A stretch of 64,000 nucleotides of DNA, taken from Vicugna vicugna. Taxonomy: Eukaryota. The stretch covers positions 2,076,301-2,140,300 of the forward strand of contig MU057801.1 in assembly GCA_013265495.1 (NCBI GenBank), written 5' to 3'. Below are positions 1-64,000 of this stretch, piece by piece. Position 1 is the stretch's first letter. Each line of letters begins with the position of its first letter. The translations under genes were made by a program, and so were the position numbers. The notes under the pieces were generated by a model that made no database searches, was not told the DNA's origin, and saw only the letters and a list, made by a program, of their open reading frames with translations.

Positions 1-300
1 CCCGGCCCCCCGCCCGCCGCCCCCCGCTGGGCGACCGTCAGGCAGACCTGGCCCGGGCTTCCCGCAGGCCGCCAGGCCGCCTCCCGCACGAGCCGTTTGA
101 GGAGGGAGACGCATTCCTGAGAGGACGCCATCCCGCTTCTGGCCCAGCTCCCTGGCCGCCCGGCCGATGACTCACGCAGGGAGAGAACCAGCAGCCCCTC
201 CGGGGCTGGGCCGACGGGCCGTTACGCCGGGAGCCGGTGCTGGTGCAGAGCTTACAGCGCAGAAGTCCAAGACTCGAAAATCAGCCGAAAGAAAAACAGT
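1..300. promoter_or_regulatory. CpG-rich segment truncated by the window edge; possible CpG-island flank
   Basis: Dense CG dinucleotides and GC-box-like CCCGCCC at the very start; AP-1 motif TGACTCA at 168-174. Confidence 0.4.
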
Positions 301-492
301 TACGCGTATCGTAACGGCATCTTACCTCTACTTCACAGTCGCGTGTTTGCAACACACGAATCCTTCCCAAATTCTCATTATTTGTAAACGAAGACTGTTC
401 CAAGTGTTATTCCAGTTCAAGTGCAGCCAGTTTTGGTTCAATCTACTCTGACACCAAACGCCGGGAAGAGCTGAGCGTTTCCGCCAGCTCAC

Positions 493-617
493 CTGCCTCA
501 CTTCAGACAGCTTTTAGGAGCTTCGTGATCCTTAGAACAGCAGGACGCGTGTCTGCAGCTTCCTCTGATCGCTTGCTAAGGCGGCTTTACTTAAAATTCA
601 CGGACATCCCAGTGGCC
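493..617 (-). other. Candidate non-coding exon (125 nt)
   Basis: Minus strand acceptor ctccctcag|G and donor CAG|GTGAGC; stops in all three frames. Splice-signal pattern only. Confidence 0.2.
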
Positions 618-3600
618 CTGAGGGAGGTCGGACCTACTCTAGGCGGGCAGGCAGACCCGCCAGGAGGGCGGACTCTGCGGCATCTCACCCACTTCTCAGA
701 GAGGTCACTGGGGACATTGTTACTGGTCCCAAATCTCCCCTCTCCTTCAAGGTCACTCCCTGTTTGCTTCTTCATACTCAGCAAGGTGTTGGCTTAAAGC
801 TGTTACCTCGTTTATGAACTCGACAAATGTCACCCAGCACATCCTGCGCTTTGGGCACCAGGTTAGAATGAAACAAAGACACCATCCTCGTGGTCGGGGC
901 AGCAGGCAGGGCCACGTGTGGCACTGGGGCAGTTTGGGATGGGGCGAACAGAGGCGGCCGCAGACTCAGCCTTGGGGAGTTGCAGCCTTCCTGGAGAGAG
1001 CAACACGGAGCTCGGGACCTGAGGGCGGGTGGTCGTCAGCAAGGGAGTGAGGACCGGGAAGGGGCAGGATGGGCACGCGGCTTACCGCGGGAGGGGGCCC
1101 GGTGCAAAGGCTCCAGGAGAGCCGGGCGCGGGCTGGCCCTGCGGCCACCTTGGGGTCTGACCGGGGGCGGGGGGCGTGGCGGCTGGGGGTGGGCGGGGAC
1201 AGTCCCTGGGGGCCACAGCCAGTTTGGAGAGACAGGAACCGCAAGCCCCAGAGAGGAATGAAGCCGGCTTGGCCACCAGCAGTCGGGCGAGGCTTGGGGA
1301 TGACCGAAGCTGGCAGACAGGAGGGTGGAGAAAAGTGGCCGACGGGAGAGACAGCGAATAGAATTGCCAGGGCTTGGGATGGTAGGGGCGGTTCACACCT
1401 CGGGTGCGGGGGACCCTTTGTGGGAAGGGGGTGGTTTCAAGGCCAGAGATGCTGAGCTCGGCCATGGCCATCTGGAGCTGGCTTTGCTTGCGCAGTGACG
1501 CTGCTCAGCGGGTGAGACGGGGCTGTGCTGCCTCGTCCCCCACGGCGTCCGCACCTGCCCCAGCCAGCTGGCATCCCAGCCACAGTTAAATGAATGAGCA
1601 AGCGACGGGGCCTGGGAGATGGTGGGTCCAGGAGAACACAGTCAGCTGACATTTTTCCACGACTTGGAGGCACAGAGAGATGGAGACCTGCAGGCCAGCT
1701 CGGGGGCTGCGGGGGTGGACATCACCACGGGGTTACTGTGCGAAGGCAAGGCACCATGGGTGTGATCTCGGGGACCGACGGGGAAGGGGCCGGCGGAGGA
1801 GGGGCCCAATAAAGAGAGCGAGAGGGGCCGGAGGCGACGGGGGAGAACCAGGACTCAGAGGATGCCCCGGGGCGTCTCTGCGGGACAGTGAGACCGGCAC
1901 TGGGTGTCATGAGACGGAGGCTGTGATGGCCTTTGTGAAACAGGGCAGAGAGGGCTTGTCCTGACATCTGCCCTTTGATCTGTGACCGTGGGCAGCAAGT
2001 AGCCACCTGGCATAGGAACCGAGCGAACACAGTAGCCAAACCCAGCCTCGGGCAGCCGCCGTCTGGGGAGAGGAAGCCGGAGTGTGCCTCCTGCCTCATG
2101 TCCCGCTCAAGGTGATGCGATTGTCCCGGGCTTCCCAGAGGAGCGCAGCGGCTCCCACGTCCCGGAGCCGCGGCAAAGCCAAGCTCAGGGCAGAGGCCAC
2201 AGCGGGGAATGTTTTGTTGTTCATTTTTTGGTAGTTGAATCACACTGGCAAGATTGTCTCCAAGTTGCTCAAATACAGATCAGGAAGCTGGCTGTTTTGC
2301 CAGAGGTTCGCATTCTTCCAGGATGACATCGCGTGGCCTGAGTCACCAGTCAGAGGCTCATCGATAAAGCAAACGCTCGGCTCTGCCAGTTGCACAAACA
2401 CAGCTCCCCTCAAAAGCTACTCAGACGCGGGAAACAAGCTCGGTTCTAACCTGGAGACTCTGGTGCACTTGACGGCCTAGTTAGTAGCTGCCTAGGACGT
2501 GTCTCAGAAACAAAGGGGAGGGGAAAACCGTGTTCTGCCCCGGCATTTATCTTTCAGGCTGAGTGGATTCTGAGAAATGCTGAAAGGCCTTAATTCTCTA
2601 GAAAAGAAGCACGAATGTCAGAGCAAAACCCTGCCGGGGCCGTGGAGCGACACCTCGCGCCTGAACCGGGGCACATGTCAGAGCACACTCCCCTGGGACG
2701 CCCTGCTTCTCTGTTTCTGGGCTGCAGAAGAGAATGTTTTCTTAAGAGCAAACGTGTAAAATGAAACAGGGGTGACTACTGGCTGACCCGGGAAATTGTC
2801 CCCATGAGCGCACGCACTGGGACGTCTAACTCAACCCGAGAGCGACCCCCGCGATCACGCGGCCAGCCAGACGCTGGCTGCGCGGTACAGCTGGGCCACA
2901 TCGCCTCTTTCCTCCCGAGACACAGGGCGGAGTGAAAGGCGAGAAATAAACAAAGGTTGAAACAGAACCTCTCGTTCCGTGGTGCCAGGCAGAAAACCGG
3001 CAGTGCTGGGGGGCGCAGAGCCTCAGGAGGCAGGAAGGCCCCGGGGGTGGGGTTCACGGAATAAACGCCCCTCTTAAGGCCGCTCGATGTTGCACCAGTG
3101 TGGCTCAGACCCTCTCGCCAGGTGAACGGGGCCACAGTCAGCACAGACATTCTTCTCGGAGTTTTCTTTCCCAAATGAGTATTGTTTGGGCTCCTTCACT
3201 TTCGGGGCTTCCCAGGCTCATGATCTCCTGTTGTTCCAACCCCACGGGCGACTCCTTTCCACCCCCTCTGCTGCCCTCCCTGTCTCTCCATCTTCTGAAA
3301 GCGCAGTGTCCCCATCCTTGTGCTTCCAGACAGTCTTGCTGGCCGACCTCATTCAGCCCATTGATTTAAATACCATGTGCACGCCGACCAGCCCCCGGCA
3401 TGTTCCCAGACCCGAGGTGTGGCTGCTAACCTTGATGTCAAAACGTCCTGTTTACTTCATGTCCGAACAGGTGGCGCCGGCCATTCCGTCTGTGCCACTG
3501 ACCCAGCGGATGTCTTCATGTGTCCCTTGGGTGACCAAGCGGATTCTAGCTTCTGATTCTTACCCCCCCCCCCCAGTCTAGCCTCCCCTGTAGCACCCAG

Positions 3601-4599
3601 AGTGAATGGAAATCCGTGTAAAACCTGGCGATGGCTTCCCGTGAACACAAAGGAAACCCCAGGCCCTCTCCCGGGGCTGTGTCCCCTCTGCACCCCCACC
3701 TCACCTCGCGCCACGCGCCCTCTGCGTCTCCTCGGGCCACGCCGAGCACTGGGCGGCGCCCTGCTTGTTTCAGCCTCAGGGTCTTCTCATCATGGTTCCC
3801 TCTGCTTGTCGACAAGGGCTCCCACAGCCTTGCTGTTCTAGCTTCTGCGTCATTCAGAGTCAGCTTACAGATGACCTTCCAGAGACACCTTCTAAAGGGG
3901 TGGCCTCCCCCCGCCCATCGGTCCAGTCTCTGTCCAGCACTGACTTCCCCCTTGTTCGGCTTTGCCTTGATTTGTGTCTCTCCCCGGGCCAGCTTGCGAG
4001 GTGCCTCGTCTGCCTGTTCAGGGCGCAGGACAGCCCTCAGCGCAAGGAGGGAGCCTTGTAGATACGTGTGGAGCCGACGCTGACCCAGAGAAGAGCTCAC
4101 ACACGTCCCTCGAGGACCCTGGTTCCTGGGGCTTAACTCAGATACAGTGTTGAAGGTTTGGCCTTGATTCAGCATGACTCAAAGTTCCAAGAAGTGGAAT
4201 GGAGTCCAAGTTACAACTGAAGGTGTTTTCTTGAATTCAATCAGTGGGTTTCAGATTTGTTTTTCTGGAAACTTCCCAGCAGAGGTCATTCCAAATTTCA
4301 AACTGATTCCTCCTTTTATTTGCTTTTCCATCTCCCCTTTCACCTCGTTGGATCTGAGATCAGGAGGACACCCGTCAGCTCTGAGACTGGCTTTCCCTTC
4401 CTCTCATCACTCATGCAAGTGATGAATACAGATCGTTTTGAGGCAAAATGGTCGCACCTAATGAGCGATTTTCCCCCGAAACACTGTTGTCATCAGTTTG
4501 ACTGAAGTCAGCCTTTGCTCGTGTCTCCAAATCAAAGTTCACGGAACTACAGAGAGAGAGGACAGACCCGCAGTCTCCCGGGCAGGTGGGCTGAAGGCC

Positions 4600-4755
4600 G
4601 ACCACACACGGCATCAGGACTTCGAGGTATGGACACGTTAGCTCTGTCGGGTGGCGTTTATACAGGTGTGTGCGTTTGTCAAAATTCAGCAAACTGTCTA
4701 ACGTGTTCGCAGGTACTGTATGCAACTCACACCTCAGTGGAGACGGTTTTAAAAA
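4600..4755 (+). mobile_element. Ancient L1 (L1MB/MC/ME-like) 3' end fragment
   Basis: ggtggcgtttatacaggtgtgtgcgtttgtcaaaattcagcaaactgt...acctcagtggagacggttttaaaaa matches the recalled L1M 3' terminal motif ggtggttacacgggtgtatacatttgtcaaaactcatcgaactgta...cctcaataaagttg. Confidence 0.75.
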
Positions 4756-7700
4756 TCCATAAGCACTGCTCGAAGGCCCTCGCTCCTCGCGTCTTCCGTC
4801 GGTGGTCCCAGCGTCCCAGAACGAGCACGCTGCAGGGCAGGCGGGGGCTGGGCCGTCGCTCTGCCACAGGCGGCTCGTGACCTTAACGCTCCACAACACA
4901 GCCTAAATCAAAGACAACCTAAGAAGCTGGGTTTTTTTTTTCTCTTTGAGCAGGAAAGAAATATTTCTTAGTCTTAATCCAGAGGTGTAGAAGTCATCTA
5001 ATGTTTTCACTGAACCAATGACCTGCCTTAGTGGGGCCCCCGAAGCAGACCCTCAGTCAAGGGTTTGGGTGCAAGTTCTGAACGTGGGAGGTGGTCCCGG
5101 CGGCCCCCGCTGCGGTGGGGGTGTGGGAGCGTGAGGGAGGGGGAGACGGGAGCCAGAACAGGCGTGTCAGTAATCAGGGGACCGTGCCGGGCACAGGGCT
5201 CCGTCCCGAGGGACACCTGTGGGAGAGGCTGTGGACCTGAGGGGGGAGACGCTGTGACAGGTGTGCACAGACCCCACGGGCTGAAGCCTGCTCCTGGGGC
5301 CGTGACTGCACTGAGCGTCCGCCCGCCCAGCCCGCACACCGGGCACGCCCTGGGGACTAGAAGAAGCCACCAGGGACGAAGCCAAGAAGCTCACACTGAG
5401 CGGCGCTGGGGGGTGCGGGGGGGCAGCGGGCGCTGAGTGGACGTCGTGGAGCAGGACAGTCCCCGCCAGCGTCCTGTCTTGTGCCTGAGAAGCCCACCCA
5501 GAGCGCTCCTGTTCGGCCCTTGTTTGCTGGGGTTCCCCGGACTCTTTTGCTGTCCCTACTGTGACGGTTGATTTGTGGCTCAGTTATTAGCTCTCAACTA
5601 AAGTGCAAGATAAGCCACAGTCAGAGGTGATGCCTTACTGTGTCCACACGTACAAAGCCCTCTTGTGGGCTCGAGAACACCGCTCCCATCCACCGAGCCC
5701 TTGTCGGGAACCAGACACCGAACCAAGCACTCTCTTGGCGCCCGTGTCAGAATCACCCTCGGCCGAGGCGACAGAGGCTTCTCCCACTTTGCAGTTGGAG
5801 AAGCTCAGGTTTGGAGGGTCCGGCACCTGCCCGGGTTCTGGAATTTGCCCAAACTCCCAACCCCAGTCCCCCTGTTCTTTCCACGTTTCCCAGCAGTGCA
5901 GGATTCCTTCCCCAGGGGGCCGTGCCCTCAAGATCAGAGAGTCCGCGATCACACTAAAAGTCTAAGAGGATGCTGGTGGGCAGAGAACGGGACAGAGACA
6001 CAGAGTGCTTGCAGGCTCGAGGCGTGTGGCAGCAGCTGACACAGAACCTGCGAAGTGCTCACCGCTTGCCAACAGAGACAAATCTGTTTCCCAGGAATAT
6101 GACAGAAAAGGAATTAGCCCGCCCAAGGGCCCGCGACAGCAAGGGCTGCTCCTGGCGAACACAATCTCAGACCCTTCATTGAAATGCAGGTTCTCTAGGT
6201 CAGGTCCGAGGAGTGGGGCCCCAGCCCTGACCGCACGTGCACAGCCAGCTCCGTGTCCCGGCCAGCGGTCCCTCGCAGAAGTCCCGCCCTCTGGCCTCCC
6301 TACTGTATCCGACGCTCATCACCAGCTCACGCGTCTCCCCGCCTCCTGCTCTGTGGCCCCCAGCACCAGCCTGCCCTTGGCCCCCGCCTCTCTCCACCGC
6401 GGACGTCTCGAGGACGGATGGCTGATCGTGTACCAATGTGTCTGGGGGACGAGCCTGTCTTTCCTGCTACAACACCTCGCAGGGAGCCCCCTTTTCACTC
6501 CGGAACGCAGGATGTACTGGCCTCCTTCCCCGACCCACATCCCTGACCCTTCCTGTGTCTGCTGGGATCACCCGAGCAAACCGCTGACACTCCGCGTGGA
6601 AGCCAGCCTGAGCCGCTGCCTCAGCATGACACGAGCTGGCGCAGCCGGTCCCGACTCCACACGCAGAGCTGCGGGCTCCCGAGGGCAGAGCTCAGGCGTG
6701 ATGGGTTTGTGCCGTCGCCCTCAGCCTGGAACACCAGGCGGGAGAGCCCCAGGCTCTTGGGCGTGAACGTGTTACCGTTTTCACAGCACTCTGGGTTAAA
6801 ACGTAAGCTCTCCAGGGCGCACGCGCCAGCGCAGGAAGCCTGGCAGGGATCTGGCAGAAAAGTGGTTCTCGGTCACGGTCCACCTGCACCTAAAGTGCAT
6901 CCCAGGGCCCAGTGTGGACAGGCCTCCGTGAAGGGGAGCTGGCCCGGAGCTGTTAAGGGCCCAGGGGGTGACTTCAGGGTGCTGGCCACTCTATGCTGCA
7001 TGTTTTTACATGAGCTGCTGGGGCTCAAAGCCAAATTTGGGCTCACTCCTAGCAGAGTGTTGACTGCACCCCTCGAGTTTTCCCCAGCAGCCTCATTCCC
7101 GCTGCCGCCTCCTTCCCGGCCCCTCCCGCATCCTCTCCACCCCTGCGTGTTCTCACTGACTTGTTTCCCGGGCACAAGGAGGTAGGAGGACCCCGTGGTC
7201 CTGACTGTCAAGAAGACACTCGGTCTCGCGAGGAGGGTGCCTCGGATTCCAGAGCCGCGGTGCTGGGACTCAGGTCTGGGTCGCTGTCCCACAGCCCGGG
7301 ACTGGCTTCCGCCTCAACCGAGGGCCCATGTTCTGCCTACTTGGGAATTCAGTCTCCTCCAAACAGGGACTCAAGCCTGAGAAGACACACGAATAGTATT
7401 CTCTCTCATGCCACCGGCGGAGTCAGCGCTGCCCCAGCCCGGGTGGCCCGCGCCCTCGCGGCCAGCGCTCGCCGGCGGCCTAACGACTTGCAGCTGTGGC
7501 CGCCACCGCCTAGCCTCCGGGAGACCGCAGACCGGCGGAACCGCGCCCCGAGCTCTGCGGTGCTGACTGCCAGGTTTCCAAAGCAGGGAGGCTCAAAGCA
7601 GCTGCCTTGCACGCGAAGAGAGGCACTTAGGGACACTCCAGACAGCGACGGTGGCCTGTCACTCGTGACGGGGGTTAGTCCTCTGACTAACAGGGACGCG

Positions 7701-9084
7701 CTCCCCCGCCTCTGCCGCTTCTCGCCCTCGACACCCATCTCTGAGAGCTTCGCCTGCATGCTCCATGAGCATGTTCCAGCCGTCTCTCGTCCATCCCGGG
7801 AGGCTGCCTTTCTGCTCACCGTGTTTATGACCTGCTTCCTAGCGCTCCTGACGTTTCATCAGCTTTGAGAACCCCTGAACAGTCATCATCATTTTTAAAT
7901 GTCCATTCTTCCTCGCTGGTGCGATGCAGCACATAATCCAAGGCTTTATTGGTTTTCCTATTGATACGTTAAACCTGGAAGTGAGACTGACTCTCTGGTC
8001 CTGAGTTTCAGCCACTGTGGAGCTGGAAGGAGGCGGAGGCAGCCTGCACACACAGGCGCGAGCCTGGACTTGTTCTCGGGGAGACGGCCGCCCTTGGCTT
8101 CTGCGGGTTCAAGGACGGAACCCACTCAGCACCTCAGTAAGTCAAGCCGTCTCCCGTGGGCAGAGAAATGCCACGTGCAGAGCAGAGCGAAGCCGGGGGC
8201 CAGCTGGGAGGTTGGCGTGGGAGCCAGGGCAGTGGCTGGAAGGCAACGGCCACGGGAAGAGGCCGCCTGCAGGTAGGATTTGCTCCGGAGGTCACAGGAC
8301 CCAGACTCCAGGGGACCTGATCTCATTTCATAGCATCAGACACGGGGGGCGGGGGCGAAGCACTATGGTGGGCAGAAGGGGCCGAGAGAAGGAGAGGGTG
8401 GGAAAGGAGGGGGCTGAGGATGAGGGATTCAGGCGAAGCTTTCCTGGGGCTCGTGCTGCAGCTGAGGGGGTGAGAACAAGTGGCAGGCGCCCCTGCTCGC
8501 TCCCCGGGGTGGGGCAGCTGGTCCTTAAGTGGGGGAGGGTGGGGACAGGCCCAGGGCTCAGGCGGGAGGGGTGGTGGCTCAGGTGGTCGGCCCACCCCCT
8601 TGGTGCTGCCGTGCGCAGGGATCGTGCCCAGCACCACACAAGTGGCAGTTGGGTTCTTGGTCTTCCTGCATCTTGTTCACAGTGGGCCCCAGCTGCACAT
8701 GCACGCAGTTATTTTTAGTCCCTTGTAGTTCCTTTGTGTTCTGTTTCTCCAGGGGAGTCTGTCCAGGTGCGGGCCCTGCAGCCAGGGGTCCCGGGTCCCA
8801 GCCTGTCTCACCAGTGACTCTTTCCGTCAGCCTCCCTCCTCCAAGGCCCAGTCCTGCTCTCCCAAGCGTGCTGCCCTGGGCAAGGGAGGGTCCTGACAGC
8901 TGGACTTCCAGCTGAAGTCTTGACCCCACTTTTCCTAGGAAATGGCCGTTAGAAGCTATTGCCTGGGCCTGAGTAACCACGCCGCCCAATCCAATCCCGA
9001 GCTCAGCTGTAGATACGGGACTACAGCTCTGGAAAGCCCTGTGTCCTCCTCCCACCCCAGGTGGGAGATACAGTCAGCCTGACA

Positions 9085-9138
9085 ATCACCCTGCACGAGT
9101 GTTGTCCCCCGCCGATCACCCTGCACAGTGTCGTCCCC
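9085..9138. repeat. Two-copy ~30-bp tandem repeat
   Basis: atcaccctgcacgagtgttgtcccc at 9085 and atcaccctgcacagtgtcgtcccc at 9115. Confidence 0.85.
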
Positions 9139-12100
9139 TAAGGCCCCGGGCCGCCTGAGAAGCTTCCTTTCCCCGCGGAAGGCCTACCTGGGCGCCCGCC
9201 CCGCAGACGCACAGGCGGTGGGTGTGGGCTGCACGTTTTGCTGAACCGCAAACGCAGTGTTTCTGACTCTGACACACTTTGCACGGAGCCTTCTGTGTGG
9301 CTGGAATGTGCCGCGGGCACGCTCGGGGCCGTCCCCTGGGGAATGCTGAGCTCCTTGGCTCAGAGACACCCATGGTTTCTCAGCCTCTAAAAGAGTTTAT
9401 GAGCAGAGCATGGACTCTCCCTCCCCTTCCCTCCCCTCCCCTGCCGCTACTCCCGGCCATCAGAGGAGGAGCCCTTCAGCCCACCCGGGGCCCCTTCCCT
9501 TCCCCACCCCCACCTTGACTCTCAGTCCTTGGCACCTAGCCCAGCCAATTTCCTCGGTCACCCCAGGCAGCAAGCGACAGGAAAACTGGGATCAGACGGA
9601 GCGCCGCACGTCACCTGGTGCTGCTCCGGCCACACAGGCCTGCAGCTCCCGTCTGAGCCCAATCCGGCCCTTTACTCTCCAGCTGCGTCTGTGAAGCAGA
9701 GTCCAGGGGGCCTCAGGTGCTGCAGCTGTGTGGCGTGCCGGGATCCTGCCGGCTGCGGGCAGCGGGGCCGAGCCAGGAGAGCCCACAGAGCAAGGAGAAC
9801 AGTCTGGCCTCGGGGCCACTCCAACTGGGCGGAGCTGGGGTGACCAGTATGGTGGGCAAGAGAACCCCGGGGGCCTTTGGTCAGGAAGGGGCCTTGGGGC
9901 AGGCTGTGCCATCGGCATGGGGACAGGACCCAGGCGCACTCAGGGCAGGGCTGGGTGAAGACAGGGGAGGCCAAGCTCTACTCTCCAGGACATGGAGTTC
10001 AAAAGCTCGTGAGGATTAACAAGCAGGCAGAGTTCGAGCTTAAAGGCCAGAGGCCCAGCAGAAAATGGAGGCGGCCCGGAGAAGCCCAGGAGGCGGGCTG
10101 GGAAAAGCCCACGGGGGATGGGAGGGAGGTGTGGCTCAGGGGACAGCGCAGGGCCCAGGACGGCATGGACTGTGGAAGCTGGGGCCCCTCGGGCCAAGGG
10201 CAGCACGCTGGAGTGGCAGAGTGGGGAGGGCCCCTGAGAGGAGGGCCGGTCCCAGCCACGCTGCCTGGGTTCCTGCGTCTACGGAGCCCAGAGACCTGGG
10301 GCCCGTGGACGGGCCGGTCCATCCTGCCCAGGTCCCTCCCGGCTCCCCACTGTCCTCTCTTCTGCACCCCCAGGGTCTTCCTATAGCCTTCACTGCCCTT
10401 GGCACCTCTTCACCTGTCCGTCCACTCCCCTCCAGCGCCAGGCTCTGGGAGGTCGCTATTTTGGTCCCTGTTCCAGCTTCAGAGCCTGAGACACCGCCTG
10501 ACTTGTGGGGAGGGGATCTCTTGGAAAACACTGGGACAGAGAAAAAAGAATGAGTGGAAAAGATAGAAAACCCAAGACAAACTGAAAAAAGAAAACCCAA
10601 ACGAGATTGCATCTCTGTCTCCTGAGTTGGCGGCATTTGGTAAATAAGTTCTTGGCGCCCCCTCCCCACCACCTGCTACAGATGCACAAAAAGGAGCTCT
10701 ACCCACGGCGATCAGTGTGGTCGTTAACTCCCAGGCGCACTGCACACCTACTGAGCGCCGGACACTGTTTCCTTGATCCACAGCCTGCGGCGTAACTCAG
10801 AGGGGTCCTGCTTAGCAGATGGACCGACTTCCAGCACACCTGACGTGGCGGCTGAGGACAACCTGTGCCCCCCTTCACCCAGGAACCGGGTGCTTCTTGC
10901 TTCCGTGCGGTGCCAGTCACAGGAGAATGTGCTTTGGTCCCACCCTTAAGGCAGATCATTCCCTGTGCTTCACTCTGGCTGTTAGATCAACCATCTCGTC
11001 TCATTTCAAATTGTACACTTGTGAAACTTTCCAGGAGTTTAGCCAAATACTCAAAAAAGAAAAACAAAAAAACAACTGCTGGTTTGATCACTGAAAGCCA
11101 GAAACTGAGGCGCCCTTGAAATCGTATTTCAGAAGACGAGATGGTGAGATTTTTCTGAGAGGCTATCATTTGACAATAAATGAATATTTCATTGGATCTG
11201 CTGGAAATGCTTTCCTTTGAAAGTTAATTCATGGGTTTGGGCTCTCTCTGGTTGCCTTCCATCTCAGAGTCCAGGACTTATGTCAGATTCAGCTTTTCCA
11301 CTCCTGGGGAGGAAAAAAAATCTCTAAATTTTAAAACTAGGTCACGATTTATTTTTCTTAAAGGAAAAAGCCTGACAGATATCTGCATTTTGCTACAAAT
11401 GAGAATGAGTAGGAATGAACCAAATGCTGACAGCCTGAGGGCGTGTTCCGTCCCTGTTAAAGCAGCCAAGGCCCCTCCCCGCCCCAGAACCCGACGTGTG
11501 CGCGCCGGCTTATTTCCGGTCACACAAGTTGACTGGAGACGCTGGGGTGGGCGCCGAGGATCAGTGGGTGAACGCGTCCATGCACGTCTCCTGGGCCCGA
11601 TGGCCGTTCGTGGTGACGAGGGGCGGAGGTAGCAAGGCTCCAGCTCTGAAACTTACTCTCAAGTGGCCCAGGAGTAAAAGACGTTAATTCTGTGCCTGCA
11701 GCTTCTCTGGATATTTAAGACTGCTTTCAAATTTTAAAAAGCGGGTTGAGACCCCCACTACCCACACAATAACCCCCTCCCAGACAAGGCATGTGATTCA
11801 GGCCCCTCACGTCCCCTGGGCGGCGGCCCAGGCTGAACAGCACCTTTTGTATCCGTTCCCTTTTTGCTGCTTCTTAGCACCTGGCTGGTCTCCCTAAACA
11901 ACCCAGGGACTCTTGGCAACGGGAGAGCCGATGCTTGGAAGGCAAAAGCACGCCAGCCGGGCAGTGACGCAGGGTCACTGTGTTCAGACCTCTTGCTTTA
12001 CAGGTGGGGACGCTCAGGCAGACATGAGGCGACAGTCCGCAGCTGGCCCCGGCCGCTGGCGTCCCCTCCTGGGCCAGCAGGCTCACCACCCTGTCTCCCG

Positions 12101-12369
12101 GCGCTCCTCCAGGCCCTGAGCACCCATCTGTGGCGTGGCTTCCTCCCTGCGGCCCCAGGGCTACACTCCCGAGCTGAGTGCAGAGTGGGGGCCAGAGGGG
12201 TTCTCCAGGCTCTGGAGAAACCAGGGGCGTGCTCCGGGCAACAGGGCTGGGAGAGGGAGCCGAAGAGCAAAGAGATGGGACACATTCTGGTTGCTTTTTC
12301 TTACAGTTACTTGTAAGAGGAGTCCGTGCTATGAGAGGCCCAGAGAGAGTGGTTCCTGGAACGGGTGGC

Positions 12370-12425
12370 TTTGTGGTTAAGAGTCTGAACTGTGGATTTC
12401 GGTTTCAACATAAATCCGGGTCTGG
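12370..12425 (+). mobile_element. Possible MIR 5' fragment
   Basis: gtggttaagagtctgaactgtgga...aaatccgggtctg resembles the MIR start; short and diverged. Confidence 0.35.
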
Positions 12426-12949
12426 TGAATAAGGAGCACTCTGCGTCCAGCGGGTGGAGCCCCCAGTGCTCGGGGCAGACTTCGTCCCGCCCTGGAGATC
12501 AGCCAAGGATGCTGCCAAGGCGGGCGGAGGGGGCAGGCCGACCCAGGTGTACCTGCCAACGGCCGGGGCTGCAGCATCATAAGCTCCCCGGAACGTGATG
12601 GAACGAGGGACTGGAGACACGGGGCAAACACACATCGGCTCTGCAGTAACAGGCAGTACCTCCTCAGATGACTGCGCTTGTGAACACAGAGCAGACCAAG
12701 TGCCTCCTGGGAGACGATCCTCCGGGAGGGGCGCGCCCTCAAGGCAAACCTCAAGGCAGCCCTTCGTGAGAAGGCAAGCTCCGGGCTGTCCGCGTCTGGC
12801 TGCAGAACATTCTGGGAATCGCGCTGGTCGCCACAGGGAGGCAGGTGGTGGGGCCCAGGGAGGGGACTTGAGGTTGCCCATCTTTGCTGGGGCCAGGGTG
12901 GGAAAGGACCCCTCCCAGTGCTGCTGGCCCTGGTCAGCTGAAAAGGAGG

Positions 12950-13900
12950 AGAACCCGCCCTGCCCCGGCTGTCACGACCCCGGGGCTTCGGACTGAGCCC
13001 GGCATCCTCGGCCTGCGCAGCACAGCCGGGACGGAGCAGTGTGCTCACCGCAGACACTGACGTCGGCCTCCTTCCCCCGCGCAGGTGGCTGGGGGCAGGC
13101 GGGCGGCAGCCCGGCCAGGGGGTGCGCGAGCTCTCAGTCCTGGAGGAGGCCCGGGAGGCACAGCTCCTCCCGCCACGCTGGACAATGTGGCGGCAGCAAG
13201 CGCACCTGAGAAAACGGAACAGAGGCTGGTTCTCTTGTACGTGGAGGAAACGCTGACAGATTTGCCTGGAGGGGGACCCGGACGCTCCAGAGGATGCATC
13301 CTGCCCACAAGGCCACCAGCCAGCCGATGGGCCGAGCCGAGCACGGGGCGCAGCTCAGGTCCTCGTGGAGCCGCCGACGGGGCGCGAGGAGCAGGCATCC
13401 CACGCGGCGGTCCCCGACCGCGTCGCTGAGGAGGAGGAGGAGGGACGGGACAGCCTCTGGCTGGAGTTAGGCTTCCTGGCTCCCCGCTGGTGCACCAGGG
13501 CTGCCCTGGGCTGGGACCGCCCCGTCGCCGCTGGACGCCACCCGGCCCTGCCAAGAACTGCGGAAACGCGGACCTGGCCCCAAGTGCTCCATCTACATTG
13601 TACTTTGCCATGTGGACTCTTGAAAGCAGGGGGCTAGAAATGCCTCTAATTTGAGAGACACAAAAGCAAAGGGAGCAATTAGGGTGAAACCGGCCCCGGG
13701 TAAGTTTCGTGCCCGGAGGAGGGACGGAAGAGGAGGCCAGGCAGCCTGCGGGCCGCCGGCGGAGGTGGCCTCCCACGAGCCAGGAGAGGGACCCGGGGAA
13801 CGCGAACCGGTCACTAGAGGAAAGCGCTGCCTCGGCTGCCGTTGGCCAGGGTGAAGGGCTGGCCGGGAAGCAGAGGGCGGGGCCTCCGCACGGACCCGCG
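12950..13900. promoter_or_regulatory. CpG-rich island without a recognisable gene
   Basis: Very high GC and CG density over about 1 kb. Confidence 0.4.
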
Positions 13901-14260
13901 TGAGCGCTTGGCCCAAGTCTGCGGCTTGGAAGGCTCTTTTGAGACCTAGAGGGAAAGATGCAGAAAACAAACAGGAAGTGGAAATGCAGGATCCACTGGA
14001 GGCCACCCTCATGGAGACGGTTCACGGGGATCGAAGCCCACACTTCGCACAGAGGAGGCCTGGGCAGGGGCTTAAAAATGCGTTTGATACAAGCTTGGAG
14101 CTCAAGTGCAGAGAGACAGCACTGCCGCCAAGATTTCAGGGGCGACGGGGGGGTTTCCACAAGGCTTCAAGGAAGCGCAGAAACAGCCACCAGCCAGACT
14201 CAAAGGACACAAGGAGGACAGCCTAAAAGTGATCCCGAATGTGTGAAGCGTGAGGGACAG

Positions 14261-14612
14261 TGTGTTAGTCAAGATACAGGTCTGGTTGCTTTGAAAGAGA
14301 GCCAATGAGAGCAGCTTAGCTAAGACAGATTCTGATTCTCTTTCACCCGTCAGTCATCGTTGGGGGCGGCCCGGTGGAGCAGGGTGACGTCGGCCCCCGA
14401 ATGGCTCAGGACCCAGACAGCGTGCAGCCTGTCTGGAGACACCCCCGCCTCCCATCTCCGACTTCCAGGCCGGGAAGGGAAAGGAGAGGTGAGAGGTGCG
14501 GCTCCCTAGTGCACGCACCACCGAAGCTGCCCTCACTGCTGCTGCCCGCAGCCCACCGGCCACAGCTCAGTCACGTGGCCTCCTGCGGCACCAGCATCCA
14601 GGAGGGACGGGC
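14261..14612 (-). mobile_element. MaLR LTR (older MLT1 subfamily), reverse orientation
   Basis: Begins tgtgttagtcaagatacagg (MLT1 reverse start tgtattagtcagg); later ccggccacagctcagtcacgtggcctcc matches attggccagaactagtcacatggcccc. Confidence 0.6.
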
Positions 14613-15766
14613 TTGAGCTGAGAAAGCATGTGCTAGGACCAGGACGGAGATGTAAATGGAGAAAGACAACAAGCCGTCTGGGCACCCAGTCTCCTCCCGA
14701 CATCTTGCCCTCTGAGCCGCGAGGTGGCGCCTCCATGGCCTACAAGAGCTGCGCAGCACCGCCTGCCTCATCTTTGTCCCAGCCGGTGGGGTAGGGAGGA
14801 GCATGCTTGGGGCCAGCAGCTTCCTCTGAAGGATGCGACGTGGACGCTGCACGTGTTATTCCTGGTCGATTCTGTCTGCCAGGACATAGCCTCGTGGCCA
14901 CATCTGGAGGCACGAGAGTCTGGGGAGTGTCTGGGGTGCAGGGACCCTGGGCACACTGGGGATGCCAGGAGGGAGGAGAGAATGAATAGCGGGTGGTGAG
15001 TTGCATCTCAAATCCAAGGGGCTTCAAGTGTGACGGCTGAGAGCATGTTCAGTCTCCTCAAGACCCGAGCAAGTTACTCCCAGATCCTCGCAGACTAGTG
15101 GTCTTTGTTCATCGAGTGATGAACGTGGCGCCTGGCGTTCCAAGTTGGGATAGGGAAGCTTAGCTGTGAAAGGGCACTGCAGCCCCGGGACGGCTCCCCA
15201 GACTGCAGCTCACAAACATCCCGTGAGATGATTTTGGAAAACAGGTGTACAAGTTCCCCGCCCCCACCCCGGTCTCATGGGGTGTGCTGTCACTGGTCCC
15301 CCAGGTCCTGTGGGAGAGGAGTTACCCCCTTTCCAACGCCCCTGACCCCGAGCCCCTCCTCACCATGACCTTTCACACTTCCGTGCAGCCGCACTTCATG
15401 GGACACACTTTGAGAGGCACCTGCCAGCATGGTAGAAATGAGCAAAAAGAAGAAAGAAACAATACAGTTAAAAAACAAAATAAAGCAAGCCATAGACACG
15501 GTGCCCACACCACGTCCTGTTCTGAGGGACGGGAGGGGCTGTCTCTCTGGGGGACTGAGCACACCCCGGGACTCCCGGGATGAGAGAGGATTTGGCCGGA
15601 TTACGTCTAACAGAGGGATTCCAGACCACATCTCCTCTGCTCTCATCACCGGGTACAGAGGCGACCGAAGGCTCACGCTTTCCGTGAAGTTGGTGTCTTG
15701 AAAGCAAGGACTACGTCTGTCCTCCGTGCCAACCCCACATCTTCCCACCGTCCTGACGGACGTGCT

Positions 15767-15794
15767 GTGAGTGAGCGAGTGAGTGAGCGGGTGA
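15767..15794. repeat. Short imperfect (GAGT)n microsatellite
   Basis: gtgagtgagcgagtgagtgagcgggtga. Confidence 0.7.
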
Positions 15795-16929
15795 ATGGAG
15801 AGGATTCCGAGAGCAGACCCAGCCCTGGCAGGGACGTGGCGTAGGACTGCCCCCTGCGGGGACACTGCTGAGATCAGAAATGCCCACTGCTGTGGTCACT
15901 TAGCCAGAGGGCGGCAGGAAAGGGTGGGGCCTCCCACTCTCCCAGTGCCCCGCTTTCGCTCCACACGCAGCTTCCCGCATAGCCGTGGAGTCTGGGGGCT
16001 TCTTCGACAGGAAGGGGTAAACGTTCATCTTGAAACAGTGCAAAAGCCAAACCTTTTCTCCATTGCTGTTTGGGGCTGAATTCACCTCCGATGAGAAAGC
16101 CACAAATTGTCACTGGAAAATGCTCATTAGAATGTGATGGGGAAAGCAAGATTGGAGTCTGGGGGATGGGACGGGGTGCAGACCATTTCAAGCATTTGTG
16201 CAGATACGGACATGAGAAGTCTGGAGGGAGATACGCCCGCGGCCAACAGTTTTTAGCACCGGGAGCAGGGCTGCGAGAGGCTCCTTATCCTCACTGCCCC
16301 GCCCTCAGTGAGCAGCCCGGCCCAGGGCCCCGGGGACACCTTCGTCCCTGCCTGGCTGTCACCCTCCGCGGGCTGCTGCAGGCAGGCGGCTCTCTGCTGC
16401 TGCCCAGGGGGCCCTGCTGGCCCCGCTCCTGGATGGCGGTCCCCGAGTCAGTCCCAGCGTCTGAGCTGAGACCTGCAGTCCCCCATCGCCAGCCCCTCAA
16501 CGCCATGGAGGGCTCCCAGCCGTCTCCTGCCCTCCCACCCGGAGTGACAGACAGGACACGATTCCAGAAAGCGCCACGCAGGCCTGGTCTTGTGAGTCTG
16601 TCCCTCGCCCGAGAGCTTAGCTTGACCACAGAGAAACCGCTCCCTGGGGGACGGCAGGCACGTGTCTGCCGCACGTGGGCTCCAGGGGTGTCCCCTGTGG
16701 CGCGGAGACGAGAGGTCGCCCGAGGCTGCTGCAACATTCCCGCTCTTAGAAAGGGCCTTGGCCTTTGGCTGTGCGTCCGGCAGGGAGTTCTAGCAGGAAC
16801 GTTCCTCCCAGGAGTGTGTTAACTAAACAAACGAGGCCGTAGTGGGACGGTTGCCATCGCTTTACGTTTCAGTGTAGAGGAAGGAGGGCCTGCCAAGAAC
16901 CAAGGGGGCCCGTGTGTGTGGTGCCTGTG

Positions 16930-17017
16930 TTCACACCCTCACGCGCTCACAGACACACACTCACAGACACACTCTCATGCACTCACACGCAGTCACACAG
17001 ATACTCACACACTCACA
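16930..17017. repeat. CA-rich low-complexity tract
   Basis: cacaccctcacgcgctcacagacacacactcacagacacactc... directly visible. Confidence 0.8.
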
Positions 17018-18465
17018 TGACAAAGAATGCTCAGGGTTTGGGTATTTCCCTCCTATGAGGCTCCAAGTGCATTTAAAAGTGAACGAAAGCCAGAGCAAGG
17101 CCGTAAAAGCTGTGCCGTATTTTGAATGTTTACTTTGAACAACACTCTAAACGCACATGAGTTTTTTGTGGTGACTCTGAGTAGCTTAACGGGGAGATCA
17201 CGTACAACCCGCGGCCCACATGGCCTGCAGCCCCCGACCCCACACAGCCTCCCCCGGGACAACCCCCTCCCTGGGAGAGGCCCGCGTGCCCGCGTGAGTG
17301 TCCAGCCGCTGAGGCCCACAGGCGGGAAGGGGATGGGAGAATTCGGAGACGTTCCAGGCCCGGCATGTGTGCGGGCACTTCTCCCCCCGGACTGACCCTC
17401 GTCTGTGTGGAGGAAAGGAGCAGAGGAGACGGGTGATACAGACGATGTGGGCTCGACCCTACTGACCGCTCGAGGCTGGAATCGCCCCTCGGCCTGGGCG
17501 CAGCCATCTGCTCACCCTCCTACTATCCCGAGCCAGCAGCCTGCTGGGTACAGATGCCCTGGACCCTGTGCACGGAGATGCTGCCCGAATCCCTGGGCCT
17601 GAGGTTCCACTAGGCTGTCAGAGTCACAGGCCACCACGGCAGCTCAGTGCTCCTGGCCCAGCCTGGCCAGGTCACCTGGTGGCCACCCACCCACGTCCTG
17701 TTCATGCAGCTGCTCCGAAGGCTGCCTGTGGGACACCCCAACTGGGGGGCGGGCATCCCGGTGCACGCGGGCAGAGAGGAGGGACACTGCGTGCGGCGGG
17801 AGTTTTCTGACACCAGGGCCATGTGTTCTGAGAGGACGGGCCTGCAAGTCTGGGGCCAGGAGGACTGCCGGGTGATCTGGGGGCGGCAGACTGACCACAG
17901 GCCCAGCCGCTCACTGCAGAGGAAGGGCAGTGACGGGGTAGGAGGGATGGTGGCGATGCACGTGAGAAAACGAAATCCACAGGGACCAACGAGTGTGTCC
18001 CCAAAGCCGTACCGAGGCAGGGCCACCAGACGCCCTACAGAGACTTTCTTTCCCCTCCTGCTGGTGGCCACCTGCCAGCTACGGCCCCGCAGGCTCTTCC
18101 TTCCATTGATCAGCCGGAAGGCTGCCCGATCGCATCCTCACCTCCCGCGCCCTCCCGTGGACTGCGTACCACGTTGCTGGGGGAGGCTCTCAGGAGGAAC
18201 AGGCCCCCGGCCCAGCAGGCCCCCCAGGACCAGGGGCCCCTGTGGTGGTGGCGAGATGCCAGTGGGAGAGCGAGGATGAGGAGACCAGCGCGGAGGTGGC
18301 AGGAAGGTTGCAGGACGTGGAGACCAGCCCTGACGGTGAGACAGGAGGCGCCGCCGTGTAAACTGCTCTATTGGTGATGCGAGCGTTCGGGTCCTTCCAG
18401 AAAGACATGAAGATGGAACTAAAAGTGGGAGTCGGGTAAAAAGTGACGGTCTAGACACTGAAGCA

Positions 18466-18682
18466 TTTTTTTAAAATGTTGACATTGTTTCAGACCTGCA
18501 GAGAAGTTACGGCAAAAACACAGAATTGCCGACATCTTTCACCCAGAGACCCAGGTGGGAACTCTGCGTCTCTCTCTCCTTCACTCCCTTTACCCCTAAA
18601 TACTTTCATGCGTCCCCTAAAAGCAAGAACATTCTCTCACAAAACTTCAAAAATGATCAAAATCAGTAAATTAAGACCTAAG
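18466..18682 (-). mobile_element. L1MC-like 3' fragment, part 1 (interrupted by MER44)
   Basis: tttcagacctgcagagaagttacggcaaaaacacagaattgcc...cacccag and ctttacccctaaatactttc...aacattctc...atcaaaatcagtaaattaa match the recalled reverse L1MC 3' end. Confidence 0.8.
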
Positions 18683-19460
18683 CAGTTGTGCCCCTTTATC
18701 CATGGTTTCACTTACCCGAGGTCAACCGCAGTCTGAAAACATTAAATAGAAAATTCCAGAAGTGAACAACTGGAAGCTGTAAATTGCACACGGCTGTGAG
18801 CGGCGCGATGAACTCTCGAGCCGCCCCGCCCGGGGTGTGAACCACCCTTTGTCCAGCGCGTCCTCGCTGTTGGTCCCTTAGTCGCCGCTCAATGACCGGA
18901 TAGACGCGCCTCCACGCTTGTGTCCGAGGGACCCTTGGTTTTCTTAGTTCTGGTCCCGAAGCGCAGGAGCGGGGATGCGGGCGACTCGGATACGCCGCAG
19001 AGAAGCCACGAAGTGCTTCCTCTAAGTGAAGAGGCGAAAGTTCTCAACTTAACAAGGAAAGAGAAAAAAGTCACGTGCCGCAGTGGCTGAGCTCTGCGGT
19101 GAGAGCAAAGCTCTCTGTGAAAACGTGGAGGAGGGAAAGGAAACCCGCGCTCGCTTTGCTGGCGCACCTCAAACTAAGTTTTGGGTTCACACAGACAAGG
19201 CATTAAATTTGTACAGGGAGATACTGTGAGAGAGAGAGGGGTGGCCCTCAGTAACTTCCATCACAATACATGGCTGTGGCCGTCTTACTTACTGTTAGTC
19301 ACTGTTCATCTCTTACTGTGCTTAATTTATAAACTAAACTTTCTCGTCGGCGTGTGTGTTTAGGGAAGACAGCGTACACATAGCGTTCGGAGCTAGCTGC
19401 GGTTTCAGGCATCCACGCGGGGTCCTGGCACGTCCCCCTCCGATAGAAGAGCCGACGACA
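18683..19460 (+). mobile_element. MER44-type internally deleted Tigger7 DNA transposon (Tc1/mariner-pogo)
   Basis: Left end cagttgtgcccctttatccatggtt and right end ggtttcaggcatccacgcggggtcctggcacgtccccctccgatag. Internal 18950-19070 translates as LVPKRRSGDAGDSDTPQRSHEVLPLSEEAKVLNLTRKEKK, matching the Tigger7 transposase N-terminus (recalled as MAPKRKSSDAGNSDMPKRSRKVLPLSEKVKVLDLIRKEKK). Confidence 0.9.
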
Positions 19461-19650
19461 CAAACCTATTATCTGATCTGCTGTCCTTTTTCAGATTTCA
19501 CCAATCGTCCCAACAGTGTCCCAGGGCAGCAGGAGCTCGCCTTGGCCCCGGTGGCCCCAGAAACCTCTCCACCTTCGTCTACACCCCACGGCCTGGACAT
19601 TCCACACGACTGACATCCGTTTCACAGCACGGCCCTCGGTCAGGGCAGGC
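19461..19650 (-). mobile_element. L1MC-like 3' fragment, part 2
   Basis: ctattatctgatctgctgtcctttttcagatttcaccaatcgtcccaacagtgtcc continues the L1MC sequence from where part 1 stops. Confidence 0.75.
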
Positions 19651-22600
19651 TGTTTTTAAACTTGCGTCATAGGCAAATCCTGGCTCCCTCGGCCTGAAGA
19701 AGCTGTCCTGCTTGGCCTGCGTCTTATCTGAATCTCAAGACGCTAGTTCTGTTTTGACAGAGGCACAGGAACAGTCCCCTTGGCAGCCCCTCGGTCCTGC
19801 TAGTTCAACCTCCTTGAAGCGGAGCGGCCTCCCCACCCCCGCCCTTCTCAGCAAACTGCTTTCTTTTTCTCTCCTCTGCCCCTTGGTAAGGCTGATTCAG
19901 TCGCCATCAAGAGCAATCCCAGAGCCCAGCGTCGGCCCCGCAACAGGGACCATTCTGAACGATTATTAAGGGTGGATTTCTCCACGTGGGAAAAATCAGG
20001 CCTCCAGCACCACAGCCTGGCAGCCCCCGGGGACCCCAGCTCTGGAAGCGGGGCTCGGGGGTGGGCAGAGCCCTCGGAGCCAGCCACTGAAACAGCAGGG
20101 CTTCGCAGCAGCCCAGGGACTCCGCGCAGATCTGGTCTGCACTGCCTCCCAAGGGCTGGGGAGGAGGGAAGTGGGAAAAATATGAGCGTGAGTCACAGCC
20201 ATTCTTGCACAAGCCTCGGCTCTGGGGTCAGCCGGACCCCGAGTGCGAGCCCACCAGCTCTGGGGCCCCTGTGACCTCTGCCCGTCGCCTCTCACCTCAA
20301 ATCCACACGGCACAACTCAAGTCCACGGTGTGTCGGACACACCCCCGCTTCCCCATCCTTGATGCCAGGCTGGGCGGCCTGGAGAGCCGTGAGGCAAAGC
20401 GAGAAAAACAGAAAACTCAGGGTGACCGCTACAGTCAGCAGACGCAGAGGCCCATCAGGACGCAGGGCACAGAGCACCCTGGTGCCGGCCAGCTGACCAA
20501 GGGCGGCCCCTTCTGGGAAACAGCTCCCTTCAAGGAGCTGATAGAGACCACTCTCCCTCCACGTTTGCTCCAGCGCTCACTCCCCGGGGGTCTGTCATTC
20601 TCGGCACGCGCCTTGACAATAGCGCATCCCCACACCATCATATTTGCGCTAACTTTGGCTCCTGGGCTGAGAGCCTTTCTTCCCCTGGACCTGCTCTGGG
20701 ACCCAGCACAAGGCCAGCAAATTAGTCCTCAGCACAGCACGGTCCAGAGAGGCTCCCGGAGGGGCGGGGCCCACCAGCGCGACCGGAGTTCAACATGCTA
20801 GCAGGTGTGAGTTCTGAGGAAGCGCAGGGGGGTGTGAAGGTGTTTGGGTGGGAGTCTGCCCCGGGGGTAGCCGGTTTCTGCCCATGGCCATCGTGTTTGC
20901 ACGCACGTGGACGGCTTCCTACTGCAGGACCTCCTACCTGCCGGCTTCCTCTGGCGGCAGGTGGGCTGAGCCCCCGTGAGAGGGGCAGGCCGGAGGGCCC
21001 CGGGACAGTCGTCAATTCATTCTGGGTGGGAATCATGGTTAAACACCCAGGTTCCCTGCCCCCTGAGTGGGACAACTCCAGCTCGTTTTGAACCCTTCCC
21101 CACTCAGGCCCCCAGCGGGATTAAGGTCAGATCGCCCAGAACGGAAACTCGCTGGCCCCCCACCCTCTACTGCCTTCCCTGCCTCATGTCCCTGTGAAGG
21201 AAAAGCCCAGCTGGGCTAACGAGCTAAGTCACAAATCTAAATTAATAAGTGTCGGTTTGCTGATTCCCTGTTCGTGCTTTGCTAGCCAGCTGGATTTTCA
21301 AAGACACATATCTGGCCTTGAAATGTCGGTTTGCTGCCTCACTGCCTCTACTTTTGTGATAATGATGTTGCTAAAGCTATTGTGTGCCTATTGGCCGAAT
21401 ACCCCAAGCTTGTACTTAACCTTATAGGGTTAAAACCTCACGTGCACGTCTTGGAGGTGCTCAGGGCTTAGGAGCAGAAGCCCCTCTGAGCCCGCCGGCG
21501 TAATACATCTGAGCGCTCCAGCCCTCCGAGTGGTGCTTGTTTCTTGGCTGGCCTGTCATTTCCGTAACATCCCCACCCCCGTCTCCTGCTTTCTGACTGA
21601 CTCCCAAATAAATGGGATTTTTGTTTTCGCAAGAACACCTGTGTAAGCTGCTCGCACTTGGGGGCTTCACAGGGGAAAGTGTTCAGAACGAACCGATGTG
21701 GAATCCAGAGCTTCGTCCCAGGGCCTGCCCCCCAGAGCACCCCGTAAACGCCGGGGGCTGTCTGAATGGTGGCTCTGCTTGGGGTGGACAGGAGGGACCA
21801 GGGTCTCACCGTCCCCATTTTTGTGGGTCACACTCCGGCCCTGTCCACGCAGGCAGAACCAGGGTTGAGGGTCCGCTCCTGGCTCCCATCTGCTGTGGCA
21901 TCAGGACTTCCCTGCTCTGCGAGTTGAATGTAGGTCCTCAGACAGTGGGCAATGGCGCCGGGGTGATCTAGCCTTGAGAAAGGAACAGCGTCTTCCAGCA
22001 GGAAGGTCTTACTGGACAGATGGTGGCCAGCTGTTCCTATCTCGGAGGCGGGGTGGACACGGGACTAGGTTCACACAGAGACTGTTGAGGTGGGGAGCTG
22101 TGCCGGAGGGGGGCCCCGGGGGCCTGCGGTGGCTCCCCCGAGAGATGTGAGCTGAGTAACACGGCCCTTACTGTCTGGTTCTAGCCTTTGTTAATAGGCT
22201 CTTCCCCAAAGTAGACCTTGGACTTTTATGGACGCTGGGTGCTGTGTGTTGGGAAATACTTATTAAACAGAGGATTTTAGGGTGTATACGTGTGTGTTCA
22301 ATTAGAAACTTACAAGGTTGTGAACGTGCGTGATGCGCTAAGTGAAGAATCCAGGGCTTCCTGCTCTTCTCTCTCTGAATCGCACCTCATATCCAGGCCC
22401 AGGGACCCCCTTCACACTCACGACCTCTGTGATGAGTCCCTCTGTCCTCCTTAAGACTTGTAAAGACAGCCAGAGTCCGCCCCGCCTGTGCGGACGCCGG
22501 GCTCCCACGCAGGGGGATAAATGCTCACAGCTGCTAGTGCTTATTAACAACTTCCGCTTCACAACAGCCTCTGGGAGACAGCGGGCCACGGCTGTAACCA

Positions 22601-23385
22601 GAGCACCCTGGCAACGTGCGAATCGCATCTGCTTTCAAGCTTAACGCTGCGCACCACAAGCAAGTGCCACTTCGGGTTGGACGTTAGACACACTGATCTC
22701 TGAGCTGTCACTAAACGCCTGACCCGGGGGAGTAATGCCTGTCCTGTCACATTATGAGAAACAAATGAGATCACGAACTTTAAACCCTCTGTCTGGTAAG
22801 CAGGAGGGGCGTTCTTAATTTTACCCTAATGGACGATGTTAAAATGAGATGCCTTTTATAAAATCAAGTTGATCCCAGAGAACACGCAGGACTACAGGGA
22901 CTGGCACGTTTGGACATGATGTCTGGCCAGCTCTCCCTGCTCTGCCTGCTGCAGTCACAGCTGCGCTTGACTGCGAGCAGACCGGTGCTGTCTGTTTCAT
23001 TTTTTCATTACAGTTTATCAACAGTTTTTCTCCACTGGAGACATGGAGCCACTGTCATGTTAATTTTCAACAAAATAAAAAGAAAATAAAGAAAAGCTAA
23101 AGAATAGGCTTTTTTTTAACCAAAAAACCACAAAAGTATAAACTGGTGTTAAAAGGAAAGAGTGAGAAAACAAAAGGGACGTTTGAGTGAAGTTTCAGTG
23201 AGTGCTGGGAAGACTTTAAAGTGAGCAAGTGACAAGGCGGGAGGCGGAGCCAGCGGGGGCAGGGAAGGGGCGTCGGGTTTGCTGGGAAGACGAGAAGTCC
23301 GCAATTTTAAAGGATCGAAATATAATTTTTTTTTAATTTTTAAAAGTTTTTAAAAAGTTTTGTTTTGGCAGATTTTCTGTAATTC

Positions 23386-23488
23386 TTTTTTTTAAATTTT
23401 TTTTGATTGAAGTATAGTCAGTTACAATGTGTCAGTTTCTGGGGCACAGCACCATGTCCCGGCCATGCACGTATATACACATGTTCCC
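23386..23488 (-). mobile_element. Cetartiodactyl-type L1 3' end with poly(T) tail
   Basis: ttttttgattgaagtatagtcagttacaatgtgtcagtttctggggcacagc; homologous to three other copies in this window. Confidence 0.85.
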
Positions 23489-24269
23489 GAAACGTCACTT
23501 TATAGTTTACATCTTAAAACCACTTGCTCCGTTCGATCACACGAATTCTCCCTTGTTGAACTTAGTGCTATTTTTCCCTCTAATGAGGACATTTTTCTTT
23601 TTTTCTCTCTCTCTTTTTTTTAACAGTATCCAAGAATTCAAAGAAAACCTATGGTTTAAACTTTAAAAAGTCTCTCCTCAAACCTGCGACAAAGGAAACT
23701 GACAAGGAAATTTCCCACAACCCTACGACTGCGCGTGGGTATCTTAGAAAGGCTCCCTGTGCCGTGTCTCGTCCCAGCGATGGGGATTTGGAAGCAACCT
23801 GCAGCAGGAGGAGAACTCAGACAAACCTGCCGAGCCACCACGTGTCTTTTCCAAGCCTCACATTTTGCAAGCATGTATCCCACAGAATCGCCACAAGCAG
23901 GCGACCCAATCTCCTTGAAAACAAAACTAGCACAAGTGCCAACAAATACTTCGCAAACTGCGTTCACATACGACTCGCCTCGGGCTCCTTGTTTGCCGGC
24001 GTCTGTTAGCACAGGGAAGCCAGCGCCAGTCTCATCCTGCAGGCAGCCTGGAGCCGGGCGTCGTGGTGAGAGCCCCCCCCCGAGTCCGGCCGTCCCGGGC
24101 AGCTTCAGAGAAGAGCCGGCCGTCTTCCCCCGTGTGCCGAGCCCTCCCCGCGTCCTCGGCCCACCGTCTCCGGCTTTAGCGCGCATAAGCCTGAGGCTGT
24201 TCTCCAGCACCCAGTGCCAGAGAGCTATCATCAGTTTGGAAAGAAAGAACGCACGTGGACCTGCAACTT

Positions 24270-24663
24270 TGTTACCGAGTCCAAACTCTCCTCGCGGCAC
24301 GACAGGCCAATAAATCGGGAGACGAGGCGTTGGGACAAGGAATGACGATTTTATTTGGAAAGCCGGCAGACAGGGAAGATGAGGGGCTAATGTCCTGGAG
24401 AACCGTCTTCCCCAAATCAGAATTCAGGCTCCTTTTCTACTAAAAGGTGTAACTGGTTGTTCCAAACTTCTTGATGTCGGAATCCGTTGTTCTTGCAGCC
24501 GTCCACGTGGGTCAGGCCACGTGGGTGTCCCCGTCAACCTCCAACAAGACAAACGTCGTTTCTACTCTGCAACTCGTCTTTGTATGAGTGGAAATGTGTT
24601 CATATCCTGAAAGGTGGGAGCCCCGGGACAGGCTCTCCTGTGAACCTCAGGCTCCTGGCAACA
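24270..24663 (-). mobile_element. ERV1-like solo LTR, reverse orientation
   Basis: TGTT...AACA termini; minus-strand AATAAA at 24350-24355; ccaataaatcgggagacgaggcgttgggacaagg...gaaagccggcagac resembles ungulate ERV1 LTRs. No clear target-site duplication, so the boundaries are approximate. Confidence 0.7.
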
Positions 24664-25140
24664 CTGTTTTACCAAAGGTGCAGCGACTGAGCCCAGGAAA
24701 CAGCACACAGGGTTAGAGCCAAAGACCAGCTCTGCAGTGCAGTCAGATTTGTTCTCCTCTATCCAACTTGTCTTCCCTACAACATAAAACTGCACTTCTT
24801 GATCACTGCAGACCCTCGGAGTTCAAGGAACTAGCAACGAAAACTATCCTTTTCTTTTACTCGTCTTTGTATGAGTGGAAATGTGTTCATATCCTGAAAG
24901 GTGGGAGCCCCGGGACAGGCTCTCCTGTGAACCTCAGGCTCCCAGCAACACTGTTTTACCAAAGGTGCAGCGACTGAGCCCAGGAAACGGCACACAGGGT
25001 TAGAGCCAAAGACCAGATCTGCAGTGCAGTCAGATTTGTTCTCCTCTATCCAACTTGTCTTCCCTACAACATAAAACTGCACTTCTTGATCACTGCAGAC
25101 CCTCGGAGTTCAAGGAACTAGCAACGAAAACTATCCTTTT
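24572..25140. repeat. Tandem duplication, period 287 bp (24572-24853 and 24859-25140)
   Basis: Direct comparison: two 282-bp copies with 4 substitutions seen, separated by CTTTT. Confidence 0.95.
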
Positions 25141-26026
25141 ACGAGTTTGAAGACCAGGAGGAAGCAGCTCAAAACTCTCCCTGACCGAGCGATTCGCATC
25201 TCCATCGGTGGGATTCTTAAGGTCCCCACGCAGCTGCTTCCCGTGTGGACGAAAGTTGGCGTGTATGTTGACTTGGCCGGCCCTGGGCGCTGCGCTCTGA
25301 GAGGGGGCAGGACTTCGTTTAAACTCCACACTGCCCCTCACCCCCGAGAATGTAGGCTGGGGCGGTTCTTCCTGCCTCTCCGTCCAGGACGGGGAGTTCC
25401 TCTCTGCAGCTCTGTGGGGCTTGCCTCTGAGAAGCCACACGCACGCTAACCCGCAAGCAGGGGACACGCCACCAACGGGGCGTTAATTTCTCTGAGAACG
25501 CTCACCTAAAGTACCGGGTCTCCCAATAGGAATCACCTTTAAACATCAAGTAAGCAATTCACTGACGTTGGAAGCCGCGCCCAGAAGGGCCAGCCCTCTG
25601 CTTTCAGTGGACAGTCCCCAGGGCCGGCGTGGGAGCCCTCACATCACCCGGTTCCCAGAAGGATGATGTCTTGCTTCCATGGCAGCATGACTGCCCGTTT
25701 CCAGACCTTCGTGACGTGACGGGGAGTGGCTTTTCTAAAGTAAACCCCAGAGCGTTGTCTATTCACCATGCCACCAGTGGACCTTCAGAAGGACTTCTGG
25801 ACAAAGAGCCACGTCTTGTTAGGAGTTACCCAGAAATGGACAACATCACCTTCTTAATACGAGACGTGGTTGCTTTTATGACGGTACCTTTCGCTGAAAT
25901 TCTTCCCCGTCCACGTCGGCGTTCACAGTGAGCGGAGGGGGCTGTCCACCTGCACCACGGCTCCTGGTGGAGCTGAGGCCGCTGCACCTCTGGCTCAGTA
26001 TCTCTCAGATGCAAACAGAAAGGGCT

Positions 26027-26125
26027 GCACGCGCACACACGGGCTCACACGCACACAGGCTCACACGCACATGGGCTCACACGCACACGGGCACACGCAC
26101 ACGGCTCACACGCACACGGGCACAC
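26027..26125. repeat. Minisatellite, ~16-bp unit (cacacgcacacgggct), ~6 copies
   Basis: Repeating ggctcacacgcacac units directly visible. Confidence 0.9.
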
Positions 26126-26685
26126 CGAGGCATGTGTGTCCTGCTCGTGTGACTGCCAGGGATTTCCTCAGGCCTCCCTGGGGGGGCACACACCCTTGGC
26201 GACATAGTCGGAGGGGAGTGTAGAGAAGGGCCTGGAGGTGGACGCAGGGTCTGGGCAGTGAGCTGGGGCAAAATTTTCACAGCAATTCATCAGAATCAAC
26301 CAGTCTCTCCCTGAATTTTACCAAGGAGGAGCCTGCGTGTGAGCGGCACAGTTTCTCTTCTAACCCCTGGTGAACTGTGGGATCACACGGGGACCACCGT
26401 CACAGCTGGCAGGTGGCACCATGGGGACGTGGAGCCCGACCTGGCTCCGTGGCAGCTGCAGGCTCCACCCTCTTTGTGCTTCATGAGTCAGGACCCACTC
26501 CCTCACCTTCAGTTGGCATTTCTGATGCTCAGTAGTGTGAACTTGAAAAAATGGACTGGCATGGATGGGACCGTCCACTCCGCCCGGCCTGCTTTCCTCG
26601 GGCTCAGGCCACCATGGTGCCGGAAATGCACACCGTGGAGCTCTGCCCAGCGACATCCCTGGGGCCCGTGGGCCTGGAAGGGACC

Positions 26686-27103
26686 GTGGCATGAGCTGAA
26701 TTATATCCCCTCAACAAGATAAGTTAGGTCCCAACCCCCGTATCCCCAACACGGCCGTGCTTGGAAATAGAGTCTTCACAGGGATCCTCGGGCTCAAAGG
26801 CGGTCATCAGAGCGGTCACAGCGGATCCACTGTGACTGGAGCCCAGATCCAAAGGGGAAGTCTGGACAGACAGGCACAGAGGGCGGACTGGTGAGGGCAC
26901 AGGAAGGGGAAGACGCACGGACAAGGCAGGGACACCCCAGTGACCATCACCACGGAAGTGGAAGAGGCCAAGAAGGACCCTCTCCAGGGCCCTGCCCGCA
27001 GCGCGACCTCCACTTCTGGCCCCAGAAGCGCGAGAGAATACACTTCTGTGTTTTAAGCCACCCGGGAGTGGCTCTTGTTACAGCAGCTGTAGAAACTAGC
27101 CCA
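26686..27103 (+). mobile_element. MaLR LTR (MLT1B/C/D-like), near full length
   Basis: atgagctgaattatatcccc start; ggaaatagagtcttcacagg; acttctggccccagaagcgcgagagaatacacttctgtgttttaagccaccc...ttgttacagcagctgtagaaactagccca end. Confidence 0.85.
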
Positions 27104-29479
27104 GGCGGGTCCCACTGGGTGCCCGGCCCACCCCTCTGAGCTCCGCGCTGGAGGGTCTGGGACGATGGCCGGCACCAGTGCAGCCTTGAGGGGCAAAGGT
27201 GCCCCAGACACAAGAGAGACAAGAGCAGGGGCGTGAGCATGACCTGAGGCCAAAGACACCCGCAGCCACATCACAGGTCAGACGCAGCCCAGCTCCCAGC
27301 CAGGTGCACATGAGATCTCACACTGAAGGCCTCTTCAGCTCAGTTCCTACGACCCAGTACCTTGTGTCTTCTGTGCAAGAGAAAATTACAAGTCTTGTTA
27401 AAAGCAAGAAAAAACACAGTGTGAAGAGACAAAGCAAGCATCAAACCAAACTTCGATACGGTGTAGAATTTGAAATGACCCAAACAGGGCGTTTAGAGTA
27501 ACCATGATAAATGTGTTAGGGGCTCTAAAGGAAAAGTGAACAGCTTACAGGGACAGACGGGTGAAGCAAACAGAGCGATGAAAACACGAGGAAAGAATCC
27601 GGTGAGAACGCTGGAAGCCCCATGCCCTGTACCGGAGTGAAGACCGCTTTCGATGGGCTGCTCCGAGGACAGGACCAGGGAACCCGAAGCTCCGTCCCCA
27701 GGAGTTCCCACGCTGCGCTGTGCCGTGTGTGGTCGGAAGCCCAGGGGGAGGAGGGGACAGACTAGAAGCAGCATCTGAAGCAGTCACAGCCGAGGGTTTC
27801 CTGAGATGAGTGACAGACACCAAGCCGCCCCACGGACCAAGGTCAGCGGCTACCGGGCCCGAGCCCCCGGCCCCCGGCCCCCGGCCCCAGTGGGGGGGGG
27901 GGCACAGAGTCTGCTCAGCAGTCTTAATGAGGCTTCGCAGCCTGTGGCTTCCAAAGCGCTGTCTCTGTCCCGCGCCCACCGGAGGGGGGTGCACCCAGGG
28001 GAACCTTGGCTCGCGGCTCTGAATGATGAAGCCATGTGCTCTACTCTCAAATGCTCATTAAACAGGATGACCGCCCTCAGCGGTACATACCACTCAAAAC
28101 TCATTATATCTCATTACCTAAGGCTGAATAGCACTGTCCAACGGACAGAAAGATTCAATTAAATGAAAGTTAGACAAAGGCTTGGCGCTTGTGCAAGCTA
28201 CAAACAAGATGCCTACAGCTTTTGGGAAATGATGTAATTGAAATTGTACGTGGCCTTGGATGGTCACAGCACACACAGAGACCCTGAGAATGGCAGCAGG
28301 CGGCTTTGCCGAACGTTCAAGTACTGCCCCCTTTCATGGGGTGGTTCCCCAGCCCCCAACGCACGGCCAGCAGTGCTCATCTGTCCTGGGTCCTCACCCC
28401 TAGGGAGCTGGTAACACTTTTGCGATCTGTACTGTGAACGCAGGGCACCTTGTCTGCTGTGTGTCCTCCTGGAACTGTCCATGCTTCTGAATTACCACCC
28501 AGAAGGCAGGGAGGTGCCCCGTGTTCCAGGAACCACCAAGTCCTTCGTACAACAGACTCCCCGAGACTCTGCTTTAAAAAGCAAAGTGCTCTTGGGTTAA
28601 GACACGTTGGCCTGAGGAGACTCCAGCAAGGCTGTTTGGGATCCGCAGGGAAATTTTTCAGAAAGAAAGAAACTCTTGAGCAATGAGGTCAGAGCTGTGA
28701 GTGTGCATCTGGTAGTGTCAGGACCCTGGCTTGGCCCTGAGGGTTCAGGCTTCTGTCAGCGCCTGTGCAAGTGGCAGCGTGTGCAAACTGCCTTCCGGGC
28801 CTGCTCCTGGAACACACCCGTAACGGGAGGCCAGGCCGTCCCGAGGGCCCTCGGGGCAGCCCTGTGGCTGAGACCGGCCGGAGGTGCTGCTGGCCCTGGG
28901 GCCGGGCAGCAAAGCCCCTCCACCCCACAGGCACTGCCGCCGGGAGCGGATGTGTGAAGGAGACAGTCTCTCCACTCACAGCACTCCTGACACCAGACGG
29001 GGGCGTTTTCCACGCCGAACAGCCTTCCGGCTCCCTGGAGGCACCAGCTGGGTGCCCTGCAGTGTAGCTCAGCCCTGACGCTGACGGCCCGGTGTGCACA
29101 GAGCCCCCAGGTAAAGGACTCAGTCCCTGGGACAGCTCACCGACTCCGGGCGCCAGTTACAAGTGCTGGGGCCCCAGGTTACCAGTGCTCCTGTCCAACC
29201 TGGCTACAAATCAAGGCCCCCATGACCCGCTTCCCGGCATTGGTGATCTGCTGGAACAGCTCACGGAGCCCAGGCTGACAGGGCGCTTGCCGTCACCGGG
29301 TCACCGTAAAGGCTACATAAAGCACACAGACAGCCGGACAAGGGGCACAGAGTGAGCGCCAGAGGGCCCCAAGCGCCTCTGTCCCTGTGCACTTGGGACG
29401 CACCCCTCCCGGCACGTTGGTGCCTTCACCAGCCAGAGGCCCTCGGAGCCCTGTCCTGTAGGGTTTCCTCATGGACACG

Positions 29480-30560
29480 GCTGACTGAACCACCGGCCAC
29501 GGTGATCGACTCCACCCCCGGCGGTCGGCGCAGGGCTGAAAGTTCCGGCCCCGGCCCCGGCTGGCTCCTCCGACCGCCAGCGCCCCCCCCAAGAGGCCCC
29601 CAGGCGTCACCTCTAGCACAAGCCAGGCGGGGGGGAAGGGGCTCATTGTGAAGCTCTTCATGGACAGATTTTAGAAAATTGCCTCAGGTTTCCCGCCCAC
29701 GGGGGCAAACTTACCACAGAAAAGTCTTGGCAGGAACGTGATGGGGGCGCAGGCTGGCCGGTCGGGGCGAGCGTGAGGGCCCGGCCGGAGGGACGCGGAT
29801 TCACAGGAAAACGAGGGCTGACACGGCTCTGCTCTTTGGGTCCTTTGTCGCGAAGAGCCTGTGAGCACCAACGCAGCGCGTTAACAACGGAATCTGCCAG
29901 ACCGCCCGTCCTCCCTGGAAGGTCCGCGCCTGTCGCTCTGAGGGCGCGCTCCGTGCCTGAAGCCGGCTTTAAAAGCACGAGAGTTTTCGTCACAAAGTCC
30001 GCGCCGCCGTTCCCCGCAAGCCCAGCTCTGAAGCGGTGCCTCTTCCTTAAGGAGAACTGAACCCTCCAGCTGCATCTCTCGCCGCGGGCAGCTTGCTTTT
30101 CTGCCCTGAAGGGCTGACCCGCGGTCACGCTGGGCGAACCCCCACGTTCTGAGGCCGTCGGACCCGTCATCCTAATTCCCCTCTGTCGCGCCAGGCACGC
30201 GTTTACGGGATGTGCAGATGAGCACGGGCACCTTCGGAGGCGCCATCACTCCACCTGCCACAAAGCCCTTTAAGAAGAAAGAGCTGGCCCAAAGGGATCG
30301 CCGTAACCTCCAAGCGGGGGTGTACCGCGGTCCGTCGCCACGAGGAAGAGGATGCAAGTACCGCAAAGGCGCCTCACCAGGAGGAAGCGGGGAGTTTCAG
30401 AGGAGCTGAGCTCTCCCCGAGCCCTCCCACCTGTCACCCAAAAAGAACACACTGAAGACGCGCTCAGTGAGACCATGACGTCTGACTCCCACGGGACTTA
30501 GTGACGGCCGGCCTCCATGCCGCGGTCCCGGAGGCGCCTAGCCAGCACAGACTCCTGCTC
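29480..30560. promoter_or_regulatory. CpG-rich island without a recognisable gene
   Basis: High CG density; minus-strand donor TG|GTAAGT with the exon ending at 29715. Confidence 0.4.
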
Positions 30561-33500
30561 CAAGCAAGCCCACCGGAGGCCCCGAGTAGACTGCTGGACG
30601 CCAGCCTGAGCTCAGGGCCCTCCGACAGTGACTGACGAGCCAGGACTGTCTGAAGGGTGCCCTTGGCTGGGAGAATAAAACACGAACGGCCTTCGCTTCC
30701 CTGCTGGGCTTCAGCAACTCACGAAGAGGCCTTGCGGCAGAGGGAGGCCGATGGGACGTGCCGCACGCAGCACACATGTTCGCTTGGAGGTAACGATTCT
30801 TCGGGGACCCAGGATCAGGGCAGCGCGGCCCCCTGGGTGTCTGGTCCTCCGGGGGGAGAGTCTAAGGCTGTCCTTGGACCCGTGTCGGTTCTCCTGAACC
30901 TCTGCTCATACGGTGGAATCCCAGGGTCCCAGCCCGGAGAGAGGGTGACCCTGAATTACATCCACTGTCAACAAGGGCCCAAAGCCACCAACGGTGGGAA
31001 ATTCAAAAACGCCGCCGGGTTTCTAGAGATTTTCAGAGGCGTTCTTAGACCCCTAACCTCCGACACCACACGGCAGGGCTTCACTTGGAGGCCTGAGGGC
31101 TTCCACGGAGGGGGAGAAGGACCACGGATGCGGGACGCCCGTTGTCACCGACGGGCCTCAATCCATCAATTCGCAGGAATTTTAAACCGTTTGGGGAATT
31201 TTGTAGTTTTGCAGAGTAAACTTACAGGTTGGTAAACCACCTACTATTTAAAGTGGGTTTTCCTTACGAGAGTTCTCCACAAGGTGGAGGCGGCCCACAG
31301 ACAGCAGGTCCCCAGGGCCTCGGGGAGGTGGGGGTGAGGCCGGCGAGCAGGGGTCTGCGGCCCCGACAGCCTGTCTGGGGCAGGCCTCTCTGGACGCGGG
31401 ATCGCCCCGCCGAGGCGTCATCGCCTGTGTGGAAACCGGCTCCGGGGGGCGAGAAGGAGACAATGGGGTCGAAGCAGCCATCAGGCAAGGCTGGTCTGAG
31501 CGTGAGCTCAGTGTTATTTGCAAACCTTGGGAGTTCGGGTGTCGCTGACGAGTCCTGAGGGACAGGTGTTGGAGGGGCCTCTCGGGCTGCAGGCCGACCT
31601 CACCCCACGTCCCTGGGGCTGGTGCGCTGCCTGGGTCCCTGGTGGGGCTGATCTGAGCTCAGTCGTGGGAGGTCAACTCTCAGCAACAACAGTGTGGGTC
31701 ACCTGCCTTTGGACAGATCCGTGTGCGGGCGGTTGGGTCTACACCCGAAAACGGGCTCTAGGCAATCTGGGACTCGAGCAGCTGTGCTTCTGCGCAAGGT
31801 GTGACCGAGCGTCACGGGGAGCCCAGCCCTTCCTTCCCCGGGTCTGCGCCCCAGGAGGCTCTCACCTGTGCTGGGAGAGCTTTGGCTGTCCCCGAGTTAG
31901 GGGTGGCGACAAAAAAGGAAGGCCAAGGGCTCTGGGCTGGAAGCTCCGGGATGATCTCCAGCTGGTCTACTTGGTCAATCAGAGCCAATCAGACCTCATT
32001 AAACGTGCGTCGTACCGCGTCCGAGCCAAGGGCCAGGGCAGGAGCAGCGGCGTCCGCTGTGTCACTCCCAGGGGGTCCTTCTCCGAAGACGTCTGTTACC
32101 TGCTGGGGGGTGGGCTCTGGAATCAACTGAGGTTTCTGCCAACGGTGGACTGAAACCGTCCTCAGGGAAATGTGCAAACGTGCTGGGGAAAATATTTTTT
32201 AAAACACACTTTTAAATGCAAAACAGCTCTTGCAAGAAATACTCTGATGCCAGAAACGAAGTGGGATCAGGAGTCCCAAGAGGTGAACAAACGCTGAAGG
32301 CCTCGGCTGCTGGGGGTCCACGCCTCACGGGCGTCCTGGACCTTCTGTTCCAACGGCTGCAAGTGTGGGCACCACTCCCGGAAGGCGGGCACCGTAGTGG
32401 GGAGAGCCGCCTTTCCAGATACCAAGATGCCATGAAGTCCTGGTACCTAGGGTGAGGTTCCAGCCGGGGCGGTGGGGGGGCAGAGGCAGCAGCTGTCGGG
32501 GCAGAAAGAAGACGCCAGCCCCAGGCCCGCCTGCAGCATCACGGACAGGGCCAGTGGCTGTGCAGGAGGACGGCAAGGCGCTGCCGCCTCCGCGCCTCGT
32601 GGAGTGAAGGCCGGAATCCAAGGGCACATGCCACCCTTTTAGAAGTGTGCTTCGGAGAATGTCCTTGGGACTTCGGGGCCAGGAAGAATTTCCTCGATGG
32701 AAGTCAAGAGCACGAACCACCGGGAAAGCAGGGGAGCAGGTGGCTTCTGAAACCCAGGGCTCCTCGCCACCCTCAAGGGGGAAGTGGGAACAGCGTCCCC
32801 GAGACCACGGAAGAGGACTAGGGGGAGAGAGGGAGAGACACGGCCCCCAGGCCAATAATAAAATGAGAAAGCGGCCCCCTGGGGATGAGAGGCAGATCGC
32901 AGGTCGGCATCGCACGACGCAGAGACACAAATGGCCAAGAAACCCTGAAGAGGCTCGAGTTCGTTAGTCGGCAGAGAAATACAGGAATGTGTTTTACTGC
33001 CTCCCCGCCAGCTGGCATGGTTAAGACGCCTGGTCACACCCAGCGTCTGGCAGGGCCGTGGAGCAGCAGGGGACTGCTGGAAATGGCTGTCAGAGCAGAA
33101 GTTACGACAGCCTGGCACTGCCCGGGCAAGTCCAGCCCCGGCCAGCACCGCGGGCGGAGCTCTGGCCCACGTGTTCGCGAGCGCTCCCGGCAGCCTCTCC
33201 CCAGCAGCAGCACCTGGGACCAGCAGCCTGTCCGTCCACAGGGGAGGGAACAGCTGAGCCCAGGGGCCGCGGCTCCCTCTGGGGGGCGGGGGGACCGGGT
33301 CCAGGGAGCACCACGGGCTGGTCATGTGTTTCTTAAACCGGCTGGTGAGCGTGTGGTTTTTATTTTATTTCCAAGCTTTACAACACAGACGTACAGAATG
33401 TCACTGGAAGCATCGACCGTTTCACAGTTTAAAACATCCTTGTGGAGATCCAGCCCAGGCTGACCCTGGGGTGCGGGCGGGGGAGCAAAGGGCCAGGGGG

Positions 33501-33943
33501 CTCAGGAACCTTGTGAATCCTTGTGCCGCTGGTTCACGTCACACTGTCTCCATCCCCACTCGACCTGGGGTCCGAAGACAGGTGACCCTCGCAGCGTACC
33601 TGTGGGAGGCATAGGACTCAGAAAGCCAGGTCTGTGCCCTCTCACACCTGTGCAGACCCCCCACAAGGGTCTCTTCTCTGAGAGCCTCCCTGCTCGGAAG
33701 GAAGGCTGGGCAACGGGACAGTGGAGCCAGCCTCCATCCCTCCAGGGCCTCGCGGGGGCACCTCCGTGAGCTCGGGGCGCCCCAGGTCCAGCGAGGAGGA
33801 GAGTGGCCCCACCGCCCAGGAGCCGGGACGGCGCTTGCTCCGCCTGCTGCTTCTCCGGCCCCGCAGTCCTCGGGAGAACCGTGGGGCCGGGCCCCCCATC
33901 TGCACGGTGGGGCCCTCTGAGGGTGCAAAGAGATGAGGTTTAC

Positions 33944-34053
33944 CAGGGAGAACAATGCCGCGGGCTGACAGTGCTGCGTCCTTTCCTGACTCCTGGCGTA
34001 TTTTACTTCTACCTCAAGGGTCTCGCCTACTGTGACAAATGCAAATTTGTCAC
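33944..34053 (-). other. Candidate exon (110 nt)
   Basis: Strong acceptor tgtgttttgttttttctttctag|G and donor CTG|GTAAAC; one open frame (DKFAFVTVGETLEVEVKYARSQERTQHCQPAALFSL) with no recognisable homolog. Confidence 0.3.
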
Positions 34054-36247
34054 CTAGAAAGAAAAAACAAAACACACAAAGAATCCTTGACTCCAGTTAA
34101 AATTCTCACCCTGGGCCGGGAAGGGAACAAAGCCGACTCTTTAACCCTGAGGGTGGGAGGACCCCGCGTCCAGGTGTCCACGCCCGCTGCCCCTTGAAGG
34201 GTTGGGGGCCTCAGAGGCTGCCTTCCGGTTCCTCCCCACGCCCCACTCCACGCTTCTGCAGAATCGTTTACTTTTCCTTCCTGTTTCCTCTCGTCCTGGA
34301 GTCCCTCACGACACAGATCCCCAAGGAGGGACCAGAACATTCTGCTCCACCTCCAGCCCTTTCAACACGCCCCTCCTCCTCCCCACGACCCAGCGCCCCG
34401 CAGCTTTGGCTTCCCTTGAGCTTCTGCTCTGTCCTCAGCCCACCTCCCCCTGAGAATTAAAGAGTCATTGGCCCGAGCCTGTGAAATCCGAGGCGCTGAC
34501 CAGTTACTTGTGTGAACGCATCTGTGCGCCCTGGGCTCCCAGCCTCGCGCGCGTGTTACCCTGAGTGACTCCGGGACAGGGTGGGGCTGTGGGACCCAGG
34601 GCTGCCGAGGCAGAGACCTGGCGGGGCGACAGCCTGTCCCTTTGCCAGACAAGGAACTAAGACACGATTTCCCAGTTGCTTCCGTGCGGGGCCACTTGCC
34701 AGCGCTCCCTGGGGCGGAGGGGCAGAGGGAGGGGGCAGTGCTTCACAAGGAGCATCCGGAAGGGGACCCCGAGGCTCCCCAGCCCGGCCCAGGTGGGGCG
34801 CTGAGAGACGGTCCCCGCACCCTGCGGTCTCCCTCATTCATGGGGCACCGGACGGACCGCGGAGCAGAACGCCCGCCTCTCTGGGGAGACTGACGCTGGG
34901 TGCGGACGCTGACGCCGAGGGCGGGGGCCCATCTCGCCGAAACTGCCCTTTCTGTCCCACGATCGTCACTGGTTCCCCTCCTGCCTCCTCGAAACAGAAC
35001 TACAACAAAAGCAACAAGAAAAAACACAGCAAAGAACTGATTTTTCTTTAAAACTTCCGCCTTGGTTTGCAGCAGGGACGGAACCGGGGGCTTCAGACAC
35101 TCCAGGAGGCCGCTGGTCAGGCAGGTCCGGGGTCAGCGCGCCTCTCCCAGGAAATCCACACCTGCCCTCCTGGCTGTGACCCGGGTGTCCCCATTTTGCC
35201 TTCTGACGTGACACAGACCCCTCGACCCCTCTGCCCCGGGCAGCCCTTCTGTTCCTGGAGTTTTCTTAGCGGCCCTGAATCTTTTTTGAGAAAAACATCT
35301 TCTGTTTCTTCGGTCCTGTTGGTGTGAGCTGCTCCTTGGCTTACCCACTAGCGTGTCCGGGCAGCCACCCGCCCGGGCTCTCCACACCGCCCGAGCAAGA
35401 GGAAGCGCTTCCTGGGGAGGGCCCTTCCCTCCGACGACGCGCTGCCCCTCCAGGCGCCGCTGAGCAGCTGGCGTCCAGCTTGCGGTCGCTAGGATCCTCC
35501 CCTCGGGCCTGCGACTGCAGACTTCAAGGACGTGGTTCTCACCCCTGCTGGCCTCATCTTTTTGGTCCGAACTTATTTTTTCTGCTGCAGGGAAATCATT
35601 ACATCCTTTGAATCAGTCTTTGGGGGCGTCTGCTGTCCTTCCCACACTGAGGAAGCTTTTGGGAAAACAGCATCTTGAAACGCCGGGGGCCGTGGCCCGA
35701 AGCAGCTCCACGTCTAGGTGTCCCCACACAGCCGGGGACGCGGAGGCAGGGAAGTAGCAAAGGCCACTGCGTCCTCCCCGCTTGTTCCACTGAAGAAAAC
35801 CCTGCCCAGGGCGGACGCAGGACACCTGTGCTAGGCAGGCGGCAGGGGGCGGCCCCAGGCGTCGAGGCTGGAACTGACGGGAGGACCACTACCTCCTCGC
35901 CTCTGGTCAGACAGCTGTGTCCTTCACCTTCTCCCCTGATGGGACTGGGCCGCGTGCCCACAGCGGTGACTCTCCGGTCGCTGCCCGCCCTTCCCTGCCC
36001 CGCCCTCCAGCCTTCCCGGGAAGCCCCCGCGTAAACCACGCGCAGCCACATCCTTGTCTCGGGCTCTTCTTCTGGGGAACTCGTCTATGGTGAGCATCTT
36101 CTAAATGAAGGTCTAGAGTGCTAGGCGGGCGTAAGGGTAAAGGGCACGACGGCACTGAATGTCTGGACACTCCGGAGAGAACGATTCCTGAATTCTAGTA
36201 TCTACAACTGCACTGCAGGCCCAGAGCAGAGAAGCTTCTCCTTGAAA

Positions 36248-36512
36248 AAATAGTTATTTATTTACCAAGATAACACTGAGTTATAACACTGCAGAAGTTT
36301 CACGTGCACAGCGTCGCACTCCTGTCCGGGGTGCCCTGCAGGGCACCCAGCACCCGCGTTCGGTTTCCACCAGTCAGCAGACGGCCGACTCCCTTGCCCA
36401 CGCACACCCCAGGCCCTCCCCTCTGGAAACCGCGACTCTGCTGTCTGGCCTGACGTGTTCATGAGCCTTGGCTTTTGTCTGTTTGTCAGTCTGTTATTTT
36501 CCACATCTGAGA
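36248..36512 (-). mobile_element. L1MA-like 3' end fragment
   Basis: ttatttatttaccaagataacactgagttataacactgcagaagtttcacgtgcacagc and ccctccctctggaaaccgcgactctgctgtctg...ttccacatctgaga match the reverse L1MA 3' UTR. Confidence 0.75.
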
Positions 36513-38826
36513 AGCCTCTGCACCTGGTTTCACGCAGAGGGAAGTCTGAGGACGGAGCTTACCGCAGAGGCTGAGGGTCGCCGCTCGTGGGTCAGTGACC
36601 AGGCCCCTCCCTGACCAGCAGCCGAGAGCGAGGACCGCCTGTGCGCGGCCAGCTGTCCCTCAGCGGCGCGTCTCCAGGGCGCGAGGGGTGGCTGTCCCCC
36701 CGTGTCACTAACGCCAGCCCCTTGAAATAGTCAGCCGGCTTCCTCAAAGGATAAACCCGAGCCAGTGCTATTTTAAAACATCAAAGATGTGCTTGTGGGT
36801 CTGGCGTGGGGGCTCTGGCTGCTGGTGTTGGGCCAGGGCCTCCAAGACGACATTAAACCGCGTCAGGTTCCACCATGTGCGTTAGGGCTGCACCTGCCGT
36901 CTCCTGCTGATGACCAGGGGCCCTGAGGCTACAGGGCTCGTGCCAGGGCTGGGCCGGCCCACGCGGCCGTGGAAACGAGGCTGCCCTGGCGGCGAAAGTC
37001 CTCGTGGCAGAGCCGCGACCCCCGGGTCCCCACGCCTATCGCCGTGGGTCCCCCGCCAGCCAGCTCCGAGCCGGGCTCTAGGCACAGGTTCCACGTCCCG
37101 CAGTCCTACGGCCCCCGCCCGGCCCCTCCCTTGAGCAGTCTGCTCTTCCCGTGGAGGGAGACGCCTGCGCTGCGACGTTTGGTTACGCTGGCCTCTTGAG
37201 CGTTGGGTTAAACCTGCATCTGGACCTCTCCTCGAGGGTAACTCACGGCTCCTTGGCCCTTTGGTTTCTGCTCTGACTGACCCCAGGGCCCCCCAGGGAG
37301 GAGGAAGGTGGAAAGTCACAGAGGAGGGGCTGCTGGGCATTCCCTGCCCTCAACCGTTCTGGCCGTGGGAGGGTGGGGCCAAGCGCAGTTCCATCGGGAA
37401 CAGCTCATCTCTGAAGACACGCTGCACAAAGCCGACCCAAAGGCCGGACGAGCCCAGTTTGGGGGCTCGGGGAGCTGGGAGCGGCCCCAGGACGGGGGTC
37501 TGCTGGGCCATTGGTCTGCTTGTCCTTCAAGAGAGGAGTTTAATGAGCTTTTTGCAACTAAATGTCAACCATACTGTTAAAATAATAAACGTCACCATTA
37601 CCCAGCTTTAAAACAAACCGAAAAATCCCCAAATGACCTCCCCTTTTCTTGCTTCAGCCCCACAAGTTCACAGGGGCGGCTGGCAGCCCCCACACGGTCG
37701 CTTTCCTGTGGGGTGGTCCCGAGCGGGTGGAAGGGGCAGGGCAGCCACCTCGTCCTCTCGGCTCGGACTTTGTGCATGAGCTTCAGGAGTCGGCCAGCGT
37801 CCCGCTGTGCCACTCAGGAATGCTCGGCTCTACCCTGGAATAAGAGAAGCCAGCCAGAAAGGAGGTGAGAAGCAGGTAAGCGCAGAAGCGGGTGGTCTAT
37901 GGGTCAGGAAGACCCCAATGAACTGACAAGGGCATTGGTGATGTTGACCTGGGTTGGGGGCGGGAGGACCAGGAGCATCACCTGCGTGGGATTTGACGAC
38001 AGCCCAGGGCGCCCCTCGCCTGAGACACAGGTCAGCCACCAGCCGGGCACACTGGCCCCGGTGTCTCCTAGGTGGCGTCACTGGGCACTGAGCCCATCTT
38101 CAGAGCCCAGCTCTCACCCTCATCAGCACCCGGTCTGCACGAAAGGGAAGTCTCTGAAGATGGTGCCAACGGAGGATTCAGGGAGTGGGGTCCTCCCAGC
38201 CCGCGGGCACCTGGCTGAAGCGCGTCACTGACCCCAGCTCCTTCCTCTTGCTTCTCGCGGTGCTTTCTAGAATCCGTTCTGCCCACGACCCCTCGGAGAG
38301 CTGCGTGGGAGGTACTTGGAGGCTACGGTTGATGGCATCAGGGCCGTTTCCTCCACGGCAGATGACAGACACGGGACACCGTGGGTGAGGGGGCTCGTTA
38401 GAAACACGCCCCGTCCACGATTCATACAAAAAGTAAGGACGCAGGTCAGGGACGAGGGGCTGGGTCTCCATTCTCTGTTCCTCTGTGAACTCATCACAAA
38501 CGCTCCCCACGCAACGTAAAGGGAAAAGAAAAAGTCGTAATTACGTGACTTTCATCCTGTGAAGCTCTTTGCAGTGAAGATAAGCATCATATTTACGTGA
38601 CTACTTATGCATTTGTTGTGCGCTGCGTTGCGGGCTCTAGGTTTGATGTGATACAAGGATTTATTTCTTCGTAAATATCTAGAGAGCGTTTGTTGCTCTA
38701 GAGAGATGTGTATGGCTGGCCGGATAAACATGGAAGCAGCCAGAAGAAGACACACGAAATGCTAACAGTGGGTCACAGAGTTATTAACCATGTTTTGTTT
38801 CTTATTCACCTTTTATGTGTTTTCAG

Positions 38827-38925
38827 GAAGCTCCTAAAGCTGCAAGGATCGTTCTGTGATTTACCGAACCGCAGTGTGTCATTTCAAATCTCCTCTGCAG
38901 CACAGATCTTCATAGACGTCCCCAG
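38827..38925 (+). other. Candidate exon (99 nt)
   Basis: Long polypyrimidine acceptor ttttgtttcttattcaccttttatgtgttttcag|G and donor CAG|GTGGGT; one open frame (KLLKLQGSFCDLPNRSVSFQISSAAQIFIDVP), unrecognised. Confidence 0.3.
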
Positions 38926-39379
38926 GTGGGTGAGGAGTCAGACTCACACGACAGGGAGGTTTGGTCTTCGAGAAGGAAACAGTGTCCAGCCGTGCTTGGA
39001 CGGTCCTGGCAGCACCGGCCACGGCACCCCTCCCGCGATGCCTCAGACCCACCGTTGCACCGATGAGCCTTCCCCACGTGCGGAAGTCCCTGCGTGCTGG
39101 GTCCTTACGCCAAGACATGCAAACACCTACCCTGCTCTCGGCTCAAACCTCTTTCTACGTTTGAGCAATGCTGGGGTTGCTAGAAAACCAGGTCAAGGTG
39201 CATCAGCAGGGCCATACGCCTGCAGTCCGCCCTTCAGCAGCCCAGCCGTGTGCAGGCCACGTGTCCGAGAAGGTAGTGGGCTGGTCTCGAGGATGCACTG
39301 ATGGGGAGGGGGTGGCGCCGGGAGACCCCCCATCTCTCAAGGTCCCACCCAGGTCCAACTGCTGCTGACTTACCAGCCC

Positions 39380-39830
39380 TAAACGTGGCGGCTCCAATAG
39401 CAATGGCGGTTTTATTCTCACGGAGTTTCTGTTCGTGGTTCTGACCCAGGACCTCCTCTGCATACAGTCTGGGAACAGACTGAGGGACGCTGGGGCCCGG
39501 AGCAGTGGAGGGCTGGCTGGACACCCCCGCCTCTGGGGGCTGCTGCTCATGGCCCCTCCACGCAGGGTGACGCGGCCCTTCCACCACAGCGGCCCTTCCA
39601 GCATGGCGGCCCCCAGACAGTCGTCCTGCTCGTGGGGCATCTCAGGGCTCCAGTCGCAAGGAGGAGGCTGATCGCCTTTCCAAGACCCTGCCTCGGAAGT
39701 CACAGCACGTCACCTGTGTGCACCCTAATGGCCACATTAGTCGCCAAAGCCCTCCCAGTTCTAGGGGTGGGACATAACGCCACCTCTAGGTTGGGATGAG
39801 TGTCAGAGTCTCCTTGGAGATGGGCCTGGG
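39380..39830 (-). mobile_element. MaLR LTR (older MLT1 subfamily), reverse orientation
   Basis: ggaagtcacagcacgtcacctg...ccctcccagttctaggggtgggacataacgccacctc...gatgagtgtcagag matches the recalled reverse MLT1 motif. Confidence 0.65.
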
Positions 39831-39959
39831 TGGTGGGAGATGTTGCTGTGGTCCCTGAGGGCCGTTCCCCGGCTGGTAACACCCACCCCGTCTCCTCGTT
39901 CTCCTCATCCCCGAGACCCCGCTGCCTGGATGCCCCGTCTTGTGAGGCAGCTTGCTTGC

Positions 39960-40165
39960 ATTTTTCTTCTGACATTTAAAATAAGTGAGGTATGGCTGGT
40001 TAACAATGTGTTAGTTTCTGGTGTCTGGCTCAGTGATTCAGTCGTACATACATATATTCTTTTTCATATTCTTTTTCATTATAGGTTATGCCAAAGCCCT
40101 GAATGTAGCCCCTGTGCTCTGCAGGGGACCCTGCTGCCCGTCTACACAGCAGTTTGCATGGAGGC
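39960..40165 (-). mobile_element. Cetartiodactyl-type L1 3' end
   Basis: ttagtttctggtgtctggctcagtgattcagtcgtacatacatatattctttttcatattctttttcattataggttat. Confidence 0.9.
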
Positions 40166-41004
40166 AGCTTCCGCAGACCTCCTCTCCAGCCTTGAGGGGC
40201 TCCTCCCCAGAGCTCCCCCTCCATCCTGCACACGGCCATTCCCCCACCTCTCTGCCCCGGAGGAGTTCACATCTCCCTCCCCAGCTGCCTGCAAACTCCC
40301 TGAAGGCTGGGCTCACCCGTTTTCCCTTCCCTGCGCTACCTCTCCAAAGACGTTTCAAAGGACATCTGTAGGAATCCTCCCCAGCAGGGGCAGTACCTAG
40401 ACACCAACCCTGAGTGACGGCCAGTTGCACAGATGGCAGCGTCTCAGCCACGGGGAAGGGAAGGCGCACTGCATGGGGGGTGGACAGTAAACAGCGCCCG
40501 TGGTGATTTCCGGAAACAGGGGTCACTGACGCTTTGCAGTTCATCATCTGGAAAGTCCCTGAGATTTCAGTAATAAACAAGGATTCCCATTTCTTCTTTA
40601 AAATCACTTCTAATAAATAGACCGCTCCTCTGCCCAGGCCCAGAATGGACTAGCTCAGGACCCGCTGCCGTCTGGGTGAGCCTCCTGTGCTCACCTCGTC
40701 CCCACCCTGCGCCCGCCCCAGGCACCACCGACCCGCCGGTGCTCCCTCAAAACACCAGCCTGACAAGCGGCCGGGCCGGGTTTACGACGTAGCAACCACG
40801 CTCAGACTCGCTCTGCTGGTTCGCCCGCCGCGCGCATTTCTGCCTTCATCTGAGTCTGGACGTTTCCAGGTCTCTCCCCCTCGGGAGTGAGGAGGATGGA
40901 TCGTCTTAGACAAGTTGAAGATGAACTAAAAGAAACGTGAGGAAACAAGACAGTTCAGGATTCCGTACGACTCTGAGTTCCTTCACTCTAAAACAAAATC
41001 CCAC

Positions 41005-41152
41005 ACAAGGAGCGACATTCAATACCCTGCAGTGACCTGCGGTGAACAAGAACACGGACAGGAGCATATGCATGTGCGTGCATGACCGAGACACGACGCT
41101 GCGCCCCAGAATTGACACAACGCCGTAAACTGACTGGATTTCAATTTAAAAA
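41005..41152 (+). mobile_element. Cetartiodactyl-type L1 3' end, GC-shifted
   Basis: acaaggagcgacattcaataccctgcagtgacctgcggtgaacaag...ccagaattgacacaacgccgtaaactgactggatttcaatttaaaaa. Confidence 0.9.
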
Positions 41153-44100
41153 GCCCCGTTCCTAAGCCTGAACGTCCGTGGCCAGCGCCAAAGGCACAGC
41201 GCAGCCCTTCAGCGGGACGGTCTGCAGTTACTCGGTTAAAGCGACACCGCCCCCTCTAAGCTGCTCTGTCTGATGCGGGGCTCACTGGTCCTCACACTGG
41301 AAGGAGGTAAACGTCCCCTCAACAACCGTTTTCCCTTTCAGATATTTCAGAAGCACAAGCTGCGAACATTCCTGATTTCTCAGCCACTGCAAACATCGAA
41401 GACTACTTGTCTGTGGGTAACTGGAAGCATTTCTGTTTAGTCATGAATGGTTTTCACGGAAATGACAGGACACTCCAGCCCAAGGAGGGATCATGGAATT
41501 GGCTCCATGCCTTCCGGGAGTCGCACATATTCACCTTTTTCTCATCAATAGTCGGCTTCTTTGACCCTGCTTGGACCCACTGACCCACGACTTGTCCCGA
41601 TCAACAAGGGCTCCTAAGTCAGGCCCCCCCAGCTTCTTACTCCCTGGCTGAAGGCCCCCGTCTCCTCCTCGTCCCCTCAGCCCACGTTCCAAAGTGGAAG
41701 CATGTTGTACGTGTTTCCTGTCAGCTCAGGAGGTGTGGAGAGTGTGGCCCGCCAGGAGCCCCGGGCTGGGGCCCACCCCTGCTGGCCAGGCGTGCCTGCC
41801 TTCAAGGGCTGCTGTGGGGTTAGGGGTGACACCCCTGAGCGGCCCCTAGAGCACAGTGTTATCTTCCGTCCACAGTAACGGGTCTTGCACGGCCGTCCCC
41901 AGAAGGGTATCCTGGGACAAGGATGGGAGAGCGAGTGGCCTGTCACGGGGAGGGCCCAGGAAGCCGGGTGGCGACTGCGGAAGCCACACAGGACCCAGGG
42001 ATGCAGGGTGGCCCAGGTGCACCGATGAGCTGACACGGCTGTGGGCTTCGGGGGCGCGGTCCCGATGGGGACGTGAGGGAGGAGGGAGCACGTGACTCAG
42101 AGACGCCCCCTCTGACCTCGAGGAAGCTGGGTCTCTTTGTCCAAGGCCTGTCTGCCGCTGGCTGGGAGCTGGTCCCAGGGCACTGGCTCCTCGGCGCTTC
42201 CAACCTGACCCACGTGTGGTCGGTGGTCTGCACACCTGAACGAGCCCTCGGGCGAGTCGCAGGTACCTGCAACCGGTAGCAGCGAGCACACCTGGGGAGG
42301 TGAGGGCCCTGGAAGCATCTGGAAGGCACGTCAGCACGCAGCCCGCAGGGCGTGTGCCTCGGAGTGTCTGGCCCAGCAGGGCGGGTCAAAGGCTGGCCTT
42401 TCTCACACACTGCCAGGTGGTTTTCAGCTGGGCAGGTAAAGGCGGGGAGTCTGCACGCCGCACTGGCGGGTGACACCTTCAGAGTCTGTGTTCGGGGGTC
42501 GGATGAAGGAGGAGCGAGGTGAGGGCGCCGAGGGCAGTGGGTGGAGGCCGCGTCTCCCTTCTCCCCGTCTCGGAGAACGCAGTTTCTCAGCCCACGGTCA
42601 GCCACCCGCCGTCGTCTCCATTTGCAGGGGAGAAAACCGTTGCGCTCTTGGAGATCGTGGTGGACGCAGTGGGTCTCATCTGCTCCTGCAGACACCTGGG
42701 GCAGGGGCGATGCTCCCGCGGGTGACACCCTCCTCTGGGTGTGCCCAGCTTTGGCTAAAATCTCTCAGGTGTTGTGAGTGGAGAAGGCTTTGTAATTATC
42801 TGCCATCACTGCTTTCTTCACGGTGAGAGGGCACGAACGTCTCAAGGCGTGTCTCCATGGGAGAGGAGTTCTCGGCGTCCCCCCTCACCTCCCCGACTCA
42901 AGCGAGCCTGAGGCAGGCCCCGCGGCATCTCCAAGTGCCCGTCCTCGGGACTCGGGGAACAGTGGGCCCCACGCTCGGCGGTGCCTGGACACCCACTGCG
43001 GGCGCCTGGTCTGAGCCCGGGCCTCGCTCGCTCCCCTCGGCTGTGCCGCTGCTGAGCAGCACCCGGCCCGGGAGCGGGGGGCCCAGCACGGGCCCCGGCA
43101 AGACGGCCTCCGGGCTGCTTCAGCCTCGTGGGTGGGAGGCCGGGCCTGGGGGCAGCTGAGGTTCAGCAATCTCCCTCGTCCAGCTGTCACTGCCACCGGG
43201 GGTCACCCCCGCTGGGCCTCACGACAGTCGGCCCCCTCTGCCCGAGGGACGTACTGTGCTGATCGCATCCCGGGCCTCTTCTCGGCTCTTGTTGGCACGG
43301 CAGCTGGGCAAAGAGTAACGCCATTGTAACGGTGACTAAAAGTAGCTCTGACTTCAATGAGGGAAGTAGGTCCAAGCTCTGGCACTTCTGTGTTAGTCAC
43401 AGTGGCTTCTGACACGTGGCCCATCTGACTGGGAAGCGCAGGTGTGGAGCCGGCCCAGGCCCCGCGCCAGGGGCAGGCCGTGCCCGCGCCGGGGTCAGCG
43501 CCTCTCAGCCGCGTGACTTCCAGGCACCCTGGAGACCCAGGCCCACGGCAGGTGAAGGGCGCACGGAGGCCGGACGGCGTGTACTGCATCTCGTCGCGAG
43601 CACGGCGAGCAGCCGAGGTCCTCGGCACTGTGGGCGCCCAGGAGCAGGAGGATGGCGGGCGGAACCACAGCCCTCTCCCGTTTCCCACGGGCGCCCGTCC
43701 ATCCGACCTCAGCACCTCGGCTGGTCTTTGGAGTTTCTTCCCTTTCCTGCCCTGAACACACCGGCCACGTCCTGCCGTCAGTCTTTTATGAATCCTGTCC
43801 CATCCAGTCTCGTCCGGTCCCTGCCCTCACCCACTCTGTGTCTCCACTTCAGCCATCACCCAGCCCTGCTCCTGGCGGCCCCCTCCCCGGGCCCACCTGC
43901 TCCGCCCTCTGCTTCCAGACTGGACCCCCACACATCCCTGCTCACTCTTCTTTTGTACAGAGGCTGTCCTGCGTCCTGAGGTGGACGGCTCACAGGCCAC
44001 CCTAATGGGCGTGTCGATGTTGTGACAGCAGCCCCGGAGGTGCCCGCTCGTGCCCTCCTCACTCCCACGGGCTGGCGGTTTCCACCGTGAGCCCCGATGA

Positions 44101-46389
44101 CTCAGCCTGAGGCCGTCTCTCCACCCACAAGAGCAAATCAAGTAACAACATTCATGGAGTGAATGGAAATCAGTGATGGAGGGCAAGCGGGACCGGCCAG
44201 AGGGCTGGGAGGAAAACCGGCAGAGCCGAATGCCGCAAAGGACGAGGGAAGAAGCAATTGTGTGAGTGAAGGCGGGTCCCCCGAGACGACGCTGGACCAA
44301 CACTGAAGCCTCGGCGTCGGTTCTCACAGCCCGTAGGTCTCGCGTGACGTGGGATGAAGGTTCCACTGGGCGGTGGGGACACGGGCGGGTTGCCAAGTGG
44401 CTGAGAAGTGAGTGTAAAGGGAGCAAGGCAGGTGCAGAGATGTCTCTCTGGACGTCTGACTGTGAAGACCCAGAGAGACGGGGTAACGGAGGGGGACGCT
44501 GGCTCTGAAGAGTCATTGGTCAAAGGCCATCTTCAGGGGGTAGGTTGAGTCTCTGGTGCTGGCGGCTAGTCATGCAGGCCCAGGGAGTGTGTTCCAAAGC
44601 CAGAACAAGCGCAGTGTAGACGGCCTTCGCGTGTAGCCGTGAGCACGGGGCTGTGTGAGCAGGACCCCAGCAGCGCCTGCTGCGGGGGGTGGGGACGTGT
44701 TGGGGAAGAGCCTGTGTTCAGGTGAGCTTGCACTGAAAAGCAGACACACACAAAGTGGATTTTACAGTATTTCCTTTAGGGAAAGGCAGTGAATATTCTG
44801 TAACTCACAAACGGGGGTGTGAGGAGCAGATGTTTCCCACCAGCTGTTGCCAAGACAGCTCCGGCTTTTGCTGTGGATGCTCTTTGGGAACGGCTCCATC
44901 CAGCCAAGGCCACCCAAGCAGCATCGCCGGACAATCCAGAGTGAGAAGACCGCCTCCGTCCACGCCGCCGCCGCCGCCCAGCCTCCCGGTCCCCCAGGTG
45001 TCTGCTCAGAGGACGGCGGCAGCCGGGGATGACACGGAGCCCCTTGGTCAAGGCCCACCTGTGCCGGCCCGTGGCCCCAGGACCTGGAGAGAGCTACCTG
45101 CACCTGAGGGGCCCCCGCTTTCTCTGAAGGCGCTGCCTTGAAGACAAAGGCAACACAGACACGGAGCCCAGAACGTGAGAGAAAAACCTGCTCTTTCCGC
45201 TCAGGAACTACAGCAACTGTCAGGGGTGCAGGGCCCCTGCGCCCAGGGCGCTGGCCGAGCAGGGAGGGTTCCCCGTCGGCTGCGGGTCTGCGCTGTTGGG
45301 CGGAGCCCACCTGGCCGCCCCACTTAGGCAGGCAGCTGCTGGCCCCTCCAAACGCCCAGGTAGGGGCCACGGGGGGCGGGGGGAGGGGTGATGAGAAAAC
45401 TGGGGGAAATGGTGGTTCTGACCTTGAGAAGTCAAGTCAAATTAAATTTAAACTTTTCAGAGGGGGAAAACCTGTAAGTGGCAGACGACTCCATAAGGAA
45501 GTATTCAGCTCTGGGCTGTTTAGAGATGCAGTCTTCATCCAGGACCTCGTAATAAAGCTTGAAAAAAAAGCACAACGGCATTTCTTGGCCTAAACCCGTA
45601 AAACGAGTCCAGCTGTGATAGTGTCTTTCCAGTCGGAGCGATCACGATCCACGACTTTCTCTAAGGACTTAATTAACATCAACGCGAGAGCCTCTAATTT
45701 CCCCCGGTATCTATCATCTGGAAATAAAACCTGCTTACTTACTGTGGATGCCAAAGAACAGATTAAACTGATAAAGGAAAGTCTAAGATTAGCAAGCGCA
45801 GTTCACTCTTCGGATGGAGATATTTTACCATTTCACCAAGTTGCTCTCTCGGGAGGGAAGCTGTCTGTTGATACTTTGCTACGGAGACCGAGCTGGGGAA
45901 GGGGAGCCTGCTCCCCGCCGTGAACCAGGGCGTCTCTCCCAGCTCCTCGTCCACTGCCGAGGGAGGAAGATAAGAAAGGGTCTTCCCTCACACGCGCTAA
46001 GTTAAAGAAAGCTTTAAGTGCGCTCCATTCAAAAGCACACATACTGAAAGCGGGATGAGTGAGTTCGTTTTAGCGTTTGTGCTGTGTCTGTCCTGGAAAG
46101 ATACAGAGATCAGCGCGGCCCCTGCACAGCGATGCCGCACAAATCCGCAAAGTGTTCCCTGTCTTTTAAAAAGTTTGAAGTAATTGCTATAGTAACGGGA
46201 CCCACGCATGTGCAAACAATAAAACAATGCCACAGGCAGCAAAACTGGGGAGGCCGACTCGGTAGCCAGCGCCTGCGCTTCTTCACCTGAGACGCAGGCG
46301 CGCTCGTCACGCACGCGCGCGCCATCTGAGCGGTGACGGCACCGGCTAGGCCGGCTCAGTGTGCTGTGCGCCCTCACGGTGCCAGAAGG

Positions 46390-46900
46390 CAAAGACATGT
46401 TTACCACAAATACCAAAAGAAGAGAGAGAGGGAGAGAGAGAGAAGGGCAAAGAAAGGGAAGGCCGTCTCTAGAGCAGAGGAGGGAAGCAATGAGCACACT
46501 GAAAACAAATAAAAATCTCAGAAGCAGAGCTAGTAACCTGTCAGACATAGAATGTCCAGTCCGACCAGTACACTTGGACAAAAGCACACTAATAAATGTA
46601 GGCAGAACCAACTTCCCTGCTGGGAGAAACACGTGCAGAATGAAACACAGGTAAAAGGGACTAGGAAGATCAGATTGGGCAAAGACTGAGCAGGCAATCG
46701 CTAACCAAGAGAAAGCTAGAAGTCACAGCGATAAGACTGGGCAAGAATAACGTTGAAGCAAGAAGTGATAAACTACCGCAAAAGGGATAATGAACATCAG
46801 TGCATGGTGTCAGGCACAGTGATAACACAACCGCACTTTGTGCGCCAAGTAACAAAGGAAACAAACCATAAAGCATCACTCCAGGGGCTTCTGGAATGAC
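46390..46900 (+). mobile_element. Ancient L1 remnant: inter-ORF region and ORF2 endonuclease 5' region
   Basis: caggcaatcgctaaccaagagaaagctagaagtcacagcgataagact...aaagggataatgaacatcag...gtgcgccaagtaacaaagg matches the L1M ORF2 endonuclease region; the frame is disrupted. Confidence 0.7.
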
Positions 46901-48959
46901 TCAACAAACCCAGAAGTACGAGCGTATCATGATGGATCAAGGTAGCCTCGGAATGCCCCGGTGAGTTTGCTCAAACACGAGTCCTCGGGCTCCACCCCGG
47001 ACCTTCTGCTCAGTCGGTCTGGCTGGGCTCTTGTAGCCCGTGCAGATGGAAGCCTGGGAAACAGCAATGGTGTGGCCGAAAGGCGTGGAAACACAGGGGT
47101 GAGAAGGGCTCAGCAAAGGACGGGCAGCAGAAATCTCCGGGAAGGAGCAAGGTGTTGGCTCCAACCAACCCAGGATCTTGAAGTGAGCCCGAGGGAATCG
47201 CGGCAGAGCCCTGAGTTGACGGCAGCCCCAGCGTGACAGCCGTGAGCAGAGGGGCTCAGAGAAGAGACACAATTCCCTGAAGTCTGCAAATGGGGACCGA
47301 GCGGGAAGGTTACCGCCCCCAAGTCTCTATTTCCAAAACACAGGCACCTTTCGCTACCCCCGGGAGAGGAGTGTTCCTCCTCCTCTCTGGGTCTGTCTGT
47401 CCTGGTCTGACTTCTCCTAGGCTTCGGAGGTGTTGAAATTTTCCTCAAAACCCGCCTTCTACTTCTGTCCCCACTTAAAAATATTCTCTGTGTTCAGCAA
47501 TGTTCCAAGTCCTTTACACACACTCCTTTACTGGGTGGTGCTGGGAGGCACGTCTCCTGTTACCCCCACGCTGGGGGTCGGGGATCAGAGGTCGGCGAGG
47601 TCACCTACGGGGCACCGGGCATGCAGAGGGGCCCGAATCCCCTCCCCCCTGGCCCAACGCCGGAGCCACGCAGCACTCCTGCCCGGTCCCTTCCCTCTCC
47701 TTCCTTCTTGTCTGCAAACTCCCCTTCTTTTCCCATTTGCCTTTCTCTCCCAGGGAGGAAGGATAGGGAGCTGTTTGTGTTTCTTTCTCTTTTTTTTTTC
47801 TTTTTCTCCTGGTTCTTTCCTAGGAAGGAGTCAAGTTTACACAAGTCTCAGTCAAAGCAGCCTCCTGTGGTCACATCTCACCCTCTGCTGAACCCGCTCC
47901 TTCCTCTTGACGTTTTGGTCTGGACGGAAAGTGAGGGCTGTCACCAGAGAACAGCCTGCTGCCAGTAGCCCCGATGTCCCACAGGCCGGTCTATCCTCAT
48001 GTGGCCTGTCATGTTCCTGGGGCCCAATTCTTAGTTTTGAAAGTCTCCAGAAATGGCAGCATCCTTGGCCAGAGGCAAGGCTCACTCGGCCTTCCCGATT
48101 CCGTAACTTAGAAGTCAATTGCCTCGCAGGTGTCTTTGAAATTCTCGTGTTGATTTGATGACTGCAGCTTCAGAGATGCCTTGCTCTCGTCCTTGTCTGG
48201 ATCAGAATGCAACTGCCCGGGGCAGTGAATCAGACTGAGAAATCCGATCAGACCCTGATTTCAGCCCCCTTGGAGTTGGCCAGCCAGATGATCTCCACGA
48301 GCCCTCCCTCGCTGGACTTCTCATTGTTCACCACTGCCCTCTGGGAATGTGATGCTGGATTCCACCCTGAAGTCCGGAAAACTCTAGACTTTAAGGAGAT
48401 GGTCATGTTCCAAAAATGGGATCACAAAACAAACAGGACTGGAGAGCCTGAGGGCACTCCCTTCATTTCCAGCTGTTTCCAACATGTTTTCACTTGAGCA
48501 AAACCCCAAACACATGTTGAAAATCTCATTTTCCTCTGAAAATGTTAAATCCACGGGTCAAACTAAGAGGAACCATCTCTGTGTGAATCTGATCCGTTCA
48601 CACTTAACTGACAGAAAGCTGGGTGAAGAGCAGGTTGACGGTCAAGAGGCCCCTTTTGGTAGCCTAAGGACTTGTCCCCTCACTCCAGGTTGTCCCTGCA
48701 AAGAAGGGGAAAGAGAAAGGTCAACGCTAGACTCTGACTCAACACCTTCCCTCAGCAAGGCTCTTGCCCCTTTCTATTACCAATAAAGCAGAAGTAATGA
48801 CCAGGAGACACTGTCCTGTCCATGAGCAGGATGGGTGTTAAGTCAAGAAAGGCCCCTTGCCCGTGCACCACACCTTACAGAAGGCTCTCGAACCTTCCTT
48901 GCCTTCCGTCCACCCACCATCCTGGGTGAGGGACACTCATTCTTCTCCTCAGGTTATCT

Positions 48960-49285
48960 GAGCAGCCAAACAGGAGGCTTCACTGAGTCCACTTTTGCCT
49001 CCCTAACCTACCCCCTCCCCACTATCCTGTTTCTGAATGATGTTGTTAATCATAGCTCTTCTCTGTTCAGGAACCGCTTTCAGCTTCACTCTCACCTGCA
49101 AGCCTCACGGACTCCGAGTTACTTTGCACTCCTGTGTGAACACCTCTGCCCGCCCCGCAGTGACAGACTGGCCACAGCCATCCTGGCCTTTTGTTCCTCT
49201 TCTGGATCTGTTCCTCCCTCACTGCTCTGTTTAAAATTCTACTCTTTAAAGGTCCATTTAAATCATGCCTCCTCTATCCAGGTTT
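48960..49285 (+). mobile_element. L2 3' fragment
   Basis: atcatagctcttctctgttcaggaacc...gccacagccatcctggccttttgttcctc...tttaaaggtccatttaaatcatgcctcctct follows the L2 3' pattern. Confidence 0.65.
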
Positions 49286-49296
49286 AACTTATAGGT

Positions 49297-49620
49297 TTTT
49301 TTTTTAATGTGTAGTTTAAAAGTTTTTTTAGATTTATAGAAAAGATGCAAAAATAGTACAGAGAGTCCCTGAGCTATTTCCCCAGCCTCCTTGCTGCCGG
49401 CAGCCTTACACAGCCAGAGTGTAAGCGCCAAAGCCGAGAAACTCAGAACGGTTCAATACTATTAAACAAACAAGACCTCATTTGAATTTCACTAGTCTTT
49501 TCACAAGTGTGACTTTTTCCCCGTCCTGGAATCCAACCCAGGATCCCACTCTGTGATAAGTTCTCAGCAGCAGTTTTGCAGAAAGTCCCACAGTTTGGGT
49601 TTGTCTGAGGTTTTGTGAGG
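49297..49620 (-). mobile_element. L1MC1/MB-like 3' end
   Basis: ttttagatttatagaaaagatgcaaaaatagtacagagagtccc...atactattaaacaaac...gaatttcactagtc...ggaatccaacccaggatcccac. Confidence 0.85.
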
Positions 49621-49864
49621 CCATCCGTGACTCCCACCCCAACTGATATAAGTATTTCTCTTCTGGGCTCCTATGACACTGCCACTCCCCACAGACGTCT
49701 GACCACTTGTCTGTCACAGTACCACTGAGGAGAGACACTGCATGTCACACACTGGGTTTCCATAATACTTATCAACTTGATGTTCAGTATGTCAGTCAGA
49801 TCCCTGAATGAATCCATGAATCGATGAACGATGAGCAAAAAAAAAGTATCATCAAAACCCTCAG

Positions 49865-49945
49865 CAAGCAAATGAGAGATGCTGGAGAGGGAGTGGGGAA
49901 AAGCGACCCTCCTGCACTGCTGGTGGGGATGGAAATTGGTGCATC
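49865..49945 (+). mobile_element. L1 ORF2 3' fragment
   Basis: agagatgctggagagggagtggggaaaagcgaccctcctgcactgctggtggggatggaaattggtgca is a classic L1 ORF2 C-terminal motif. Confidence 0.75.
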
Positions 49946-50872
49946 ACAGCCAGGATGAGACCCCGGGTTCAGTTACGTCAATGTTTCTCGGGAGAAGCAG
50001 CCTTGGAGCGGCTGCTGGCAGGTACCCACTGGCTGTGCACGTGACACGCAGAAGGATGGCACCATCCAGACAGAAAGAGCAGGACGCCGAGTGCCCCGCC
50101 CCGACTCAGAGATGCCGATGCCGCGGTCAAGACCCTCTCTCGCCGCCGGCCATCATCCATCGCGCTGTGTTTTGCAGGCAGGAGTTACGCAGGGAAGTGG
50201 TGAGCGGAGACAGGGCGCTCAGGGACCTGTGTGACAGGACGTGGCGTTCCCTTCAGCAATGGTTTTTTGGTGCCTCCTGCACCGATTCCGTGGACAGGGC
50301 AGTCACCAGGGCGGTGGGGACGAGATGTGTTTCTGGAATCTGTGTTTATTTAGGGAAACGTGGCTCATCAAATTCCTGGAACACTTCGATCTTCAACTCG
50401 GTGGTCACTGTTCAGCCCCAAACCTCCGAAGCTTCCCACGGCGAGTCTGACGCGCTCCCCGCCTCCTCGCCCAGGGCCTCTGCCTCTGTCCCGGGTGATG
50501 TCAGCGCCAGACGCAGCGCCAAGGAGCCTCCAGGAGAGGCCGAGGGCGGAAGGAACTCCCGGGGGCTCAAAGTGACGACAGTTTTGCTTTACACATATTG
50601 ATGTCAAAATCAAGCTGGAAGACTGACCGTGAAAGAACGTGCATGTTTACAAACTAAGAAATGTCGACTTTGTCTGAACTCGGATGGAATCCGGGGCACG
50701 AGGAGGCTTTGCTCCCTGAAGTCATGAAACTTTCGAATGTTCTGTTCTTTCAAAACTGGTCTCCCAGTCATTAACAGGGAGCACACTCACTCTTCTAGCC
50801 TGAGCCCTGCAGGTAAGTGCCCAGCTACACACACCCAGAGGCTTCGTGCGGCGGGGCGTTCCGGGCGCTAAG

Positions 50873-50891
50873 CCCCCCCCCCCCCCCCCCC
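50873..50891. repeat. Poly(C)19 run
   Basis: Counted directly. Confidence 0.95.
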
Positions 50892-51379
50892 GGTGGAGGC
50901 CGCTGCCGGGACTGAACGACGGAAGCGTGAAAGCTTACGTAACCGCAGTCTGAAAGTTACTATTTACAAAACAATAGCTCGAGCCTCCAAAGCATGCAGG
51001 TACTGGTTGCGTTTTCCCCCAGATTTATTTCCTGAAAAGGCGTGTTTCTTGTCCATAAGTGTGTGCAATACGGACCACATGCACGTGGAGGAGGGCGTGC
51101 CCTGTTGAACACGCGTGGGCTCGTGAGGACCCGGCCCCGCCCTGGCTGTGCTGGGACCATCCCCTCACCTCCCTGGTGACCACGGCTGTGCTTTCTGCCA
51201 GGATCACGCCCTCTCTGGTTTCTGAGACAGGGATGGGCGCAAAAATGTTGACCTGGCCTCTCTTTCCTGAAAGAAACTCTGGTAGGAGAACAACTCTTTT
51301 GGTTTCCACACGTGCCTGCGTCCGACATAGCATCTTGGCCTTTGGGTTCGGGTGTGAAATTGCCTTCTGGTTTCCTTTT

Positions 51380-52260
51380 TTTAAAATTAGCTTCTTGGAG
51401 TTTCACTCCCAACTCATTTGTGTTCTGTTGAAATGTGTTGTTCTGGGGCAGTTTATTATCTAAAGGAGGACCTATTCCTTAAAATTTAGGCAAAACTTTT
51501 GTGTAAAACCACCTGGGCACGAGGCCTTTTGAAAAGTTAGACTTGACAGACTTTTTGGTTTCTGTTATGGTGGTTGGCCTGCTCACTGTTTAACCTCTTC
51601 TTAGCAAATTTTGTTAATTTATGGAAAAATCATCCTGCGCATCTAGATTTTAAAATGTTTTAGATGAAATGTGTGCGGATCTGCTCTTAAAGGAACAGCC
51701 TGATCCCCGTCCGCACGTCCCTCTGCTCCATCTGCACGTCTCCCACCGCGGCGCTGCAGGGCGGGGCCCTCCGCGTGTCTCCAGGATCCCCTCGCAGGCC
51801 TCCTCCTGGAAGCAGCCCTTGGTTCTGCTCATCAGTCCTACAGGTTGCTTATCTGGGCATTTTTGGTTTGATTTTAAGCTAGTCACTGACCGTTTTGGCG
51901 TTTATGAAGCCTTTCCTCTGACTTCCTTTGGTTGCACGTTCTCTGCTTCTTGAGTAACTCTCGGTGAATGCACATCCAAACATTTTCACTTGTTAATTAA
52001 AACATTTATATGTGAGTCTATGGGTTTCCTTTCCCTTTAATTTTGGACCAAGGCAGAGGGTTCTCCTGTCTTTAACCCCTAAAACCCCCGTAACTGTAGC
52101 CGGCGTTTTCCAGTTCGACATAAGAGCTACTTCTGAGTTGTTACTACTTTTCATTTCAGTTGTCAGACTGATACCAGCGAACGGGGGTGGCGGCGGCGTT
52201 ACTTCCTGTTTCTAGTTGTGTGGGGGTTCCGTCTCTGACTTCCCTCTTGCCTGTCTGTGT
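51380..52260 (-). mobile_element. Ancient L1M ORF2 remnant, fragmented
   Basis: ctattccttaaaatttaggcaaaacttttgtgtaaaaccacctgggcac...gcaaattttgttaatttatggaaaaatcatcctgcgcatctagattttaaaatg matches reverse L1M ORF2. Confidence 0.6.
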
Positions 52261-52814
52261 TCGTCTTCTTTTCCATGAGAGGTTGGTATTGAACAGAGTT
52301 CCGTGCTGAACGGGAGAAACTTGCTGTTCATCTACGTCTGTTTACTGGTGGTGTTTCTCTGCTCTTCTGCTCCGCTGGCTGGTCTCCAGCAACCGAAAGG
52401 AGGCAGACGTGGGTGTGATTTCCGTGCGAGAGACACACGTGTGCCTGTGATGCAGACAGAGACGACTTGCGGGGAGGCGCTGGCTCCCCGGAGACCGGGA
52501 AGCCCGTGACCTGCAGGTGAGGGGCGCCGGAGGCTTCACTCCAGCCTGAGTCCCTCGGAGGGAGTTCGTCTGAGTCCGACAGCACGTCACGGCTCTGCTG
52601 GTACTTCTCGAGGTCACGGCCGCAGGTGCTCGCTGACACGCACGCACGCGCAGGCACAGAAACGCTCACAAGCACTCAGCTTCCTTGGCAGGCTTCACCT
52701 CCAGCTTCCGGCGATGAGATCTCAGTACTGGTGTTGCTTCTTTCTTGTTCTGGTGTATTCTCTGTCCATCCTTTTCTTTCCTTTATTAAGTTCCTAATCT
52801 TTTTCTTTGAAGGT

Positions 52815-52995
52815 TAGCTCAGTGGTGACGAGCGTGGCCCCTGAGTCCAGTCGCTCCGTTCCCTGGCTCCGCCCCCGCCGGTTCCTGTCCGACTGTCTCT
52901 CTGTCCCCTGCTGAGATATATAGCACATGTTAAAGGCTCTGAAAATGCCTGGCATGCAGTAAGAACCCCACACATGTCTACTTGGTTATTACTGT
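52815..52995 (+). mobile_element. MIR, degenerate
   Basis: cagtggtgacgagcgtggcccctgagtccag start and catgttaaaggctctgaaaatgcctggcatgcagtaag...ttattac 3' end. Confidence 0.65.
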
Positions 52996-54069
52996 CACTT
53001 TATTGTATATCATAAACAGCCAAGCATCCATCTTATACACAGTGAAGCATTAGAATTTAGAATTTTTTTAATCCAATCTGAAGACTATTTTAACAGGGTG
53101 AGTTAAAATCCATCCAAGTTGGATTTCCACCATCAATAATGGAGGGTTTATACCTCTGTTCAGTCTAATTTTTTTTAACTATTTCATCATTTCCCCTTCC
53201 CTGACTTCAGCTGGATTTCATTTTCATTTTACTCATTCCCTTGCTCTGTGGGGTGCTGTGTGCTTGTTGGGGGAAGGGCCGAGCTGTGGTTTCTGTTGAG
53301 AAAGGCGGAGCATGTTTGACAGGCAGCTGGTGTCCTTCCATCCACCCTGGGCACCCAGCACGTGTGGAAGACACAAAAAAAGTACAAGGCTCGCCTCTCA
53401 CTCTAAGGCTGCTGTGTCAAGACGGGGCCCCGACGGTCTGAACCACGGAGCGACGTGGGGGCTCACAGGCTCACTCCGTCTGAGCCGGGAGTCTGCAGTG
53501 GCAGGGGGAGAGTCGAGGGGCTCTCAGGGGACGTTGCGCAAGAGACGTGGGGTGACGGGGCCCAGTGTGCTGGCTGAGGTGGTGGGAAGTGGACGGGCGA
53601 CATGCACATTCTAAAGACAGATCCAATGGCGGAAAAGCCAAAATATTTCCTCTCCCAGCGGCCGCTGATTCAGACGAGGCTCATCCATGGAGTCTGAAGC
53701 CAGCGGTGAAATGTGGCGAGAAACAGGACATTACAGAGTCCTCAGGTATCTTCTGATGGGATGTTTCTTAACTGCAAAAACAGGGGAAACCCAGCAGACA
53801 CCACATTCTCCAAGGGGCCCGCACCAGCGTCACCGGCAATGAGACAGATGGACGGACGGCGGCTGCCGCGGTGGTTGAAGCACCGAGGAGGATGCGCCGG
53901 CACTGCGGCTGGGCCTCACCCACAGTGAGGCAATGTCCGGCAGACCCACGTTCAAGGCCTTCTGCTAGGAGAGGAGGGGCAAAGTTAGCACAGCAACCCG
54001 GGAGCTGCTTCTGACTTTGAAAGACTAAAACTCGTTGGTAAGATCATGAGCCACTCTTTTTCTCTTTTG

Positions 54070-54428
54070 CCATAAAGGGCATTATTGGGTCCACTGACAA
54101 AATGTAAACTAGGTCCTTAGAGTAGAAATGGCGTTACACCAGTGTGAATTTCCTGATTTTTCTAACAGTCCTGGGTTAAGGAAGAGAATGCACTTGTTTT
54201 TAGGAAACACGTTCGGAGGTATTTAGGAGCAGAAAGAAGGAGAATTAGATGTCGCTTCTGCAACTCACTCCCAAACCACCAGAGCAGATGCTCAAATACA
54301 CAGAGAGAAGGAGAATGAAAATGTGGGAAAATGCTGACTGTGGGGGAGTCTGGGCGAGACGCACACAGGAGGGCTTCGCGTCATCCTGCACGTTTCCATA
54401 AATCTAAAATTATTTCCAATTATAAAAG
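54070..54428 (+). mobile_element. L1MC4/ME-like 3' end
   Basis: ccataaagggcattattggg...gtgaatttcctga...gaagagaatgcacttgtttttaggaaacac...aggtatttagg...tctgcaactcactcccaaa...aaattatttccaattataaaag. Confidence 0.85.
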
Positions 54429-54950
54429 CTTTTTTTTATTATTATTTGTAAGAACTCCTTCCAGAAATTTTGGGAATTTCCAGAGCTCTTCACTTCTCTA
54501 ATTAATCCCAGCTTATGGCAAATGCCAGTAGATGTCGTATTAAAGACACATTTAAGTCCCAGAAGTAGAAGAGCCAGAAGGGGCGATCCATCACTTAATA
54601 TATGTGTCCCCAGAATTTCTGGTCTTGTCTTTCATGCCTCGGCCGTCAGGCAGTGGGCTCTTTCGGCCCCGTTCGGGCTTCGGGCGAAGGACTTTGCCTG
54701 CAGGTGGCATTTTATGCGTCTTGTCTGCAGAGGAAGTTACCCAGGCCTGACACCCCACAGGTACCAGACCCCTCCTCTTCCACTCAGGGGAGCCTCTGGG
54801 CTCCCCGTGGTCCTGGGAGGCCAGTGCGAGCAGCTTTCCACCAGAGAATCCAGGTGGAAATGCTTCCGGGAAGGGGCTGTTCCTGGTCTCTGCAACTTCT
54901 AAGGCCACGTGCACTTCGTACCTTGATTTTGCTCAAATCAGGCTCCTTAC

Positions 54951-55060
54951 CACGCTCTTCTTTTGACGGTAGAATTTTCGGGAACCAGGACTCCCGGCCG
55001 CCCTGCAACCCCTGGACCGCTCTTTGGTTTTGATGCTCAACTGTTGTTCAAGAGGAGCTC
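54951..55060 (-). other. Candidate exon (110 nt)
   Basis: Acceptor gtgcatcttttcaag|G and donor GTG|GTAAGG; one open frame (APLEQQLSIKTKERSRGCRAAGSPGSRKFYRQKKSV), unrecognised. Confidence 0.2.
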
Positions 55061-56142
55061 CTTGAAAAGATGCACACACACAAGAAAACTCACATTCCAA
55101 CCATGTGGAAACCATAAAAAGATGTGTCAGCCACTCCAGGGAGAGGTCAGCCAACTGTGAAATGTAAAGGGCAGGAGACGGCTTATCCGAGCCTGGACAT
55201 GTGGTGGGTGCCCCGGAGTTCAGTCGTTCATCGCCTCCGAGTTCTGGGGGTTGTGGCGGGAGACACAGAGATGGGAATTCAGATGTCCCAGCTTGGGAAG
55301 AGCATCCCGAGGACCCCCCACTCCAGCCCCGGTGTCCTTGGCGTCACTGCTCGTCGGAGTGGCCTCCCGATCAGACTGGACGCTCTAACCCACTTCAGGC
55401 GCCTTCCCATTCCTCGCATTGGGGACCAGCTCGACGGACTGGAACCGGGGTGGGGGGTTCTGGGGAAATGGCCGTGGTGGCCCACGGTCCTTGAATCTCT
55501 CCCCACCCCCTGGTGGAAACAGGCAAGGAAGACCCCCCCTGAGCCCCAAACATAAGCAGACGCAGACCAATGGCCAGGAGGAACCTGTCCTGGATGCTGT
55601 CAGCACGGAATGGGGGCGGGAAGGAGAAAGGAAGCAAGGGGGATCTGAGAGCAGAGCCCAGGGTCACCGGCAGGGGCGCTGTGGAGAGGCCCCCACCCCG
55701 GCAGGAGCATCGCTGGCCCCGCGCGGGCGTGCTGAGCGCAGGGACGCTTAGAGCTGGCCGACTTCTAGTTGCTGGTACGCTTGCTTCCCCGCTCCCTGTA
55801 GGCCATGCAGCCCCTGCACCGGCCTCACAGCGAGGGTCACCAGCATCACAAAAAGGGACCTCCCGGGCCTCCGGGTGGACGGTAACCAGGCACGGGGCCC
55901 AGGCGCCACCCCAGCTCTGCATCCAGCTGCCCACTTGCAGGAACGCCCAGGTCAGAGGGCCAGGGCAGCAGTGCGGAGGGTCCAGGCTCTGGGTCAGACG
56001 GCAAGGCTCTGCTTGCTGGAAGGCAAATTGTCAGAGAAGGGAAGGGACGAGGTGGCAGCTGGCACACGGAACGAGGCAAAAACAGCGAGGCAAACTTAGA
56101 ACCGGGAACCAGTGAATCGATGGTATCCAGGGGTGCCCATTT

Positions 56143-56347
56143 TGGTTTAAAACTATGAAGAAACACAAGGAAATGGTCACTATGAAAGTTGGGGGGGTAC
56201 ATTTTGGGGAAGAGAGTGTGTGCAGATTCCAGGGGCTTCTGAGGTGACTGGCAGATTTCCGGCTCCTGGCCTGGTGGTCACATGTGTTTCCCTTGTAGCA
56301 ACTGATTAAGGCACGTGCTGTGTCTACGTCCCATTTCATAATAAATT
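56143..56347 (+). mobile_element. L1ME-like 3' end
   Basis: taaaactatgaagaaacacaaggaaatgg...caggggcttctgaggtgactggc...ggtggtcacatgtgtttc...atttcataataaa. Confidence 0.8.
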
Positions 56348-56369
56348 GTGCTGATGGCTTGAACAAAGG

Positions 56370-56680
56370 AGGGAATGGCTGGCTGACTAACGGTTAGATG
56401 CCACTGCAGGGACGCCCGGTGCCTGCAGCTCCAGAAGGAGTTTGAGCAGCAGCTCGTCACCAGCAGACTGATTTTCTTTGCTCTTGGCTCTATTCTTGGT
56501 TTGAGTAAGGCTCTTGCCTCAGGGTAATAAAATGGCTGCAGCTACCCCAGCCCTAATCTCTTCATCCCACCCTGCCCAGAGGGGAGAAAAATCTTTCTTC
56601 TAGTAGCTCCAGAAGAGTCATGGAGTCACTCTCATTGGTCCAGACAAGCCCAGATGTCCATCCCCAAACCAGTCATTGAC
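56370..56680 (-). mobile_element. MaLR LTR (MLT1K/L-like), reverse orientation
   Basis: aaaatggctgcagctaccccagcc...tagtagctccagaagagtcatggagtcactctcattggtcc...tccatccccaaaccagtcattg. Confidence 0.7.
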
Positions 56681-57504
56681 CAAACCCATCCAATCCCGAG
56701 GTGAACAATCGTTTATTTCTGAGGTTGGCAGAGGGGCCCAGCTGGTGGGAGACAGGAGGCTGGGTGCTGGGGAAGCCCCAGCAATGATGCCTACTATGCA
56801 CTCGAGCCCTAGAAATTCTCTCGACTCGACCCACTGGATGGAGGGACCAGACGCAAATGTGGGAACAAGTGAAGATGAGATGAAGAAAACGGTTTCACAG
56901 ACAAGAGAGCAGCCCCTGGAGGAGGCGGCCACCCAGGTGGGTCCACGCTTCCCCAGCCCCGAGACCCCCGCACGAGGCCCCCACCCGTGGCCAGTGTGCT
57001 GGTACCTGCTGCCGTGCGCCAGACTGTTCCTCACACCCTCCCTCTCCCACCACGAGGGGCGACGGCACTGCGCCTGGAGAGGAGAGCGGGTCACCGACAG
57101 AGGAGCTGCCTCGTCCCCGCTATGCAGCTGGTCGGCAGTGGTGTCCAGATCCCAAACCAGGTCTGTCTGAGGACGAGCCGCACTCTCTCAACCACCCTGC
57201 TCTTAGAAAAGCCTGCCTGATGGACACGACCTCGCCTCTGGGAAACTGGGGCAGCTGAGCAAGGAGTGAGTTCAGGAAAGCAGGGGACGTGGCCCTGTTC
57301 GTCCACCAGCAGGCACCGAGTGTGGACGCTCTGCGCTCACGTCCGGCTCTGTGACGCGCTTCTCTCCTCCGGGAGGACCTGCCCGGCGCCCGGGACGTTC
57401 CAGAGCCCGCGCTGACCTCCGGCTCGACCCCGGGCCGCCTTTGTGCCAAGGACCCTCTGGTCTGTAGCTCAGCCTACAGACCCCTCCTCAGAACGATGCT
57501 GTTC

Positions 57505-57960
57505 AGAGTGTGAGACACACGGGCTACAAGCGAACACAGCTCTCAAAACACAAAAAGGTGTTACACAGTAAAAACGTTCTTCTTTTTTATCAAACTGAAA
57601 AAACAAAGATCTAGGCGTGGGTCTCACCCTGACCGTGATCTCCAAGCACTGATGAGGGTAGGGTGGGCCCAGGGGGTGGGGCGTAGCTCAGAGGTAGGGC
57701 GCGCGCTGGGGGCGCAGGCGGTCCTGGGTGCCACCGCCGGTGCCTCCGTGCAGGTGGGGGCGAGGGGGGCGGAGGAGTCCAGATACCTGGACCACTCTGC
57801 TGCGACAGGAGCGCGCCTGCGAGCCTCCCGGGGCGCAGGAAGCGCAGCCGTGCGGACGCGGCCGTGGGCTGCCGTCTGCGCCGCCGTCAGGGCGCGTGCG
57901 AAGTCCCCAGGGGAAGCGCAAGAAGGCGCCGACTCACCGCCCGCCCAGGGCCGCGCCCCG
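57505..57960 (+). mobile_element. Charlie1 (hAT) 3' fragment, interrupted by a SINE; right half extremely GC-shifted
   Basis: Left half acaaagatctaggcgtgggtctcaccctgaccgtgatctccaagcactgatgag matches recalled Charlie1 aacaagatctagcggcgggtctaataactaccgtaatttcgaagtagtgatgag; alignment resumes at agatacctgg (57781). Confidence 0.65.
57673..57775 (+). mobile_element. tRNA-derived SINE resembling camelid Vic-1, degenerate
   Basis: A-box TAGCTCAGAGG at 57684-57694, then tagggcgcgcgct...ggtcctgggtgccaccgccggtgcctcc (recalled consensus tagagcgcatgctt...ggtcctgggttcaatccccagtacctcc); B-box mutated. Confidence 0.7.
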
Positions 57961-58720
57961 GATTAGGCCCCTCCCCGGCCGTGCGCTGCGGGGCCCGCGC
58001 GGCGTCGAGGGGGCTGCGCCTGATTTTCGAGGAGGCGTTTCTGTGTGGCGTGTGTGAAGACACGCAGCACTCGCACGTCCGCCGCCGGCGTTCCCTGGCC
58101 GCGCCCAGTCCGAGCGGCCCCGCCCGCGTCCGCCGCAGAGAAGGCGGGTCACCCGCGCCTGCCTGGGCTCCTTGCCGGACGCCCGCGGACGCTCCGAGGG
58201 GGCGGCGGCTTCGCGGGTTTAAGCAGAGGACGGAAGCCGAACAGCGCGTCACACTCAGACTTCGCTAGAAAAGCGCCGAGAGCGAGCCTGCGCGTGCGCA
58301 CGTGCGGCCGAAGGCGGCGTTTCCAAAGCAGACGTCCTTCCAGTTCCAGCCTGCGTGTCGCTAACGCGCTGGCTCTGACAACGGCACGGGCGTTTCTGGC
58401 GTCCTGCGCCCGTCCTCCGGTGGAGGACACACAGGCCTCGCCGCGAAACACGAGCGGCGCGGCCGGCCTGGGTGCCGGTGACGCGCTCCGACCTGGAACG
58501 CGGCTCCAGTTATCTCCCTCTGCTCTCGCTCGGGGCCTCCGAGCAAGGACCGGGGGGGCCGCGAGGTGCCTGTGAGGTCAGGCTCGGCTCCAGGCCGGGC
58601 CTCAGGTGGTTGTGTTACAGAGCAGTCAGGCTTCCCTGTCACTCGAAGAGCCAGAGAGCCGAGGACGTGACCTCCGACGATGGCCAGCGTCCGGGGAGGA
58701 CGAGCCTTCACTCAGAAACA
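57750..58720. promoter_or_regulatory. CpG island with promoter-like motifs
   Basis: Highest CG density in the window; GC box at 58117-58125, ETS-like CGGAAG at 58231-58236, NRF1-like TGCGCGTGCGCA at 58289-58300 overlapping E-box CACGTG at 58299-58304; minus-strand donor GCG|GTGAGT with the exon ending at 57938. Confidence 0.6.
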
Positions 58721-59404
58721 CGAGTGCTGAGCAGCTAACCTGTCAGCGCTGTCTTGAACCCAGGAGGCAGGACTTCCTTCGTTTAATTTTTGCAACCAGG
58801 AAGGCACTGGGGCTCCCAGTGTGGTAGACACGCTCAAGAAAGCCTTTCTCAGCCACGCCCACAAGGCTTTCAAATAGCACGTGGCAGGGCCCGTGCTGGC
58901 CGCGTGGGACCCCCCGAGGGGTGGAGGCGTGGGGGGATCCGGCAGCCCCAGCACCTGCCGTCCCCTTCCCTGGTGCAGGGACAGCGTCCTCTCAGCCGAA
59001 AAAGAACGCGAGTGCAGCCCACCTCCTCTGTGCTCTGTTCAGTGGATTAAACTCAGCAATTCTGCCCTAAAGCTGAAAAGGGCGAGTCAAAAACCCAAGA
59101 ACAATCCAACGGCGGATGACGTACGTATGGGAAGAAGATGCGTTAAAAAGTCACAGATGCATGAAACATTCCGCTTAATAAACAGACAGGTAAATCCGAG
59201 TCTGTGAGGACAAAGCGCTGGCAAGGCTGAGCTCCCAGGGCTGCGCAGAGAACTGTCTGCCACGGTGGGAAACCTCCGTAGGGACACGCCCGACGCGGCG
59301 CTCACTCTGGCTCCGCAGGGCTGACGAGCACCTGACAGATGCAGCTGGGAAGCTGGTGTTCAGTGCTGTCTGCCGCAACGCGGGCGGCCCCGGAGAGCAT
59401 CATT

Positions 59405-59782
59405 CAAAGTGCAGTCAGACACAGAGGAGGGCAAATGCCGCATGCTACGGTAATCCACTCACACGTGGAGTCAGAAAAGAAAAGGACGCTAGGAACTCAT
59501 CTACAGGAGAAACGGAGTCGCAGACACAGTAGACAATCTCATGGTCACGGGCGGGGGGAGGTGAGAAGGGATACATTTGGCAGTTTGAGATTTACAGGTG
59601 TGAACCACTATACGTTAAAAAACAGGCTGCTTCTGTAGAGCACAGGGAACCATGTTCAAGATCTCGCAACAAACCTTTAATGGAAAAGAGCATGAAAATG
59701 GACATACGTGTGTACGTGCGTGACGGGGGCACTGAGCTGCACCCCTGGAACTGGCACGCTGTAACGGGCTGCGCTTCAGTTT
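59405..59782 (+). mobile_element. Cetartiodactyl-type L1 3' end, ~380 bp
   Basis: gtcagacacagaggagggcaaatgcc...aatctcatggtcacggg...gggatacatttggcagtttgagattt...agagcacagggaaccatgttcaa...cttcagttt. Confidence 0.9.
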
Positions 59783-60399
59783 CTTCTAACTGCTACGCGG
59801 TGACACATGTTTACCTGTGAATAGTCGCACGAGGCTACGGCACGATAGCCTAGGCTTCCTCTCCGGAGGGGAAGCCCGTCTTCCCAGGCGGCGCCTGCCC
59901 TCGCCCCCTGGCTGAGGGAGCGGGGTCTCGCGGGGGGCTGCAGGGCTGTGCCTTTGGCATTTCGGGGTTGCTCCTCTTCAGCTCCGCTTCCAGGCTGTTT
60001 AAGACAAGAGGACCCTGGAGCCCAGCACGATGCTTTCCCTTGGGTCCCGACGTCCCTCCCCAGGCAGCCGTCTCCCCTCCACCTTGCAGAGGCTTCTCGT
60101 GCTGTGTTAACGTGGACTGTCCTGGGTTTAGCTGTCCTGAGCGGGAGGACCGGGAAAGGCACCTTTTCCAGTTTCCTAGAATGTCGAGCAGAGTCTTGAC
60201 TCTCTCGAAGCCCTTCACGCGCAGTCACGTGTCCGGATGGCGCGGAAGCACCGGGCGCTCCTCAGCGCGGGGGGCTGTGCTGCGCGGGCTGCCACCCTCC
60301 CGTGCCGCCGGCGTCTCTCCTGCTCACCGTTGCTGAGTTTCTCAAGAGTCAGATGTTCCGTCTTTCGGTGGCTTGTCGAAGTTTCTTTTCTCACCCATT

Positions 60400-60750
60400 T
60401 TTTATCTTCTTACCCGTTTCACTTTCCGAGAGAATTCTTTAGTCTCCTCATCTTTCTGTACTGTTTTTGGCCCTCACATTTTCAGTTCCTAAGACCCTTC
60501 ACACCATCAGACTTTCCCGTTGTTCGTAACTCCACGTCTTTGAGAATGGAGTGACTTGTCTCTGGATTCTCGAAATATGTATGTTTTCTCTTTGCTACAT
60601 TATTTCCTGTGGGTTCCTTTAAAAAACTGTATTCTGTTTACTGCATTGTCCACCTCCCCTGGTTTTCCTTGGCTTGTTGGGAGTTTGCGTGTTTGTTTGG
60701 GGCACTCTCAAGTAGAGGGGCTTCGCTTATCCTGTGACCCTTGGAGCCTG
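60400..60750 (-). mobile_element. Ancient L1ME/L1M5-like fragment
   Basis: tttcactttccgagagaattctttagtctcc...cacattttcagttcctaagaccc...caagtagaggggcttcgcttatcctgtgaccc matches reverse L1ME. Confidence 0.6.
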
Positions 60751-61321
60751 TCTGTGCGTGACTGAGAGGAGCTGAAAGCGGGTTAGAAGGTGAGCTGTGT
60801 GTGTTCTGCCCGCCTCCCCTGCGCTGTGCCCGGAGGCTGCCCAGTGGGGGCCGCGTCACCCGGCTCCTTTGTCCCCCGAAATCTGGTGGGATTTGGCCAT
60901 GGAGACACTGGATGGGGTCAGATCTCAGGAGGAGAGGATGCCCTGGAATCGATGTCTCCGGCCCCTCCGGCTGCGCCGTGCCTGGGCAGTGGCTGTGTTC
61001 CTCTTCGGAAGGTGACGGGCACGTCCTGTTGTGGGCCCCTCCCTGATGTCACAGCCCTCCTTGTACACACTCCCATCCGGACCTTCAGACTCAGGGCTGA
61101 TGGCAGCTGCCCCGCCCCCAGGCCTTCCCCCCTCAGCCCTGTGAACAGCCCTGCAGACAGCGCTGCTTCACGCTCTCCCCCACCTCCCCCTGGGAGAGGC
61201 CCCTGCATTTCTTGCCAAGGCCCTGACCAGTACAGAAGCTGCACGCCCTGGGCAAGGCCTGTGCACAGGTGCTCGTGGGACCGCGCTCGGCCTTTCACTG
61301 GAGGACACCCAGATGCCCGTG

Positions 61322-61600
61322 AGTGAGCGTCCTTGGCCTGCCGTAACACAGCTGTGTGGCTTAAACGACAAACATTTGTTTTTCAGAGTTCTGGAGGTCC
61401 CAAGTCCAGGACCAAGGTGGCAGCAGGGTTGGTGTCTCCTGAGGCCCGTCTCCTGGGCTTGGCGGTGGCCGGCGCCCTGGTGCATCCTCACGTGGCCTTC
61501 CCTCTGTGCCTGGTGTCTCTGTACAGCCAGATTCCTCTCCTTACAGGGGCACCGCTCCGGCTGGGTTAGTTGCCGCCCACGGCAGCTTGGAGGCTCCCCG
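61322..61600 (-). mobile_element. MaLR LTR (MLT1A/B-like), reverse orientation
   Basis: ggcctgccgtaacacagctgtgtggcttaaacgacaaacatttgtttttcagagttctggaggtcccaagtccaggaccaaggtggcagcagggttggtgtctcctgaggcc. Confidence 0.9.
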
Positions 61601-61960
61601 GTGAGACTGAAATTGCAGGGACGGAGGACAGGCCACCAGTGCCCTGGAGGCACGTGTGAGTGGAGGCCAAGCCGGGCGTGCATACAACGGGGACCCCACC
61701 AGCTCCACACACCCCTTCTGGAACACGCCCAGGGAAGGTGAGGCCCGCCCGCCCTGGCCCAGCTACGTAAAGACATGGGGTTGTTCTTATAAAGAAAGAA
61801 AAAAGGAGTCCTTTCCAAACAAATCCCAGACGGACCGAGATCCCTTCTGGGAGGCAAACACGCCCAGAGCTCAGGAAGTGCGAAGGGGAGTGTTTACAGG
61901 GAGAGCTGAGCCTGCCTGCCTGCCGGGGGAGGGGGGTCACTTCTGGGCTCCAGGGGGGCC

Positions 61961-62012
61961 NNNNNNNNNNNNNNNNNNNNNNNNNNNNNNNNNNNNNNNN
62001 NNNNNNNNNNNN
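61961..62012. other. Assembly gap (52 N)
   Basis: Counted directly. Confidence 1.
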
Positions 62013-62390
62013 GAGGAGGGGTGGGGGGATCTGAGCCTCTCTCCCGGGCTCCAGGGGGTGGGGAAGCAGGGTCTGCCTCCTCGGCGAGAGTCTCACAGCG
62101 GCCGCTGGAAGCTGGCCTGGGTGCCAGGACCCTGCACACCGCAGAATGGGATTCTAACGCTGAGATGGTCCCCTGTGGGGCCTGAGAGTCACTGGTAATA
62201 AAGCAATTATTTAAAAAGTATTAAGCCACTGCCGTGCAGTTTGCCTGTTTTCTGAAGGGTTCTGAACTGTTTGCATTGTGATAAGTAAACTGACTGCTCG
62301 ATGCAAAGAAAGAGAGCAGGGGTGTGGGTGAGTGTGTGTGAGGCGGCGTGTGCGCGTGTGCACGCATGTAGGAATGAGTGTGTGAATGGC

Positions 62391-62592
62391 CGAGTGGCCA
62401 GGTTTAGCAAGTAAAACTGTGGGCTACCCGGTTACAGTTGAATTTCTAATGAACAGTGAACACATATTTAGGGGAAGCCTGTCCCGAACACCACACGGCC
62501 ACGTTGCAGGAATGGCACCGGGCAAACCACACTGAGAAGTCACTCACGGCCTGTCTGAAATTCCGCGTGACCTGGGCAGCCTGTAGCTGTCT
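62391..62592. mobile_element. MER33-like hAT MITE
   Basis: gccaggtttagcaagtaaaactgtgggctacccggttacagttgaatttctaatgaac...tgtctgaaattccgcgtgacctgggcagcctgtag shows the MER33/MER3 inverted architecture. Confidence 0.7.
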
Positions 62593-62611
62593 GTGTTTGA
62601 TCTGGAGACCC

Positions 62612-62815
62612 TGGTGCATGTGCGTGTGTGGAGCTGGGGCAGAAGGTGTGTTGTGGCCAAGTGTGAGCAGGTGTGTGTGTGAATGTGTGTGAGTGTGTGT
62701 ATTGTGTGGGTCTGTGAGCATGTGTGTCGTGACTGAGAGTGTACACGTGGACGTGCAGGTGCACGTGTCCGTGTGCTGCGTGTGCACGTGTGAGCGTGTG
62801 TGCACGCACGAGCGG
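62612..62815. repeat. TG-rich low-complexity tract
   Basis: Imperfect (TG)n/(GTGC)n directly visible; it generates spurious H/T- and C/V-rich ORFs. Confidence 0.85.
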
Positions 62816-64000
62816 GCAGGGCCAGCCGGGGAGGGAGGCCTACGTAAGAACGCGGTGACAGCGCCGCCAGCACCTGAGCCGCCCCCTGCCCCCCTCTGCC
62901 CCGCCCCCCGTGAGGAAGCGGCGCCCACCAGAACACTGCGCGTTGCGATGGTTCCCAAAAGGCCTCACACAAGCTGAAAGTGCATTTCAAGAACTTTGTG
63001 ACTGTGATCAAAACCATCGACCTCTGCAAGCATCTGGTCTAGTGACTTCTGCTTGGGGACCGACTCTGAGGACGTCTCCCGCCCCTCGGGTCCCCGACAA
63101 GTCAGCCCTCGCTCACCCAGTGCACGCGTCACTAAATCACGCCCTCACGTCAGCGATTCCACACCTGAGGAAGTCGTCTGAAGAGCACGAACTGCAGCTG
63201 TCAGCACGGTGTCTCAAAGCGGAAGCAACTGCAGGTCCCCCCGGGTCACCGGGGTGCCGAGTCCGTTACGTCCATTTACACCATGCAACCCCATGCCACC
63301 AGCAGAGCAACGCTCACGGAAGTCCTGTGCCGAGCACACGAGAGGCAAAGTGGGAAACAGGAGACCGGGTAACGCATGGAAGGCTGTCTCGACGCACACG
63401 CTGTGTGAAACACGCGGTGTGTGAAGGGCTGGTGGGGCAAGGAAAACGGTGTGTGGATTTTCACCAAACTGGGAAAACACGAAAGGAAGTGCACCAGATT
63501 GTTGGCAGAAATTTTCTTTTTGGGCTGGGTTTTTAAAAGTTTTGTTTGTTCTTTCCATGCTCTTCACGATGAGTACGTGTCACATTCAAGACTGGAAATA
63601 AAACTTACTTTGCAAGCAGAGTACGCACGCAGAAAGGTGCTTCGATGGCAGTGACGAAGCCGTGCGTGCTGCATCCCCGAGACCGTGTGTAGCTGGGCCG
63701 GCTCACGGCCAACCCGGTTCAGGGCCCCGGGCCTGCAGGTGGGGGGCCTCGTCCCGTTCAGGGGGAGGTCCCAGGAAGGCGAATGGGTGGCTGGCCCGCA
63801 GGGCAGGTGGCTGGTCTTGGAGCCACAGTAAACTGCAAGTCTGCATGTTCCGGGAGGGACCTGAGGTCAGACCAGCCCCTAGAACGTGTGAGAACATGGT
63901 CCCCTCACCTCAGCTCTCCCACCGCTGTCCTCGTGGTCCCGTGCCCTCAAGATGCCCTCCGCCCTCCCCGGCTCCGTGTGGTCCTGCCCGCACTCCTTTA

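Follow-up and report, generated by a model that had tools for sequence, protein, structure and literature searches.

The question raised by this locus is how a camelid SINE came to lie, heavily altered, at the left edge of a CpG-island-like segment in a 64,000-nucleotide stretch of the Vicugna vicugna genome (hereafter the window, meaning the whole stretch that was analysed). The first-pass annotation read the arrangement as an AT-rich transposon and an inserted SINE that had been rewritten together into CpG-island DNA, with GC-biased gene conversion (gBGC) as the suspected agent. Two compositional features frame the problem.

56935–59575, no strand assigned: CpG-island-like segment of 2641 bp, GC 0.64 (0.644), CpG observed/expected 0.85.
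57541–57612, no strand assigned: AT-rich patch of 72 bp, GC 0.28, with GC-rich DNA on both sides.

The larger of these has the strongest CpG-island character of any segment in the window and passes criteria of the Takai-Jones type (a length of 500 bp or more, GC of 0.55 or more and CpG observed/expected of 0.65 or more). Its core, at 57800–58600, reaches a GC content of 0.72–0.80 and a CpG observed/expected ratio of 1.0–1.3, and the SINE region sits at its left edge. Measured in 50-bp steps, GC content climbs from 0.28 (57550–57599) through 0.52 and 0.68 to 0.82 (57700–57749), so that the abrupt switch from AT-rich to GC-rich sequence described earlier is certainly there. The AT-rich side, however, is a 72-bp departure rather than a baseline: GC content is 0.67 at 56900–57500, to the left of the patch, and 57541–57612 is thus an AT-rich interruption of GC-rich DNA, with no AT-rich domain beginning there. 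Relatives of the patch were looked for in camel and bovine loci, and none were found. The locus itself is real sequence rather than an assembly artefact, since at least 16 DNA sequencing runs, under three species labels, contain 81–98% of the sampled words of 56500–59500.

To the right of the patch, two further features on the forward strand make up the element in question.

57672–57747, forward strand: tRNA-Ala-like head of a simple SINE of camelids (Vic-1 type) with many A/T-to-G/C substitutions, placed by consensus alignment.
57748–57777, forward strand: G-rich, purine-rich run at the place where the A-rich tail of the SINE is expected (25 of 30 positions are purines, p = 0.001).

The reference for this assignment was the majority consensus of a MAFFT alignment of 11 SINE copies from the CD247 locus of Camelus ferus (98.6 kb, GCA_009834535.1). 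These ordinary copies diverge from their consensus by 5–24%, and in the consensus a 76-nt head, which contains A and B boxes of the classical kind, leads into an A-rich linker or tail; roughly half of the copies carry an additional short 3′ module with another tail. The camelid SINE at CD247 therefore comes in two forms, one being the head with an A-rich tail and the other the head with a (TAAA)n linker, a CCTAATTACC-type module and a second (CAAA)n tail. The window sequence aligns without gaps to the full 76-nt head and is identical at 55 positions, so that the Vic-1-like SINE announced by the first-pass annotation is indeed present. With scoring that tolerates changes from weak (A/T, W) to strong (G/C, S) bases, the alignment scores about 50, as against 22 for the next-best place on either strand of the window (background mean 11, standard deviation 2.2) and a maximum of 19.6 for shuffled versions of the consensus. 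At the sequence level, the window element is confirmed as belonging to the camelid family of tRNA-derived SINEs.

What remains of its anatomy also agrees, for the most part, with the earlier description. The A-box region is retained, with 2 mismatches in 18 positions and no equal elsewhere in the window, and the B box was rightly called altered, having changed at 4 of 11 positions. As for the A-rich tail that was said to be rewritten, the purine run lies where a tail should lie and would be a tail converted from A to G, but its alignments to real SINE tails, and to the 3′ module, are not significant. Nor did a search for the target-site duplication succeed, shared runs, whether compared exactly or in purine/pyrimidine code, being at their longest no better than those of shuffled sequence, an outcome that is expected if the duplication was rewritten as well. 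Neither ARAGORN nor Rfam detects a tRNA or other known RNA at the SINE and its flanks; matches to mir-1276 and Vax2os1 were rejected as noise. Beyond the CD247 locus, the SINE probes found no copy at the dromedary B2M locus and no match in metagenome contigs, and in viral contigs they recovered only viral tRNA genes. SINE sequence strings had no match in the full text of the literature.

The name Vic-1 for this family is our presumption, taken from the literature and applied by description rather than by comparison of consensuses. The likeness consists of a tRNA-like head that matches the Camelus ferus consensus over its full length. Vic-1 has an A-rich tail after the head, whereas in the window copy the B box and the A-rich tail are lost and no target-site duplication can be recognised. 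SINEBase lists vic-1 as a simple tRNA-derived SINE of camels (PMC3531059).

The altered state of the head can be described quite precisely, because each change can be polarised against the family consensus, with the proviso that this consensus comes from one other locus and that the comparison covers one window locus and 76 aligned bases. Placing an AT-richer consensus on GC-rich DNA gives mismatches that look like W-to-S changes, and the contrast was therefore computed per site and against the ordinary copies. The window copy differs from the consensus at 21 positions: 16 changes run from W to S (12 transitions and four transversions) and only one from S to W, with three S-to-S and one W-to-W. 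The 11 ordinary copies together show 29 W-to-S, 68 S-to-W, 12 S-to-S and 11 W-to-W changes. The ratio of W-to-S to S-to-W changes is thus 16:1 in the window against 29:68 elsewhere (Fisher p = 6e-7), and the contrast survives removal of the consensus CpG sites (p = 4e-6). Counted per site, W-to-S change affects 0.52 of the W sites of the window copy and 0.087 of those in ordinary copies (p = 1.6e-8). Change in the other direction is depleted, at 0.022 per S site against 0.141 (p = 0.019); restricted to non-CpG S sites, the figures are 0.024 and 0.127, a difference that is only suggestive (p = 0.07). As a result of all this, the GC content of the head has risen from 0.59 in the consensus to 0.79 in the window copy. 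Among the 11 ordinary copies, the balance of W-to-S and S-to-W changes shows no significant trend with the GC content of their flanks.

A clustered excess of W-to-S over S-to-W change, at non-CpG sites as well, is what a gBGC tract or hotspot predicts, and it is found here within 76 bp. The idea that a lineage-specific SINE has been rewritten in a W-to-S direction is therefore borne out. Whether the rewriting was also very fast and recent, as had been supposed, is another matter. Changes that are neutral with respect to gBGC (S-to-S and W-to-W) number 4 in 76 positions of the window copy and 23 in 817 positions of the ordinary copies. The family is old, since its ordinary copies lie 5–24% off the consensus, and by this measure the window copy appears to be at least as old as a typical member. 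Great speed is consequently not required, and the rewriting could span tens of millions of years of accumulation.

Long-term gBGC is the most likely cause of the rewriting of the SINE, and we regard it as probable, with meiotic recombination as the presumed agent. According to this scheme, a camelid simple SINE derived from tRNA-Ala would have inserted beside, or within, the DNA that now forms the left shoulder of the CpG island, perhaps tens of millions of years ago. Since then, the per-site fixation of W-to-S changes would have been about six times that in ordinary copies, and that of S-to-W changes about a sixth. Mismatches in the heteroduplexes of meiotic recombination would have been repaired towards G/C, a bias that would act like selection for G/C alleles, and its strength at the SINE would be a local peak on a regional background. 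Because gBGC would slow the fixation of CpG-to-TpG changes, new CpGs could build up with or without germline hypomethylation, the methylation state of the island being something that we infer. A bias in fixation is favoured over a simple W-to-S bias in mutation because W-to-S change is raised and S-to-W change lowered together.

A more specific form of mutational explanation deserves closer attention. It holds that hypomethylated CpG islands have a mutation bias of their own, operating without any bias in fixation, for example through thymine-DNA glycosylase repair that turns TpG/CpA into CpG. A bias of this kind has been proposed for CpG islands (PMC4041421), the window copy does lie in such an island, and its CpGs have increased from 2 in the consensus to 8. 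The contexts of the changes point the other way. Sites in TpG/CpA context were converted at the same rate (5 of 10) as other W sites (11 of 21), and changes of the TpG/CpA-to-CpG type make up only 5 of the 16 W-to-S changes. Moreover, the accompanying loss of S-to-W change is not predicted by a pure W-to-S mutation bias, and richness in GC and CpG extends over the whole window, well beyond the island. Since W-to-S change is free of context and includes four transversions among 16, gBGC is favoured over an island-specific mutation bias, which we consider unlikely although it is the best of the alternatives.

The regional side of the pattern is plain from the composition of the window, which as a whole has a GC content of 0.58, a CpG observed/expected ratio of 0.60 and 14 CpG-island-like segments. 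Ordinary camel loci (CD247 of Camelus ferus and B2M of the dromedary) have a GC content of 0.45–0.47 and a CpG observed/expected ratio of 0.27–0.29. The W-to-S process is therefore regional as well as local, which suggests a regional regime of high gBGC, such as a position near a chromosome end might provide. No protein-coding gene was detected in the window: exact look-up of 20 of its ORFs in protein collections found none of them, and Pfam found nothing in the 10 longest. Within 10 kb of the SINE, these ORF look-ups, Pfam and HMMER yielded no protein-coding anchor. A search by way of PCP4 led only to ruminant loci. No second SINE copy occurs in the window, and there is almost no repeated family in it. 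The one heavily altered camelid SINE in 64 kb may be set beside the 11 copies per 98.6 kb at CD247, where GC content is 0.47 and CpG observed/expected 0.29.

As for the edge of the process, the AT-rich patch and the SINE, half of whose W sites have been converted, are no more than 60 bp apart. Either the W-to-S process is very sharp-edged here or the patch is younger in origin.

Another means by which the head could have gained GC and CpG is selection for the function of a promoter or CpG island, and two features in the island are relevant to it.

57932–57938, reverse strand: donor-like heptamer GGTGAGT, a motif match only.
58120–58304, no strand assigned: cluster of promoter-type motifs, comprising Sp1 boxes, an ETS motif CGGAAG at 58231, an NRF1-like palindrome at 58290 and an E-box at 58299, all of them motif matches only.

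The motif cluster in the island core, 400–550 bp from the SINE, is what speaks for selection. Within the SINE head itself, the changes are evenly distributed and form no recognisable sites. The putative first exon that adjoins the donor-like heptamer (57938–58300) has no transcript support: four RNA runs contain 5–12% of the words of 56500–59500, and none of these runs, which do cover part of the surrounding DNA, contains 57938–58300. Words of that interval were found only in genome-sized runs whose kind is unstated. It follows from the 5–12% that the four runs do contain that some 150–360 bases in other parts of the region are transcribed. The word content of the RNA runs likewise gives no support for a spliced transcript leaving the island at 57937/57938, and the window has 5 occurrences of the heptamer where chance would give 11. 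The new splice donor that had been proposed from the motif is thus not supported. An exhaustive HMMER search of 1.84 billion representative proteins with the longest ORF of the island (176 aa) found no relative, and 13 further CpG-island-like patches of the window likewise have no detected gene. Studies of CpG islands in general have found little selection on CpG density (PMC8286816). Selection as the driver of the SINE's gain in GC and CpG is thus very improbable.

A third possibility is that the differences did not arise at this locus at all, either because a GC-rich variant source was copied or because the element is a decayed tRNA-Ala gene and not a SINE. This would be compatible with a polarisation that has only the consensus of one other locus to go by, and with the silence of ARAGORN and Rfam, which leaves the element class to be judged by alignment alone. 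The variants in question are absent from all 11 real copies, however, and transcription by Pol III, followed by retroposition, is hard to imagine for a source with the disrupted B box. The 55 of 76 positions shared with the family consensus, followed by a purine-rich tail in the correct place, also speak against this explanation, and we give it even less credence than selection. Finally, although an AT-richer consensus laid on GC-rich DNA automatically gives W-to-S mismatches, chance similarity as the origin of the SINE resemblance is refuted by 55 matches without a gap over 76 nt, at a score that neither the rest of the window nor the shuffles come near.

"Both sides" of the SINE had been assigned to a single Charlie1 element, Charlie1 being a hAT-Charlie DNA transposon of eutherians.

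57800–57907, forward strand: candidate remnant of an AT-rich hAT-Charlie 3′ region, placed with an unvalidated probe, in which about 73% of the W sites are now S.

The evidence for this remnant is of uneven quality. A 46-mer of consensus quoted in the first-pass annotation had been said to align with nearly all changes in the W-to-S direction. Under plain scoring this carries no weight, since 93% of the slices of the window score equally well; under scoring that allows for W-to-S change, its score is reached by 47 of 2000 shuffles (p about 0.02) and by 18 of 86 other GC-rich segments. A longer, unvalidated probe of 189 nt, presumed to represent the 3′ region of this hAT-Charlie family and written with the window already in view, does better. 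It aligns collinearly at 57800–57907 with a score of 24.4, a value reached by none of 3000 dinucleotide shuffles (maximum 21.4) and by none of the 86 other GC-rich segments (maximum 21.9). In this alignment 28 of 33 S positions are kept, while 20 W positions are unchanged and 41 transitions and 13 transversions lead to S; the portion of the probe that lies beyond the quoted 46-mer is significant by itself (about p = 0.008). A scan of the whole window with a locally adjusted background produced spurious short matches of the probe, and the controls with a fixed background were relied on instead.

The collinearity holds if W-to-S changes are allowed. In nhmmer searches with both flanks, the 46-mer and the 189-nt probe, camel and bovine loci yielded no real copy (0.9 Mb for the probe) that would validate the probe. 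A degenerate Charlie pattern had no match in metagenomes, and its two matches in genomes were bacterial and random. To the left of the SINE, the presumed upstream Charlie sequence does not match the flank. The assignment of both sides to one element is thereby reduced to its right half, and the derivation of 57800–57907 from an AT-rich hAT-Charlie element, which has presumed sequences and not a library consensus as its basis, is offered as a lead only. Support for the alignment stops at 57907, short of the element's end and of the donor-like motif; no terminus of the element was identified, and neither a terminal inverted repeat nor a target duplication was seen.

The island had been portrayed as arising from junk DNA, but a repeat origin is shown or suggested for at most the left 250 bp or so of an island of about 2.6 kb. 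In its strongest form, the idea would be that in the camelid genome long-lived hotspots like those of the dog build CpG islands de novo from transposon DNA, and that this island, including the SINE and the older transposon, became a working promoter with a new first exon and donor. We hold that full scenario to be improbable. What is seen at this locus illustrates a known process well and is not a new kind of process.

Several known systems come close to what is seen here. Across most placental mammals, the peaks of gBGC are at hotspots that are hypomethylated and independent of PRDM9, and this has been offered as the cause of the GC-richness of CpG islands (PMC11161765). The likeness to the hotspots of that study (Joseph et al. 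2024, PMC11161765) lies in a sharp local excess of W-to-S change at a CpG island, non-CpG sites included. There are differences as well: theirs is work on hotspots, with camelids unnamed in its main text (PMC11161765), and the present case is one SINE copy compared with its family consensus rather than a set of lineage-polarised substitutions.

A second comparison concerns primates, in which "biased gene conversion islands" form an established category among CpG-island-like sequences (Cohen, Kenigsberg and Tanay 2011, as cited in PMC8286816). As characterised in that citing source, their CpG-island-like composition is kept by gBGC and not by hypomethylation or selection (PMC8286816). The likeness fits the 14 CpG-island-like patches that occur in the window without a detected gene. 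The primate class, again as described there, is defined by methylation and deamination rates, whereas the present locus is known from its sequence; and, in contrast to what is related of that class, the core of this island also has promoter-type motifs.

A third comparison is with the dog, where CpG-island-like sequence under gBGC can arise "regardless of methylation" (PMC4053742). The GC peaks of the dog are reported as stretches of about 1 kb with very high GC and CpG content that mark stable recombination hotspots under long-term gBGC (Axelsson et al. 2012, as cited in PMC4053742), and a peak of roughly that length and that GC and CpG content is what the vicugna locus shares with them. By the threshold given for the dog in that account, a 500-bp GC content at least 1.5 times that of the 10-kb background, the locus falls short, with 0.77 against 0.58 and a ratio of 1.32, because its background is itself GC-rich.

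While gBGC as such is already well documented in mammals, the locus provides a quantified picture of its strength, in which the ancestral state is supplied by the family consensus and half of the A/T sites have been converted. Almost no G/C sites have been lost in the process, and CpGs have quadrupled. In addition, a window so rich in GC and CpG, with no gene detected in it, suggests that camelids make heavy use of stable hotspots centred on islands. Such use would bear on gene annotation, where false CpG islands could be called, on tests for selection and on the decay of neighbouring genes such as SSTR4.

Some structural details of the loci may be recorded here. The only sizeable repeat in the window is a tandem duplication with a unit of 282 bp, at 24572–24853 and 24859–25140, whose two units are 98.6% identical. 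A run of 52 Ns, either an assembly gap or masked sequence, occupies 61961–62012. At the dromedary B2M locus, the two arms of a 12-kb inverted duplication (positions 1–11993 and 14665–26427 of the locus, 93.5% identity) flank the gene.
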